NCBI GenBank assembly: GCA_963801165.1
Contig: CAWDDT010000005.1
Location: forward strand, 288,001-352,000
From: an uncultured bacterium
GTDB taxonomy: Bacteria > Actinomycetota > Acidimicrobiia > Spongiisociales > UBA5794
DNA length: 64,000 nucleotides
Direction: 5' to 3'
Shown here: positions 1 through 64,000 of the stretch, piece after piece
How the letters are laid out: the number at the start of each line of letters is the position of its first letter
How positions within the stretch are numbered: the stretch's first letter is position 1
The notes under the pieces: model-generated
The model's input: only the letters and a program-made list of their open reading frames with translations
The model's database searches: none
Told to the model about the DNA's origin: nothing
Position numbers and translations under genes: made by a program

Positions 1-77
1 TCGAGAGCGGCACGGCTGCGCTCGGCAGGGCAAACACTCGCTGTGGCGCAGACGTGTATTCCAGATACTGCTAGGGG

Positions 78-104
78 GGAACCCAGCTTGGGTTTGCATA
101 CGTC
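78..104 (+). promoter_or_regulatory. Candidate ECF-sigma promoter (GGAAC-N18-CGTC)
   Basis: GGAAC at 78-82 and CGTC at 101-104, ending 3 nt before the ATG at 108. Resembles actinobacterial ECF promoter consensus. Confidence 0.35.
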
Positions 105-107
105 ACA

Positions 108-1871
108 ATGTGGATGATGAGGCGTCAGAGTCGGTGGTCGTTGCTTGCTGCTTTGCTGGCGCTTGCCGTGTCGGCTTGTGGCGTGTCGGATGGCGCGCCC
201 TCTGTCACCGAGTCGGAGACCGGGCGGGTTGTCGGCCACGAGGTCGAAGTTGATGCGTTCCGCGTGGATGTAACCGAGCAGGCGACTGCTGTCTTCGTGG
301 TGACGGGAACCGTTCCTTCTTCCTGTTACGAGGCAGTCTTTGGCTTCGAGGAGCCATCTAGCGACGGGGTCATGATCGGTTCTACGGAGTCTTTGTTCGA
401 TCCGACGTGCCGCGACGAAGGCGCCGCGGAGTTCTCGGTGTCAATGGAACTCACCGACCTTGCCCCGGACGATTATGTGGCTCGCCTTGATGAAACGTTC
501 GAGGCACGGTTCTCGATTCCTGATAAGGCGGCCGACGAAGCGGCACAGGATTCGGCAGCCGGCAACGTTCCCGGGGGTGCCCCGGTTGTCATGGCCGATT
601 GGGCCGCGTCCCCGTTCGAGGGAATTGTCCAGAGCTCAGATGTGGTCATTGTCGGGACGATCCAGACTGTTGACCCAATCACCAAGTGGAGCACACCGGA
701 CGGTGCACTCGAGCCAACCTACAGCAGCGGCGACATGCCGGGCGGTCTGCCCGAAGAGTGGCAGGAGCTCACAGTCTCAGTCGACCAGGTGATCGTGGAT
801 ATCCGAGGTTCTGTATCCACCACACCCGTGCTTGTGCGCTACCAGGTAACCCAACCCGGCTACCAACCAATCAGCGTGTCACAGCTGGGAGCACAGATCC
901 TGGTGTCGGCGTTCTTCTCTCGGGTGCCGTATACGGATGGTTCGATCGTGGAGCAACTGACCCTCGACCCGCAAGGCACCTACCTGGAAACCACCACCGG
1001 TGACATGGCGCAATTGTTTAGCGTCGTCGATGGTTCCTACTACAGCGCCCGGGGAAGAGGACAAAGCGATTGCAGCGAGGCCGATCTCGTCACTCTCGAC
1101 GAGCTCGTCACCAGAGCAACCGGTCCAAGCGCTGACAAAACCAAGTGGCTGGGCTATGGAGAAGAACCATCCCCCTGTCCCACTGCCGCCGTTCCGGCCA
1201 CGGGTGAGTTGGTGGTGCCTTCGTGCCAGGACAACGCCATGTGTCCCCTTGCGTTTGTTCTCAACGACGTGTCCTACACGGTGAGCTGTGCCGCCATCCA
1301 AGAGTCGGCGGTAACCGACGACATAGTCGGCAGCGGCGACTTCCACGGCGACAATGTCACGGTCCATCGCATCGACGGGGTCGACGATTCGGTGATGGTG
1401 GCGCTCAGTGTCCCGGGCGGCTTCTGTTCGGAGAACGACCCTGACGAACGGCACACTCCATGGAGCATGGCATTTGCCGACGGAGCCAACGACGAGCAAC
1501 TCTCGGACGCAGTCTGCCAAGTCGGTGAGCTCTCTGCCGCACAGCGACTCGCCAACGGATGTCATCTCGGGCAAGAACTCCTGACCTGCGGCTCAGGACC
1601 CGGGTTTCCCCCCGATGTACCCGACGATCTGACCGTTTACCCAGAACCAACCGACAGCTTCGGTGCCGATATCGCCGCTCTCCTCGGGACAGACGATCCA
1701 GACGAACTCGTCGGCTGGCACGTCATCGTCGAAGAACGACAAAGTGACGGGAGCTACATCCAACTCCTGCTTCGTGAAGACCCCAACAGCCGTGAGCTGC
1801 AGTACCTACTCGACGGCAGCGCCGAAACCTTTGACGCGCCGCGCCGCTGCGAGCCCGAAGCGCTCGACTAG
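108..1871 (+). CDS. Hypothetical lipoprotein, modular and Cys-rich
   Basis: Basic N-region, hydrophobic stretch and lipobox (LAVSA-C). Acidic 587-aa ORF with several Cys pairs. Start could be 108, 114 or 117. Confidence 0.75.
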   Translation: MWMMRRQSRWSLLAALLALAVSACGVSDGAPSVTESETGRVVGHEVEVDAFRVDVTEQATAVFVVTGTVPSSCYEAVFGFEEPSSDGVMIGSTESLFDPTCRDEGAAEFSVSMELTDLAPDDYVARLDETFEARFSIPDKAADEAAQDSAAGNVPGGAPVVMADWAASPFEGIVQSSDVVIVGTIQTVDPITKWSTPDGALEPTYSSGDMPGGLPEEWQELTVSVDQVIVDIRGSVSTTPVLVRYQVTQPGYQPISVSQLGAQILVSAFFSRVPYTDGSIVEQLTLDPQGTYLETTTGDMAQLFSVVDGSYYSARGRGQSDCSEADLVTLDELVTRATGPSADKTKWLGYGEEPSPCPTAAVPATGELVVPSCQDNAMCPLAFVLNDVSYTVSCAAIQESAVTDDIVGSGDFHGDNVTVHRIDGVDDSVMVALSVPGGFCSENDPDERHTPWSMAFADGANDEQLSDAVCQVGELSAAQRLANGCHLGQELLTCGSGPGFPPDVPDDLTVYPEPTDSFGADIAALLGTDDPDELVGWHVIVEERQSDGSYIQLLLREDPNSRELQYLLDGSAETFDAPRRCEPEALD

Positions 1872-2033
1872 TCCGACGACGCGGCGCATCCGTTCACCGC
1901 CACAGGGCCAAGAGCGAGACCTCATTCAGCATCTCAGAGGCAGCAGATCCCGGCCCCACCCAGGATCGTCAGGTATCGGTCGAGCGCACATTTCGCCAAG
2001 TGTCCGAGATCGGCAGACTTCGATGGCTGTCAC

Positions 2034-2639
2034 TCAAACCAGCTCACGCGCCTCTTCGAGGTTCTCCTTTGCCTCGTTGAGGGCGGCGACGGATACGAGT
2101 AGGGCGGCAAGCGGGTCTGCCCACCACCATCCGAAGGCCGCGTTCGCGGCAAGACCGAGCAGCACACCGAGGGCAAGCGCCGCATCGAGAAGCGACATCC
2201 GGGCCTCCGCCGATAGTGGCTCGCTGTGGAGATGTGCGCCCGTCGCCCGTTTGGCCAACCCGAGCAGGAGCATGGCGAGGACGGTGATTGTCATATAGGC
2301 GATGCCCCACGGCGACTCGCCCGGCACCGCATGGGTTGCGAGCGCCCAGATCGCCCCGGCGGAGACGACCAGCGCCAACCCGGCAAAGGCAAACGCGACG
2401 AGACGCAAGGCAAGAGCAGTGACCCGGTCGCTGTCTCGCCCGGGGTGCCGCAGGTGCCAGACAACGACCCCCGAGGCGAACAGCTCCACCATCGTGTCCA
2501 GCCCGAATGCGACCAGGGCAAGAGAGGCAGCGGCGATACCCAGCGCGATCGTGATCGTCATCTCGACCACGTTCCAGCCGATCGTCAGGTACTCGAGTCG
2601 AACGGCACGTTTCTCGAGATCTTGCTTCTGGTCGGTCAT
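2034..2639 (-). CDS. Cation efflux (CDF-like) transporter, membrane domain only
   Basis: LEYLTIGWNVVE, AFGLD and GWWWADPLAAL motifs with about 6 TM segments. Start moved to MTDQKQ (ATG at 2639). Confidence 0.8.
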   Translation of the reverse strand: MTDQKQDLEKRAVRLEYLTIGWNVVEMTITIALGIAAASLALVAFGLDTMVELFASGVVVWHLRHPGRDSDRVTALALRLVAFAFAGLALVVSAGAIWALATHAVPGESPWGIAYMTITVLAMLLLGLAKRATGAHLHSEPLSAEARMSLLDAALALGVLLGLAANAAFGWWWADPLAALLVSVAALNEAKENLEEARELV

Positions 2640-2695
2640 AGCGGCCGCCAGTGTCGCAGATCGCGGCCCATTGGCGCTGCAACCGTCGAGTAGCG

Positions 2696-2746
2696 ACAAA
2701 GCCCGCAAGCCCCCGACACCTGTTCGGTGCCGGGGGCTGCTGCGGG
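2696..2746 (-). terminator. Intrinsic terminator-like hairpin
   Basis: Minus strand reads CCCGCAGCAGCCCCCGGCACC-GAACA-GGTGTCGGGGGCTTGCGGG followed by CTTTGT. Confidence 0.55.
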
Positions 2747-3062
2747 ATAGCCCCTACCTCTGGTCGGATGCTTGGGTCTGTGCTGCCTACCCGCTCCCCC
2801 TACCGCGAGCCGACGGCACCGCCAAGACGAACCCCACGGCGACACACCCCCCGATAGCGCCGTGCTGTCCAGACCGGTCTGTCCATTCCCGATAACAAGA
2901 CCAACAAGGCGCGCTCGTGATACAGCGTTTTCGCTACAAGGCGAGATTGCGGAGACGAAGCGCCCAGCCACGCGGCGTGGCATCGACCAAGCAAGGGCTA
3001 TGCCACCCCCCGTCAACGCACCCGGCGAGATAGGGTGATGCCGACATGCAGGAGACCAACAA

Positions 3063-3587
3063 GTGATCAGGTCGATCAAGTCCTGGCTGTACAGAAAGCT
3101 CGCCGTGAAGAAGAACGTCGCTATCGGCGCTCGCTTTCACGTGGGCCCGTTCAGCAGGATCTGGGCGCCGAACCGGCTTGTATTCGGCGACGATTGCTAC
3201 GTCGGGAAGTACTGCACGATCGAGGTCGACGGCGAGATCGGCGATGGGGTGCTCATTGCCAACAACGTGGGCCTGGTAGGCAGAGTCGATCACGATATCC
3301 ACGAAGTCGGCATGCTGATCAGCCGGTCGCGTTGGATCGGCGACCCGGATTACAACCCGGAGCGGACGACCATCAGGGTCGAGGACGACGTGTGGATCGG
3401 TTTTGGGGCCGTCGTCCTGAGTGGGGTGACCATCGGCCGCGGCGCCATCGTGGCGTCCGGGTCCGTCGTCACCAAGGACATACCGCCGTACGCCATCGTC
3501 GGCGGCAACCCCGCCAAGGTTCTCGCCCAGCGGTTCGACGAGGAGACGGCCGCAGAGCACGAGCGGCTGCTGAAGAAGCGTCGCTAG
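3063..3587 (+). CDS. Hexapeptide-repeat (left-handed beta-helix) acyltransferase
   Basis: [47 protein letters not shown] motif. GGAGA SD upstream of the GTG. Confidence 0.9.
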
Positions 3588-3649
3588 CAACGGCACACAC
3601 CGGTCCGACGGGCCGGAATGGACCTACTGGACCCGGTGTTGTTAGGCAC

Positions 3650-4459
3650 ATGGCCAGACCGCTCACCCTCCTCCTCACGCTCACGTTGTTGCTCGGCGCC
3701 TGCAGCTCGAGTGGAACGAACGACACGACCATCCACGCGTTCTCCGAGGTTCAGGCGTCCGACTTCGTCTTTATGGCCGACCCGACCAATCCGGCGCGGG
3801 GCCTCTTCCAGGTCACCACCACCGAGCCGATGATCTGCGCGATCGTCTGGGGCGAGACCACCGACTACGGCAACTTCAACAACTCGCTGAACATGGCCGG
3901 AACCGGGATCGTGCAGCACGACGTGTTCCTCCCCGGCGCCCAGCCCGGTGTCGAGTACCACTACATCGTTCAAGGATCGACCGCAGACGGCACCCTGTAC
4001 CAGTCGGATCCGGGTACCTTCACCATCCCGGCTACCGAGGCCACCAGCGACACAGTCGACCGGGGCCCGGACCTCGCCCTCGGAGCGACGATCACGGCGG
4101 TGAGCTCGGAGTTCAACGACGCCTTTGCGGCCAGCAAGGCCGTCGACGGCGATCTGACTACGGAGTGGTCGACGGCGGGCGACGGCGACAATGCCTCGAT
4201 CACCCTCGACCTCGGCCAGCCGACACACGTGGCCACGATCGAGTTTCTCACCCGTTCGATGACCGACGGCACCGCGATCACCAACACCTTCACGGTGTCG
4301 GTCGACGGCGGCCAACCGCTCGGTCCGTTCTCGGCAGGGAATCCCGCCGACCCGCAGCCGGCATCGGTCGACGTCACAGGCACCCAGTTCGCCTTCCAGG
4401 TGGTCTCCTCAACGGGTGGCAACACCGGCGCCGTAGAGATCCAGATGTTCGGGAGCTGA
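3650..4459 (+). CDS. Lipoprotein with C-terminal discoidin (F5/8 type C) domain
   Basis: MARPLTLLLTLTLLLGA-C lipobox. ASKAVDGDLTTEWST...ITLDLG...AVEIQMFG discoidin pattern. Start moved to ATG at 3650. Confidence 0.8.
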   Translation: MARPLTLLLTLTLLLGACSSSGTNDTTIHAFSEVQASDFVFMADPTNPARGLFQVTTTEPMICAIVWGETTDYGNFNNSLNMAGTGIVQHDVFLPGAQPGVEYHYIVQGSTADGTLYQSDPGTFTIPATEATSDTVDRGPDLALGATITAVSSEFNDAFAASKAVDGDLTTEWSTAGDGDNASITLDLGQPTHVATIEFLTRSMTDGTAITNTFTVSVDGGQPLGPFSAGNPADPQPASVDVTGTQFAFQVVSSTGGNTGAVEIQMFGS

Positions 4460-4473
4460 CGTCGTACAGATCG

Positions 4474-4881
4474 TTACAGGAACGGGTTGCGAACGGCCAC
4501 CCCGGAGATGATCTGACGGTCGTTGAGGTCCTCGGTGAGAAGCTCATCGCACCCGGAGCGGGCGGCGGCCTGAACGATCTGAGCATCCCACAGAGACAGC
4601 GAGTCGCGGTCGGCGATCTCTGCGGCTCCCCGCACCAGTCGATCGTCGATCGCCACGATCGGGAGCTTGCTCAGATGCTCGAAAGCCCTCATCGCCTCGG
4701 CGTGGGTAACGGGCGGTGTCAGCTTGTGCGTCGTGACGACGTAGAACTCGCTGAGTACCTGAGCGCTGGTGACGTAATCGACACCCGGGTCCTCGAGAAG
4801 CGCCTGTGCGACCGCCCGCTTGGTCGGCTCAGACCGATCGAAAGCGTAGACAAGGATGTTCGTGTCCAGGAAGACGCGCAT
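4474..4881 (-). CDS. vapC: PIN-domain (VapC-like) toxin
   Basis: FLDTNILVY, QVLSEF, SLWDAQI and LLTEDLN acidic PIN residues. ATG overlaps the antitoxin stop codon. Confidence 0.9.
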   Translation of the reverse strand: MRVFLDTNILVYAFDRSEPTKRAVAQALLEDPGVDYVTSAQVLSEFYVVTTHKLTPPVTHAEAMRAFEHLSKLPIVAIDDRLVRGAAEIADRDSLSLWDAQIVQAAARSGCDELLTEDLNDRQIISGVAVRNPFL

Positions 4882-5117
4882 CAACTCTCCTCGTAGAGCT
4901 CATCCCGCGTCCACGCCCGACCTGAACCGTCCGCGCCGCTTGCGACCGATTTCGCCAGATCGACCAGATCGCCGAGAACGCCACGGTGACGATCCACGCC
5001 GGCGTATACCTCCAGATAGTCGCGCACGACGGCATTCACCGAAGTCCCTTGTTCGAGCGCACGAATGCGCGCCCTCCTGAGCACATCGCTATCAATCGCT
5101 AGGGTCAGATTTGACAC
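4881..5117 (-). CDS. Ribbon-helix-helix antitoxin (VapB-like)
   Basis: SNLTLAIDSDVLRRARIRALEQGTSVNAVVRDYL RHH pattern and C-terminal WTRDELYE. GTG at 5117 lies 6 nt after TGC-TACACT (leaderless). Confidence 0.85.
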   Translation of the reverse strand: MSNLTLAIDSDVLRRARIRALEQGTSVNAVVRDYLEVYAGVDRHRGVLGDLVDLAKSVASGADGSGRAWTRDELYEES

Positions 5118-5320
5118 AGGACCAGTGTAGCACGGGGTATGTGAGATGCTCATAGGTCGACCGTATCAGACAACGAGCCCACCCTCCATCCCTGTGCGCG
5201 GACGGCTGCTGGCAGGAGACCACTCCGTGGTGGCCACCCGAGCTTTGACCGTCGGCGAGTTCGAGCCCGGTCTGGCTTCGTTCCGTACGCCGTACTCCGA
5301 CCGCAACCCGAGACGCTCGG

Positions 5321-5350
5321 AGCCCCCGGTCACCGAGGTGACCGGGGGCT
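5321..5350 (-). terminator. Hairpin terminator of the giant surface-protein gene
   Basis: AGCCCCCGGTCACC-GA-GGTGACCGGGGGCT perfect 14-bp stem about 50 nt past the stop codon. Confidence 0.75.
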
Positions 5351-5352
5351 TG

Positions 5353-5394
5353 TCGAGGCCGGAACTTCGTTCCTATCGAGGCCGGAACTTCGTT
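5353..5394. repeat. Tandem duplication of TCGAGGCCGGAACTTCGTT (period 23)
   Basis: Exact 19-mers at 5353-5371 and 5376-5394. Confidence 0.9.
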
Positions 5395-5399
5395 GGGCG

Positions 5400-8300
5400 C
5401 TACATCTCGCGACGCTTTCGGGAGTAGAGGACCATGCCTGCGCCTGCGGAGAGCATCATCAGGGCGGCGATGAACAGATCGCCGAAGTTGCCGCCGGTGA
5501 ACGGGAGCGTGTCGGGCGGCGGCTCGTCGCCACCCGGGGGATCCTCGGGACCGGGCAACGTAACCGGGGTCACCGCAATGGTGTGGGTGTGCAAGATGCA
5601 GATCTGCGGGACGTCGTCGTCGCAGACCTGAACAACGATCTGGTAGGTGCCGATCTCCTCGGTGACACCGCTGAACGTACCGTCGGGGTTGAGCGTGATC
5701 CCGGGTGGCAGCTCACCGCTGACGTAGGTGACCGTCACCGGGCCACCGTCGGGATCCGAAACCGGGATCGGCGATAGCGGGTCGCCGACGACGACCGACT
5801 GGAACGAAGCTTCCGGCCCGGGTGGCTGGTTGACCTTGTTGACGGTGACGGTGACCGTCGCCGTGTCGCACAGACCAGTCGCCGGGACACCACCGACCGG
5901 ACCGCCCACCTCACAGATCGTGTAGGTGAACGTGTCGGTGCCGACAAACCCGGAATTCGGCGTGTAGGTGATGGTGCCGTCGGGGTTGACGACGACGGTG
6001 CCGTTGAGCGGAGGGGTCGTACTGTCGACCGCGAAGGCGTGGCCGTCCGGGTCGCTGTCGTTGCTGAGCACCGAGATGACCACCGGTGTGTCCTGGTCGG
6101 TGACAGCACTGTCGTCGACTGCAACCGGGGGACGGTTGCCCACCAGCGGGAAGTCGACATCGAGATCGGTCTCACCGGCACCGAGCGTCAGCGTGACCGG
6201 TGGGGCCGTGCCGAGATCAGCCGGGATGGTCGCATCGTCCATCTCGACCCGGTATCCGCCTGCCGGAAGACCATCGACCAGGTACCGACCGTCGGGGTCG
6301 GTGACTGTCGTGAACACGATGTCGTCGGCCGTACCGATGACGCCGTCGCCGCCTGCCCAGGTCACATTGACGGTGACACCCGCCACACCCGGCTCACCGG
6401 CGCCGAACACACCGTTCCGGTCGACATCCTCGAACACCTGATCGCCGATGCTGCCCGAACCGGCCAGCGGGAAGTCCGCATCGTCACGAGCCTCCGCCGC
6501 CACCAGCGTCACCATCTGGCTCGTGGCGCCGGTGAGACCCGCCGGAACATTACCGATGACGACACTGAAGTCACCGGCGGGGAGACCGTCGACCTCGTAC
6601 CGACCGTCAGATGTCGTGGTGGTGGTGAACACCAGATCGTCGCCGCCGCCGATGACGCCGTCCGGGCCGAACCAGGTGACGGTGACGTCCACACCACCGA
6701 TGCCCGGCTCACCCGGATCCTGGACGCCGTTGCCGTCGAGATCGAGGAACACCTGGTCGCCGATGGAGCCGGTGGCCGTGTAGGCGAAGTCGATGGTGTC
6801 TCCCGTCGAACCCGGCGGCAGGGTCAGCGTGGTAGCGCTGTCGAGGGTGCCGTCGGGGTCGACGGTCGGGAAGTCGACACCGGCGGGGAGGGCGCCCGTG
6901 TCGACCGTGATCTCGTAGAGCCCGGGCGGCACCAGGTCGAAGCCGTAGTTGCCGTTGCCGTCGGTGGTCGTGTTGAGCACCTCATCGTCTGCGGTGCCGA
7001 AGACCCCGTCGAGACCCGCCCAGGTGGCCGCCATCGGGATCCCGTCGAGACCGATGTCGCTCGGGTCGATGACGCCGTCGCCCGCCACGTCGTGGGCGAT
7101 GGTGCCGCTCAGATTGCCGCGAGCCAGCGCCACCACGTCGGCGTTGTCCTCGTCGGATAGTGCGTTCCCGAGCGGGTCGGTGGCGGTGACGGTGGCAGTG
7201 TTGGTGAAATCGTCGGTGGCTGTGACGACGCACGTGTAGGAAACCGGCGGTGAGCCGACGGGCAGGTCGCCGATGGCGTTGTCGCAGGCCGGGACCAGCG
7301 GGTCGGTGACGGCGACCTTGGTCAGGTCGGTCTGGCCGGTGTTGGTGACGATGATGGTGAAGGTGGCGTCGTCGCCCTCGACCACGGTCTGGATGTCGGG
7401 GGTCTTCTGGATGTCGATACCGGGCACGAGCACGGTGACGTCTGCAGTGTCGCTGTCGGTGACCTCGAGCCCGATCGGGTCGGTTCCGGAGACATCGGCC
7501 GTATTGGTGAAGCCGGCGGTGACATCACTCACAGTGCACGTGTATGAGGTGCTGGCTCCGGCCGCCAGGTCGCCGATGGTGCCGTCGCAGGCGGGCACCA
7601 GGGCGTCGGTGACGGTGACACCGGTCAGGTCGACGTCGCCGGTGTTGGCGACCTCGATGGTGAAGGTGGCAGCGTCGCCGGCGACCACGGTCTGGCCGTC
7701 GGGCGACTTCTGGATCGAGATGGCCGGAGCGATCACATCGACGTAGGCGCTGTCGCTGTCGGTGACCGGGTTGCCGATCGGGTCGTCACCGGTGACGTCT
7801 GCGGTGTTGGTGAAGTCCGCGGCGCCCGCGGTCATCGAGCACGTGTAGGAGGTTGTGTCACTGACGGCAAGGTCGCCGACGACGTTGTCACAGGCCGGGG
7901 CGGTGGCGTCGGTCACAGTGACGTTGCTGAGCGCCACGCCACCCGTGTTGGTGACGGTGATGGTGAAGTCGACCGTGTCGCCGGTGCGGGCCTGCTGCAG
8001 ATCCGGGGTCTTCTGGATCTCGATACCCGGCACGACCACGGTCACGTCCGCCGTGTCGCTGCCGGTGACCGTTGCCCCGATCGGGTCGGTGCCGGTGGCG
8101 GTCGCCGTGTTGGTGAAGTCCGCGGTGACGCCGGCGAGCGAGCAGGTGACGGTCGTGGTTGCTCCAACGGCCAAGTCGCCGACGGTCGTGTCACAGTCGG
8201 GCGCAAGCGGGTCACTCACCGTGACCCCGGTCAGATCGACATCGCCGGTGTTGGAGACGGTGATGGTGAACGTCGCCGTCCCGTTGACCACGATGGCCTG

Positions 8301-11300
8301 GTTGCCGGGGGTCTTCTCGATGGCGAGACCCGGAGCAATCACGTCGACGGCGGCATCGTCGGAGTCGGACACCGGGTTTCCGAGCACGTCGCTGCCGGCG
8401 ACCGAGGCGATGTTGGTGAAGTCGGCAATGACGCCCGCTGCGGTGCAGTCATATGACGTGCTCTCCCCGACCGCCAGGGCGGCGATGGTGTTGTCACACG
8501 CCGGAGTCAGCGCATCGGTGACGGTGAGGTCGACCAGCTCCTGGTCGCCGGTGTTGGTGACGGTAATGGTGAAAGTGACGTCTTCGCCGCTGTGGATCTG
8601 CTGGGTGTCGGGAGTCTTCTGGATCTCGACGCCGGGGGTCACTATCTCGACCGCGGCATCGTCGCTGTCGCTCACCTGGGTACCGATCGGGGTGTCGGCG
8701 GTTGCCGTGGCTACGTTGGTGAAGCTCGCCGGCACACCGGTGACGGTGCAGGTGACCGTTTCGCCAGCGCCGATGGTGAGTGAGGCGAACGTGGCGTCAC
8801 AGCCCGGGGCGAGCGGATCGCTGACCACGATGTTGGTGAGATCGGTGTCGCCGGTGTTGGTGACGGTGACCGTGAACGAGGCGTCCTCACCGGCCAGCAG
8901 CGTCTGCAGGTTCGGGGTCTTGCTGACCGTGATCGCCGGGTCGACGAAATCGACGTCTGCCGTGTCGCTGTCGGCGACGGGGTTGCCCAACGGGTCATCG
9001 GCGGTGACCGAAGCGGTGTTGGTGAAGTCGGCGGCTACCCCGGTGACGTCGCAGTCGTACGAGGTGCTCTCACCGATCGCCAGCGCGGCGATGGTGGCGT
9101 CACATGCCGGGGCGAGGGGGTCGCTGACCGTGATGTTGTTGAGCGGGGTGGCTCCGGCATTGGTGACGGTAATGGTGAACGTCGCCGTTCCGCCGGGGCC
9201 GACCAGCTGGGTATCGGGTGTCTTCTGGATGTCGATGCCGGGCAGCAGCACGGTGACATCTGCGGTGTCACTGTCGGAGACCGGGCCGACCGCGCTGTCT
9301 GCGGTGACCGAGGCGGTGTTAGTGAAGTCGGCGGCGGTGGCGGTGCCGTCGCAGGCATAGGTCTCGGTAGCGCCGACGGCCAGGGAGGCGAAGGTGGCAT
9401 CGCAGGCCGGGGCGAGGGCATCGGTGACGACGACGTTGCTGAGGTCGATGTCGCCGGTGTTGGTCACCCCGATGGTGAAGGTCGGCGTGCCGTTGAGCCC
9501 GACCGACTGAAGGTCAGGGGTCTTGGCGATGCTGACCGCCGGGTTGACCACATCGACGTCGGCGCTGTCACTGTCCGTCGCCGGGTTGCCCACCGTGTCG
9601 GTAGCGGTGACAGCGGCGACGTTGGTGAAGTCGTCGGTGACCACGTTGACCGTGCAGTCGTACGAGGTGCTCTCCCCGACCGCGAGGGCGGCGATGGTGG
9701 TGTCGCAGGCCGGGGCCAATGCGTCGGTGACGGCCACGTCGATGAGCGGCACGACACCGGCGTTGGTGACCGTGATGGTGAAGGTCACGTCGCTGCCCGG
9801 TGCGGCCAGCTGGGTGTCGGGGGTCTTCTGGATGTCGATCTGCGGCACCAGCACCACCACGTCTGCGCTGTCGGAAGCGGTCACCGTGCCGCCGGCGGGA
9901 TGGGTGGCCACCACCGATGCCGTATTGGTGAAATCGGCTGTGACATCGGCGACGGTGCAGTTGACGGTCTGGGAGGCGCCGATCCCGAGGTTCGGGATGA
10001 CGGCGTCGCAGCCGGGTGCCCGCGGATCGCTGATGGTGACATCGGTAAGCGGGCTGTCGCCGGTGTTGCTGACGGTGATGGTGAAGGAGGCGTCCTCACC
10101 GGCCAGGAGTTGCTGGAGCGCCGGGTCCTTGGCGAGGCTGATTGCCGGGTTGATCACCACAACGTCTGCGGTGTCCTCGTCGGTGACGGTGCCACCGGCG
10201 GGGTGGGTGCCGACCACCGAGGCAGTGTTGGTGAAGTCTGCACCGACCCCGGTCGCAACGCAGCTGTAGCTGGTGGAGGCGCCGGCCGCCAGGTCGCCGA
10301 CAGTCGCATCGCAGGCGGGCACCAGGGCGTCGGTCACGGCGACATCGGTCAGATCCACATCGCCGGTGTTAGTGACGGTGATGGTGAAGGTGGCGTCGCT
10401 GCCGCTGGTTACGAACTGGCTGTCGGGGGTCTTGTCGATAGTGATCGCCGGGTTGACCACGTCGACGGCAGCGTCGTCGGAATCGCTCACTGTGTTGCCC
10501 AGCGAGTCGTCGCCAACCACCGAGGCGGTGTTGGTGAAGTCTGCTGTAACGGCCGGGACGGTGCAGGTGTACGAGGTGTTGGCGCCGACGGCGAAGTCGC
10601 CGATGGTGGCGTCGCAGTCGGGGGCGGCCGGGTCGGTCACCTGGACGCCGGTGAGGTCGACGTCGCCGCTGTTGGTGACCGTGATGGTGAACGTCGCATT
10701 CTGACCAGCGAGCACCGGGGTGTTGTCGGCGGTCTTGGTAAGTGTGATCGCCGGGGCGATGACATTGACGTCGGCAGTGTCCTCGTCGGTGACGGTACCG
10801 CCGAGCGGGTGGGTGCCAACGACGGACGCCGTGTTAGTGACGTCGGCGGTGAGCGCCGGCATCGTGCACGAGTACGTGGTCGCCTCGCCGGAAGCCAGAT
10901 CGCCGATCGCGGCGTCACAGCCGGGCGCCAGAGCGTCGGTGACGGAGACATCGGTCAGCGGGTCGGTGCCAACATTGGTGACGGTGATAGTGAAGGTGGC
11001 GTCGACGCCGATGACGATGACGGGGGTATCTGCGGTCTTGACGATCTCGATCGCCGGGGCGCTGACGATGACGACGGCGTCGTCGCTGTCGCCGACCGGG
11101 TTGCCCAGCGGGTCGGTGGCCGTGACGTCGGCGACATTGGTGAACCCGGTGGTTACCCCGACCACTGTGCAGCCGTAGCTAGCGGTCTCGCCGGCGGCGA
11201 GGTTGCCGATGGTGCCGTCGCAGCCCGGCGCCTGGGCGTCGGTGACGGCGACATCGGTCAGATCGACATCACCGGTGTTGGTGACCGTGATCGTGAAGGT

Positions 11301-14300
11301 GGCGTCGTCGCCTGCGAGGACCGTCTGGGTGTCCGGGGTCTTGGCGACGGTTATCGCCGGGTCGATGACGTCGACGGCGGCGCTGTCGCTGTCGGTCACC
11401 GAACCGCCGGACGGGTCGTCGGCGGTCACATCGGCGACGTTGGTGAAATCAGCGGTGACTGCTGGCACCGTGCAGTCGTACGTCTCGGTGGCGCCGATAG
11501 GCAAGGCGGCGAAGGTAGCGTCGCAGGCCGGAGCCAGCACGTCGGTGACGACGACGTTGGAGAGTTGGGCATCGCCGCTGTTGGTGACGGCGATGGTGAA
11601 GGTCACGTCGGAACCGGTGAGCACGGTCTGGGTGACCGGGGTCTTGGTGATGCTGATCTCGGGGGCGATCACCTCGACGTCGGCCACGTCGGAATCCGTA
11701 ACCGGGGTCGGTGTCGCCGGGTGCTCGGCAACGACGACGGCGACGTTTGTGAGGTCGGCGGTGACGTTGTCGAGGGTGCAGCTGTAGGTGACGCTCTCCC
11801 CTGCCGCCAGTGACGGGTAAGTGGCGTCGCAGTTGGGGGCCTGGGCGTCGGTGACCACGACGTTGTCCAGGGAGACATCGCCGATGTTGGTGACGGTGAT
11901 GCCGAACGTTGCAGTCGTCCCACCGAGGATGGTCTGGGAGGGTGGGTTCTTGGCGATGTCGATCGTCGGGCTGACCACGTCGACATCGGCCGTGTCACCG
12001 TCGTTGACCGGGGCGCCGAGCGGGTCGTCACCGGTGACCAGGGCTGTGTTGGTGAAGTCGTCGGACCCGGCGGTCATCGTGCAGCTGTAGCTGGTGGAGG
12101 CGCCCGCCGCGAGTGCGCCGATGACGTTGTCGCAATCGGAGGCCAGAGCGTCGGAGACGGCAACGTTGGCGAGATCCACATCGCCGTTGTTGGTGACGGT
12201 GATGTCGAAGGTCACCGTGCTTCCGGCGACAGCCTGCTGGAGGTCCGGCGTCTTCTGGATGTCGATGCCGGGGTCGATGACGTCGACGGCGGCTGTGTCG
12301 CTATCGGTCACCGGGTTGGCGAGCGGGTCGTTGCCAGTGACCGTGGCGGTGTTGGTGAAGTCGGTACCGCCCGTGGTCATGGTGCACGAGTACGTCTCGG
12401 AGGCGCCCGTGGCGAGCGAGGCGAAGCTGCCGTTGCAGTTGGGGGCAAGCGGGTCGGAGACGGTCACGTCGGTGATGTCGACATCGCCGGTGTTGGTGAC
12501 GGTGATGTCGAAGGTCGCCGTTTCGCCTGCCACGATTTGCTGGCTGTCGGGGGTCTTGTCGATGGTGATCGCCGGGTTGACGACGGTGACGTCGGCGATG
12601 TCGGAATCGGTCACCGGGTTGCCGAGCGGGTCGTCGGCCGTGACCGTTGCGGTGTTGGTGAAGTCGTTCGTGCCGGCGGTCATCGTGCAGCTGTAGGTGG
12701 TGGAGGCGCCTGCCGCCAGGGTGCCGATCGTGGTGTCGCAGCCCGATGCCAGGGCATCGGTCACCGCAACGTTGCTAAGGCTCACGTCCCCGGTGTTGGT
12801 GACGGTGATGTCGAAAGTGACGGTGCCGCCGGCTGCGACGGTCTGCAGGTCCGGCGTCTTGTCGATCGTGATCGCCGGGCCGATGACATCGACAGCGGCC
12901 GTATCGGAGTCGGCGACCGGGTTGCCCAACGGGTCATCACCGGTAACCGAGGCGGTGTTGGTGAAATCGGCGGTGACTCCGGCGAGTGTGCACGAGTAAT
13001 CGGTGGAGACACCCGCGCCGAGCGTGCCGATGGTGGCGTCGCAGTCGGGCGCCAGAGCATCGGTGACCGTCACATTGTCGAGAGGAACGTCGCCGGTGTT
13101 GGCAACGGTGATGGTGAAGGTCGCATCGTCGCCACCGAGAATGGTCTGGAGGTCCGGGGTCTTGTCGATCGTGATCGCCGGGCCGATGACATCGACGTCG
13201 GCGGTGTCGCTGTCGGTGACCGCGTTGCCGAGCGGGTCGTCACCGGCCACAGAGGCGGTGTTGGTGAAGTCTGTGGAGCCCGCCGTCATGGTGCACGAGT
13301 ACGAGGTCGACGAACCAGCGGCGAGCGAGCCGACGTTGGCATCACAATCGGGCGCCAACACATCCGTCACCGCAACATCAGTCAGGTCGACGTCGCCGGT
13401 ATTCGCAACGGTGATATCGAAGGTCACCGTGTCCCCCGCCAGAGCCTGCTGTGTGTCGGGGGCCTTCTGGATGTCGATGGCCGGGTTGATGATGTCGACG
13501 TCGGCGGTGTCGGTGTCGCTGACCGGGTTGCCGAGCGGGTCGTCACCGGTGACTACGGCAGTATTGGTGAAGTCGACTGCCCCGGCCGTCATCGTGCACG
13601 AGTACGTGGTCGACGCGCCCGCAGCCAGCGGACCGATCGTGGCATCGCAGTTCGGCGCCACGGCGTCGGTAACCGCCACACCGTCGAGATCGACATCGCC
13701 TGCGTTGGTGACGGTGATGTCGAAGGGGACCGTGGCGCCTGCCAGAGCCTGCTGGAGGTTGGGGGTCTTGACAACGGTGATGGCCGGGTTGATCACGTCC
13801 ACGCCCGCGCTGTCGCTGTCGGTGACCGGGTTGCCGAGCGGGTCGTCACCGGTAACCGAGGCGGTGTTGGTGAAGTCTGTGGAGCCCGCCGTCATGGTGC
13901 ACGAGTACGTGGTCGAGGCACCCGCCGCCAGTGCGCCGACGGTTGTGTCGCAGTCCGGAGCGACGACATCGGCCACCGTCACGTCAGTCAGGTCCACGTC
14001 GCCGGTGTTGGTGACGGTGATATCGAACGTCACGGTGTCACCGGAAAGAGCCTGCTGTGTGCCGGGTGTCTTCTGAATGGCGATCGCCGGGTTGATGATG
14101 TCGACGTCGGCCGTGTCGGAGTCGGTCACCGGGTTGCCGAGCGGATCGTCACCTGTCACCACCGCGGTGTTGGTGAAATCGGATGCACCGGCGGTCATCG
14201 TGCAGGAGTAAGTCGCTCCGGCACCAACCACCAGGGTGACAAATGTTGCGTCACAGTCCGGAGCCAGCACGTCGGTCACGGCCACGTCGGTGAGGTTCAC

Positions 14301-17300
14301 ATCGCCTGTATTGGTGACCGTGATATCGAACGTCACCGTGTCACCGTCGTGAGCCTGCTGTGTGTCGGGCGTCTTTGCGACCGTGATCGCCGGGTTGATG
14401 ACGTCGACATCTGCCGTGTCCGTGTCGGTTACCGCGTTGCCCAACGGATCGTCACCGGTGACATCGGCAGTGTTGGTGAAGTCGGCGGTGACACCGGCGA
14501 CGGTGCAGCCGTAGGTCTCGATGGCGCCAACTGCGAGGGTGGCAAATGTCGCATCACAGTCCGGGGCCAGCGCATCGGTCACCGTCACGTCGGTCAGGTC
14601 CACATCGCCAGTGTTGGTGACCGTGATCGTGAACGTTGCATCGCCCCCGGCCACGACCTGTTGCAGGTCGGGGGTCTTCTGAATGGTGATCGCCGGGCCG
14701 ATGACGTCGACATCTGCGGTGTCGCCGTCGGTCACGGGGCTGCCCAGCGGATCGTCACCGGTGACATCGGCAGTGTTGGTGAAGTCGGCGATAACCCCAG
14801 CGACGGTGCAGCCGTAGGCCTCGGCGGCGCCAACTGCGAGGGTGGCGAATGCCGCATCACAGTCCGGGGCCAGCGCATCGGTCACCGTCACATCGGTCAA
14901 ATCCACGTCACCGGTGTTGGTCACCGTGATGGTGAACGTTGCGGTATCGCCGGCGAGGATGGTCTGCAAGTCGGGGGTCTTGTCGATGGTGATACCGGGG
15001 TTGATCACGTCCACAACGGCGGTGTCGGAGTCGGTCACCGGGCTGCCCAGCGGGTCATCGCCGGTCACCGTCACGTTGTTGGTGAAGTCGTCCGCGCCGG
15101 CGGTCATGATGCACGAGTAGCTGCTCGAGCCACCGGCAGCCAGCGAACCGATCGTGGCATCACAGTCCGGCGCAACCGCATCGCTCACGGTCACATTGGT
15201 CAGGTCCACATCGCCGGTGTTCGTCACCGTGATGTCAAACGTCACCGTGTCACCGTCGTGAGCCTGCTGGACATCCGGCGTCTTCTGAATGTCGATCGCC
15301 GGGTTGATCACATCCACATCGGCCGTGTCACTGTCGGTAACCGGGCTACCGAGCGGATCGTCACCGGTCACCGTCGCGGTGTTGGTGAAGTCATCCGCAC
15401 CGGCGATCACCGTGCACGAGTACGAGGTCGAGGCACCCGCAGCCAGCGTCCCAATGGCGGCGTCACAATCGGGAGCCACGGCATCGGTCACGGCAACGTC
15501 GGCCAGATCGACATCACCGGTGTTGGTCACTGTGACATCGAACGTCACCGTGTCGCCGACCAGCGCCTGCTGGACATCCGGCGTCTTCTGAATGTCGATC
15601 GCCGGGTTGATCACATCGACATCGGCCGTGTCGGAATCGGTAACCGGATTACCCAGCGGGTCATCGCCGGTCACCGTCACGTTGTTGGTGAAATCAACCG
15701 CACCGGCCGTCATGATGCACGAGTAGCTGCTCGAGGCACCCGCATCCAGAGCACCGACCGTGGCGTCACAGTCCGGAGCGACCGCATCGGTCACGGCCAC
15801 ATCGGTCAGGTCGACATCACCGGTGTTGGTCACCGTGATATCGAACGTGACAGTGTCACCGGCGTGGGCCTGCTGGGTGTCCGGGGTCTTCTGAATGTCG
15901 ATCGCCGGGTTGATCACGTCGACATCGGCAACATCGCTGTCGGAAACCCGGTTGCCGAGCGGATCGTTACCGGAGACCGAGGCGATGTTGGTGAAGTCGA
16001 GCGCACCGGCGTCCGTCGAGCAGTTGTAGGTGGTCGAGGCCCCGGCCGCCAGCGTGGCGAGCGAGGCATTGCAGGTCGGCGACATCAGGTCGGTGACCGC
16101 CACGTTGCTGAGATCTACGTCACCGGTGTTGGTCACCGTGATGCCGAAGGTCAACGTGCCGCCCGGCAGCGCCTGCTGGGTGTCCGGGGTCTTGGAGATC
16201 GTGATTGCCGGGTTGATCACATCGACATCGGCCGTGTCGCTGTCGGTCACCGGGTTGGCGAGCGGATCGTCACCCGTCACCGCAGCCGTGTTGGCGAAGT
16301 CATCCACACCGGCCGTCATGGTGCACGAATACGAGGTCGAGGCACCCGAAGCCAGCGAGCCGATCGTGGCGTCGCAGCCCGGCGCTACGGCATCGGTCAC
16401 GGCCACATCGGTCAAGTCGACGTCACCGGTGTTGGTCACCGTGATGTCAAACGTCACCGTGTCACCCGCCAGGGTCTGCTGCGTATCCGGAGTCTTGGAG
16501 ATCGCGATCGCCGGGTTGATCACATCGACATCGGCCGTGTCGCTGTCGGCCACCGGGTTGGCGAGCGGATCGTCACCCGTGACCGCAGCCGTGTTGGTGA
16601 AATCGGCGGTGACCCCGACGACCGTGCAGGTGTAGGTCTCGGTCGCACCTGCCGCCAGCGTGGCGAAGGTAGCGCCGCAATCCGGGGCGAGGACATCGCT
16701 GATCGTGACATCGGTCAGTGGCACGTCGCCCGTGTTGGTGACGGTGATCGTGAAGGTTGCATCGTCACCGGCAACGACGGTCTGGGTGTCGGGCGTCTTC
16801 TGAATGTCGAGGCCGGGGTTGATGGCGTCGACATCGGCGGTGTCGGAGTCGGACACCGGGTTGCCGAGCGGATCGTCACCGGCCACCGTTGCGGTGTTGG
16901 TGAAGTCCGTGGTGACTCCGGCGACGCTACAGGTGTATGTCTGAACGGCACCCACGGCCAACGCGGCAAACGTGGCGTCGCAATCCGGGACCAGAGCATC
17001 GGTGACCGACACGTCGGTCAGAGCGACGTCACCGCTGTTTGTCACCGTGATGGTGAAGGTCGCGTCGCCCCCGGCCAGCACCATCTGGTTGTCGGGAGTC
17101 TTTGCGATCGTGATTGCCGGGCCGATGACATCAACGTCGGCAGAGTCGCTGTCGGTGACCGTGTTGCCCACCTCGTCGTCGGCAGTAACGGTTGCGGTGT
17201 TGGTGAAGTCGGCGGTGACGCCAACCAATGTGCACGTGTAGGTGGTGGAGGCTCCGGCGGCGAGCGCCCCGATGGTGTTGTCACAGCCGGGGGCGCCGGG

Positions 17301-20300
17301 GTCGGTGACGACGACGCCGGTGAGGTCTTGCGGCCCCTGGTTGGTGACGGTGATCGTGAAGGCAGCGGTGCCGCCACCGACGACCTGCTGGTTCGCCGGG
17401 CCCTTGGCGATGGTGACCATGCCCGGATACGCATAGCCGAAGTCGACGTCGGCGACGGCGGCGTCGGCGACGGTGATCGCTTGGGGGTTGTTGCCGGTGG
17501 TCGAGGACATCCCGGCGGGCACGGTGGTCTCATCGACTGCAACCGTGTAGTCACCGTTGGGGACCGGCGGGAAGTTGTAGCTCCCGTCCACCGGGGTGGT
17601 GGCTGTGGCGACGACGGTGCCGGTGTCGTCACGTAGCTCGACCGTGATCCCGGCGAGCGGCGGCTCGACAGCATCGATGACAGTGTCGGCGTTCTCGTCG
17701 TTCCAGACGGTGCCGCTGATCGGGTAGGTGGGGAGGATGGCCCCGAAGTCGGCGGTGGCGAACGTGTCACCCGACTGGAGCGGGCTGGTTGCGACCGTTG
17801 TCGGTGTCGTCGGGACGTAGCCGGCGGGGAGGGAGGCCGTATCGACAACGGCGTCGTAGGCGCCCGGCGGCACGACGATGGAGTACGAGCCGTCGGCGGC
17901 AGTAACTGCAGATCCGATCGCGGTCCCGACTCCGTCGAAGACCGCGACGATGACACCACTGATGCCGGGCTCACCCGGATCCTGGACACCGTCGCCGTCG
18001 AGGTCGTTCCACACAAAGTCGCCGATGGTGACCGGAACATAGGCGCCTGCGTCGATGGTCGTGTCGGCGTCGCCGGAGATGACGGTGATCGGTGCCGTCT
18101 GCCCGGTTGCAGGGTCGGCGTCCGAGTCGGTGGCGTCGCTACCGACGTCGGCCGGGGAGAACTCGTAGGCGCCGGGGAGGACGAACTCCGCGACGTAGTT
18201 GCCCGGAGCCAGGGTGACGCTCCACAACCCGTTGCCGGCGGTGGTGTCGGTGGCGACCGGGGTGGCAGGATCGCCTGCGTCATAAACGTTGACGGTGGCT
18301 CCGACGATGCCGGGTTCGCCGGTGTCCTGGATGCCGTCGCCGTTGAGGTCGTCCCAGACCAGGTCGCCGACGGTGACCGGCTGGTAATAGCCGAAGTCGG
18401 CGTCGGTGTTGTCCTCGCCCTCGCCGAGGGTCACCGCATACGGCTCATTGCCGGTGGTGAGTACCGGGTTGCTGAACGGCAAGGTCGCCTCATTGACGTC
18501 GACGGTGTAGTCGCCGGGGGGCAGGTAGGTGAAGCTGTAAGCGCCGCCACCGGTGGTGACTGTGGTGGCCACTACCGCTCCGGTGCCGTCGAGCAGGTTG
18601 ACGGTGACACCGTCGAGACCCGGCTCACCGGGATCCGGGGTGCCGTCGCCGTTGAGGTCGTTCCACACGAAATCGCCGATCGAGGCCCTCTGGATGACAT
18701 CGGTGCTGTGGGTGTCGGTGTCGCTGGTCGGGTCGCCGTCGGTGTCGTCGCCGGTGACGGTAGCGGTGTTGACCAGCGGATCGGGATCTGTGGCCTGGAT
18801 GGTGTAGTCGGCGGTGAACACCCAGGTCTCGCCGGTTTCGAGCAGCCCGTCTCCGTCGTCTCCGCTGACGTAGGAGGCGGCGCCGGCGACATCGTCTGTG
18901 ACGGTGACGTTGGCAACCGGTGATCCGTCCGATGTCGAGTCATGGGACACGGTGAACCCGTAGGTGACGGTGTCTCCCACCAGCGCCGAGACCGGGCCGG
19001 TCTTGTTGATGACAAGCACCGGCAGGTGGTCGATGTCGGTCGAGTGGGTGTCGGTGGCCGCGGGCACGGAGTCGCCATCGAGATCGGTCCCCGTGACGGT
19101 GACGGTGTTGACCAACGGGTCGGCGTCGGTGCCGGCCACCGTGTAGCCAGCCTGGTACACCCAGGTCTCGGCGGCTTCGAGGAGCCCGTCGCCGTCGTCA
19201 CCGCTCACATAGGTGGCGCCGCCGGCGACATCGTCGCTCACCGCACCTACCGACACCGGCGAACCGTCCGAGCCGGGAGCGTGCGACACGGCAAAGGTGT
19301 AGGTCACGGTCTCGCCGATGGTCGCAGTCGCCGGCCCGGTCTTGTCCACCTGAAGGAGCGGAGCCCAATCGACGTCGACCGTCTCGGTGTCTGTGGCTTG
19401 CGGGATAGGGTCGCCGTCCGAGTCGGTGCCGTCGACGGTCACGTCGTTGGTGAGCGGGTCCGGGGTTGCTGCAGTGACGGTCTCGGTGGCGGTGTAGATC
19501 CAGGTCTCGTCGCTATCGAGGAGACCGTCGCCGTTGGTGTCGCCCGTCGGGCCGCTCAGCGTCAACCCGCGGGAGTCGACGACGGTGACCCCGGCGACCG
19601 GGGACATATCAGACGTCAGGGCATGGGCGACCGTGTACGTGTAGGTGACAGTGTCGCCGACCCCGGCCGGGGCAGGACCACCGACTTTGGTGACGGTGAG
19701 GGCAGGACGGAAGTCGACATCGACGCTGTGGCTGCCGGTGGCGTCGGTGATCGGGTCGCCGTTGCCGTCGGTGCCGGTGACGGTGGCCACGTTCACCAGC
19801 GGATCGGCGGTATCGAGCGGGACCGTGTAGTCGATCGTGTAGACCCAGGTCTCGCTGCCGTCGAGCAACCCGTCGCCGTCGGTGTCACCACTGAGTGTGG
19901 CCCCGGAGAGATCGACCACGTCGTCGCTGATCACCACGTCCACCGGGGAGCCGTCCGAGGCCGCGGTGTGGGTGACCGTGTATGTATAGGTGACGGTCTC
20001 GCCGACCGCAACCGGTCCGGCAGGGCCGTCCTTGACAACCTGGAGCTCTGGCTGGAAGTCGATCGGGTCGGTGACGTAGCCCGTGGTCGCGGGCAGGGTG
20101 TCGCTGAAGACCGTGGCCTCGTTCAGGATGTCCGTGACCGAGCCGTCGAATGTGTCGTCGACCTTGACCTGATAGGTGATCGTCATCGACTCGCCGACCG
20201 GGAGGTCGAAGCCGTCGGCGGCATCCACCAACACCGGCGGGACACCGTTGACGAGATCGGATTCGGCGCCGCCGGGGATGTTGTCCTCGACCAATGGGCT

Positions 20301-22583
20301 CGTGGTGGTCCCGGTACCCTCGATGAACAGGGTGGCCTGGTGGAAAATGCCGATGGTGAAGAAGGGGTTGGTGTCACAGACGTTGAGGGTCCAGGTCCCG
20401 GCTCCCGGCTGCCCGGCGAGCGACTCGAGTGCGGCAACGCCGACCGACCGCTCATAATCGGCAGGCGAGACGCTGTCCGCGCTGTTGTCGTCGAGTGGCC
20501 CTGTGGAATCCCCGTCGAAGAGCACGTCGTAGTTGTCGTCCCGGTCACCCGAGTTGCCCGAAGCCAGCACGACCTCGGTCCCGGCAGGCGAGGTCAGCGT
20601 CGCCCGGAGCTGGCCGCGGTCCGCATGGCTTGCGGTGAAGCCGAGATTGACATCCGAGATATCGGTCGCATCAGGTATGGAAAAGGTCACCCGGGTGGGC
20701 GCGCTGCAGTTCTGCGAGATGGTCAGATCCTGATCGACCAGCTGGCTCCACGACCCGGCCGTCGTGCCAACCGTCCATCCCGACACGAGCGTGGACTCGT
20801 CGACGTAGCTAGTCGCGGAAGGAAGCGGGTCGACTACAGAGATGTCGTCAATCGGGAACACGCCCGTGTTGTCCACGGTGACGGTGTAGGTGATGAGCTG
20901 GCCGGCGACTACAGGCCCGGTTGCGTCGGACGTCTTGGTGACCGTCACTTCCGGTTGGGCGACGGTGACGATCTCAGTCGCCGTGTCTGTGACCGTGGCA
21001 CCCGATGGCGCGGTACCGACGACAAATGCCGTGTTGGTGATGTGGCCGTTCTGCTCGTCTCCTGCGGTCACCGTGTAAGTGGCGGTGCACGTGAGGGTGT
21101 CGCCCGAGCTCAGCCCGGCGGGCATCGGCTCCGAACACGACAGGCTGCTCATACCGGGGAGCGGGTCAGTGATGGTGACGCCGGTGAGAGCGACGTTGCC
21201 GGTGTTGGTGGCGGCGAATTGGTATGTCAGGGTGTCACCGGTGGTCACCGTGGAAGAACCGTCCTCGTCGGCGTTGCCGATCAACGTCTTGCTGAGGTCG
21301 ATGTCGGCGAGCTCGGGCGGCACGCAGAACGAACCCGAGAGGTCGTAGAAGTTGATACCCGTGGAGTGACCCGTGTACGTCATCTGCCCCGTCGCCTGGT
21401 TCACCTGGTACAGGGCACCCGTGACAGTGGTTCCCCAGGTGTTGCCGTCGAGATCCGTTCCGAGCTGGACGTAATTTGGCGAGTTCTCGGTTGCGATATA
21501 CGTGAACACACCACTGTTGATGTTGTAGCTCCACCAATAGCCGGTGACCGCAGCGCTGTATCCGTCAACCACTGACCCGAACATGACAGGCTCCCCGTTG
21601 ACGGTGAGCACGGTGAGGTCGCCATAGTCGGGTCGCATGTCCCGGCCGAAAGCGGCTTCGAGGCCGTCCTCGGGTTGGTTGGGCGCCAACTGCTCCAGCG
21701 TGCCGGCCATGACCGCGGTTCCGTTGGTGGGATCGATGGCGATCCGGTAGATGCCGTTGGCGTCGCCGCCTATCTCGGTGGAGAAGTAGTAGTAGCCACC
21801 GTGATAGGTGGCCCCGGCAGACTCGAGGGTGCCGTTGATCTGGCCGGTGAGGTCGGCGAGTACACCTTCGGTGTCGTCGATGGGGTTCCACCAGTAGACA
21901 ACCGATCCGGATCCCCAGTAGACGAGACCGAGGTCGCTGTTGGATGCCAGGGCGTTCCGGTTCCCCGTGTTGAAGCTGGTCTGGAACTCGGCGGTGGCGA
22001 CACCGGTCCGGGTGTTGACGGAGTAGATGGTGTCGCCCGAGATGCCGATGATGTCGTTGGTGTCGCAGACGGCGGGAGGAACGGTGACGATGTTGACGGC
22101 GGCGCTGGCGCTGTTGTTGCCCGAATTGGGATCCGGCTGGTTGGAGGCGCTGATCCTTGCGGTGTTGGTTACGAAGGCGACGCTCGCCGCCTCGGCGGTG
22201 AGGTTCAGAGTATGGGTGGAACCGTTCGGCATGGACCCGACCGACCAGATGCCGGTAGCGCTGTCGTACGAACCCGTGGTCGCCGACGCAGACATGAAGG
22301 TGAACTCGGAAGGAAGAACGTCGCTCACGACGACGCCGGTTGTGTCACCGGGACCCGCGTTCGTAACAGTGACGGTGAACTCCACGGCGGTGCCGAGGAG
22401 GGCGGACCCGCTGTTGGCGACCTTGGTTATGGCGAGATCGGTAGCCCCGGGAGCAGCCGCGGCGGGCACCGCCCCGACCACCAATGACGTGATAGAAATG
22501 ACAAAAGCGGCAACTGCCGCCGCGCCCTTCTTGACACGAATCCCGAAGCGGGCATCACCGCTCGGGCTTGGGGAAGTACTCAT
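5400..22583 (-). CDS. Giant sortase-anchored repetitive surface protein / adhesin (DUF11/DUF7507-like Ig repeats, P-domain, SdrD-B-like, cadherin/Ig-like, LPXTG)
   Basis: Uninterrupted 5727-aa ORF. Signal peptide ends in VPAAA. Contains TITVTNTGDVDL repeats and IGDFVWNDLNGDG SdrD-B motifs. C-terminus is LPFTG + TM helix + RKRR. Confidence 0.93.
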   Translation of the reverse strand: MSTSPSPSGDARFGIRVKKGAAAVAAFVISITSLVVGAVPAAAAPGATDLAITKVANSGSALLGTAVEFTVTVTNAGPGDTTGVVVSDVLPSEFTFMSASATTGSYDSATGIWSVGSMPNGSTHTLNLTAEAASVAFVTNTARISASNQPDPNSGNNSASAAVNIVTVPPAVCDTNDIIGISGDTIYSVNTRTGVATAEFQTSFNTGNRNALASNSDLGLVYWGSGSVVYWWNPIDDTEGVLADLTGQINGTLESAGATYHGGYYYFSTEIGGDANGIYRIAIDPTNGTAVMAGTLEQLAPNQPEDGLEAAFGRDMRPDYGDLTVLTVNGEPVMFGSVVDGYSAAVTGYWWSYNINSGVFTYIATENSPNYVQLGTDLDGNTWGTTVTGALYQVNQATGQMTYTGHSTGINFYDLSGSFCVPPELADIDLSKTLIGNADEDGSSTVTTGDTLTYQFAATNTGNVALTGVTITDPLPGMSSLSCSEPMPAGLSSGDTLTCTATYTVTAGDEQNGHITNTAFVVGTAPSGATVTDTATEIVTVAQPEVTVTKTSDATGPVVAGQLITYTVTVDNTGVFPIDDISVVDPLPSATSYVDESTLVSGWTVGTTAGSWSQLVDQDLTISQNCSAPTRVTFSIPDATDISDVNLGFTASHADRGQLRATLTSPAGTEVVLASGNSGDRDDNYDVLFDGDSTGPLDDNSADSVSPADYERSVGVAALESLAGQPGAGTWTLNVCDTNPFFTIGIFHQATLFIEGTGTTTSPLVEDNIPGGAESDLVNGVPPVLVDAADGFDLPVGESMTITYQVKVDDTFDGSVTDILNEATVFSDTLPATTGYVTDPIDFQPELQVVKDGPAGPVAVGETVTYTYTVTHTAASDGSPVDVVISDDVVDLSGATLSGDTDGDGLLDGSETWVYTIDYTVPLDTADPLVNVATVTGTDGNGDPITDATGSHSVDVDFRPALTVTKVGGPAPAGVGDTVTYTYTVAHALTSDMSPVAGVTVVDSRGLTLSGPTGDTNGDGLLDSDETWIYTATETVTAATPDPLTNDVTVDGTDSDGDPIPQATDTETVDVDWAPLLQVDKTGPATATIGETVTYTFAVSHAPGSDGSPVSVGAVSDDVAGGATYVSGDDGDGLLEAAETWVYQAGYTVAGTDADPLVNTVTVTGTDLDGDSVPAATDTHSTDIDHLPVLVINKTGPVSALVGDTVTYGFTVSHDSTSDGSPVANVTVTDDVAGAASYVSGDDGDGLLETGETWVFTADYTIQATDPDPLVNTATVTGDDTDGDPTSDTDTHSTDVIQRASIGDFVWNDLNGDGTPDPGEPGLDGVTVNLLDGTGAVVATTVTTGGGAYSFTYLPPGDYTVDVNEATLPFSNPVLTTGNEPYAVTLGEGEDNTDADFGYYQPVTVGDLVWDDLNGDGIQDTGEPGIVGATVNVYDAGDPATPVATDTTAGNGLWSVTLAPGNYVAEFVLPGAYEFSPADVGSDATDSDADPATGQTAPITVISGDADTTIDAGAYVPVTIGDFVWNDLDGDGVQDPGEPGISGVIVAVFDGVGTAIGSAVTAADGSYSIVVPPGAYDAVVDTASLPAGYVPTTPTTVATSPLQSGDTFATADFGAILPTYPISGTVWNDENADTVIDAVEPPLAGITVELRDDTGTVVATATTPVDGSYNFPPVPNGDYTVAVDETTVPAGMSSTTGNNPQAITVADAAVADVDFGYAYPGMVTIAKGPANQQVVGGGTAAFTITVTNQGPQDLTGVVVTDPGAPGCDNTIGALAAGASTTYTCTLVGVTADFTNTATVTADDEVGNTVTDSDSADVDVIGPAITIAKTPDNQMVLAGGDATFTITVTNSGDVALTDVSVTDALVPDCDATFAALAVGAVQTYTCSVAGVTTDFTNTATVAGDDPLGNPVSDSDTADVDAINPGLDIQKTPDTQTVVAGDDATFTITVTNTGDVPLTDVTISDVLAPDCGATFATLAAGATETYTCTVVGVTADFTNTAAVTGDDPLANPVADSDTADVDVINPAIAISKTPDTQQTLAGDTVTFDITVTNTGDVDLTDVAVTDAVAPGCDATIGSLASGASTSYSCTMTAGVDDFANTAAVTGDDPLANPVTDSDTADVDVINPAITISKTPDTQQALPGGTLTFGITVTNTGDVDLSNVAVTDLMSPTCNASLATLAAGASTTYNCSTDAGALDFTNIASVSGNDPLGNRVSDSDVADVDVINPAIDIQKTPDTQQAHAGDTVTFDITVTNTGDVDLTDVAVTDAVAPDCDATVGALDAGASSSYSCIMTAGAVDFTNNVTVTGDDPLGNPVTDSDTADVDVINPAIDIQKTPDVQQALVGDTVTFDVTVTNTGDVDLADVAVTDAVAPDCDAAIGTLAAGASTSYSCTVIAGADDFTNTATVTGDDPLGSPVTDSDTADVDVINPAIDIQKTPDVQQAHDGDTVTFDITVTNTGDVDLTNVTVSDAVAPDCDATIGSLAAGGSSSYSCIMTAGADDFTNNVTVTGDDPLGSPVTDSDTAVVDVINPGITIDKTPDLQTILAGDTATFTITVTNTGDVDLTDVTVTDALAPDCDAAFATLAVGAAEAYGCTVAGVIADFTNTADVTGDDPLGSPVTDGDTADVDVIGPAITIQKTPDLQQVVAGGDATFTITVTNTGDVDLTDVTVTDALAPDCDATFATLAVGAIETYGCTVAGVTADFTNTADVTGDDPLGNAVTDTDTADVDVINPAITVAKTPDTQQAHDGDTVTFDITVTNTGDVNLTDVAVTDVLAPDCDATFVTLVVGAGATYSCTMTAGASDFTNTAVVTGDDPLGNPVTDSDTADVDIINPAIAIQKTPGTQQALSGDTVTFDITVTNTGDVDLTDVTVADVVAPDCDTTVGALAAGASTTYSCTMTAGSTDFTNTASVTGDDPLGNPVTDSDSAGVDVINPAITVVKTPNLQQALAGATVPFDITVTNAGDVDLDGVAVTDAVAPNCDATIGPLAAGASTTYSCTMTAGAVDFTNTAVVTGDDPLGNPVSDTDTADVDIINPAIDIQKAPDTQQALAGDTVTFDITVANTGDVDLTDVAVTDVLAPDCDANVGSLAAGSSTSYSCTMTAGSTDFTNTASVAGDDPLGNAVTDSDTADVDVIGPAITIDKTPDLQTILGGDDATFTITVANTGDVPLDNVTVTDALAPDCDATIGTLGAGVSTDYSCTLAGVTADFTNTASVTGDDPLGNPVADSDTAAVDVIGPAITIDKTPDLQTVAAGGTVTFDITVTNTGDVSLSNVAVTDALASGCDTTIGTLAAGASTTYSCTMTAGTNDFTNTATVTADDPLGNPVTDSDIADVTVVNPAITIDKTPDSQQIVAGETATFDITVTNTGDVDITDVTVSDPLAPNCNGSFASLATGASETYSCTMTTGGTDFTNTATVTGNDPLANPVTDSDTAAVDVIDPGIDIQKTPDLQQAVAGSTVTFDITVTNNGDVDLANVAVSDALASDCDNVIGALAAGASTSYSCTMTAGSDDFTNTALVTGDDPLGAPVNDGDTADVDVVSPTIDIAKNPPSQTILGGTTATFGITVTNIGDVSLDNVVVTDAQAPNCDATYPSLAAGESVTYSCTLDNVTADLTNVAVVVAEHPATPTPVTDSDVADVEVIAPEISITKTPVTQTVLTGSDVTFTIAVTNSGDAQLSNVVVTDVLAPACDATFAALPIGATETYDCTVPAVTADFTNVADVTADDPSGGSVTDSDSAAVDVIDPAITVAKTPDTQTVLAGDDATFTITVTNTGDVDLTDVAVTDAQAPGCDGTIGNLAAGETASYGCTVVGVTTGFTNVADVTATDPLGNPVGDSDDAVVIVSAPAIEIVKTADTPVIVIGVDATFTITVTNVGTDPLTDVSVTDALAPGCDAAIGDLASGEATTYSCTMPALTADVTNTASVVGTHPLGGTVTDEDTADVNVIAPAITLTKTADNTPVLAGQNATFTITVTNSGDVDLTGVQVTDPAAPDCDATIGDFAVGANTSYTCTVPAVTADFTNTASVVGDDSLGNTVSDSDDAAVDVVNPAITIDKTPDSQFVTSGSDATFTITVTNTGDVDLTDVAVTDALVPACDATVGDLAAGASTSYSCVATGVGADFTNTASVVGTHPAGGTVTDEDTADVVVINPAISLAKDPALQQLLAGEDASFTITVSNTGDSPLTDVTISDPRAPGCDAVIPNLGIGASQTVNCTVADVTADFTNTASVVATHPAGGTVTASDSADVVVLVPQIDIQKTPDTQLAAPGSDVTFTITVTNAGVVPLIDVAVTDALAPACDTTIAALAVGESTSYDCTVNVVTDDFTNVAAVTATDTVGNPATDSDSADVDVVNPAVSIAKTPDLQSVGLNGTPTFTIGVTNTGDIDLSNVVVTDALAPACDATFASLAVGATETYACDGTATAADFTNTASVTADSAVGPVSDSDTADVTVLLPGIDIQKTPDTQLVGPGGTATFTITVTNAGATPLNNITVSDPLAPACDATIAALAIGESTSYDCDVTGVAADFTNTASVTADDPLGNPVADSDTADVDFVDPAITVSKTPNLQTLLAGEDASFTVTVTNTGDTDLTNIVVSDPLAPGCDATFASLTIGAGETVTCTVTGVPASFTNVATATADTPIGTQVSDSDDAAVEIVTPGVEIQKTPDTQQIHSGEDVTFTITVTNTGDQELVDLTVTDALTPACDNTIAALAVGESTSYDCTAAGVIADFTNIASVAGSDVLGNPVSDSDDAAVDVIAPGLAIEKTPGNQAIVVNGTATFTITVSNTGDVDLTGVTVSDPLAPDCDTTVGDLAVGATTTVTCSLAGVTADFTNTATATGTDPIGATVTGSDTADVTVVVPGIEIQKTPDLQQARTGDTVDFTITVTNTGGVALSNVTVTDATAPACDNVVGDLAVSDTTSYTCSMTAGAADFTNTADVTGDDPIGNPVTDSDSAYVDVIAPAISIQKSPDGQTVVAGDAATFTIEVANTGDVDLTGVTVTDALVPACDGTIGDLAAGASTSYTCTVSDVTAGFTNTADVSGTDPIGLEVTDSDTADVTVLVPGIDIQKTPDIQTVVEGDDATFTIIVTNTGQTDLTKVAVTDPLVPACDNAIGDLPVGSPPVSYTCVVTATDDFTNTATVTATDPLGNALSDEDNADVVALARGNLSGTIAHDVAGDGVIDPSDIGLDGIPMAATWAGLDGVFGTADDEVLNTTTDGNGNYGFDLVPPGLYEITVDTGALPAGVDFPTVDPDGTLDSATTLTLPPGSTGDTIDFAYTATGSIGDQVFLDLDGNGVQDPGEPGIGGVDVTVTWFGPDGVIGGGDDLVFTTTTTSDGRYEVDGLPAGDFSVVIGNVPAGLTGATSQMVTLVAAEARDDADFPLAGSGSIGDQVFEDVDRNGVFGAGEPGVAGVTVNVTWAGGDGVIGTADDIVFTTVTDPDGRYLVDGLPAGGYRVEMDDATIPADLGTAPPVTLTLGAGETDLDVDFPLVGNRPPVAVDDSAVTDQDTPVVISVLSNDSDPDGHAFAVDSTTPPLNGTVVVNPDGTITYTPNSGFVGTDTFTYTICEVGGPVGGVPATGLCDTATVTVTVNKVNQPPGPEASFQSVVVGDPLSPIPVSDPDGGPVTVTYVSGELPPGITLNPDGTFSGVTEEIGTYQIVVQVCDDDVPQICILHTHTIAVTPVTLPGPEDPPGGDEPPPDTLPFTGGNFGDLFIAALMMLSAGAGMVLYSRKRREM
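7115..17420 (-). repeat. 34 tandem ~303-bp (101-aa) Ig-like repeats, each with two Cys
   Basis: Counted 34 K(T/x)P-x-x-Q-type repeat starts. Spacing of 303 bp read directly (e.g. 15281 vs 15584). Boundaries approximate. Confidence 0.9.
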
Positions 22584-22621
22584 TTTGGGTTCCAGCTTCT
22601 CGTCATCCTTGACCCGCCTCG

Positions 22622-22636
22622 GTTCCGGCCTCGACA
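22622..22636 (-). repeat. 15-bp inverted partner of 5351-5365
   Basis: + strand GTTCCGGCCTCGACA is the exact reverse complement of TGTCGAGGCCGGAAC at 5351-5365. Confidence 0.9.
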
Positions 22637-22648
22637 GATCCGAGCCTC

Positions 22649-22699
22649 GTATCGGCCCGCACTGTTCATGTATTTCGGCTAAATGTGAAGTAACTGGAG
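22649..22699 (-). promoter_or_regulatory. Candidate tandem sigma-28 (FliA/WhiG)-like promoters
   Basis: Minus strand CTCC-N16-GCCGAAAT and overlapping GAAA-N16-GCCGATAC upstream of the giant gene. Confidence 0.35.
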
Positions 22700-22853
22700 A
22701 CGGTTTTTTGTCGGTGCATGGTTAACTAGTCACCAGCCTTTCCCGGGTCGAATCGACACCTACCAGATCCTAGGACCCTCAACCTCGGCTTCATGGTTTA
22801 GACAGTGGGCAACCCCATCGGATAGCGTGAGATCAAGCAGCCTGGAGAGTGCA

Positions 22854-23756
22854 ATGACGACCGACTGGAAGTTCAACGGGACATGGCCCTATCAGCCGAG
22901 GTGGTTCAACGGTGACGGGGGCCGCATGCATTACGTCGACGAGGGGCCTGCGGACGGCAAACCCGTCGTGATGTTGCACGGCAACCCAACGTGGAGCTAT
23001 CTCTACCGAAACTTCATCGGCCCGGTCACGGCGGCCGGCTACCGGGCGATCGCTGTGGACCATCTCGGTTTTGGCCGTTCGGACAAACCGGATCAGCCGG
23101 AGCTGTACACCATCCGCCGTCACGCCGAGCGTCTCGATGCGCTCCTGGAGTCACTCGACCTCAGCGATGCAACTGTCGTCTGCCAGGACTGGGGCGGACC
23201 GATCGGTCTCTACTGGGCGACGAGGCACCCGGAGCGGGTCCGGTCGCTGTTCATCCTCAACACGTTCGCTCATCGGCCCCCCGGCCCGGTCAGGCTGCCG
23301 CTGCCGCTGCGTCTCATGCGGATGCGGGGAGTGGGCGAGATCATCGTCAAGGGTCTCAACGGCTTTGTCCGGGGAGCGGTGTTTCGCGCCGGTGTAGTCC
23401 ACCGCGACCGGTTCACTCCTGACATGAAGCGGGCGTACCTCTCCCCCCACCCGACCTGGTCCAGCCGCACCCCCGTCCTGGTGTTCCCCAGGGAGATTCC
23501 CGACGGGCCCCGGGGCGACGTGGCCGATCTGAACGCCGACATCGAGCAGGGTCTGGAGAGTCACTTCCGGGACAAGCCGGTCAAGATCATGTGGGCGATG
23601 AAAGACATCGCCTTCACCCCCGCCATGGTCGATCAGCTGTGGCTGCGCACCTTCCCGGACGCCGAGGTCATCCGTCTCAACGACGCCGGCCACTATCTCC
23701 AGGAGGACGCCTACGAGTTGATCGTTCCCGAGCTGGTCGAGTTCCTGAGCCGCTGA
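22854..23756 (+). CDS. Alpha/beta hydrolase, haloalkane dehalogenase-like
   Basis: HYVDEG, HGNPTWS, nucleophile QDWGG and GHYLQED. GGAG SD before ATG at 22854. Confidence 0.88.
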   Translation: MTTDWKFNGTWPYQPRWFNGDGGRMHYVDEGPADGKPVVMLHGNPTWSYLYRNFIGPVTAAGYRAIAVDHLGFGRSDKPDQPELYTIRRHAERLDALLESLDLSDATVVCQDWGGPIGLYWATRHPERVRSLFILNTFAHRPPGPVRLPLPLRLMRMRGVGEIIVKGLNGFVRGAVFRAGVVHRDRFTPDMKRAYLSPHPTWSSRTPVLVFPREIPDGPRGDVADLNADIEQGLESHFRDKPVKIMWAMKDIAFTPAMVDQLWLRTFPDAEVIRLNDAGHYLQEDAYELIVPELVEFLSR

Positions 23757-23845
23757 AGGTGTCTGGCCGCAATTGCGCCACCCGAGAAACCTGCACTTGC
23801 TGACTGCACTAATGTGGCGCTCTCGCTACCTCTGAGGGGACGAAG

Positions 23846-25768
23846 ATGCGAATAGCGCGCCTGGCAATCGCTCAGATACTGGTGATCGGGATTCTCGTTG
23901 GATCTGCACCAGCCGCGTCTGCAGGAATTGCAGCTGATGTGACCTGGACAATGGTTGATCTACACGCTGAGCAGGTCCTCTATGACCAGAGCAGCGGCAC
24001 CGTCGTCGCTGCCGTGCGTCCGAGCGATCCCGACCACGCAAACGAAGTACTCGCTTTCGACCCCGTGACGCTGAGTGTGCTGTGGTCCGTTCCCTTTCCC
24101 TCCCAGCCGGACTTGATCGCCATCTCGGATGATGGATCGAGCGTCTACGTCGGACTCGGCGATAGCAATAGCATCGCCCGGATCGGGACGGCATCGCATT
24201 CGGTTGTGGACACCATTCAGTTACCCGACGATCCACGCTGGGGTCCGGTCGAGGCCGAAGACATCGCGGTGGCCCCCGGGAACCCAGATCTGATCGCCGT
24301 CGCATTGGAGCGAGGGGGTATCACCAGCGCGGGCATCACAGTTTTCGATGATGGCGTCGCCCTACCCGATGTCGCGCACGCGTCTCCGTACCCAGACTCA
24401 ATTGCCTTTGGTGCGAACGCCGGAGTCCTATATGGGCTCAATACCAAAACATCGGGATTCGACTTCGTCCGAATGACAGTCTCTTCGAGCGGCGTGACCG
24501 TGGATGACTTCACACGCTCATTCGTGATTGGCTCCCACAACTCGATGGTTTACGCCGACGGAAGGCTCTACTTCGAGAACGCTTGGGTCGCGGATCCGTC
24601 AATCCCGGAGCTAGTGGACCGGTACACGACCGAGGAAACGGTCAACGTGTTGGTGCCGGTCCCATCCCTCGATCTGGCAATGGGGATATCGAGCACCACG
24701 GTCCCAACCATCGACACTCTCACGCTGTTCGACCTGGACGGGTTCAATGTCGTCGATGAGCTCAACTTCACCCACGGACAGGTCTACGGCGTGCACAACG
24801 CCACGACTATCGAAGGCCACGGCATCGTCGCCGCATATTCCGAGAAGGTTCTAATCGCTGGCTTCTTTCCCGGGGGCGACATCACGGGTCGAGTCACGGA
24901 CGCCTCCTCGGACGAACCGATCTCTGAGGTCTGCGTCTATGCGACCGATGACGAGACTTACATCGTGAGCCAGACCGAGACGCTCGACGACGGCAGCTAC
25001 AGCATGCGCGTTCCCCCCGGCACCTGGCGAATTGCGTTCGGCGATTGCCACTACGCCGACTACTTCTGGGAATGGCACAACAACCAGGTCTTCTACAACT
25101 TCGCCAAGGCGACACCGGTCACCGTGAACGACGGTGACACCGTGACGGTTAACGGCGCGCTCGAAAGAACATACACCGACTCGCTCGACAGCGTCTTCCG
25201 GGAGCAGATCTGGTGGATGCATGACACCGGCATCACTTCGGGCTGTGCACCCGAGGCATACTGCCCGGACGGGACCGTGACCCGGGGTCAGATGGCGGCG
25301 TTCCTGGTCCGTGCCCTCGGGCTGACCGCAACCTCCAGCATCGACTTCACCGACGACGACGGCAACATCTTCGAGCAGAACATCAACAAGCTCGCCACCG
25401 CAGACATCACCAAAGGCTGCAACCCACCAACCAACGACAAGTTCTGCCCCAACGACCCTGTCACCCGCGGACAGATGGCAGCGTTTCTGGTCCGGGCGCT
25501 CGGCTTGACCGCAACATCCGATGTCGACTTCGTCGACGACAACGGCAGCGTGTTCGAGGAGAACATCAACAAGCTCGCCACCGCCGGCATCACCAAAGGG
25601 TGCAACCCACCGACCAACGACAAGTTCTGCCCCAACGACCCTGTCACCCGCGGGCAAATGGCGGCGTTCCTATTCCGGGCGCTCGAGAGCGACTTTGCGC
25701 TATCGGCACCCGGCCGTTCGCTACGGGTCGAGGTACCGGCACCCGATCTGGATGCCCCCCTGCGCTGA
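23846..25768 (+). CDS. Secreted protein: beta-propeller-like N-terminus, carboxypeptidase-regulatory-like domain, three SLH-like domains
   Basis: Signal peptide ending in ASA. GDITGRVTDA..PISEVCV motif. Three GC....(F/Y)CP...VTRGQMAAFL repeats. Confidence 0.85.
   Translation: MRIARLAIAQILVIGILVGSAPAASAGIAADVTWTMVDLHAEQVLYDQSSGTVVAAVRPSDPDHANEVLAFDPVTLSVLWSVPFPSQPDLIAISDDGSSVYVGLGDSNSIARIGTASHSVVDTIQLPDDPRWGPVEAEDIAVAPGNPDLIAVALERGGITSAGITVFDDGVALPDVAHASPYPDSIAFGANAGVLYGLNTKTSGFDFVRMTVSSSGVTVDDFTRSFVIGSHNSMVYADGRLYFENAWVADPSIPELVDRYTTEETVNVLVPVPSLDLAMGISSTTVPTIDTLTLFDLDGFNVVDELNFTHGQVYGVHNATTIEGHGIVAAYSEKVLIAGFFPGGDITGRVTDASSDEPISEVCVYATDDETYIVSQTETLDDGSYSMRVPPGTWRIAFGDCHYADYFWEWHNNQVFYNFAKATPVTVNDGDTVTVNGALERTYTDSLDSVFREQIWWMHDTGITSGCAPEAYCPDGTVTRGQMAAFLVRALGLTATSSIDFTDDDGNIFEQNINKLATADITKGCNPPTNDKFCPNDPVTRGQMAAFLVRALGLTATSDVDFVDDNGSVFEENINKLATAGITKGCNPPTNDKFCPNDPVTRGQMAAFLFRALESDFALSAPGRSLRVEVPAPDLDAPLR
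25172..25690 (+). repeat. SLH-like repeats, 183-bp period
   Basis: VTRGQMAAFL codons start at 25277, 25460 and 25643. Confidence 0.85.
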
Positions 25769-25850
25769 CAGACCGAGGGTTCTCCACGACCCGCACTTCA
25801 TCTCCCGGACGACGCCGTCCAGACACCGGTGGGGTGGTATCTTCGCGTTG

Positions 25851-25916
25851 ATGAAGTCCGTGCAGTCGTTCGCCTGTTGCTGTTCGAATGGCTCACGCGT
25901 GGGCGAAATCTGCTAG
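25851..25916 (+). CDS. Leaderless poly-Cys leader peptide MKSVQSFACCCSNGSRVGEIC
   Basis: TGG-TATCTT extended -10 at 25835-25843, 7 nt before the ATG. Three consecutive Cys codons plus a terminal Cys. Lies directly upstream of cysK. Confidence 0.8.
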   Translation: MKSVQSFACCCSNGSRVGEIC

Positions 25917-25944
25917 CCACAAAACCCACAACGATTACGCAACC

Positions 25945-25972
25945 GGCCCGCACCAGCGGGCCATTTTCATTT
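25945..25972 (+). terminator. Attenuator terminator upstream of cysK
   Basis: GGCCCGC-ACCA-GCGGGCC followed by ATTTTCATTT. Confidence 0.75.
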
Positions 25973-25982
25973 GGAGGATCTC

Positions 25983-26918
25983 ATGGCACGTATCTACTCA
26001 GACATCACCGAAACCATCGGCAACACTCCCCTCGTTGCGCTCCGAAACATGCAGCCGGTCGGTGCCGCACGCATCGCCGTGAAGCTCGAGTCGTTCAACC
26101 CGCTGTCGAGTGTCAAGGACCGCATCGGCGTGAACATGATCAATGAGGCCGAGAAGGACGGGCGCATCACCCCGGGGGAGACCACGCTTGTGGAGCCCAC
26201 CTCCGGCAACACCGGGATCGGTCTCGCATTCGCCGCGGCCGCCAAGGGATACAAGCTCGTCCTCACCATGCCCGACACGATGAGCATCGAACGCCGCCGT
26301 CTCCTCGCCTTCCTCGGCGCCGAGCTCGTACTCACCGCGGGGACCGGAGGAATGAAGGGAGCAATCGACAAGGCAGAGGAATTGCGCGGGGAGATCCCCG
26401 GTGCGGTGGTCCTCCAGCAGTTCGCCAACCCGGCCAACCCCGACATCCACCGGCGTACAACGGCTGAGGAGATTTGGGCCGACACCGACGGCGAGGTCGA
26501 CATCGTCGTCGCCGGGGTGGGAACCGGCGGCACCGTAACCGGCGTGGGCGAGGTGCTGAAAGCTCGCAAGCCGTCAGTCCAAATCGTGGCAGTCGAACCG
26601 GATGACTCACCGGTGCTCTCAGGGGGCGCTCCCGGGCCGCACAAGATCCAGGGAATCGGCGCAGGGTTCGTGCCGGAGGTGCTCAACACCGCGGTGATCG
26701 ACGAGGTCGTACGGGTCTCCAACGACGACGCCATCGAGACATCCCGTGCACTCGCCCGTGGCGAGGGAATCCTGGCCGGGATCTCGGGCGGTGCCGCGTT
26801 GTGGGCGGCGCTCGAGGTGGCGGGACGACCCGGGAATGCCGACAAGCTGATCGTGGTCGTGCTCCCGGATGCCGCCGAGCGCTATCTGTCGACCGCCCTG
26901 TTCGAAGGCATCGCGTGA
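25983..26918 (+). CDS. cysK: Cysteine synthase A
   Basis: [16 protein letters not shown] (PLP Lys), [26 protein letters not shown] and ERYLST. GGAGG SD. Confidence 0.95.
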
Positions 26919-27622
26919 TGAGCGCCTCCGGACCGGGGATGCGGGCTCGGATGCGCGAGGACATCGCCGCGGTATTCGAGCGTGACCCTGCCGCTCGCAG
27001 TGTCCCTGAGGTCGTGTTCAACTACCCGGGGATGCACGCCATCTGGATGCATCGGCTCGCCCACCGTCTCTGGAGGAGGAACCGGAGCTTCCTGGCCCGG
27101 CTGCTGAGCCACGTCAACCGCTTCATCACCGGGGTCGAGATCCATCCCGGAGCGACCATCGGCCGGCGCTTCGTCATCGACCACGGCATGGGTGTGGTGA
27201 TCGGCGAGACCACCGAGATCGGGGACGACGTGATGCTCTACCAGGGAGTGACCCTGGGCGGGACAAGCCGCAAGAAGGAGAAACGCCACCCGACTCTCGA
27301 AGATGGGGTTGTCGTCGGCGCCGGCGCCAAGGTCCTGGGCGCCGTCACGGTGGGAACCGGCGCCAGGATCGGCGCCGGCGCCATCGTGGTGCGCGACGTT
27401 CCGCCCGGCGCCACCGTCGTCGGTGTGGCCGGGCGGGTCATCGAACGCCGAAAGCACGACGAGCACCACGTGAACCTGACGGAGAGCAAGGGCGACCACG
27501 ACGTTCGGGTTCTCGAGGTGTTGGTCGACCGGGTCAGCGACCTCGAGATGATCGTCAACGACGCCGTGCTCGCCGTCCCCGGCAACGGCTCCGAGACCTA
27601 CTCGCAAGGCGCCGGGATCTAG
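26918..27622 (+). CDS. cysE: Serine O-acetyltransferase
   Basis: [37 protein letters not shown] and KRHPTL. TGATG coupling to cysK. Confidence 0.95.
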
Positions 27623-27788
27623 CAACCTACTGGAGCGGGAAACAGCTTTCCGCGGCCGCGCCACGACCTCGGCTCGATCTGCACGATCGGCGTCGGAGCG
27701 GTCTCGCTCGATGGCGAGGGCGAACAGGGTGCCCAGACCATCAGGCTGGCGGTACGACAGCGTCGCCTCGGCTGTTAGCTTCGCCATC

Positions 27789-28601
27789 ATGGATGATCGC
27801 CTTGCCGACAACCGCGCCAATTGGGATGATCGCGTCCCCATCCACTGGGGTGGATACGACGCCGAGGGATTCATCGACGATCCTGGGCGCATCAGCGATG
27901 TCGTCCGCTACGACTCCGCCGTGCTCGGTGATGTCTCCGGGCAGCGCCTCGTGCATCTGCAATGTCACTTCGGGATGGACACGCTGTCGTGGGCGAGGCT
28001 TGGCGCCGAGGTCACCGGCGTCGACTTCTCCGAGAGCGCTATTGCGGCGGCCAAGGAGCTGAGCGACCGCAGCACCACCCAGGGGCGGTTCGTGGTGGCG
28101 AATGTCTACGACGCCGCCGATGTCCTCGGCGAGCAGTACGACATCGTCTACACCGGCGTCGGCGCGATCTGCTGGATTCCGGATATCGCCACATGGGCGC
28201 GGGTAGTCGCCGCGCTGCTCGAGCCGGGCGGAACCTTCTACATGCGGGAAGCACACCCCGTGCTGTGGGCACTCGACTGGCGCGACGACGGGCAGCTTAT
28301 GTTGGTGTACCCGTACTTCGAGATACCAGACTCGGTACAGGAGGACTTGAATACGACCTACCTCGGCGAGGGAACCATCGAGCACACGACTACCCACTCG
28401 TGGAACCATGGCATCGCAGAAACCTTCGCCGCCCTGGTCGACGCCGGGTTGGTGATCACGACGCTACAGGAGCACAGGGAGTTGGAGTGGCAGGCCATGC
28501 CGACCATGACTCTGGGTGACGACGGGCGGTGGCGGCTCCCGGAGCATCAGCGAGAACTTGCGCCGTTGATGTGGACGATCATCGCCACCAAGCCGCGGTG
28601 A
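27789..28601 (+). CDS. Class I SAM-dependent methyltransferase
   Basis: NRANWDDRV, HLQCHFGMDTLS and VTGVDFS. TAGCTT -10 lies 7 nt upstream (leaderless). Confidence 0.88.
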   Translation: MDDRLADNRANWDDRVPIHWGGYDAEGFIDDPGRISDVVRYDSAVLGDVSGQRLVHLQCHFGMDTLSWARLGAEVTGVDFSESAIAAAKELSDRSTTQGRFVVANVYDAADVLGEQYDIVYTGVGAICWIPDIATWARVVAALLEPGGTFYMREAHPVLWALDWRDDGQLMLVYPYFEIPDSVQEDLNTTYLGEGTIEHTTTHSWNHGIAETFAALVDAGLVITTLQEHRELEWQAMPTMTLGDDGRWRLPEHQRELAPLMWTIIATKPR

Positions 28602-29042
28602 TCAAGCGCGCCATCGGCGGTGCTCGGGGAGCGTCACGTCACCGTAGCCGTTGCAGCGGGCCTCGCCGACAAGTAGCTCGAACAGGACGTAGCGGTCCGC
28701 AGGCGGGTAGGAACACGCGGCGACCACGAGGGCACGAACGTTCGGGTCGGTGATCTCACGGCCGTCGCCCCTGACGAAGAACTCGCCGCCCGAGCCGGCG
28801 TTGTCCGGCACACCGTTGTGGATGGCGTAGACCACGCGTTCGCGGAGGTCGATGCCCTTGGGCGAGGTCGGTTCCATGAACAGGAACAACCCGGTGTCGC
28901 TGATGATCGGGGTTACCGGGTGCACCCGCGGGCTGCCGTTCTTGCGCTGGGTCGCCAGATAGGCCGGTCGCTCGCGGAGCAGTTCCGCGCCAAACGCAGC
29001 GAGCTCGGGCTCGAGTATGGAGAAGTCGGCCCAGGTGATCAT
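28602..29042 (-). CDS. Pyridoxamine 5'-phosphate oxidase-like (split-barrel flavin/F420-binding) protein
   Basis: AYLATQRKNGSPRVHPV and SPKGIDLR. ATGA overlap with the upstream gene. Confidence 0.8.
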   Translation of the reverse strand: MITWADFSILEPELAAFGAELLRERPAYLATQRKNGSPRVHPVTPIISDTGLFLFMEPTSPKGIDLRERVVYAIHNGVPDNAGSGGEFFVRGDGREITDPNVRALVVAACSYPPADRYVLFELLVGEARCNGYGDVTLPEHRRWRA

Positions 29043-30001
29043 CCGGTGGTCTCCGTAAACCCGTTGTCCCGCATCCACTCGTCGTTGTAGATCTTCGAGA
29101 CGTAGTTGCGCCCGGAGTCGGGGAGCATGACGACCACCAGATCGTTGGGACGGCGCCGGGCCACGCGGAGCGCACCGGCGACTGCCAGGCCTCCGGAACC
29201 GCCGGCGAACACGCCTTCCACCCTGACCAGACGCCGGGTCATCTCAAACGTCTCGGCGTCGGTGACCATCTCGTACTCGTCGACAACGCTTGGATCGAAG
29301 GTCTCGGGCCAGAAGTCCTCCCCCACTCCCTCGGTCAGGTAGGTGGCGACGTCGTCCTCAGTGTCGGCGGTGTAGATCGATCCCTCGGGGTCGGCGCCGA
29401 CCACCACCAATCCCGGTTTGCGTTCCTTCAGGTATCGGCCGGTCCCGCAAATCGTTCCGCCGGTGCCGATGCCAACCACGAGCACACCGATCGCCCCGTC
29501 GGTCTGCTCCCAGATCTCAGGACCTGTCTGTGCGTAGTGTGCCTCCGGGTTCGCCGGGTTCGAGTACTGGTCGGGACGGTACGAGTTCGGTGTCTCCCGG
29601 GTCAGCCGGTCGGCGACCGAGTAATACGACCGCGGGTCGTCCGGCTCGACGTCGGTGGGGCACACCACTACTTCGGCGCCGTAGGCGCGCAGAAGCGCCC
29701 GCTTCTCTTCGGACTGCTTGTCTGCCATCACCGCGATCAACTTGTAGCCCCGTAGCGCCGCCACCATCGCCAGACCGACTCCGGTGTTGCCGCTGGTCGG
29801 CTCGATGATCGTGCCCCCGGGCTCCAGCCATCCGTTGCGCTCGGCCCGCTCGATCATGCCGAGAGCGATCCGGTCTTTGACCGACCCCCCGGGGTTCATG
29901 TACTCGAGCTTGGCCACCAGGTTCCCCGGTGGATGCAGCCGGCCGAGACGGACCAGAGGCGTCCCGCCGACCGCGTCGATGATGTCCTCACGGATGTCCA
30001 T
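29039..30001 (-). CDS. Cystathionine beta-synthase-like PLP enzyme (catalytic core only)
   Basis: [42 protein letters not shown] and SKIYNDEWM. Start moved to ATG at 30001. Confidence 0.88.
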   Translation of the reverse strand: MDIREDIIDAVGGTPLVRLGRLHPPGNLVAKLEYMNPGGSVKDRIALGMIERAERNGWLEPGGTIIEPTSGNTGVGLAMVAALRGYKLIAVMADKQSEEKRALLRAYGAEVVVCPTDVEPDDPRSYYSVADRLTRETPNSYRPDQYSNPANPEAHYAQTGPEIWEQTDGAIGVLVVGIGTGGTICGTGRYLKERKPGLVVVGADPEGSIYTADTEDDVATYLTEGVGEDFWPETFDPSVVDEYEMVTDAETFEMTRRLVRVEGVFAGGSGGLAVAGALRVARRRPNDLVVVMLPDSGRNYVSKIYNDEWMRDNGFTETTG

Positions 30002-30040
30002 ACGGTCCGGGAGGCTAGTGGCGTGGACGACCATTGCCAC

Positions 30041-30161
30041 CACCTTTGTCGCTCCGCTCCTCGTCCTCCTGAAGAGGGGGACATGACGTTGGCTGCCCCA
30101 CCCACCCCTTTACTTCTCCCTCTGGGACAAGTGGCCGAGCGACGCGAAGGTCGATGAGGGC
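30041..30161. repeat. Oppositely oriented pair of family-C palindromic intergenic repeats
   Basis: The minus-strand copy CCCTCATCGACCTTCGCGTCGCTCGGCCACTTGTCCC aligns with 62624-62658. A degenerate + copy is at 30041-30082. Confidence 0.6.
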
Positions 30162-30222
30162 CTCACCGAATACGGAAGCCGGCGCAGGGCCGGGCGGCCC
30201 TCCCACATGTGACAAACCTCCC

Positions 30223-30241
30223 ACCCCACCCGGGGTGGGGT
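30223..30241. promoter_or_regulatory. CsoR operator
   Basis: Perfect palindrome ACCCCACCC-G-GGGTGGGGT just upstream of the TAGACT -10 (30247-30252) of csoR. G/C-tract operators are typical of CsoR. Confidence 0.8.
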
Positions 30242-30258
30242 CATGGTAGACTGCGGGT

Positions 30259-30537
30259 ATGAAACCGGAGCACAAGAAGTCAGCGCTCAATCGGCTCAAG
30301 ACCGTACGGGGTCACCTCGATGCCGTCATCTCGATGGTGGAAGAGGAGCGATACTGCCCGGATGTGATGAAGCAGGTCTCTGCGGTGCAGGGATCTCTGG
30401 AGAAGGTCAACCGGATCATTCTCCAGAACCACGTCGAGACGTGCGTGTTGCGTGCCGTGGAAGAAGGCCGCTCGGAGCAGATCGTCGACGAGTTGATGGA
30501 GTCTCTGCGCTACAGCTCCGGAGTAACCGGGCCGTAG
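30259..30537 (+). CDS. csoR: Copper-sensing repressor CsoR
   Basis: LNRLKTVRGHL, YCPDV and NHVETC (Cys-His-Cys ligands). Leaderless start. Confidence 0.92.
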   Translation: MKPEHKKSALNRLKTVRGHLDAVISMVEEERYCPDVMKQVSAVQGSLEKVNRIILQNHVETCVLRAVEEGRSEQIVDELMESLRYSSGVTGP

Positions 30538-30572
30538 CCCACCCTCACCCCCAAAACTGAAAGGGAGCAGCC

Positions 30573-30785
30573 ATGACACAGATAACCCTCAACGTCCCCG
30601 ACATCTCGTGCAACCACTGCAAGATGTCTATAGAAGGCGCCGTCAACGCCCTGTCGGGCATCGAGTCGGCTGTTGTCGACATCGAAGGTCGATCGGTCGA
30701 TGTCTCTTTCGATGACACCACCCAGAGCCTCGACTCCATCGTCACCGCCATTGAAGAGCAGGGTTACGAAGTAGCCAACAGCTGA
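30573..30785 (+). CDS. copZ: Copper chaperone
   Basis: 70-aa HMA domain with DISCNHC and C-terminal EEQGY. Confidence 0.9.
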
Positions 30786-32944
30786 TGGCAACCGATACCG
30801 AGACAATCACCCTCGACGTCGAGGGCATGACCTGTGCCTCCTGTGCGCTGCGGATCGAGCGAGTCCTCGGCAAGCAGGAGGGCGTATCCAGCGCCGTCGT
30901 CAACTTCGCCGGGCAGGAGGCCAGAGTCACCGTTGCCCAGGGCGTCCACATCCAGGCGCTCTCGGATGCCGTGTCGAAGCTCGGCTACTCGGTCCACGAG
31001 ATAGCCGAGGGCGAAGAGCGCGAGTCCGTGATCGTGCGCTACTCCCGCGAGGTGGTCTACCAGCGGCGCAACTTCATCCTGGCGGCGTTGATCACTCTGC
31101 CACTGATGGTGCTCGCCATGTTCGGCAACGACGGCGACACCCAGCGCATCCTCCAGGGCGTGCTTGCGGTTCCTGTCGTATTTGTCTTCGGAGCACAGTT
31201 CCACAAGATCGCCTGGAAGCGGGCGCTGACGCTCGACGCCACCATGGACACGCTGGTGTCGGTCGGCACCCTCACGGCATTTATCTACTCGCTGTGGGCG
31301 CTGTTCAGCGACCGACCCGTCTTCTTCGACTCGGCGGCGATGATCATCACCCTCATCCTGCTCGGCCGGTTCTTCGAGGCACGTGCCAAAGGCCAGGCTT
31401 CGCAGGCGGTGACAAAGCTGCTCGAGCTGAGCGCCAGGGAAGCCCGCGTCATCCGCAACGGCGAGCAGGTCATGGTCGACCCACTCGACCTCCGGCCCGG
31501 CGAGACAATGGTGGTTCTCCCCGGCGAGAAGATACCGACCGACGGCGTGGTCACCACCGGGTCCTCGTCGATCGACGAGAGCATGCTGACCGGCGAATCG
31601 ATGCCGGTGAAGCGCGGTCCCGGTGACGACGTCTTCGGCGCCACCGTCAACCAGGAAGGGCGACTCGAGATCGAGGTGCGCCACGTCGGCCCCAACACCG
31701 CGCTCGCCCGGATCGTCAAGCTCGTCGAGGACGCCCAGGCCACCAAGGCGCCGGTGCAACACCTGGCAGACAAGATCGCCGGCGTGTTCGTCCCGACCGT
31801 CATCCTCATCGCCCTCGTCGTCTTCGTGGGCTGGATGATCGGATCGGGCGACATCTCGACGGCTCTTCGCAACAGCGTTGCCGTGATGATCATTGCCTGC
31901 CCGTGCGCCCTCGGGCTGGCCACCCCCACCGCGATCATGGTCGGGTCGGGCCGCGGGGCGGAGCTCGGCATCCTATTCAAGAACGCCGAGGTGTTCGAGC
32001 GAGCCCGCGACATCGACGTCGTCATGTTCGACAAGACCGGGACGCTGACCAGAGGAGCGATGACCCTCAGCGACGTCATAACCACCGCAGACGAGACCAC
32101 CTTCTTGCGCAGGATCGGTAGCGTCGAGGCCGCCAGCGGACATCCCATCGGCATGGCTGTTGCACTTGGCGCCGAGGAACGCGGCGTCGAGCTGACCGAC
32201 CCGGCCGAGGTCAACGTCGAGACCGGGTCCGGTGTTGTCGGCGAGGTCGACGGCGTCAAGGTGATCGCCGGCAAGCCCACGCTGCTGGCTGACCACGGTC
32301 TCACCATTACCGATGAACTCGCTTCAGCGCTCTCCCGGCTCGAGCAGCAGGGAAAGACCACATTCATGGTCGGTTGGGAAGGTGAGGCCCGCGGCGTCGT
32401 CGCGGTCGCCGACACGATCCGATCTACCTCAGCCGGGGCCATCTCGGGTCTTGCTGCGCTGGGCACACAGACCACCATGATCACCGGAGACAACCGGACC
32501 ACGGCACAGGTCATCGGCGACCAGCTCGGTATCGACAACATCATCGCCGAGGTACTCCCCGGTGATAAGTCCGCCGAGGTATCCCGGGTCCAGAGCTCCG
32601 GAGCGAGGGTCGCCTTTGTCGGTGACGGGATAAACGACGCCCCCGCGCTGACCCAGGCCGACCTCGGCATGGCCATCGGCAGCGGCACCGACGTCGCCAT
32701 CGAAGCCGGCGACCTGGTGCTCGTCTCCGGCGACCCGGAACTCGTCCCCACCGCGCTCAAACTCGCCAGGGCAACGTTCCGGACGATCAGGCAGAACCTC
32801 GGCTGGGCATTCGGCTACAACGTCGCCGCCATCCCGCTGGCCGCGTCCGGGCTGCTCAACCCGATGATCGCCGCCGCTGCTATGGCCTTCTCCAGCGTCT
32901 CGGTGGTGAGCAACTCGCTGCGGCTTCGCCGCTTCGGCCGCTGA
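30785..32944 (+). CDS. copA: Cu(I)-exporting P1B-1 ATPase
   Basis: [38 protein letters not shown] and MAFSS. Confidence 0.93.
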
Positions 32945-33984
32945 TGATGAAGCAGACGCAACTGGGCAATAGCGATCTCACGGTGAGCGACCTGGCTCTC
33001 GGCACGATGACGTTCGGCGTGGAGACACCCGCCGCCGAGGCCATGAGGCAGCTCGAAATGTTCGTCACCGCAGGCGGCACTCTCGTCGACACCGCCGATG
33101 TGTACGGATCAGGGGCCTCCGAACAGATCATCGGCGACTGGCTCGCCCGGGGACGACCGGACGGTTTGGTGCTGGCGACCAAGGGCCGGTTTGGCCGGGG
33201 TGAAGCGGCGGGGGCCTCTCGCGTAGCCCTCCGGGCGGCCGTCCGGGCCAGCCTTGCCAGGCTCCGTATCGATACGATTGATCTGTACTACGTACATGGT
33301 TGGGACGAGAGCGTCCCGGTCGCAGAGACGGTCGGTGTGCTCGCCGAACTTGTGGACGACGGAGTCATTCGACACGTGGGATGGTCCAACACCACGGGCT
33401 GGCAGCTACAGCGCATCGTCGACGCAGCCGGTGACGGCCCGGCGCGGCCGATCGTCTTCCAGCCGCAGTACAACCTGCTGGACCGTGTCATCGAGTGGGA
33501 GATAGTCCCGGCGTGTCTCGCCAACGGTCTCGGTATCGCTCCGTGGTCACCGCTGGGCGGCGGCTGGCTGACGGGAAAGTACAGCCGCACCGAACGCCCC
33601 ACCGGCGCAACCCGCCTGGGGGACAACCCGGCTCGCGGTGTGGAAGCCTACGACGGTCGCAACGTCGACCGGACCTGGCGAATCCTCGACGTGGTGACCG
33701 ACATCGCCCGCGCCCACGACGCCTTGCCCGGCCATGTGGCGATCGCCTGGCTGCTCTCGAGACCACACGTGACCTCGGTACTGCTCGGAGCCAGGACCGT
33801 CGCCCAGCTCGAGCAGAACCTCGAGAGCAGCGACATGGCGCTGACGGACGGCGAGATCGAACGTCTCACCAGCGTCTCGGCACCCGGTCTGCCGCAGTAC
33901 CCCTATGGCATGATCGAACGGTTCAGCGGCATCAGCCTGTGGCGGGAGATGGGCACGACCACATCACCCCCGACCGGGAGTTGA
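32944..33984 (+). CDS. Aldo/keto reductase
   Basis: LALGTMTFG, DTADVYG, ATKG, IDLYYVH, QPQYNLL and PWSPLGGGWLTGKY. Confidence 0.9.
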   Translation: MMKQTQLGNSDLTVSDLALGTMTFGVETPAAEAMRQLEMFVTAGGTLVDTADVYGSGASEQIIGDWLARGRPDGLVLATKGRFGRGEAAGASRVALRAAVRASLARLRIDTIDLYYVHGWDESVPVAETVGVLAELVDDGVIRHVGWSNTTGWQLQRIVDAAGDGPARPIVFQPQYNLLDRVIEWEIVPACLANGLGIAPWSPLGGGWLTGKYSRTERPTGATRLGDNPARGVEAYDGRNVDRTWRILDVVTDIARAHDALPGHVAIAWLLSRPHVTSVLLGARTVAQLEQNLESSDMALTDGEIERLTSVSAPGLPQYPYGMIERFSGISLWREMGTTTSPPTGS

Positions 33985-34063
33985 CCCGGTCTGTCGAGAA
34001 CGTCGTGCTGTGTGGAGCCTGCCTGAGACAGGTGTGCTGCGGGCGACCTACTACCGTTGCGGT

Positions 34064-34570
34064 ATGTCTTCTCTCTCTGACCGCCGCCGGGAACGTCTCA
34101 TCCAGCAACTCGACGGAGATTCGCGACTCGGTAAGACCAAGGTGCTTTCGGCCGTTCCGATGATCCGCGGCAGCTTTGTCATGCTGGTGATGTCGGGAGT
34201 CGTCGCCGCGATTGTTGCTCAGGTTGTGTTCGGCAACGGCGGCCTCCAGTTCGGGATCGGTCTCTTTGTGGGCTACGCCGCATACATCACGTATCTGCTG
34301 ATCACCATGGGAGCACCGCGAGTGATCGGGGCGATGGCGGTGCTCACCAAGAACAAGCTGGTGCTCCTGGGAACGCGTCGAGTCGGGGTCGTCGCCGAGT
34401 GGCAGCGCAAGGACATCGACGACATAGACGTGCTCCGCAACGGCAATATGCTCGTCATGGGCAAGATCCGGATCCGCCCCAGCGGTGAGGACGGCATGGT
34501 CTTCTACCTCTCGAACCGCGACCTCGGCCGGCACTTCGTCGATACGTACCGCGAGGGGCGCCGGAGCTGA
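34064..34570 (+). CDS. Hypothetical membrane protein (2 TM plus bacterial PH-like C-terminus)
   Basis: Two hydrophobic helices followed by AVLTKNKLVLL. TACCGT -10 lies 6 nt before ATG at 34064. Confidence 0.7.
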   Translation: MSSLSDRRRERLIQQLDGDSRLGKTKVLSAVPMIRGSFVMLVMSGVVAAIVAQVVFGNGGLQFGIGLFVGYAAYITYLLITMGAPRVIGAMAVLTKNKLVLLGTRRVGVVAEWQRKDIDDIDVLRNGNMLVMGKIRIRPSGEDGMVFYLSNRDLGRHFVDTYREGRRS

Positions 34571-34572
34571 CT

Positions 34573-35073
34573 GTGGAGCGGCTGCTGCGCAGAGCCAGAA
34601 GGTTCTACGGGCCCCATCTCCGCTCCGACGAGCAAATCGAGGACGTGGTAGTTGGGTACGCCACGGGCATCGCGACCCACGTTGTCCAGGGCATGATCTT
34701 CGGTGGGTTTGTCGGCTGGTTCTCCGCCATCTTTCTCGACGCCGCACCACTTCCCATGATCGTGCTGGGTGGATGCGTCAGTATCGTCGCCGGATTCTTC
34801 ATCTCCGAACGGGCGGCAGGGACGGGCGCGACCGACTTCCTGGTGGCTCTCACCAACACCCGGCTATTGATTGCAAGGCGAAGCCTCTCCGGACGTCTGA
34901 GGATCCTGCGCTCCTGCGAGATCACCGCGATCCGGGAGGCGACCACGCACCGCTACCCGATCGGGCATCTGTGCCGACAGCTGATTGTCATGAGCGACGG
35001 CACCACCGTCGAATTCGCCGCGATGCGGGAGCTCCGGCTCGAACCTGTAAACAGAGGCCCAACTTCGGGGTAG
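34573..35073 (+). CDS. Hypothetical membrane protein, similar layout to the preceding gene
   Basis: Two TM helices followed by LVALTNTRLLI. Starts 2 nt after the previous stop. Confidence 0.6.
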   Translation: MERLLRRARRFYGPHLRSDEQIEDVVVGYATGIATHVVQGMIFGGFVGWFSAIFLDAAPLPMIVLGGCVSIVAGFFISERAAGTGATDFLVALTNTRLLIARRSLSGRLRILRSCEITAIREATTHRYPIGHLCRQLIVMSDGTTVEFAAMRELRLEPVNRGPTSG

Positions 35074-35082
35074 ATTGAAACT

Positions 35083-35931
35083 ATGGACGCGATCCACCGT
35101 TTCTCGAAACCGATGCTGCGGCGGCCCCGCGCCATCATCGCGTTCGAGGGTTGGGGGGACGCCTGTGAAGCTGCCTCAGGAGCCGCGACCTACCTGATGG
35201 GGGCGCTCGATGCGGACGAGCCATTTGCCGTCATCGAGCCTGAGGAGTTCTTTGACTTTCAGGCGCACCGGCCCACGGTGTCGATCGACGAGGGGGAAAC
35301 CAGACGCTTGGTGTGGCCGGCCACGCTGTTTCACCGGGTGTTGCTCCCGGCAGACGACCAGGACCTCATCATCGTTGCAGGCGACGAGCCCTCCTACCGC
35401 TGGAAGACCTTTGCCAGGCATGTGACCCAGGTGCTGTGTGAGAGCGACGTTGAGCAGGTTGTGCTGCTCGGAGCGTTCATCGGGCAAGTAGCACACACGC
35501 AGACCGTCCCGGTGATCGGGGTCGCCACCGACCCGGCGTTGGTGGTTCGCAACGGGCTGATGCCATCCGAGTACGAGGGACCGACCGGAATCCTCAGCGT
35601 CGTGCTCGAGGCCTGTCGCGAGGCCGGTATCCAGGCGCTGGCGCTGTGGGCGGCGACACCGCACTACCTCGCCGCCAACCCCAATCCGAAGGCGATGCTG
35701 GCGCTCGCCAGACGTGCCGCATCGATTCTCGGGTTCGAAGTCGACCTGACCGAGCTGGAGATGGTCACAGATGAGTACCTGGGCAGGGTCAACTCGGCCC
35801 TCGCCTCATCGGACGAGTTCTCCACGTACGTCTCCGAGCTGGAGCACGCCGACGGGACCCTCGACGGGATCGACCCGGACCAGACTGCGGGGCTCCTCAG
35901 CGAGATCGAGGACTACCTCCGGCGCGGCTGA
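35083..35931 (+). CDS. PAC2 family (proteasome assembly chaperone-like) protein
   Basis: AFEGWGDA, PEEFFDFQAHRP, EPSYRW, YEGPTGI and PHYL..PNPKA. Confidence 0.9.
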   Translation: MDAIHRFSKPMLRRPRAIIAFEGWGDACEAASGAATYLMGALDADEPFAVIEPEEFFDFQAHRPTVSIDEGETRRLVWPATLFHRVLLPADDQDLIIVAGDEPSYRWKTFARHVTQVLCESDVEQVVLLGAFIGQVAHTQTVPVIGVATDPALVVRNGLMPSEYEGPTGILSVVLEACREAGIQALALWAATPHYLAANPNPKAMLALARRAASILGFEVDLTELEMVTDEYLGRVNSALASSDEFSTYVSELEHADGTLDGIDPDQTAGLLSEIEDYLRRG

Positions 35932-36089
35932 GCGGCCTTCCTCAGGCCCTCCTGAGCGCGAAAACCGGGCACCGGCGATATGCAAAAAGCACGTCCAGCC
36001 GTTAGCCTCCAGCTATAGAGAGAGGCGACGACGTGGGGGTGCCACGGTGCGTCGCCAATTTTTCCAGACTACAAGTGGGAGAGAATCAC

Positions 36090-37124
36090 ATGCGCAAGCA
36101 GCTAGCAGTGCTGTTCAGCGTCGTGTTGGCTTTTGCTCTGATCACCACCGCCTGTGGCGGCGATGATTCGGGTGGAGGCGCAGACGTAAACGTCGGTATG
36201 GTCTTCGATATCGGAGGCCGCGGCGACCAGTCGTTCAACGATGCCGCAGCCGCCGGGTTCGACAAGGCTGTCACGGATTTCGGTATCGGGCATTCCGAGG
36301 CATCTGCAAACCAGGACGGCTCCAACCGTGAGGAGCTGCTCAACCTGCAGGCCGACCAGTCCGACCTGGTGATCGGTGTCGGGTTCCTGTTCGCAGAACC
36401 GATGACGAACGCAGCAACCGCAAACCCTGACGTCAACTTCGCCATCGTCGACGACGAGTCGATCGACCTGCCCAACGTGGCCGGTCTGGTGTTCTCCGAA
36501 GAGCAGGGCTCATTCCTCGTCGGCGCGGCGGCGGCGTTGAAGAGCACGAGCGGTCACATCGGGTTCATCGGTGGCGTCAACATGGAGTTGATCCAGAAGT
36601 TCGAGGCCGGCTATGTCGCCGGTGCCCGGGCGGTCAACCCCGACATCGTGATCGATCGTCAGTACATCAGCGAGCCGCCGGACTTCGCCGGCTTCAACGA
36701 CCCGGCGTCGGGCAAGGTCATCGCCCAGTCGATGTTCCAGAGCGGTGCCGACATCGTCTATCACGCCGCCGGCGGATCGGGTGCTGGTCTGTTCCAGGCC
36801 GCCAAGGAATACTCCGACGCTAACGGAACCAAGGTCTGGGCGATTGGCGTCGACTCCGATCAGTACCTCACTGCGGGTACCGACGTGCAGGATTACATCC
36901 TCACTTCGATGCTCAAGCGAGTCGATGTCGCGGTCTACAACACCATTCAGGCTCAGGTCGACGGCAAGTTCACCGCAGGCTCGAACCGATTCGACCTGGC
37001 GGTCGACGGTGTCGGCTACTCCACCAGCGGTGGGTTCATCGATGACATCAAGAGCCAACTCGAGGACTACAAGGCGAAGATCATTTCTGGGGAGATCGTG
37101 GTCCCGACCACGCCCGCCCCGTAA
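36090..37124 (+). CDS. BMP-family ABC substrate-binding lipoprotein (nucleoside type)
   Basis: Lipobox TTA-C, GGRGDQSFN, IGVDSDQ and TSMLKRVD. Start moved to ATG at 36090. Confidence 0.93.
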   Translation: MRKQLAVLFSVVLAFALITTACGGDDSGGGADVNVGMVFDIGGRGDQSFNDAAAAGFDKAVTDFGIGHSEASANQDGSNREELLNLQADQSDLVIGVGFLFAEPMTNAATANPDVNFAIVDDESIDLPNVAGLVFSEEQGSFLVGAAAALKSTSGHIGFIGGVNMELIQKFEAGYVAGARAVNPDIVIDRQYISEPPDFAGFNDPASGKVIAQSMFQSGADIVYHAAGGSGAGLFQAAKEYSDANGTKVWAIGVDSDQYLTAGTDVQDYILTSMLKRVDVAVYNTIQAQVDGKFTAGSNRFDLAVDGVGYSTSGGFIDDIKSQLEDYKAKIISGEIVVPTTPAP

Positions 37125-37154
37125 CCAGGGTCTTCATAGACAGAATCGAAACCT

Positions 37155-37193
37155 GTGTGGGATCGGACTAATGTCCGGTCCCACACCTTTTTT
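37155..37193 (+). terminator. Intercistronic terminator / stabilising hairpin after the BMP gene
   Basis: GTGTGGGATCGGAC-TAAT-GTCCGGTCCCACAC-CTTTTTT. Confidence 0.8.
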
Positions 37194-37211
37194 CTGTTGT
37201 AAGGCGGGCGA

Positions 37212-38738
37212 ATGGCATCGGCAGTCCTACTCGAGGGGATCACCAAGCGGTTCCCCGGGGTGATCGCCAACGATGGGGTGAACCTGGCTGTAGCCGAAGG
37301 TGAGATCCACGCCATCTGCGGGGAAAACGGCGCAGGCAAGTCCACGCTGATGAAGATCCTCTACGGCATGCAACCGGCCGATGAGGGCCGGATGGAGGTG
37401 AACGGCCGGGAGGTGGCCTTCTCCTCCCCAAAGGAAGCCATCGACCTCGGCATCGGGATGGTCCACCAGCACTTCATGCTCGCCGACAACCTCACGGTCT
37501 TGGAGAACGTCATACTCGGCGACGAACCGACCAACCGTGGGGTGATCGACTTCGACGAAGCACGCCGCCACATCGTCGAGGTCGGCGAGAGCTACGGGCT
37601 GACCATCGACCCCGACGATCTCGTCGAGACCCTGGAAGTCGGTGAGCGACAGCGGGTCGAGATCATCAAGGTTCTGTTCCGCGGGGCGAAGATCCTCATC
37701 CTCGACGAGCCGACCGCAGTCCTCGTACCCCAGGAAGTCGAGGAGCTGTTCCGCAACATGCGAGAGCTGAAGGCGGAAGGGCACACCATCCTGTTCATCG
37801 ACCACAAGCTCGACGAGGTACTCGAGATCGCAGACACCATCACCGTGCTGCGCGCCGGCAAGACCGTCGACACGGTGAAGCCCGATCAGGTCACCGCCCG
37901 CGACCTGGCCGAGCTCATGGTTGGTTCCGAGTTGCCGACGCCGGAGACGCGGGAATCAACCGTCACCAGCCACGTCGCTCTCGAAGTGCGAGATCTGGCA
38001 GCAGACGACGACGCCGGCAGCCCCAAGCTGCGCGGGATCAGTCTGAAAGTCCACAAGGGCGAGATCCTCGGGGTCGCCGGAGTGGAGGGCAACGGTCAGA
38101 GCGAGATGGTCGAGGCGGTCCTCGGGATGCGATCGGTCACGCACGGGTCGGTGCTGCTCGAAGGTGAGGACATGGCGAACTGGAATGTCCGCAAACGTCG
38201 TGAGGCCGGAATCGGCTATATCCCCGAAGACCGTACCCGGCGAGGTCTGCTGGCAGGATTCCCGCTCTGGGAAAACGACATGCTCGGGCATCAGAGTATG
38301 GAGCCGTTTGTCCGCAACGGATTCTGGATCACCAAAGATCTGGCGAGGGAGCACACCAAAAAGGTCGTGGAGCAGTTCGACGTCCGCACCCCCAGCGTCG
38401 ATGTCGCCGCCCACGCCCTGTCCGGTGGGAATCAGCAGAAACTGATCGTTGGCAAGGAGATGTCGGCGAATCTGGTGGCTCTCGTGGCCGCCCACCCGAC
38501 CCGGGGCATCGACGTCGGCGCCCAGGCGGCGGTGTGGGAGGAGCTGCGTCACGCGCGCGCTTTGGGCCTCGCCGTCATCCTGATCTCAGCCGATCTGGAG
38601 GAGCTGATCGGGTTGTCCGATCGGCTGGTGGTGATGCTCCGCGGCAACATCGTCGCTGAGCTCGACCCCGCCACGGTGACGCCGCGCGATCTTGGGGCGT
38701 ACATGACAGGGGCGTCGACCCAGGGAGCCGCCGAATGA
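37212..38738 (+). CDS. Nucleoside/sugar ABC transporter ATP-binding protein (two NBDs)
   Basis: GENGAGKST, MVHQHFML, ILDEPT and LSGGNQQK. Confidence 0.93.
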   Translation: MASAVLLEGITKRFPGVIANDGVNLAVAEGEIHAICGENGAGKSTLMKILYGMQPADEGRMEVNGREVAFSSPKEAIDLGIGMVHQHFMLADNLTVLENVILGDEPTNRGVIDFDEARRHIVEVGESYGLTIDPDDLVETLEVGERQRVEIIKVLFRGAKILILDEPTAVLVPQEVEELFRNMRELKAEGHTILFIDHKLDEVLEIADTITVLRAGKTVDTVKPDQVTARDLAELMVGSELPTPETRESTVTSHVALEVRDLAADDDAGSPKLRGISLKVHKGEILGVAGVEGNGQSEMVEAVLGMRSVTHGSVLLEGEDMANWNVRKRREAGIGYIPEDRTRRGLLAGFPLWENDMLGHQSMEPFVRNGFWITKDLAREHTKKVVEQFDVRTPSVDVAAHALSGGNQQKLIVGKEMSANLVALVAAHPTRGIDVGAQAAVWEELRHARALGLAVILISADLEELIGLSDRLVVMLRGNIVAELDPATVTPRDLGAYMTGASTQGAAE

Positions 38739-39865
38739 GAAGGAAGATCTTCTACGTCATGGCTGCCCCGGTCGCCGCAGTCGTAGTGGCGGTCGTCATC
38801 TCCTCGATCGTGCTGCTCGTTGCCGGCGCCAACCCGCTCAGCGCATACGGCAACATGTGGGAGTACGGGACCAGGCTCGAAACCCTCATCGAGACACTCA
38901 ACCGCGCGACTCCGTACTATCTCTCTGGCATCGCTGTTGCGATCGGGTTCCGGATGAACCTGTTCAACATCGGGGTCGAAGGCCAGTACATCCTGGCAGG
39001 AATCGTCGCCGCCAAGGTCGGGGCTTCGATTGATCTGCCGCCGGTGCTCCATGTCACGGTGATCGTCGTGACCGCCATGGCGGTTGGGGCGTTCTGGTCG
39101 GGGTTGGCCGGCTTTCTCAAGGTGACCCGCAACGTCCACGAGGTCATCTCAACCATCATGCTCAACGCCATTGCCGTCGCCGGCATAGTGTCCTACTTGC
39201 TCAGCGTCTGGGACATACCCGACCCGGGTCTCGACACGGCACTCCCCGAGATCCCGAAGAGCGGATGGATGCCGTCGCTCAACCGTTTCGTTGAGCTTTT
39301 CACCCGGGACATCAAGCGGGTCGACCTGTGGGGCTTCATCCTCGTTGCGATCGTTGTCGGCGTTGCCTATCACATCTTGCTCAACCGCACCCGTATCGGA
39401 TACGACCTGCGCGCCTCGGGAGAGAACGCCACCGCAGCACAGGCCGGCGGGGTCGACCCCAAGAGGATGGTCATGACCGCCATGATCGCCGGTGGCGCCG
39501 TCGCCGGACTCGTCGGTCTCCCTGAGTTGCTCGGCAGCTCCCACGCCTACAACCTGCGGTTCACACAGGGTCTCGGATTCGCCGGGATCGCGGTCGCATT
39601 GCTCGGTCGTAACCATGCGGTTGGCGTCGCCATCGGCGCCTTCGTCTTTGCCTGGCTCGACCGAGCATCCGGGGTGTTGGAGGTCCGCGGTGACGCCCCG
39701 CGCGAAATCGTCGCCATCATGCAGGGTGTGATCATCCTGGCGGCCGTTGTCGCCTATGCAGTTGTCGAACGTAAGCGTCGTGCCGAGGAGGCGAGCGCTG
39801 CGGCTGAGGCGACCGCGGCAGCACTTGCCGCCAAGGAGGAGGCCGCAATGGGAGGTGCGACGTGA
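38735..39865 (+). CDS. Nucleoside ABC transporter permease
   Basis: LFNIGVEGQ, HEVISTIMLN and GFAGIAVALLGRN. Confidence 0.92.
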   Translation: MRRKIFYVMAAPVAAVVVAVVISSIVLLVAGANPLSAYGNMWEYGTRLETLIETLNRATPYYLSGIAVAIGFRMNLFNIGVEGQYILAGIVAAKVGASIDLPPVLHVTVIVVTAMAVGAFWSGLAGFLKVTRNVHEVISTIMLNAIAVAGIVSYLLSVWDIPDPGLDTALPEIPKSGWMPSLNRFVELFTRDIKRVDLWGFILVAIVVGVAYHILLNRTRIGYDLRASGENATAAQAGGVDPKRMVMTAMIAGGAVAGLVGLPELLGSSHAYNLRFTQGLGFAGIAVALLGRNHAVGVAIGAFVFAWLDRASGVLEVRGDAPREIVAIMQGVIILAAVVAYAVVERKRRAEEASAAAEATAAALAAKEEAAMGGAT

Positions 39866-41178
39866 GCGACCGTAACCCCGTGCTCCCCGATCTCACCGGC
39901 GCGTACCGCCGTGTGGTTGGTACCCCTGGCAATGGCAACGGCGCTCCCCGGTGGCGCATCTGGGTGCTCGGCGCCTTCGGCATCGTGATGATGCTGTCGA
40001 TCACACAGCAGCTCGCCAAGCTCCCGACATCCGACCTCACTTCCAGCGGCACCTGGTCGATCGCCCTTGGCTGGTCGGTGCCGATCCTCATGGCCGGTCT
40101 GTGCGGCATCTTCTCCGAGCGTACCGGGATCGTCAACATCGGGCTCGAGGGTATGTTGGTGCTCGGCACCTGGTTCGGCGCTTTCGGTACTCTGGTAGGG
40201 GGACCCTGGTGGGGGATGGTCCTTGCCGCAATCGCCGGGGCGTTCGGAGGTCTGCTTCTTGCCCTGGCAACCGTGACGTTCAACGTCGATCACATCATCG
40301 CCGGTGTCGCTATCAACATCATGGCGCCCGGTCTCGCCCGTTTCCTTTCGAGCATCAACTTCCCTGATCGGGGCGGCTCGATCACCCAGTCGCCCACGAT
40401 CGTGGGTGTGAGTAGCTTCAGTGTTCCGGTGCTGGCGGGCGGCACCATCTTTGGCTGGCAAAGCCCTGATGTGCTCGGTCGCATCGAGCGCTGGAATTGG
40501 TTCTTTGTCTCCGACCTGGCCGGGATCCTGCGTGGAATGGTCTCCAATATGTCATGGCTCACCTTCATCGCCATCCTGATCGTCCCCGCAGCCACCTACC
40601 TGCTGTGGAAGACCCGGTTTGGTCTCCGACTACGGAGCTGCGGCGAGAACCCGCACGCCGCCGACTCCCTGGGCGTCAACGTCATCAAGTACAAGTTCCT
40701 CGGTGTGACCATCGGTGGCGCCCTCGCCGGCTTTGGCGGTGGCTTCCTCGCTGTCCAACTCTCCGGCCTCTACCGCGAAGGCCAGACTCTGGGCAAGGGC
40801 TTCATCGGTTTGGCGACGATGATCTTTGGCAACTGGCGCCCCGTGGGAACCGCGCTCGGCGGTCTCCTCTTCGGCTTTGCCGACTCGCTGCGGCTGCGTG
40901 ACCCCCACGCCGTCCATGGTCTGCTGCTGCTCGTGACTCTCGGGTTAGCGATCCTGCTGCTGCGGGCGCTCTACCGGCGCCGGTTCCAGGTCAGCGCCTG
41001 GCTCGCAGGCACGGCCGCGGTGATTCTCACCATCTACCTGAGCACCAACTCGGTCCCCAACCAGCTGCCCAAGATCACACCACACATCGCTGTGCTCGTG
41101 CTGCTGATCTTCGCCAGCCAGCGCCTCCGCATGCCGGCCGCCGACGGCCAGCCTTATCGCAAAGGGGAAGACGCCTGA
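39862..41178 (+). CDS. Nucleoside ABC transporter permease
   Basis: SERTGIVNIGLEGM, GLRLRSCGENP and GFIGLATMIFGNW. Confidence 0.92.
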   Translation: MSDRNPVLPDLTGAYRRVVGTPGNGNGAPRWRIWVLGAFGIVMMLSITQQLAKLPTSDLTSSGTWSIALGWSVPILMAGLCGIFSERTGIVNIGLEGMLVLGTWFGAFGTLVGGPWWGMVLAAIAGAFGGLLLALATVTFNVDHIIAGVAINIMAPGLARFLSSINFPDRGGSITQSPTIVGVSSFSVPVLAGGTIFGWQSPDVLGRIERWNWFFVSDLAGILRGMVSNMSWLTFIAILIVPAATYLLWKTRFGLRLRSCGENPHAADSLGVNVIKYKFLGVTIGGALAGFGGGFLAVQLSGLYREGQTLGKGFIGLATMIFGNWRPVGTALGGLLFGFADSLRLRDPHAVHGLLLLVTLGLAILLLRALYRRRFQVSAWLAGTAAVILTIYLSTNSVPNQLPKITPHIAVLVLLIFASQRLRMPAADGQPYRKGEDA

Positions 41179-41179
41179 C

Positions 41180-41288
41180 CGCCTTCGGAGGTCAGGTTTG
41201 AGTTCGGCCCATGGCCGAACTCAGCCACGGATCGGACTCTTCGCCTTCGGCGGTCAGGTTTGAGTTCGGTCTACGACCGAACTCAGCC
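41180..41288 (+). repeat. Two tandem copies of the family-A palindromic repeat (47 bp, period 62)
   Basis: CGCCTTCGG(A/C)GGTCAGGTTTGAGTTCGG(C/T)C-NNN-G(G/A)CCGAACTCAGCC at 41180-41226 and 41242-41288. Confidence 0.9.
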
Positions 41289-41322
41289 GCGAGGACGTTT
41301 GGGTCAACTGGTTCGATCTCTC

Positions 41323-42513
41323 CTACAAACGGCTACCACTTGGTGACGGCTCGTGATGAGCCCGGGCCCACCCGCCGACGACGGCCACCGCGGCAATTGC
41401 AGCGACCGCCGACAACAGCCACATGAGGTCGTACGAGCCCGTCCGGTCGATGAGAGCACCAAAGATGGCGGGTCCAATACCGAGTCCGCCGAGGAAGCCG
41501 AGCAACACATAACCCGACGCTTTCCCGGTGGATTCGAGACCGGTCTCCACCATCACCGCCAACATCCCAACCGAGATCCACGAGTTGGACCCGGCGGCTA
41601 CCAGTACCGCGGCCGGCCACAGCAGCCAGGCGGCGAACTCACGCGCCCCATAGAACAAACCGGCCGCGATCACCGACAGCAGGCCCATCACCACCAGGGA
41701 CGTACGGAAGGCATCCGTGCGCTCGGCGTACCGACTCCACAGGATCCGGCCGAAGACAGCGACGAAGGCGATGGTCGCCGCGGCGAACCCGCCCGCTACC
41801 GGGCCCCGCCCGAGCGCTTCTTCGGTGAACAGCGGCACCAGAAAGGTGATGGAGCTGGAGAACCCCATCAAGAACCCGTATGCGGTCAGCCACCAGATCG
41901 CCGCAGGCAGGGCCGACGGCCCGGCGGCGCGCACCTCGGCTTCTTCGGTGCTCGCCCGGGGCGGAATGAGTCTTGTGATCGCCACGGCCAGCAGCAACGG
42001 TGCCACAGCAACTATGAGGTAGGCGACCCGCCACCCAAGCGCGATCGCCAGAGAAGGGATGGTCGCCCCACCGAGAAAGATGCCGGCCTGGACGCCCGAC
42101 TGCTTGACGCCGGTGATCACGCCCCTGCGGCCGAGGGGTACGACCTCGGCGATCAGCTTGTTGGTCGCGGGGTTCCCCGAGGCCTGTGAGAAGGCTCCCC
42201 CGATCGCTGCGAGCAGCAGCATGGGATAGGCAAACGCGGTGCCGAGCAACACGTAGGTGACCGAGGCAGTGGCAAAGAGCACCACTAGTGCTGCTCTCCC
42301 CCCGATCCGATCGGTGACTCGACCGGCGATCGGCGACAGCAACGCCGACGCGACGTTGACCACGGCAACGACTATGCCCAATTGGGTGCGGCTGATGCCG
42401 AGGTCGTCGATGATGAACGAGGCGAGGATGCCAAGCGAGGCCGCGGTGAACGTCGCCATCGCCATGGCGGTGAGCATCAACGAGCTGAACAGGATGCGGC
42501 GGTCGCCCCGCAT
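41323..42513 (-). CDS. MFS transporter
   Basis: About 12 TM segments, GRVTDRIGGR motif A and RRGVITGVKQSG. Confidence 0.9.
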   Translation of the reverse strand: MRGDRRILFSSLMLTAMAMATFTAASLGILASFIIDDLGISRTQLGIVVAVVNVASALLSPIAGRVTDRIGGRAALVVLFATASVTYVLLGTAFAYPMLLLAAIGGAFSQASGNPATNKLIAEVVPLGRRGVITGVKQSGVQAGIFLGGATIPSLAIALGWRVAYLIVAVAPLLLAVAITRLIPPRASTEEAEVRAAGPSALPAAIWWLTAYGFLMGFSSSITFLVPLFTEEALGRGPVAGGFAAATIAFVAVFGRILWSRYAERTDAFRTSLVVMGLLSVIAAGLFYGAREFAAWLLWPAAVLVAAGSNSWISVGMLAVMVETGLESTGKASGYVLLGFLGGLGIGPAIFGALIDRTGSYDLMWLLSAVAAIAAVAVVGGWARAHHEPSPSGSRL

Positions 42514-42581
42514 TGTCCCCTCCGAACCGAGGTCGGCCTCACACTACGGGATGCCGAGCGCCGCGACGTCCGGTCCGGAAG

Positions 42582-42609
42582 AAACCCCCGGTCTTCGGAC
42601 CGGGGGTTT
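42582..42609 (-). terminator. Terminator after the bS22 gene
   Basis: AAACCCCCGGTC-TTCG-GACCGGGGGTTT perfect hairpin (+ strand reading). Confidence 0.8.
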
Positions 42610-42612
42610 ACA

Positions 42613-42702
42613 TCACTTCTTCTTATGCCTATTGGCCTTCTGCCGCTTGCGGTATTTGTGCTTCGACATCTTCTTGCGGCGTTTTTTGATCAAAGAACCC
42701 AA
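42613..42702 (-). CDS. bS22-like small ribosomal protein (AURKAIP1/COX24, DUF1713 family), 29 aa
   Basis: TTG start, MGSLIKKRRKKMSKHKYRKRQKANRHKKK. GAGGG SD and downstream terminator. Below the ORF-track length cutoff. Confidence 0.9.
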   Translation of the reverse strand: MGSLIKKRRKKMSKHKYRKRQKANRHKKK

Positions 42703-42874
42703 TTGAACCCTCGGATTTGGCGTGGCGATGAAAGGGGCCGCGGGCGAACCCGACGACTGCAGACCACCATAGGTTCGCAACTTACGCCCAAAATCGCAAG
42801 CTGGACTTGCATTCTGCCGACCAGAGGCCGGCGATCGGCATCAGATCGCGGTAGCCATCGGTCCCCTAGGTAGC

Positions 42875-43714
42875 TCAGCTCCAGCCGGTTTGGGCTACGT
42901 CTAGGACCGTGGCGATCCCTCTTTCGCCCAGGGTCTCCTTCATTGCCGCCACCACCGGCTCGGGATCGGCGGTGACCGCCAGAGCGGTAGGACCGGCGCC
43001 GCTCCAGGCGACGTGAAGCGCTCCGGCCCCACTGGCGGCTTGCATCAGCTCACCTGTGATCGGCGACAACTGCGAGCGGTACTGCTCGTGGATCTCGTCG
43101 CCACCGGCCCGCACCAGGGCTTCCGGATCACCGGTACGGAGCCCCTCGATCAGAAACGCAACCCGGGCGACGTTGCGGGCGGCGGCCTGTCTCGAGATCA
43201 TGTCGGGAAGTGCGGTCCGGGCCTGGGCCGTCTTGAGAGTCTGGTTCGGGATTCCGAACACGAAGGAGAGGTTCGGAGACAACTCGAGCCGGCGCCACAC
43301 TCCATCGGCCGCTGCCACAAGACCGCCGTAGACAGTTGCGGCGGCATTGTCCCCGTGACCCTCGATGCTTGCGACCAGCTCGTAGAGATGCTCCGACCGA
43401 GGCTCCTCCCCGACGGCGCGGAGGGCGGCTGCGGCCGCCGCCACCATCACTGCCGAGCTCGAACCGAGCCCGCGTGATCTCGGGACATCGTTCGTGATGG
43501 TGAGATGCATCGGTCTCCCCACGGCCTCGGAGACCGCGAGACGCACGAAGTCCTCCGGTTTCGGCTCGAATTCGGTGCCGAGCTCGGCGACTATCCACTC
43601 CTCGGAAGGGGTGGCAACAACCCGACAGCGCAACTCGAAGGCGAGCCCGAGACAGTCGAAACCCGGACCGAGATTGGCCGATGATCCGGGGGCGTTCGCC
43701 ATTCCGCTGTTCAT
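42875..43714 (-). CDS. thrB: Homoserine kinase
   Basis: APGSSANLGPGFDCLG, PRSRGLGSS, EGHGDN and SGAGPT. TAGAAT -10 lies 7 nt before ATG at 43714. Confidence 0.92.
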   Translation of the reverse strand: MNSGMANAPGSSANLGPGFDCLGLAFELRCRVVATPSEEWIVAELGTEFEPKPEDFVRLAVSEAVGRPMHLTITNDVPRSRGLGSSSAVMVAAAAAALRAVGEEPRSEHLYELVASIEGHGDNAAATVYGGLVAAADGVWRRLELSPNLSFVFGIPNQTLKTAQARTALPDMISRQAAARNVARVAFLIEGLRTGDPEALVRAGGDEIHEQYRSQLSPITGELMQAASGAGALHVAWSGAGPTALAVTADPEPVVAAMKETLGERGIATVLDVAQTGWS

Positions 43715-43807
43715 CGGGAGGATTCTAGGAGACGGTCGGTCCCCTTTAGCTATCGCTCGCCTCGACGGCCATTCCACAGCAGCCCGTGCGGTTAGCCTTG
43801 ACCAACC

Positions 43808-44698
43808 ATGACACCGGCAATCGTCCTCGATGGGCTCACCAAGTACTACGGCTCCACGCTTGGCGTCGAGGACCTCCATCTCGAGGTCAACGAGGGTGAG
43901 ATCTTCGGGTTCCTCGGGCCAAATGGTGCCGGCAAGAGCACCACGATCTCGACCATCCTCGACTTCATCCGGCCTACACGGGGCACGGCGACGGTACTTG
44001 GTTTCGACAGCAGGCGTGACAGCGTCGCCGTCCACCGTGAGATCGGATATCTGTCGGGCGAGCCGGTGCTGTACGAGAGGATGACCGGCCGCGAGCTCCT
44101 CGGCTATCTGGCGGCTCTGCGCCGTGTCGACGCCGACGCCGAGATCGCGGCACTGGCTGAACGCCTCGACCTCGACCTCGATCGCAGGATCCGGGCCTAC
44201 AGCAGCGGCAACAGACAGAAGGTCGGTCTCATCCAGGCGTTTCTGCACAGACCGCGCCTACTCATCCTCGACGAGCCCACCAATGGTCTAGACCCGATCG
44301 TCCAACACGAGTTCTATGCGCTGCTGCGTGAGGTGCGCGACGAAGGTCGCACCGTGTTTCTATCGTCACACGTCCTTCCCGAGGTCGAGCGGATCACCGA
44401 TAGGGCAGCCATCATCCGCAAGGGCAGGCTCATGGTCGTAGCCGAGATCGAAGAGCTGAAGAGACAGACGCAACGGCGGTTGGAGCTCACGTTCGCCGCA
44501 GCAGTCGATCCGGCGGTGTTCGCCGCACTCGAGACCGTCGGCGCCATTGAGGCGGGCGATCGCACAATCACAGTCACCGTCACCGGTTCGGTCGACCCTG
44601 TGGTGAAACTGGCGGCGAACTACGAGGTTGAAACCATCGTCAGCCACGAGGGCGATCTCGAGTCGGCCTTCCTCGCCTACTACACGGACGGTGATTGA
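43808..44698 (+). CDS. ABC-2 type exporter ATP-binding protein
   Basis: GPNGAGKST, YSSGNRQK, ILDEPT and SSH. Confidence 0.92.
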   Translation: MTPAIVLDGLTKYYGSTLGVEDLHLEVNEGEIFGFLGPNGAGKSTTISTILDFIRPTRGTATVLGFDSRRDSVAVHREIGYLSGEPVLYERMTGRELLGYLAALRRVDADAEIAALAERLDLDLDRRIRAYSSGNRQKVGLIQAFLHRPRLLILDEPTNGLDPIVQHEFYALLREVRDEGRTVFLSSHVLPEVERITDRAAIIRKGRLMVVAEIEELKRQTQRRLELTFAAAVDPAVFAALETVGAIEAGDRTITVTVTGSVDPVVKLAANYEVETIVSHEGDLESAFLAYYTDGD

Positions 44699-45504
44699 TG
44701 CTACGAAGCATCTACGAAGAGACGATCTGGAGCCGCAGAGCCAGCCTGTTGCTGTACGGGCTGGGGATGGCCGCACTGGTCGGCATCACCGTCGGGGTGT
44801 ACCCCACCGTGCGCAGAGACAGCGCCGCCTTCACCCAGCTTCTGCAATCGATGCCCCGGGGCATGCTGTCGTTTCTCGGCAGTTCCGACGTCACCCAGCT
44901 GCTCAGCCCTTCAGGTTTCATCAACAGCCGCGTCAACGCCTCTCTCGGAGCGGTGGTGCTGGCGGTGTTTGCGATCAGCCTGGGCACCGCGGCCATCGCC
45001 GGCGAGGAAGACCGACGTACGATGGATCTGGTCCTGGCGACCCCGACCCCGCGCCGTGCCGTCGTGCTGTCACGCTTCGGCGCCATGGCGACGCTTGTCG
45101 GCATCGTGGCGGGAGTCATCGGGTTGGTGATGGCCGCCGCCAACCCCATCGCCGACCTCGGGTTACCGGTGACTCACATCGTCGCATCCAATCTGGAGTT
45201 GGCGCTGTTGGCGATGGTGTTCGGAGCGCTGGCTCTTGCGGTGGGCGGGCTCACCGGTCGGCGCGGCCTAACCATCGGCGTGAGCGCCGGCGTTACGGTG
45301 GCCGCGTTCTTCGTCAACGGTCTCGCTCCCCTCGTCGACTGGCTCCAGGGTCCGCAGAAGCTGATGCCCTTCTACTGGCTGCAACGCTCCGACCCCCTCG
45401 GTGCAGGTCTGTCGATCCCGGATACCACGATCATGCTGGCCGTCATCGCCGCGTTCGTCCTCCTCGCTCTGTGGGGCTTCGAACGCCGTGACATCTCGGT
45501 GTAG
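44698..45504 (+). CDS. ABC-2 type exporter permease
   Basis: AIAGEEDRRTMDLVLATP, 6 TM segments and C-terminal FERRDI. TGATG coupling. Confidence 0.9.
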   Translation: MLRSIYEETIWSRRASLLLYGLGMAALVGITVGVYPTVRRDSAAFTQLLQSMPRGMLSFLGSSDVTQLLSPSGFINSRVNASLGAVVLAVFAISLGTAAIAGEEDRRTMDLVLATPTPRRAVVLSRFGAMATLVGIVAGVIGLVMAAANPIADLGLPVTHIVASNLELALLAMVFGALALAVGGLTGRRGLTIGVSAGVTVAAFFVNGLAPLVDWLQGPQKLMPFYWLQRSDPLGAGLSIPDTTIMLAVIAAFVLLALWGFERRDISV

Positions 45505-45633
45505 GGCTGGCTTCGGGGGAAGGTCCCTGCGGCGCAGCCGGAAGCAGGGGCGAGCAGTGGTTTCACAGGTTTGGGTGCGGGTAATCCAGAAGGCCCTCAC
45601 CGGCTTCTCTTCGCTCAGCGCCCTCTCCCAGAG
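45505..45633. repeat. Mosaic of degenerate family-C repeats and a family-A half site
   Basis: AGGCCCTCACCGGCTTCTCTTCGCTCAGCGCCCTCTCCC from 45591 and CAGGTTTGGGTGCGG at 45566-45580. Confidence 0.45.
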
Positions 45634-45653
45634 CTAGACGTCACAGGTGGCTC

Positions 45654-46893
45654 TCAGAAGTCCCAGTCGGGTTTTGGGCTGGGGACGAGGAGGAAGCGGT
45701 CGAGAGCGGCGAGCAGGTCCGGTGGCCCGCTGAGGTCGTCGGTCACGGCCAGCCCGGAAGCGGGACGTACCCCGAGCCACATGCGGGTGAACGCACCAAC
45801 GCTCGCGACCAGAGTCGGCAGGCCGGGTGCGGTTCCCGGATCGACCCCCGGCTCCGGCCCAAGTGTCACGACGTACTCGCCACCGACACCCCGCCACGGC
45901 GAGTCGGTGTCGATCAAGCCCTCTATTGGATCTGACAGCTCCAGGTTGAATGACACCGGCACGCCTTCGAGGCCAACAGCGGCGACACAAGCCTCGACGT
46001 TGCAGATCCGCATCTGCCAGTAGGCGGAAGCCCTCGCGCGGGTCTCGTACTGCGACTTCTCGGTCATTCTCTGCTTGCGAAACGGTCGCTCGATCAGGTC
46101 CTGAATCTGGATCGTGGCGGGCTCGCGCAGCCTGACCAGCTGCACGTTGTCACCCAGATGCACCAGCAGCGCCATCAGCTCGAGGAACTGCTCTGGGGTC
46201 TGATAGGCCATCCACCAGACCGACAGAGGCCCGTGCTCCATCGACTTGCCGCTGAACCAAAGATGGTGGGTGAGCTCGCCGTTCGGACCATCGGTGTAAC
46301 CGAGCCCGAATCCATTGTCTGCCCAAAGCATCTCGGCGTGGGTGGCGGCCGGGGCTTCCAGGTTGCACGACGCCGTGACCACGAGCCCGGCTCAGCCGCG
46401 AGGCGTGTACCGCTGCGAAGTCGTCCGCCGAGAGCCGCTTGGGCGACCGGGCCTCGACGGGCACCCGTAGCGATGCCGGGTCGAGGGAATGCCAGTACTC
46501 ATACGGCCCGCTGCCAAAACCGAGCCGGTTGTAGTAGCCCTGATCGAACATGCCAAGGGCACTCACCGCGGCGCCGGCGGCGGCGTCGCGAGCGACGGAA
46601 AGGGCCGCCAGGCGCTTCGCCAGACCTTGACGGCGGGCGATGTGGCTGGTCGTCACCGCGGTCACCACCGAGAGCGGCAAGTCATCATCCAGGTAGCGGA
46701 CCCGACCCGCTCCGGTCGCCACGTAGCACTCCGGCGACCCGTCTACATCGGCAACCAGACCGTCGAACTGTTCGGCGAACATCCCAAGCGCCTTCTCGTG
46801 ATCGTCGTTCCCGGCGTCGATCCAGCCGATCTCACGCCAGATGCGAGCGACGCCTGCGAAGTCGGCCTCATGGTCGTAAGCGCGTATCTCCAT
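45654..46893 (-). pseudogene. Eis-like GNAT acetyltransferase with SCP2-like C-terminus, +1 frameshift
   Basis: Frame 1 MEIRAY...ARRQGLA...FDQGYYNRLGF...RARGHG continues in another frame as SCNLEAP...PKPDWDF. Span is 1240 nt (3n+1), with the extra base near 46371. Confidence 0.75.
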
Positions 46894-47022
46894 AGTGTCC
46901 CTTCGTACGGGCGGCGGTGATTTCATGTCCCCAAGAAGTACAGGACCGAGATCCGCGATAATGAACCCTGGCGGATCGCCCTGCGATGCGACATCATATC
47001 CGTGTCTACCCCGGGAGGCCCG

Positions 47023-47463
47023 ATGACAACCGATCAACGTCTTGCCGGAGTCGTTCGGCGACGGTCAGAGCTGGGGAGGGCGATGCAGCAGGTCGAGCTT
47101 GCCGCCGCGGCTGCCGCGGGCAAGGAGGCCTGGGCAAACGAGCTGGAGATCAGTCTCCGCAAGCTCGAGATCGCCTGGCGGCACCATGTCAGAGAGGCCG
47201 AGTCCCCCGCCGGTCTGCACGACCGCATCCTCGATCAGGCTCCCCGGATGCAACGGACGGTAGAGTCTATCCAGGCGGATCACCGCGCCATTGCCCGCTC
47301 CGTCGAAGCCGCGCTCACCGAGGTACACGAAGCGGGTGACGACACGGACAAGGGAGCGCTGCGGGACACGGCGCTGGATATTCTCGTGGCGCTGGCACGG
47401 CACAGGCAACATGGCGCCGACCTCATCTACGACGCCTACAGCATCGATATCGGCGGTTATTAG
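47023..47463 (+). CDS. Hypothetical hemerythrin-like helical protein
   Basis: HHVREAE, ADH and RHRQHGADLIY His pattern. GGAGG SD. Confidence 0.7.
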   Translation: MTTDQRLAGVVRRRSELGRAMQQVELAAAAAAGKEAWANELEISLRKLEIAWRHHVREAESPAGLHDRILDQAPRMQRTVESIQADHRAIARSVEAALTEVHEAGDDTDKGALRDTALDILVALARHRQHGADLIYDAYSIDIGGY

Positions 47464-47477
47464 CCGTTTCCTCAGCG

Positions 47478-47519
47478 TGAGTTCCGGGCGCAGCTGAAGC
47501 TCAGGCAGAACTCAAACCT
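47478..47519 (-). repeat. Degenerate family-A repeat that overlaps the stop codon of the adjacent gene
   Basis: Minus strand AGGTTTGAGTTC-N23-GAACTCA. Confidence 0.6.
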
Positions 47520-48573
47520 CAACGCCGTCGAGAGCCTCGGAGAGATCGCCTCGGAGCGCGGCAAAATCCTCGAGCCCGATCGAGAGCCGGATCAACCCGG
47601 GGGACGCATGCGGATCGCTTCGCAGTCTGTGCTCCGCCAGTGACTCGACACCACCCAGCGAAGTCGCGTTGGTGAAGACCTGCAGCCGGTCGACGACCGC
47701 CGCCGCATCCGCGGGATCGGCGAGCTCGAACGACAGCACCCCACCGAAAGCGGACATCTGTCGCCCGGCGATGTCATGGCCGGGATGGGTCGGCAACCCC
47801 GGGTACCACACCCGCAGACCCCGATCCGCGAGATACGAAGCGAGCTGAAGGGCGGTCTCGCTCTGACGGGCGACCCGCAGCGGCAACGTGCGGACCCCAC
47901 GCAACGTGAGCCACGTTTCGAGGGTGCCGGGGATGGCGCCATCGAGGACCCGTGCCTGCCGCAAATCCGCAGCAGCACCGGCGTCCTGCGAAGAGACCAC
48001 GCCGCCCATCGCATCAGAGTGCCCGGCGATGAACTTCGTCGACGCATGCACCGAGTAGTCGATGCCTAGCCCGAGCGTGTCCTGGAGCACGGGGGTGGCG
48101 AATGTTGCGTCGGCCACCGTGACCACCCCTCGCTCCTGAGCCATCCCGGCGACCCCGGCCAGATCGGTGATCAGGCACTTCGGATTGGATGGTGTCTCCA
48201 GCCACCACACGTCGCCGCGACCCAGATCGGCCGTCTTGACCACCTCCCAGGTCCCGCGCTCCGCCTCTGCGGCGACAAACCCGGTGACCCCGTGATACAC
48301 ATCGTCGGGGAGGGCTATCCGTTGCGGCCGCAGGTGCCGTAACACCGCAGCCACCGCAGCCATCCCGGAAGGGAAGGCAACGGCGTGACCACCCTCCAGT
48401 GCTCCAATGACCGCCTCTAACCGCTCGGTCGTCTCGTCACCCATCCGCTTGTAGACCCGACCGCCCTCGCGGTGTTCAAAGGTAGTGCTGGGACGGAGCG
48501 GAGGAGCCACATCCGGCAGCTCCGCCAGCCCATCGTCTGCGTGGAGCGCTGTTGTGTACGGGTCCCGGTGCAT
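47512..48573 (-). CDS. Cystathionine gamma-synthase/lyase family PLP enzyme
   Basis: [35 protein letters not shown] and [14 protein letters not shown] -10 lies 6 nt before ATG at 48573. Confidence 0.9.
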
Positions 48574-48611
48574 GTGGGCACTGTACCGAGTGTCTATAGT
48601 GCGCGCAGCCA

Positions 48612-48646
48612 CCCTTTAAAGACCGGTCCCGTGAGGCCGGAAAGGA
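48612..48646 (+). promoter_or_regulatory. PyrR binding loop overlapping the carA SD
   Basis: CCTTTAAAGACCGGTCCCGTGAGGCCGGAAAGG fits the PyrR element (CCUUUAA...RUCCNGNGAGGY...AAAGG). TATAGT -10 at 48595-48600. Confidence 0.85.
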
Positions 48647-48654
48647 CGGTAAAC

Positions 48655-49769
48655 ATGGCACCCCAGAAAGTCCGCGGCGCCCTGGTACTCGCCGACGGGA
48701 CATTTTTCAACGGTACCGCGATCGGGGCTGAGGGCGCCGGCATCGGCGAGGTGGTGTTCAACACCTCGATGACGGGCTACCAGGAGATCCTCACCGACCC
48801 CTCCTACGCCAGGCAGATCGTCACCCTGACCACCCCCCACATCGGCAACTACGGGATGGCCGCAGCCGACGATCAGGCCGACCGACCGCACTGCACCGGC
48901 TTGATCGTCCGATCCGCCACCCGCAGACCCTCCAACTGGCGGGCCGAGGGACCACTGGGCGAGTGGCTCCGCGACCGGGCCGTGGTCGCTCTCGCCGATG
49001 TCGACACCCGCCGGCTGACTCGCCACCTGCGTGACCATGGCGCCATGCCGGGGGTGGTGGCCACCGACGGCACCGCCGCCGAGCTGAGGCATCTTGCTGC
49101 CACGGCACCCCATATGACCGGTCTCGACCTCGCCTCCAGCGTTAGCACGCCGGTTCCGTATGTGGTCGACGCAACACACGATCGTGTCGGCACGGTCGTC
49201 GCCATCGACCTCGGCATGAAGCGGCGAATCGTCGAGGAGCTAACGAGACGGGGGCTCGAGACCCACGTCGTCCCGGCCACGGCCACTGCGGAGGAGATCC
49301 TCGCCATGAACCCCGGCGGCGTGTTCGTCTCCAACGGGCCGGGGGACCCCGAACCGCTCACCGGCGTCACGGCCACGCTCCGGGACCTCCTGGGCGAGAC
49401 GCCCGTCTTCGGCATCTGTCTCGGGCATCAGGTGCTCGGGCTGGCTCTGGGTGCCCGCACCTACAAGCTGCCGTTTGGTCACCATGGTGGCAACCATCCA
49501 GTGCGCCGCGAGTCAGACGGCGCCGTCCACATCACCGCTCAGAACCACGGCTTCGCCGTCGACCTCACGCCCGGCGAGGTATTCGACGGCGAATTCGGGC
49601 CGGTCGACGTCACCCACGTCAACCTCAACGATGGGACCGTGGAGGGTCTCGCCTGTCGCGACATCACGGCCTTCTCGGTGCAGTATCACCCGGAGGCGGC
49701 GCCCGGGCCCAACGACGCCAAGCACCTCTTCGACCGGTTCGCCGAACTGGTGATCGCGGGGACCCACTG

Positions 49770-49770
<1 letters not shown>
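48655..49770 (+). CDS. carA: Carbamoyl-phosphate synthase small subunit
   Basis: [28 protein letters not shown] and QYHPE. Confidence 0.96.
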
Positions 49771-53027
<3,257 letters not shown>

Positions 53028-53045
53028 GCCTTCTGGCGACAGGCA

Positions 53046-54008
53046 TTATGCGGCGGGCCAGCCCCCGAGGTCGGCGAGCGTCGGTGGGTCCGCCCCAGCG
53101 CGGGTGCACACGGCCGCCGAAGCGCGCACGGCGAACCGAACTGCGCGCAGGATCGACCCGGCGTCGTCCAGGTCGGACGGCCCGACGCCATGGTGAACAA
53201 GGCAGGCTAGGAAGGCCCCACCGAATGTGTCCCCCGCCCCGACCGTGTCAACTACGTCGACCGCCGGCGCCGCCACGAGTTCCGTGCCCGCTGCGGTCAG
53301 GACGCGGACGGGGTGCGATCCATCGGTCACGAGCACAACGCGCGGGCCCCGAGCCCACACCCAGGCCGCAGCGTCATCGAGTGGCTCGCCCGGTCGCAGG
53401 AACTCGAGGTCCTCAGTGCTCGCTTTGACGATGTCGGCGCGCCCCATGATCCGAGTCATCCGAGCCCGCCACGCCTCCGGGTTGGTCGTCATCGAAGGAC
53501 GTGCGTTGGGATCGAGCTGGAGGAGACACTGCTCCGGCACGTCAACCGCAAACGCCTCGAGGGTCGATCCTATGGGCTCGAGGACGAGGCCGATCGATCC
53601 GGTGGCAACGGCGCGGACCGAGTTTGCGATGACACCGCTGAGTGGCCCGGACTGGACTGCCGGAGCGGACGTCTGAGCCGTGTAGAACCGATACGAAGCG
53701 CTGCCGTCGGCGCCCAGTTCGGCCAGCGAGAGCGTGGTGGGCAGGTCCGTCCGCTGGACGGCTCGCAAATCGACGCCGTCGCCTGCGAGCCCGGCTTCGA
53801 GCATCCGCCCAAACCGATCCGTGGACAGCCCGCCGACAAAGGCGGTAGGCATGTCCAGACGTGCGATGGCGCGGGCGGTGTTGTACGGGCTGCCACCCGT
53901 TACCGGCACGATCTCGCCGTCGGCCCGCACGATCAGGTCGACGAGCGCCTCGCCGGCGACAATGATGGAGGGCCGGGCGGGCTCGGTGGGATCGGTTCCG
54001 CTAGTCAC
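53046..54008 (-). CDS. PfkB-family carbohydrate kinase (fructokinase-like)
   Basis: GEALVD, GGSPYN, DPNARP and VDTVGAGDTF. Start uncertain (GTG at 54008 chosen). Confidence 0.88.
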   Translation of the reverse strand: MTSGTDPTEPARPSIIVAGEALVDLIVRADGEIVPVTGGSPYNTARAIARLDMPTAFVGGLSTDRFGRMLEAGLAGDGVDLRAVQRTDLPTTLSLAELGADGSASYRFYTAQTSAPAVQSGPLSGVIANSVRAVATGSIGLVLEPIGSTLEAFAVDVPEQCLLQLDPNARPSMTTNPEAWRARMTRIMGRADIVKASTEDLEFLRPGEPLDDAAAWVWARGPRVVLVTDGSHPVRVLTAAGTELVAAPAVDVVDTVGAGDTFGGAFLACLVHHGVGPSDLDDAGSILRAVRFAVRASAAVCTRAGADPPTLADLGGWPAA

Positions 54009-54050
54009 GCCGACGATTATCGCAGCGACGCAGCCCGCCGCAGTCACCGC

Positions 54051-54094
54051 TCTGGCGTTGGAGACCGGAACATTTTCCGGTCTGCGACGCCAGA
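54051..54094. repeat. Family-B palindromic element
   Basis: TCTGGCGTTG-GAGACCGGAACATTTTCCGGTCTG-CGACGCCAGA. Confidence 0.7.
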
Positions 54095-54141
54095 AGGGGG
54101 AGAATGGGGGTGTCACCCGGGAAGGGCTCCGGTGACGTCTC

Positions 54142-54600
54142 ATGGGTGTGATGACCGAGGAAGAGATCTACCGGAAGTACGCAGACGACCTGGTGCGATT
54201 CGCTACGGGCCTGGTCGGCCCGTTCGATGCGCCAGACGTCGTCACCGACGCGTGTTTGCGTGCGTTTCGCACCAGTGGCTGGGACCAGGTTGCCAACCAC
54301 CGGGCATATCTCTATCGCACGGTCCTCAACCAAGCGCGGTCGCAGCATCGCTCCACACTCCGCCGCAGGCTCCGTGAGATGCGGGCAGCAACGCCCGATA
54401 TTGCGGTATCTGCCGAGGTGGACGTTGATGTGCTGGCGGCCGTCGACAAGTTGAGCGTGCAACAGCGCGCCAGCGTCGTGCTCACCTATTGGGAAGACCT
54501 CACGCCGGCCGAGGTCGCGACCCGTCTCGGAATCTCCGAGGGATCGGTGAAACGCCACCTGGCGCGTGCGCGCGCACGTCTCAAGGAGCTTCTGCAATGA
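54142..54600 (+). CDS. ECF RNA polymerase sigma factor
   Basis: DVVTDA, RAYLYRTVLN and LSVQQRASVVLTYWEDL..EVATRLGISEGSVKRHLARAR. Confidence 0.9.
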   Translation: MGVMTEEEIYRKYADDLVRFATGLVGPFDAPDVVTDACLRAFRTSGWDQVANHRAYLYRTVLNQARSQHRSTLRRRLREMRAATPDIAVSAEVDVDVLAAVDKLSVQQRASVVLTYWEDLTPAEVATRLGISEGSVKRHLARARARLKELLQ

Positions 54601-56414
54601 GCGAACCAATGGACAGCAAGCTGCGCGAGCTGACGTACCGGCTCATGGCGATGACCCCTGAGGCGCCACCATTCCCGGAGGAAGAAATGGTCCAGCTCAA
54701 GCCCTCACCCGTGCCGGCACCCCCGACCCGGCACCGCAACCCGCTCGTTTGGGTCGGTGTCACCGCCGTTGCCGCTCTACTCATCGTCGGCCTACCACTG
54801 ATCCTGCTCCATGGCGGCTCTGCGCCGAATCCCAGCTCAACAGTGCCCCCGGCGACACAGACGACGGAGACACCTACGACGGCACCGGTATCCACTGCGT
54901 CGTTTGACGTGACCCTGTATTTCCTCGCCGACTATGTCGAAAACTCAACCATCGCGGGACCACACCTCGTGGCGGTTCGCCGCCAGGTCACGGCCGCCGT
55001 CGCAAACGGTCAGCCTGACGCGTTCGACTCGCTGAATGCAGCCTTATCCGCCCTTCTCGAGGGCCCCACGACAACCGACGACGAGGTGCGTCCCGGCGTA
55101 TCGTCGGGCATCCCCGACGGCACCCAGCTGCTCGGAGTGACCGCCGACCAGACCGGTGAGGAATCCCGGGTCACCATCGACTTCAACACGACATTCGAGT
55201 CTGGAGGCGGCACGTTCTCCATGGGCGCCCGGCTTGCCCAGGTCGTCTACACGGCGACGCAGTTCGGATATCCGTCGGTCGAATTCGAGATCAACGGCGA
55301 GCCAGTCGACGTGTTCTCCTCGGAGGGCCTCGTTCTCGACGGCCCACAGACCCGCGACGACTACCGGGACTTCCTGCCGTCGATCTTCGTCGAGCAGCCA
55401 CTCCAGGGTGATACGGTGACGTCACCGGTCGAGATCACCGGTGTGGCCAACACGTTCGAGGCGGGTCTTCTGTTTCGCATCGAACTCGAAAACGGCGACG
55501 TTCTTGCCGAAGGCAATTCGATGGCGAGTTGTGGCACCGGCTGCTGGGGCGATTTCACAATTACACCCGAATACACACTGGCGGAGCCGGCGACGGGCTA
55601 CGTAGTGGTGTACGACGCTTCGGCGAAGGACGGCAGCTCGATCGACATCGTGCGCATCCCGGTGAACCTGGAGGCAGCGGAAGCTACCAAGGCAGCGGCT
55701 CCCGCGATCGTCAATCTCGAGGGGGTGGTCGACGGCATGACCATTGTCGAGCCGACCGTGAACGTAGGGGTCACCGCCTCCGGTGTCGACACCGTCACCA
55801 TCAATGGCACGGACGCAGAGATATTCGAAGGCGGACTGGTCGACGGGGTTCAGACGTACTACACCAACGCCGACGTCGACCTCACCGAGGGGCCCAACAC
55901 GATCGAGGTGGTGCTCACCGGTCCCGGCGGTACCACGTCCGAAACGATCAACGTCACCTACGCCCCAAACGCCGAGCGGCAGATCGCCTACCTGACCCAG
56001 GTCGGGGCCAACGAGATCGTCGCCGACTACATCCAGTGGCTCACCGGAGATGCGGCCAACCAGGCCGCCTTCGAGGATGGCGTGATCGGCTCGGTCGACG
56101 AGGGCGTGCCCAACGACTACTACATCCGGAACACCAACCCCCAGCTTCGCACCCTTCCGCTCGGCGACAACCCGCTGGTGATCCTCCAGACGTCCGCGGT
56201 CGGCTCGGTCTCCGGAGTCACCGTGCCCATCGACGAGTGGCTAGGACTGTTCAAGGACGACGGAACACCGTGGAACTACGAGACGGATGCGGTCCCCGAT
56301 TGGCCTGCCCCCAACTACGGATTCGTCGGCGCCAGCACCGTCTATGCCCCCTACTGGCTGACCCTGGACGGCAACGGCAACGTCATGCAAATCGAGCAGC
56401 AATACATCCCGTAG
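54597..56414 (+). CDS. Membrane-anchored GerMN + Gmad2 domain protein, putative anti-sigma factor
   Basis: Short cytoplasmic N-terminus and 1 TM. ALLEGPT...IPDGT...RLAQVVYTATQF (GerMN) and ITGVANTFEA...GCWGDF (Gmad2). ATGA overlap with the sigma gene. Confidence 0.82.
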   Translation: MSEPMDSKLRELTYRLMAMTPEAPPFPEEEMVQLKPSPVPAPPTRHRNPLVWVGVTAVAALLIVGLPLILLHGGSAPNPSSTVPPATQTTETPTTAPVSTASFDVTLYFLADYVENSTIAGPHLVAVRRQVTAAVANGQPDAFDSLNAALSALLEGPTTTDDEVRPGVSSGIPDGTQLLGVTADQTGEESRVTIDFNTTFESGGGTFSMGARLAQVVYTATQFGYPSVEFEINGEPVDVFSSEGLVLDGPQTRDDYRDFLPSIFVEQPLQGDTVTSPVEITGVANTFEAGLLFRIELENGDVLAEGNSMASCGTGCWGDFTITPEYTLAEPATGYVVVYDASAKDGSSIDIVRIPVNLEAAEATKAAAPAIVNLEGVVDGMTIVEPTVNVGVTASGVDTVTINGTDAEIFEGGLVDGVQTYYTNADVDLTEGPNTIEVVLTGPGGTTSETINVTYAPNAERQIAYLTQVGANEIVADYIQWLTGDAANQAAFEDGVIGSVDEGVPNDYYIRNTNPQLRTLPLGDNPLVILQTSAVGSVSGVTVPIDEWLGLFKDDGTPWNYETDAVPDWPAPNYGFVGASTVYAPYWLTLDGNGNVMQIEQQYIP

Positions 56415-56428
56415 TGGCCTCCGCGCTT

Positions 56429-56491
56429 CCTCCCGCTTCCGGCGTAGCGGGTGCCGTCATACCGGCACGGTCTACGCAAGAAGCGGGGAGG
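56429..56491. repeat. Family-B palindromic element between convergent genes
   Basis: TCCGGCGTAG-N24-CTACGCAAGA (56438-56481), extended by CCTCCCGCTTC/GAAGCGGGGAGG. Confidence 0.7.
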
Positions 56492-59185
<2,694 letters not shown>

Positions 59186-59217
59186 GAGAAAACGTTACAC
59201 GGCGGGGAGAACGACCC

Positions 59218-59727
59218 TCAATTCACCAGCTCGAATGCTTCCGGGTAGGTCGCCGGCCCGATCGGCGCCGTAGCCGGATCGCCGAGGATGAGGGCGAGGA
59301 AGTGCGGGCCGCTCTGCCGGCCCGGGTATCGCTTTCCAACCGCGCAAGAGAACCCGAATCGGGAGTAGTACGCGGGATTGCCTACCACCAGGATCACCTG
59401 CTCTTCCCGCTCCCGGAGCACCTCGATCCCGGTGCTTATCAGCTTCGACCCAACCCCTTTGCCCTGACGGTCCGGATCAACAGCAACCGGCGCCAGCGCC
59501 ACTCCGCCGACAGGACCATCGGCCGTGTCGACCGTCAGACGTGAGAACGCCGCGTGCCCGACGACCTCGCCATTCACCGTAGCCACCAGGGAGAGCAGCA
59601 GGTCGCCTGCGGAGCGCAGAGCATCCACCAGCTCGGCCTCCTCGTTGCGACCATCGAAGGCCCGGGTGTTCACCCGATAGATCCACTCGTGCTGATCGGG
59701 CTGCTCCGGTGATACCTGGATCGTCAC
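59218..59727 (-). CDS. GNAT N-acetyltransferase (YhbS-like)
   Basis: EAELVDALR, LAPVAVDPDRQGKGVGSKL and VVGNPAYYSRFGF. GTG at 59727. Confidence 0.88.
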   Translation of the reverse strand: MTIQVSPEQPDQHEWIYRVNTRAFDGRNEEAELVDALRSAGDLLLSLVATVNGEVVGHAAFSRLTVDTADGPVGGVALAPVAVDPDRQGKGVGSKLISTGIEVLREREEQVILVVGNPAYYSRFGFSCAVGKRYPGRQSGPHFLALILGDPATAPIGPATYPEAFELVN

Positions 59728-59894
59728 CAGGACAACTCCCGGGACCCGGCGGCCGCAACCGTGCCTCCGATGGAGGCGCTCTTGCCCTCCCAAACCAACT
59801 CGATCCGGCTGGGATGGCCGATCTCCTCGCCCTGGTCGATCGTGGTGCCGCCGTCGCGGGTGAAGACGCGGAGTACCGAGCAGGGTCGTGACAT
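59724..59894 (-). pseudogene. 56-aa PhzF-like remnant (in-frame internal deletion)
   Basis: MSRPCSVLRVFTRDGG joined to TTIDQGEEIGHPSRIELVWEGKSASIGGTV...ELSW. TACTCT -10 lies 6 nt upstream. Confidence 0.65.
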
Positions 59895-59943
59895 GGCCCA
59901 AGAGTACCGGAAAGACGCTGCTAAGAGCCCTCAGGGCGTCTGC

Positions 59944-60762
59944 TCACGGGGCGCCGGTGGGATCCCATCCAGTGGCCAGGCCCTCGTCGAGAGCATCAAG
60001 CCGTTCCATGTCGTCATCGTCGAGCGTGAAGTCGAACACGGCAAAGTTCTCGGCAATGCGGCTGGCATGCACCGACTTGGGGAGCGCTACGAACCCCTTG
60101 TCGAGTGACCAGCGGATCAGTACCTGCGCCGGCGTCTTGTCGTAGCGGTTGCCGATTTCAGCGAGCACGGGATCGGCGAGCTTACGACCCTTGGTCAACG
60201 GGCTGTACGCCTCGACGACAACACCGAGCTCCCGGCACAGCGCGACGATATCGCGCCTGCTCCGATAGTTATAGGGAGACAGCTCGATCTGGTTGACGGC
60301 GGGGGTCACGGCAGCGTTCTCGACTATCTCCTCGAGATGCTGTGTCATGTAGTTGCACACACCGATGTCACGTACCCGACCGTCGAGGGTCAGCCGCTCG
60401 AGGGCACGCCACGTGTCCAGCCGTCGCTCCGGCACGGGCCAGTGGATCAGGTAGAGATCAACGTAGTCGAGACCGAGTGTTTCGAGGGAGCGATCGAACG
60501 CAGCGAGAGCGTTGTCGTAGCCGTGGTCGTCGTTCCACAGTTTCGTGGTCACAAAGACATCGCTTCTGTCGAGGCCACTCGCCGCGATGGCATCGCCGAC
60601 GTCTGCCTCGTTGTTGTAGATCGATGCCGTGTCAATGAGCCGATACCCGATCCGCAGCGCTTCCAGGACCGCATCCCTGGTGACCACTCCCGGCTCGCTC
60701 TTGTAGACGCCCAGACCGATGGCCGGAATCGAGCGCCGGGACCGCATGGTCAAGGTAGCCAT
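59944..60762 (-). CDS. Aldo/keto reductase (2,5-DKG reductase-like)
   Basis: IGLGVY, DTASIYNNE, TTKLWN, DLYLIHWP, NQIE and LPKS. Confidence 0.92.
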   Translation of the reverse strand: MATLTMRSRRSIPAIGLGVYKSEPGVVTRDAVLEALRIGYRLIDTASIYNNEADVGDAIAASGLDRSDVFVTTKLWNDDHGYDNALAAFDRSLETLGLDYVDLYLIHWPVPERRLDTWRALERLTLDGRVRDIGVCNYMTQHLEEIVENAAVTPAVNQIELSPYNYRSRRDIVALCRELGVVVEAYSPLTKGRKLADPVLAEIGNRYDKTPAQVLIRWSLDKGFVALPKSVHASRIAENFAVFDFTLDDDDMERLDALDEGLATGWDPTGAP

Positions 60763-60838
60763 GACTCACCCCTTTGTGTTGCCTCCACGCATGACTCTAT
60801 CGAAATGTGCTCCCGGACAGGTGGTAGCGTCACCGACA

Positions 60839-61063
60839 ATGTCAATGACCGAACTGCTCGGGCTGGATGATCTCATGGCGGAGCTGATCGTCGCGGTCGG
60901 TGCGGCCATGGTGCTCGGCAGCGGTTTAGCGATCATCCAGCACGCTCGCGGCAAGCGCCCCGAAGGCGCCGACGGAGAGTTTCGCGCCGGTCGCGTCTCC
61001 TGGCTGCTCACCGTCGGGATGGTCATCACCGTGTGGGGTCTCGCCAGCTTGCTGTCCACCTGA
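60839..61063 (+). CDS. Small hypothetical membrane protein (2 TM)
   Basis: Two hydrophobic helices. TAGCGT -10 at 60825-60830. Confidence 0.6.
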   Translation: MSMTELLGLDDLMAELIVAVGAAMVLGSGLAIIQHARGKRPEGADGEFRAGRVSWLLTVGMVITVWGLASLLST

Positions 61064-61085
61064 TGCGGTTACACTTGTGGCTCCC

Positions 61086-61159
61086 GCGGGTGTAGTTCAA
61101 TGGTAGAACATCAGCTTCCCAAGCTGAATACGGGAGTTCGATTCTCCTCACCCGCTCCA
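61086..61159 (+). tRNA. tRNA-Gly(CCC)
   Basis: GCGGGTG/CACCCGC acceptor stem, anticodon arm TCAGC-TTCCCAA-GCTGA, GTTCGA T-loop and encoded CCA. Confidence 0.97.
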
Positions 61160-61203
61160 GGTCGAGGCATTCAGGCGGTTTGGTCGAGGCATTCAGGCGG
61201 TTT
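61160..61203. repeat. 22-bp tandem duplication directly after the tRNA CCA
   Basis: GGTCGAGGCATTCAGGCGGTTT twice. Confidence 0.9.
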
Positions 61204-61204
61204 G

Positions 61205-61606
61205 ATGGACACCATTGCCACTGTGCGTCACGTCGGCGGAGCCAGGTTCGACGCCACCACCGCCACCGGTCACACGGTGAGGCTCGAGGGTGGTGCCCAT
61301 GAGACCGGGGGCAGCCCGATGGAGATGGTTCTTGCCGCCCTCGGTGGGTGCAGCGCGGTCACCGCCGTCGAGTTCCTGGAAAAGATGCGCCAACCATTCA
61401 CATCGCTCGAGGTCGAGGTGTCGGCGGAGCGGGCAGAGACGACGCCGCGGGTCTACACGAAGATCCATCTGCACTACCGGGTCGGCGGCGAGGTCGACGA
61501 GGACAGGGTGGCGCACGCCATCGCGCTCACCGAGAACAAGTATTGCTCGGTGTACACCATGCTCGAGAAGTCCGCGGAGATGAGCCACGCAATCGAGTTC
61601 GTGTGA
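61205..61606 (+). CDS. OsmC family (YhfA-like) protein
   Basis: SPMEMVLAALGGCS and KYCSV. Confidence 0.9.
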   Translation: MDTIATVRHVGGARFDATTATGHTVRLEGGAHETGGSPMEMVLAALGGCSAVTAVEFLEKMRQPFTSLEVEVSAERAETTPRVYTKIHLHYRVGGEVDEDRVAHAIALTENKYCSVYTMLEKSAEMSHAIEFV

Positions 61607-61636
61607 CCGAGTTCTTGTGACCGAGTTCTTGTGACC
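61603..61636. repeat. 14-bp tandem repeat at the osmC stop
   Basis: GTGACCGAGTTCTT twice plus a partial GTGACC. Confidence 0.85.
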
Positions 61637-61675
61637 ACCGGCCCCGGCCGGAGCGGTCTTACTACCATCCCGGAC

Positions 61676-62248
61676 ATGGTTTTCTCGGACCGCACCATCA
61701 AGGAAGCAGTCGCCGCCGGCCGAATCTTCATCGACCCCTACGACGAGAGCATGGTCCAGCCGTCGAGCATCGACCTCCGTTGCGATTCGACTTTCCTGGT
61801 ATTCGAGAACCATCGGTACCCGCTCATCGATCCCAAGGCACCACAGGACGACTTGACGCATGCGGTCGGGGCCACGGAGGATCACCCTTTCATCCTCCAT
61901 CCCGGCGAGTTCGTGCTGGGGTCGACCATGGAGGTGGTCGGTCTGGCAGCCGACGTCGTCGCCCGGCTGGAAGGCAAGTCCAGCCTGGGGAGAATTGGAT
62001 TGCTCATCCACTCGACAGCCGGCTTTATCGACCCAGGGTTCCGGGGTCAGGTGACCCTCGAACTGTCCAACGTCGCCAACCTACCCATCGCCATTTACCC
62101 GGGGATGAAGATCGGGCAGATCTCGTTCTACCAGCTGAGCACCCCTGCGGAACATCCGTACGGATCACCGGGTGCAGGCTCGAAGTACCAGGGTCAGAGC
62201 GGACCCACTCCATCACGCATCCACCGCGATTTCGGAGGCAGGGAATGA
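61676..62248 (+). CDS. dcd: dCTP deaminase
   Basis: [34 protein letters not shown] and KYQGQ. Leaderless after TACCAT. Confidence 0.95.
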
Positions 62249-62601
62249 CCGTCCCGGCACACGTCGGTGCGGTCATGATCGACTGCAACGATCTCGATTC
62301 CATGGTCGCGTTCTGGGGAGAGATCCTGGGACTAGAGCCGAAGGTCCGCTACCCGGGCTACGTCTTCATGAGCAGGGTCAGCGCTGGAGGACCGGCGCTG
62401 GCGTTTCAGAAGGTCGCTGAGCCGCGGGTCGGCAAGAACCGGATCCACCTTGATCTCACCGCAGCCGACCTGGCCGCGCTCATCACCAGGATCATCGAGC
62501 TGGGTGGCAGCCGGGTCGAAGACCACGAGATGGAAGGCTTCCACTGGACGGTCCTCTCCGACCCGGAGGGCAACGTCTTCTGCGTCAGTGCAGCGGAGTG
62601 A
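62245..62601 (+). CDS. VOC/glyoxalase family protein
   Basis: [17 protein letters not shown] and SDPEGNVFC. Confidence 0.9.
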
Positions 62602-62620
62602 GCCGGCGCCGCGGTTCACA

Positions 62621-62718
62621 AGGCCCCCATCGCCTTCGCTTCGCTCGGCACTTCCCCCATAGCAGGAAGGAATTGCAGACCCCCGCTGAGTTCGGCCGAA
62701 GGCCGAACTCCAACCTGA
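62621..62718. repeat. Composite of a family-C repeat (62621-62671) and a reverse family-A repeat (62685-62718)
   Basis: AGGCCCCCATCGCCTTCGCTTCGCTCGGCACTTCCCCC, then minus-strand TCAGGTTGGAGTTCGGCC-TTC-GGCCGAACTCAGC. Confidence 0.8.
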
Positions 62719-62733
62719 ACGGCCCCAGGCCGT

Positions 62734-63987
62734 TCAGGCGTCGTCCCCCGCCAGCAGCTGGCTCCGACCGTGGGTCCACGGTCGCTCCGGGTCGCTGAGC
62801 AGCAGCTGGTAGACACTGATCGCTGCTCGATCGAAAGCAACCGCCGAACCCGCCATGTACAACCTCCAGATCCGATAGGTCTGCTCCGACGTCGCCGCCA
62901 GGGCCGCGTCACGGGTCTTCTCGAGGTTGCTCACCCAATGCTGGAGCGTGAGTGCATAGCTCGCCCGCAGCGACTCGAGGTCACGCAGCTCGAACCCGGC
63001 GTCCTCGGCGGCGCTGATCACCTCGTCGATCGTGGTCAACTCACTATCCGGAAACACGTAGGTGCTGACGAATGTGGGCTTAGTCCGTCCTCGTTTTCGG
63101 CCGCGGGTCACGATCCCGTGGTTCAACAGCTGCCCGCCGGGAACGAGCGACTTGCGGAGGATGCCGAAGTACCGCGGCAGCTCCTTGAGACCTACATGCT
63201 CGACCATCCCCACTGAGGCGATGGCGTCGTATCTCTCCTTGATGTCCCGGTAGTCCTTGACCTCGATCGATGCCCGCCCCTGGAAACCCTCGGCATCGAT
63301 ACGCTGTCTGGCGATCGCCGCCTGCTCTGCGCTCAACGTGAGCCCGGTGGCGGTGACGCCGTACTCGCGCACCGCGTGCATCACGAGGGCGCCCCATCCA
63401 CACCCGACGTCGAGCAACCGCATCCCGGGAGCGAGACGGAGCTTGCGACATATGAGGTCGAGCTTGCGTCGCTGTGCCTCATCGAGAGTGTCCATCGGGC
63501 TCAGGAAGGCGGCGCTCGAGTACACCATCTCCTTGCCTAGAAACAGGCGGAAGAACTCGTTTCCCGTGTCGTAGTGGTGGGTGACCGCCGCTCGATCACG
63601 ACGTTTCGAATGCAGCATCCCCCGGAACCGCGGCTGTTCGGCATCCGCACGCTTGACGTCCTCCGGTAGCCGGCGCAGAAGACTCAGCAAGCGGGCGATG
63701 GTGACGGGGCCTTTCCTGGCCTCGGAAAGGGTCGCCCCCCACCGCAGCAGCGAGTACAGATCTCCCTCGAAATCGACGTCGCCATAGATATAGGCCTCCG
63801 CGGCCGACAGATCGTTTGGTGGCAGCAGCATTGACCGCAAGGCCCCGGGCCTGTTGAGCGCGATGGTCGCCGGCGCGTGCCGCGGGCCCCACTCCTCACC
63901 GGTCCATGCTCGCATCCTGGGGACGGGAGCACCGCCCACTCTGGCGAGGAGGCCGTAGACACGACGCGAGATCTCCAGCTCGTCCAT
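62734..63987 (-). CDS. Cyclopropane-fatty-acyl-phospholipid synthase family methyltransferase
   Basis: HHYDTGNEFF, MVYSSA, LLDVGCGWG, SVGMVEHVG, YVFPD and RIWRLYM. Confidence 0.92.
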   Translation of the reverse strand: MDELEISRRVYGLLARVGGAPVPRMRAWTGEEWGPRHAPATIALNRPGALRSMLLPPNDLSAAEAYIYGDVDFEGDLYSLLRWGATLSEARKGPVTIARLLSLLRRLPEDVKRADAEQPRFRGMLHSKRRDRAAVTHHYDTGNEFFRLFLGKEMVYSSAAFLSPMDTLDEAQRRKLDLICRKLRLAPGMRLLDVGCGWGALVMHAVREYGVTATGLTLSAEQAAIARQRIDAEGFQGRASIEVKDYRDIKERYDAIASVGMVEHVGLKELPRYFGILRKSLVPGGQLLNHGIVTRGRKRGRTKPTFVSTYVFPDSELTTIDEVISAAEDAGFELRDLESLRASYALTLQHWVSNLEKTRDAALAATSEQTYRIWRLYMAGSAVAFDRAAISVYQLLLSDPERPWTHGRSQLLAGDDA

Positions 63988-64000
63988 GACAACCCAGCAT

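Follow-up and report, generated by a model that had tools for sequence, protein, structure and literature searches.

Complementary non-coding elements conserved at the two ends of a 17-kb adhesin gene within a single uncultured genus of Acidimicrobiia, and their possible pairing in the mRNA

Introduction

To our knowledge, base pairing that joins the 5' and 3' ends of one mRNA has been described in bacteria for only a handful of transcripts, all of them short, and 3'-UTR-derived small RNAs with autoregulatory function for a few Hfq-dependent cases. At the DNA level, switches of the fimS and hin type work by the flipping of a promoter segment of 0.3-1 kb, with a dedicated recombinase encoded nearby. 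The closest RNA systems differ in what the pairing achieves. In the icaR mRNA of Staphylococcus aureus, a 7-nt anti-Shine-Dalgarno motif within the 3'-UTR pairs with the Shine-Dalgarno sequence (SD) and creates a substrate for RNase III (PMC3868564). The account given of the Bacillus subtilis hbs mRNA is of a 14-bp duplex between 5'- and 3'-UTR that modulates the access of RNase Y (PMC5737220). Vibrio cholerae OppZ and CarZ are presented as sRNAs derived from 3'-UTRs that repress their own operons, with OppZ triggering Rho (PMC7398697). The putRNA of phage HK022 is cited as a leader RNA that can ride on the polymerase. In rRNA operons, leader-trailer helices constitute long processing stalks that form with the antitermination complex (PMC10250234).

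Here we analyse a locus in which a giant adhesin gene is flanked on its two sides by complementary sequences. The window, by which we mean the whole stretch of 64,000 nucleotides that was analysed (C5:288001-352000), belongs to the 4.55-Mb, 98% complete genome of an uncultured member of the Acidimicrobiia (G000). Salt-marsh and soil are the habitats given for these bacteria. A first-pass annotation of the window had drawn attention to an exact 15-bp inverted repeat joining the ends of the gene, and had held that no described system shares this layout. The latter statement is too strong given icaR, hbs and OppZ/CarZ, which are close precedents for 5'/3'-UTR pairing and for 3'-UTR-derived autoregulation.

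Results

The gene encodes a 5727-aa giant surface adhesin of the LPXTG type (ORF of ~17 kb on the minus strand, stop codon at 5400-5402) with an N-terminal signal-like segment, DUF11/DUF7507 repeats, SdrD_B and cadherin-like domains and a C-terminal LPFTG sortase anchor (Table 1). All three copies of the 15-mer are present as first reported. TGTCGAGGCCGGAAC is found at 5351-5365 (+), and 14 of its 15 positions are matched by a second copy, TATCGAGGCCGGAAC, at 5374-5388 (+). Positions 22622-22636, 38 nt before the ATG, carry the reverse complement of TGTCGAGGCCGGAAC without a mismatch. The leader copy had been placed downstream of candidate promoter motifs, which agrees with the conserved blocks at 22692..22734 that lie upstream of it. 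The paired copies at the other end had been placed between the stop codon and a terminator. Their position between stop codon and hairpin holds; the designation of the hairpin (5321-5350) as a terminator holds less well, as it lacks a U-tract and was not called by a consensus terminator scan. The 106-nt 3'-UTR including this hairpin has a predicted folding energy of -55.4 kcal/mol (z -4.16; 0/200 shuffles as stable). A leader uORF in the source genome (AUG at -27) is not kept in sister species, and neither the leader block nor the 3' units have a match in Rfam, at gathering score or with E up to 5. RNase E/G is encoded in the source genome; a profile search for Hfq (PF17209) in this 98% complete genome did not find it.

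Table 1. Coordinates of the adhesin gene and its flanking elements within the window
Feature	Position	Strand	Basis or remark
Adhesin ORF	5400..22583	-	ORF call and domain matches
Leader motif UGUCGAGGCCGGAAC (mRNA sense)	22622..22636	-	end 38 nt 5' of ATG
Conserved 55-nt leader block	22591..22645	-	covariance model R1, one site per genome in genus
Predicted leader hairpin	22611..22640	-	stem GAUCUGUC / GGCGGGUC, loop GAGGCCGGAACCGA with most of motif; RNAalifold
Weak Shine-Dalgarno-like GGAA	22590..22593	-	6 nt 5' of ATG; outside the 15-nt complementarity
Conserved upstream blocks, candidate promoter/operator	22692..22734	-	sequence conservation
3'-UTR unit 1 GUUCCGGCCUCGAUA, nearest stop codon	5374..5388	-	pairs with leader motif, one G-U
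3'-UTR unit 2 GUUCCGGCCUCGACA, adjoins hairpin	5351..5365	-	perfect 15-nt complement of leader motif
GC-rich 13-bp hairpin, terminator-like	5321..5350	-	directly after unit 2; without U-tract

A genome-wide count of the 15-mer, as had been proposed, returned two exact copies in 4.55 Mb, which shows that it is not a dispersed repeat. Five copies are found at up to one mismatch (three at the adhesin locus and two on contig C4), 30 at up to two mismatches and 379 at up to three. Within the window there is a fourth match at 52960-52974, with two mismatches, and four or more matches were reached in 0/100 shuffles (shuffle mean 0.34). The length of the repeat alone does not lie beyond chance, because the GC-rich window holds 20 exact inverted pairs of 15-mers, as well as five of 16-mers, and because complementarity of this length also occurs elsewhere in the genome. 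When the 150 nt upstream and the 150 nt downstream were compared for all ORFs of at least 200 aa (6018, spurious ones included), exact complementarity of at least 15 nt was found in two, the adhesin gene and one other; shorter matches of 14 nt, 13 nt and 12 nt occurred in one, one and twelve ORFs, respectively. The figure of 2/6018 makes a single genome insufficient for a claim. Both this figure and the abundance of inverted pairs in the window favour an inherited coincidence, in which leader and 3' elements are independent, became complementary by chance in an ancestor and have each been conserved for a reason of their own. As judged from sequence comparison, it is the placement of the repeat, its tandem duplication and its conservation across species that raise it above chance.

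A BLAST search with the leader region matched 11 of the 14 sister species, several of which align over only 40-60 nt around the motif, and the motif is identical or differs by one mismatch in six other genomes of the genus with a type A leader (defined below). Alignment of 11 leaders yields an almost invariant block with the consensus GCUCGGAUCUGUCGAGGCCGGAACCGAGRCGGGUCANGGAAGACCGAGAA. In the sister-species comparison the block is conserved far above its flanks, and G53/G54 of the alignment, within the SD-like GGAA, are nearly invariant. The covariance model R1 finds exactly one site in 13 of the 14 sister genomes, ten of which formed its training set; the matches outside training scored 50 bits (G007), 30.6 bits (G013) and 24 bits (G011). 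R1 found no site in the remaining genome, G014, which is 67% complete. Among 118 genomes from 29 other genera of the family the model gave two marginal matches of 23-25 bits. When 185,579 species genomes were scanned with the leader pattern, 43 loci were returned, six of them convincing (67-76 bits) and all six from genomes of this genus that were already part of the comparison; the equivalent scan of metagenomes returned 50 loci with four convincing leaders, all on contigs without the 3' end. A sole match to the motif in G039, with three mismatches, is attributed to chance. Further upstream, sister species share the order of a palindrome, GTGACTAGTCAC, 25 nt, CTCCAGT and a CCGAWGAA piece, and the corresponding blocks of the source genome are GGTGACTAGTTAACC at 22720-22734 and CCGTCTCCAGTT at 22692-22703. 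These blocks have the appearance of a promoter or operator and are put forward as candidates for one.

In the leader hairpin predicted by RNAalifold, with the stem GAUCUGUC / GRCGGGUC, the loop contains most of the motif. In the 14 leaders 96.4% of 138 stem cells are paired, against 27-50% in slid controls. The stem is kept among species and the loop varies; a metagenome variant, L184, combines the same stem with a different loop. Covariation gives the hairpin no statistical support, because no pair has changed on both sides among the 14 leaders and 396/500 shuffles do as well, and the leader by itself is no more stable than its shuffles (z +0.69). On the basis of the loop, leaders fall into type A, with UGUCGAGGCCGGAAC or CGUCG... 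(G000, G002, G003, G004, G005, G008 and G009), type B, with UGUCAAGGGCCAGGAC (G001, G006 and G012, and G010 as a variant), and the single representatives of types C (G007), D (G013) and a weak E (G011).

The 3' ends of the gene were located through its C-terminal 150 aa, which matched in 9 of the 14 sister genomes. In all six type A species with an assembled 3' end, which are close kin, the complement of the leader lies between the stop codon and the GC-rich hairpin, and the last unit adjoins the hairpin in each of the six; type A G003 falls outside the count as its gene runs off the contig. Two units are present in G000, in G004 and in G005, where a single contig includes both gene ends, 17.3 kb from each other. 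There are four units in G002 and one in G008, and G009 has a 9-nt remnant alone, GUUCCGGCC, fused to the hairpin at two paralogous ends. Tandem units measure 21-23 nt each and full units carry a CCGGCC core. The arms able to close a unit change together, being GUUCC/GGAAC in G000 and GUCC/GGAC in G005 and G002. The six genomes do not amount to six independent observations, because kin inherit both elements by descent, and the close kinship of all carriers is also compatible with two unrelated elements passed on side by side. Weighing against such an inheritance, the number of full units varies (1, 2, 2, 2, 4) and yet the complementary core is kept, and the prior for 12-15 nt of complementarity between two independently conserved elements is ~3 in 10,000. 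The comparison across the genus confirms, at the level of sequence, that the repeat points to a pair of non-coding elements that is real and conserved in the genus.

Contiguous complementarity between leader and 3'-UTR is exact over 15 nt in G000 and extends over 9 nt in G009; with G-U pairs counted, G002, G004, G005 and G008 have runs of 12-15 nt. With 12 units set in register, the 180 cells comprise 145 Watson-Crick pairs, 15 G-U pairs and 20 mismatches, and the 144 cells of the 12-nt core comprise 120, 15 and 9, respectively. Positions 2-12 of the 11 full units contain 14 G-U cells and one mismatch. In terms of substitution events, ~4 are wobble-compatible (C to U opposite G, or A to G opposite U) versus one incompatible, which corresponds to a binomial p of about 0.04-0.1 under a crude model with 0.32 of substitutions compatible. 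This bias of the 3' units towards wobble-compatible change is suggestive, not decisive. It speaks against a chance complementarity. Counting against strict co-evolution, leader position 1 has gone from U to C in two species, G002 and G008, whose 3' units did not change to match. No covariation was seen within the leader stem or between the leaders and 3' units of the type A species, in line with an origin by coincidence.

Predicted cofolding gave a mixed picture. The cofold gain of G000 is -25.0 kcal/mol compared with -10.3 +/- 3.9 kcal/mol for 400 non-cognate 3' flanks, 3/400 of which were as low, and the gains of G002 (1/120 controls as low) and G008 (2/120) are also strong. Those of G005 (21/120), G004 (37/120) and the two ends of G009 (45/120 and 86/120) did not rise above their controls. 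The predicted accessibility of the GGCCUYG unit cores is inconsistent (0.26-0.90), and on these values a loop-loop kissing geometry is unsupported. RNAduplex applied to whole UTRs returned unrealistic full-length duplexes and was set aside. The complementarity misses the SD, with the motif ending 38 nt before the ATG versus the GGAA at 22590-22593. The mixed cofolding and accessibility again count in favour of two unrelated elements; against the prior, the persistence of the core and the direction of substitution we judge an inherited coincidence unlikely.

The conserved elements could also be envisaged as DNA sites, with one protein binding a core CRAGGCCGG in both the leader and the 3' array. 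The leader site would then act as an operator or roadblock and the 3' array as a boundary, possibly with both being bridged. The invariant part of the complementarity is indeed short, the AGGCCGG shared by the leader and every one of the 11 full units. The period of the tandem array, 21-23 bp, is ~two helical turns. The variable positions are at one end of the site, as is expected of a protein-binding site too. Other giant LPXTG genes of the genus also carry GGCC-core repeats of different sequence after their stop codons without a complement in the leader. In G012:C101 these are three copies of a perfect palindrome with a GGCC core, and in G001:C169 two copies of a different GGCC-core unit. 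The 3' arrays may thus exist for a reason of their own. Binding by a single protein is countered by the lack of an adjacent regulator gene, by the position of the leader copy, which is downstream of the promoter-like blocks and inside a block resembling a transcribed leader, and by the bias towards G-U-compatible substitution, which alters a DNA site where it would keep RNA pairing. We know of no close bacterial precedent for site-specific looping over 17 kb. Overall we judge the interpretation as protein-binding sites to be unlikely, to the same degree as an inherited coincidence.

The complementarity count refers to type A leaders only, and the genes with other leader loops, type B (G001, G006, G010 and G012) as well as C and D, run off their contigs. 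Searches by pattern for sequence complementary to the B, C or D loops returned chance matches in coding regions among those inspected. An LPXTG-anchor HMM run on five genomes recovered other giant genes and not the missing 3' ends. In three other giant LPXTG genes complementarity between the 5' and 3' ends never exceeded 9 nt. The G001:C169 end, a possible type B 3' end by a tentative gene assignment, is not complementary to the type B leader. A wobble-tolerant search for units across the genus was noisy, with 7-24 matches per genome, and all 11 of the candidates inspected sit in open frames 143 or more codons long.

Inverted arms, of which one separates the promoter from the start codon and the other follows the stop codon, would also suit phase variation by a site-specific recombinase that flips the 17-kb gene relative to its promoter. 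This was the first option of the first-pass annotation and it is disfavoured by several observations. No recombinase was found in the window, as the annotation itself had stated. There are 20 tyrosine-recombinase matches genome-wide, the nearest at C5:562051, >210 kb from the window, and the sole resolvase in the genome lies on C6. Logan contigs of four public DNA runs were searched over 4300-23800 for the two orientations, and in two of the four only the colinear arrangement was seen. The leader arm is crossed colinearly by X1 record 8 and X2 record 16 and the 3' arm by X1 record 2. No change of strand occurs among the 15 of 27 joints listed, in which all skips and go-backs fall inside the internal repeats of the gene. 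Since these data are contigs, which may drop rare variants, an inverted minority could be missed. Among the sister species, all 14 leaders in the genus precede an adhesin N-terminus, the ON arrangement, and the 3' arm varies between one and four tandem copies and is reduced to 9 nt in G009. Inversion of the gene is, on this evidence, very improbable.

The same geometry, inverted 15-bp repeats around a single large gene, could represent the terminal inverted repeats of a non-autonomous mobile element that carries the adhesin gene as a cassette. Homology between species does not stop at the repeats, however; on the upstream side it continues for at least 170 nt, past the promoter-like blocks, and on the downstream side it takes in the hairpin. 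No transposase was found, the leader occurs once per genome and there are no exact copies of the motif off the locus. A mobile cassette is accordingly given almost no credence.

Discussion

Our analysis favours a model, to which we assign a probability of about 0.45, where the 3' units pair with the leader at the RNA level and feed back on translation or stability. Of the options raised by the first-pass annotation, pairing of the transcript ends or a 3'-UTR-derived RNA is the one best supported by the comparative data, with the complement kept in 6/6 type A species with an assembled 3' end, and it is unproven. The leader motif and the 3' units would constitute two halves of one RNA device, tied to a single adhesin orthologue within one genus. 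Both elements would be transcribed within the 17-kb mRNA, and the 3' units would then exist only after full-length transcription. Once they have emerged, they may pair with the loop of the leader hairpin and the 5' strand of its stem. Such pairing could occur in cis, between 5'- and 3'-UTR in the manner of icaR and hbs, or in trans by way of a terminator-bearing 3' fragment resembling OppZ and CarZ. Either route would remodel the leader and consequently alter ribosome loading and/or RNase access. By analogy with OppZ, blocked translation of the long ORF could expose the transcript to Rho. An OppZ/CarZ-type mechanism would have to work without Hfq, because PF17209 was not found. The feedback would tie the synthesis of a costly protein to completed transcripts and may have either sign, repression or stabilisation.

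A more elaborate scheme may be considered where the pairing of leader and 3' units serves as a completion sensor that signals the end of transcription of the giant gene. Here, the leader RNA would ride on the elongating polymerase, as putRNA or an rRNA leader might suggest, and aid transcription over 17 kb. The anti-leader units would on emergence pair with the leader, dismantle its structure and restore termination, and the same pairing would close or mark the finished mRNA. A single 12-15-nt complementarity would therefore link the completion of transcription with the condition of the 5' end. We know of no cis-acting end-of-gene signal of this kind described for any protein-coding gene, and we regard the scheme as improbable.

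If feedback through RNA pairing is correct, it would extend end pairing over 17 kb, far longer than any span known to us, and would add a multi-copy anti-leader array to a known principle. It would also carry that principle into uncultured Acidimicrobiia lacking a detectable Hfq, and would mean that very expensive surface proteins can be metered by a signal present only on the complete transcript. The pair of elements is defined by sequence and is portable to a reporter with compensatory mutation. Should the elements turn out to be DNA sites or an inherited coincidence, they would still delimit, for a giant adhesin gene, a regulatory region that is well defined and specific to the genus.

The switches of the fimS and hin type resemble the adhesin locus in their short inverted repeats, one arm of which lies between promoter and gene. 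They differ in that the adhesin locus has no recombinase nearby, no inverted form was seen and the copy number of the 3' arm varies.

Feedback through RNA pairing would have its nearest relatives among the RNA systems. As with icaR, a 3'-UTR motif complements the leader of the same mRNA, and a function in surface or biofilm traits would be subject to post-transcriptional control. The icaR pairing concerns a short mRNA and targets the SD, whereas the complement in the adhesin gene is 12-15 nt long, lies at least 38 nt upstream of the start codon, is present in 1-4 tandem units and stands 17 kb away from the leader. The hbs duplex, on the published description, is closer in that a leader/3'-UTR duplex of similar length does not directly mask the SD. 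It differs in belonging to a very short mRNA with a single site and in its dependence on RNase Y/J1 cleavage, where the source organism of the adhesin gene has RNase E/G. The likeness to OppZ and CarZ lies in a seed directly upstream of the gene's own terminator or terminator-like hairpin, as found in 6/6 type A species with an assembled 3' end. Both of these sRNAs are gammaproteobacterial, depend on Hfq and RNase E and have a single seed, in contrast to the repeated seed of the adhesin locus and a genome in which Hfq was not found. The leader-trailer helices of rRNA operons, as their source portrays them, share with the adhesin locus complements that flank a long unit and cannot pair until the unit is complete. 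Unlike these stalks, which enclose non-coding RNA, the putative adhesin pairing is short, multi-copy and placed around a protein-coding gene.

In Rfam and in the literature on these precedents, through searches aimed at the precedents, the adhesin arrangement is undescribed. What it appears to share with them, judged by its sequence, is the logic of a 3' end that complements its own 5' end. What would be new is the 17-kb span, the tandem units, pairing away from the SD and the lineage in which it is found.

Variation in the adhesin leader and a conserved palindrome upstream of it

Strain variants of the adhesin leader in public sequencing runs include a C>T change at window position 22617 and the loss of one nucleotide at 22590. 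At the mRNA level the former makes U-A, the pairing present in sister species, out of a U-G pair in the predicted stem of the leader. Among the differences listed from these runs, beyond which there are 326 more, none lies inside the leader motif. A 1.1 kb metagenome contig (L184, leader at 250-299) carries a variant in which the hairpin stem is kept and the loop is replaced by GACAAGCCC. An 11-nt stretch of this variant, UCGACAAGCCC, equals the sequence where the last 3' unit, a complement of the leader motif, meets the hairpin following the adhesin gene in both G000, the genome containing the window, and the sister-species genome G005. The two gene ends may have exchanged sequence, or the match may be coincidental.

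Upstream of the leader, the palindrome GTGACTAGTCAC and a CTCCAGT located 25 nt later are both conserved across 10 genomes of the genus. Elsewhere in G000 the palindrome is found in the interval separating valS from an amidohydrolase gene, and 5' of a DivIVA-like gene. Its possible roles are that of a promoter element or of a shared operator.

Features of the window and of related loci (Gxxx:Cn, contig n of a genome; G001 and G012, sister species)
Feature	Location	Strand	Remark
PIN-domain toxin	window 4474..4884	-	part of toxin-antitoxin pair
RHH antitoxin-like ORF	window 4881..5153	-	part of toxin-antitoxin pair
Palindrome GTGACTAGTCAC	window 22720-22734		5' of adhesin leader
Further GTGACTAGTCAC sites	G000:C13:142861 and G000:C6:2632		
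640-aa protein	window 23846-25768	+	SLH and CarboxypepD_reg domains; two genes from adhesin
34-nt hairpin-type repeat TCAGGTTTGAGTTCGGCC...GGCCGAACTCAGC	window 41192-41225 and 62685-62718		two inverted copies
Perfect palindrome AUCAGGCCUGA	L146/L173 (G012:C101)		three copies after stop codon
Repeat CCAGAGGGCCAAUCCC	L124 (G001:C169)		two copies after stop codon

Genomic context and state of the orthologues

The toxin-antitoxin pair (window 4474-5153, minus strand) lies directly 3' of the adhesin hairpin; no such pair occupies the corresponding place in G005. On the other side of the adhesin, the proximity of an SLH-domain protein to an LPXTG protein means that two cell-wall anchoring systems are apparently used in G000. 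The 34-nt repeat, whose two copies are 88% complementary, resembles a small palindromic element of the dispersed kind.

The adhesin orthologue of G005 (L039, G005:C10) is spread over at least three reading frames, and that of G003 (L038, G003:C8) has a frameshift near L038:10430, after which the contig ends within the gene. Either misassembly of repeats or genuine decay could account for these interruptions. The 3' regions of L115 (G001:C193) and L123 (G009:C5), which come from bins of two different species, are identical across 230 nt, C-terminal 45 amino acids included, which suggests shared or mis-binned contigs.

Repeats following other giant LPXTG genes

In this genus, giant LPXTG genes besides the adhesin gene also have tandem GGCC-core repeats directly after the stop codon. 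Neither the G012:C101 nor the G001:C169 repeats have a matching leader complement. Short tandem repeats in the 3' UTR may be typical of the giant LPXTG genes of this genus in general.

Follow-up and report, generated by a model that had tools for sequence, protein, structure and literature searches.

Directly upstream of cysK and cysE in the window, by which we mean the whole 64,000-nt stretch of DNA analyzed here, lies a short open reading frame (sORF) rich in cysteine codons, and the question raised by this arrangement is whether, and by what means, translation of such a leader could govern the genes that follow. The preliminary description of the locus had read it as a complete trp-style attenuator, in which stalling at the Cys codons frees an antiterminator (segments 2:3) and so prevents formation of a terminator (segments 3:4). 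In our judgment the cysK-cysE leader is probably a classical ribosome-stalling transcription attenuator for cysteine, sensed as charged tRNA-Cys. The core of the earlier reading is supported by conservation, reading frame, spacing and six sister leaders, but its 1:2 helix is not, and the label complete trp-style is therefore too strong. The elements of the locus, in window coordinates, are the following:

25835-25837 (TGG) and 25838-25843 (TATCTT), plus strand: extended -10 promoter box, predicted from sequence, 7 nt 5' of the ATG.
25851-25916, plus strand: leader sORF MKSVQSFACCCSNGSRVGEIC, with its ATG at 25851, 21 codons and a TAG at 25914-25916, and no Shine-Dalgarno (SD) sequence upstream.
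25875-25883, plus strand: Cys codons 9-11 (TGT TGC TGT), the predicted stall site.
25899-25904, plus strand: segment 2 (GTGGGC), predicted to form the 5' side of the antiterminator, 15 nt past the last Cys of the run.
25911-25913, plus strand: late Cys codon (Cys21), adjoining the stop codon.
25917-25944, plus strand: C/A-rich linker of 28 nt, with 12 C and 2 G.
25945-25962, plus strand: terminator hairpin 3:4, with 7 G-C pairs and the loop ACCA (-15.0 kcal/mol); its 5' arm is segment 3.
25963-25972, plus strand: U-rich tail ATTTTCATTT, interrupted, with 6 U in 9 nt; the RNA 3' end is predicted at about 25969-25971.
25973-25977, plus strand: SD sequence GGAGG of cysK, 10 nt outside the hairpin.
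25983-26918, plus strand: cysK, cysteine synthase A (TIGR01139, 455 bits against a cut-off of 351).
26918-27622, plus strand: cysE, serine O-acetyltransferase (TIGR01172, 247 bits against a cut-off of 211), its start overlapping the cysK stop.

The extended -10 box, the ATG and the Cys-rich frame are present in the sequence as first described, as are the two downstream genes, both above their NCBIfam cut-offs, and the 3:4 hairpin with its U-rich tail at 25945-25972, with the qualification that this tail begins with an A and is then interrupted. The leader sORF holds four Cys in its 21 codons (Cys 9-11 and 21), and ORFs encoding Cys-Cys-Cys make up 42 of the 31,948 genomic ORFs that start with ATG and span 10-35 codons (0.13%). 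A sigma-70 scan of this region of the window returned no two-hexamer promoter site; the transcript is predicted to start at or near the sORF ATG, and hence to be leaderless. Rfam covariance models identified no cis-regulatory family at the leader, a tRNA being the only match at gathering score in the window, and the two sub-threshold matches at 25700-26100 were both irrelevant. One terminator-like site was found in 800 nt, against a mean of 0.6 in shuffled sequence, such that the hairpin by itself does not rise above chance, and minimum-energy folding of the whole leader of the window is not unusual (z -1.12). Also within the window are a cystathionine beta-synthase-like paralogue at 29039-30043, 2 kb downstream on the opposite (minus) strand, and, at 5400-22583 on the minus strand, a repeat-rich protein of 5,727 aa that is probably secreted or surface located and ends in what we take to be a sortase-like LPxTG motif.

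From the anatomy, conservation, reading frame and gene identities, which are observed, and from folds and spacing, which were computed, we infer a start site, translation, stalling, termination and a cysteine response for this leader as follows. Transcription would begin on or close to the ATG, with immediate loading of a ribosome. When Cys-tRNA is ample, the ribosome would clear codons 9-11 and cover segment 2 (25899-25904), whereupon the hairpin at 25945-25962 would fold and RNA polymerase would stop near 25970. When Cys-tRNA is scarce, a ribosome stalled on codons 9-11 would leave segment 2 to pair with segment 3 as the latter emerges, the terminator would not fold in time, and cysK-cysE would be transcribed.

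Relatives of the leader were sought through the CysK protein, and the loci were thus chosen independently of the leader itself. Orthologues of cysK were found in 31 of 401 genomes of the order and in one further genome (G036), giving 32 loci, of which 31, the window's included, were fetched and one (G236) was left out. Thirty loci, again counting the window, were informative, L053, with 56 nt of upstream sequence, being dropped. Among the other rows of the analysis, L109 and L152 were set aside as too short. Distribution of cysK across the order is patchy, the same 31 of 401 genomes comparing with 18 of the 249 that are well assembled. The 31 fetched CysK proteins form one clade in a quick tree (SH-aLRT 99), and the loci are therefore kin rather than independent trials.

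Conservation of the Cys codons in homologous leaders, which had been named beforehand as a check, was found at every informative locus: all 30 carry a Cys-rich, ATG-started sORF of 21-28 codons in which the Cys codons are clustered. The same sORF test was positive at none of 25 paralogue loci (one of which, L022, comes from the unpublished genome G050 and enters no other result), at none of seven cysK loci belonging to different orders within the class, and at 6 of 79 outgroup cysK loci, two of these six resembling real Cys leaders; the outgroup derives from a named-genome search that yielded 80 loci with no actinobacterial cysK among them. Poly-Cys sORFs (CCC and CCCCC), a G-C hairpin and a U-rich tail were observed upstream of cysK at L106 (Candidatus Eisenbacteria) and L108, and the CysK proteins of both fall outside this order's clade. 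Across the 30 leaders, TGY triplets number 150 in frame versus 15 and 16 in the other two frames, and Cys makes up 20.6% of residues, compared with 0.9% in the long ORFs of the genome. The number of Cys per leader peptide (2-7) and their spacing vary, as does the peptide outside the Cys run and an RNA-constrained AGE block, and a Pfam search of the leader peptide gave no match. A TAnnnT box lies 5-12 nt 5' of the sORF ATG at each of the 29 loci with enough upstream DNA, with a TG extension in 12 of these 29; genome-wide, such a box precedes about 2 in 100 short ATG ORFs (528 versus 31,948, the size limits of the two counts differing slightly). Directly after cysK comes cysE in 30 of 31 loci, the remaining one stopping at a contig edge. 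As a further observation, UGU accounts for 82 of the 150 Cys codons in cysK leaders, for 88 of 150 in a second Cys family described below, and for 30% of those in long ORFs; the genome encodes one tRNA-Cys(GCA) and one tRNA-Sec, and wobble decoding could raise the starvation sensitivity of UGU.

The stall geometry of these leaders was modeled by folding each RNA as far as the terminator loop while the ribosome-covered part was held unpaired, with an assumed footprint reaching from 13 nt upstream of the P-site to 10 nt beyond the A-site. Placing the ribosome on the Cys run leads to antiterminator capture of segment 3 with a probability of at least 0.7 in 28 of 30 leaders, where shuffled sequences give a mean probability of 0.54, and in 15 of the 30 the antiterminator energy is better than that of shuffles at p<=0.05. 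In 26 of 30, given the assumed footprint size, capture is lost once the ribosome has moved 0-5 codons past the end of the Cys run, and the gap from Cys run to segment 2 is 6-19 nt in 29 of 30. At least four inner pairs, formed between the 3' end of the ORF and the linker, are enclosed by 27 of the 30 antiterminators, a longer hairpin that the preliminary description had missed, the linker serving in most relatives as the 3' side of these inner stems. Segments 2, 3 and 4 are altered together in L045 and L049 with 2:3 pairing kept, and segment 2 differs in register or sequence between subclades of the CysK tree while its partner, segment 3, stays the same. When columns are fixed, covariation of 2:3 is modest: 75% of cells are paired, versus 34-45% when the alignment is slid, with five double changes, and the pairing is matched or exceeded by 55 of 500 shuffles, among sequences that are kin.

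In the window, the 2:3 helix drawn in the preliminary description (GTGGGC at 25899-25904 with GCCCGC at 25946-25951) is real, comprising 6 bp with one G-U, and can form about 8 nt of transcription ahead of 3:4. Its computed probability is 0.89-0.99 when a ribosome occupies Cys 9-11 and segment 4 has yet to emerge, and falls to 0.14 with the ribosome on Cys21 or the stop codon. The 1:2 helix fared otherwise. The pairing originally proposed (25869-25877 with 25899-25907) can be drawn at -6.0 kcal/mol, but its pair probability is only 0.00-0.06, for 25864-25872 is taken up in a competing helix with 25885-25893 (-8.5 kcal/mol), and it was rejected as a main fold. In a transcript ending just past segment 2, that segment pairs with 25856-25863 (P 0.94, versus 0.75 in shuffles; p 0.13), and across the family its upstream pairing has a mean probability of 0.79 versus 0.72 for shuffles, reaching p<=0.05 in 3 of 30; no conserved 1:2 protector stood out from shuffles among the 30 leaders.

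Further leaders of this general form are present in the same genome. A scan for a -10 box followed by a short ORF gave 1,178 candidates, of which 38 also had a U-tailed hairpin, and in 7 of these 38 the amino acid encoded by the putative sensor codons is cognate to the gene downstream: the window leader, a second Cys leader, and leaders of trpS, pheS, leuS, a DAHP synthase gene and metY. Besides the window leader, they are:

G000:C5:39527-39670 (L137:528-670), plus strand: second poly-Cys leader, predicted to be leaderless, with six consecutive Cys, a 10-bp antiterminator and a clean U tract.
G000:C11:28770 (L185), plus strand: Met/Cys-rich leader with a GTG start before metY, with a terminator.
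G000:C11:110167, minus strand: Trp-Trp leader before trpS, with a terminator and a predicted antiterminator.
C4:157343, plus strand: Phe/Tyr-rich leader before the DAHP synthase gene, with a terminator and a predicted antiterminator.
C6:171884, plus strand: Phe-Ala-Phe leader before pheS, with a terminator and a predicted antiterminator.
C9:180452, minus strand: Leu-Leu leader before leuS, with a terminator; the same folding model gave no antiterminator here.

The second Cys leader precedes a PLP gene of the cysteine-synthase family (below the CysK and CysM cut-offs), followed by TusA-like and DsrE-like genes. Of the order's 401 genomes, 115 carry this PLP gene; 30 loci of these carriers were examined, and 29 were informative. 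A Cys sORF is present in all 29 (28 with ATG, one with GTG), at least six U in 26, and capture at a probability of at least 0.7 in 26, with p<=0.05 in 17; 2:3 is paired in 81% of cases, with a U-A/C-G swap at one pair. When the genome was searched with a covariance model built from the 30 cysK leaders, no further copy of the cysK leader family was found, and the second Cys leader was the next-best match (E 0.017). The same model matches all 29 second-family loci at E<1, and a common origin of both Cys families is likely, with the caveat that shared Cys codons may explain part of these matches. A covariance search of 121 genomes yielded 18 inspected matches outside the training set: five second-Cys-family leaders, one trpS leader, one lone similar hairpin, and 11 without a leader. 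The terminators of the metY leader and the second Cys family are closely alike, which suggests that a single scaffold has been reused with different sensor codons. Assignment of the genome to the Actinomycetota is supported by Pup and five WhiB genes; RbpA was searched for in the genome and not found.

The terminator stem is present in all 30 cysK leaders, with A-U in place of G-C in two, and its core is the sole consensus helix of the 30-sequence alignment; likewise, RNAalifold applied to the 30 leaders recovered the terminator and not 2:3. Of the stem covariation suggested as a check, the alignment shows this substitution in two terminators and, for 2:3, the modest signal described above. 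A conserved GG after segment 3 was considered as a feature needing 2:3 and was rejected, since in most copies it also forms the upper stem of the terminator. Folded at full length with a ribosome stalled on them, 28 of 30 leaders still give the terminator a probability above 0.5; since the terminator is favored at equilibrium, the switch must be kinetic. At least five U are found within 9 nt of tail in 25 of 30 leaders, and four or fewer in the other five.

Such interrupted tails are one reason to ask whether cysteine might be sensed as proposed while termination depends on Rho or NusG. On this view polymerase would pause at the hairpin, and Rho would load on the C-rich linker whenever the ribosome leaves it uncovered. 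The genome does encode Rho (TIGR00767, above cut-off), and the linker averages 43% C and 14% G over the 30 leaders. In the available portions of the sources, Rho is proposed for mycobacterial cys leaders, in a prediction called weak (Seliverstov, 2005; PMC1262725), and termination in Mycobacterium tuberculosis is described as mostly Rho dependent (10.1101/2022.06.01.494293). Against these points, the linker lies within the inner stems of the antiterminator in 27 of 30 leaders, and U tracts in the sister Cys family are canonical. A tnaC-type Rho-dependent attenuator uses a long, unstructured, C-rich rut site; rut sites span some 60-80 nt, and the linker here, though C-rich, is short for one at 22-35 nt. 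Moreover, a ribosome stalled on codons 9-11 would leave the linker exposed and so favor termination, opposite to what a biosynthetic operon requires. We consider Rho-dependent termination unlikely.

A second alternative takes as its model the Mycobacterium smegmatis leader Ms5788A, which is the only poly-Cys leader whose mechanism has been dissected (10.1101/834739, available text). There, as the preliminary description had stated, the studied mechanism is SD sequestration; applied to this locus, pairing would hide the SD of cysK and a stalled ribosome would free it. Partial pairing of the SD is indeed predicted when the terminator is folded (P 0.69 for the window), but all 30 leaders place the SD 8-22 nt beyond the hairpin. 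Opening the ribosome-binding site is costlier in the terminator than in the antiterminator state in 2 of 30 leaders and cheaper in 17, with medians of 7.3 versus 8.0 kcal/mol (5.0 versus 6.0 in the window), and in the sister Cys family the distance from hairpin to start is widely variable. With the SD outside the stem and its site no more open when the ribosome is stalled, an effect of the wrong sign, SD sequestration was rejected as a candidate, and we find translational attenuation at cysK highly improbable.

To return to transcription attenuation, it might be that the family works in this manner while the copy in the window has a decayed antiterminator, its hairpin acting as a mostly constitutive brake. 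Segment 2 of the window reads GTGGGC where most relatives have GCGGGC, and can alternatively pair with CCCAC in the linker; its antiterminator encloses three inner pairs only, is no better than shuffles (p 0.44) and is among the weakest of the family, with a barrier to the terminator state of 7.8 kcal/mol compared with a family median of 10.9. The closest relative, L002, is weaker still (P 0.66, p 0.90, barrier 4.6). Set against decay are the high probability of 2:3 before segment 4 emerges, an intact Cys run, frame, spacing, -10 box and terminator, and the compact 6-bp antiterminator design that L003 and L048 share with the window; loss of function in this one copy accordingly seems to us about as improbable as SD-based control. 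Least credible of all is that the peptide itself matters, as a small Cys-rich metal- or redox-binding product followed by an ordinary terminator, for although leader peptides hold up to seven Cys and late Cys codons are common, Cys number and spacing vary, other residues are poorly conserved and without a Pfam match, the inspected loci all precede cysteine synthase genes, and the sister leaders change amino acid with the pathway.

Late Cys codons, which occur in 24 of 30 leaders and often lie within the inner stem of the antiterminator, may have been retained through common descent or because they take part in RNA pairing. A ribosome at the first late Cys covers at least half of segment 2 in all 24 leaders that have one, while a ribosome at the stop codon does so in 9 of 30 only. 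The two-stop part of a broader and more speculative reading, possible but in our view rather doubtful, is based on these figures. In that reading the order controls its amino acids by a kit of leaderless attenuators, of which this genome would have at least seven, one scaffold serves Cys and Met by a swap of sensor codons, and the cysK leader is a two-stop device: stalling on the first run would open the operon, and a second Cys cluster near the stop would hold the ribosome on segment 2 and enforce termination. If this were so, one codon would have opposite outputs at two places, and the threshold might be sharpened without a 1:2 protector. Irrespective of that reading, the two Cys families (30 and 29 members) offer a clear terminator/antiterminator anatomy and natural compensatory variants, so that the claim of attenuation is directly testable with reporters, and they suggest tight coupling of transcription and translation on leaderless RNAs in this uncultured order.

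Among the most similar known systems are the mycobacterial leaderless polycysteine sORFs, which were described previously (Shell, 2015; PMC4633059, available text). Ms5788A and Rv2334A, the latter before the same gene pair, cysK1-cysE, resemble the present leader in having consecutive Cys codons ahead of cysteine genes and in sensing by ribosome stalling, according to the accessible parts of Canestrari et al. (10.1101/834739), who state that attenuation by a uORF in response to cysteine was previously undescribed and leave open the mechanism at loci other than Ms5788A. Unlike Ms5788A with its sequestered SD, the leader studied here has its SD outside the conserved antiterminator and terminator, and its Cys run lies in the middle of the ORF, compared with a C-terminal position in the mycobacterial sORFs. 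Mycobacterial Cys leader peptides had been predicted earlier, without conserved terminator hairpins, in a paper whose available text also covers actinobacterial trp attenuators (Seliverstov, 2005; PMC1262725). More recently, mRNAs at poly-C sORF loci of M. tuberculosis (cysK1, cysA2, subI and cysT) were found to rise on cysteine depletion and the loci were read as transcriptional attenuators, the mechanism being proposed, in the text available, without terminator/antiterminator structure or leader mutants (PMC13402693).

Other leaders of the phylum provide context. The ilvB1 leader of M. tuberculosis is a classical attenuator, which gives a precedent within the phylum, and the cysteine cases are called translational in the available part of that source (PMC13236596). 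In Streptomyces lividans, leaderless leuL2, trpL, ilvL and metL attenuators are listed, none of them, in the available text, assigned to cysteine, with the metL peptide holding a Cys (PMC8079986). The accessible portions of PMC13096801 and PMC2965389 contain no terminator-type Cys case, and those of 10.1101/2022.06.01.494293 nothing on cysteine. Our literature search, which covered main texts and few subscription journals, returned neither a Cys leader with an intrinsic terminator and antiterminator nor any account of the present leaders in this lineage, although a prediction may already be in print.

T-box and SAM (S-box) leaders also cause premature termination before sulfur amino-acid genes, namely the cys and met genes of Firmicutes, and sense uncharged tRNA or SAM directly; the present leader would share with them termination ahead of such genes and has no Rfam match. 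Also related are the classical leader-peptide transcription attenuators of E. coli, trpL, hisL, leuL, pheL and thrL, a textbook list from which, to our knowledge, cysteine is absent. Like these, the cysK-cysE leader has an sORF with cognate codons and, ahead of the first gene, a predicted antiterminator and intrinsic terminator that exclude each other; unlike them, it would sense cysteine, shows no conserved 1:2 protector distinguishable from shuffles, and in most copies carries a second Cys cluster near the stop. Judged by its sequence, the leader is not of the Ms5788A type and bears the features of a classical attenuator save a clear 1:2 protector, such that a principle which is itself old is here predicted to operate for cysteine.
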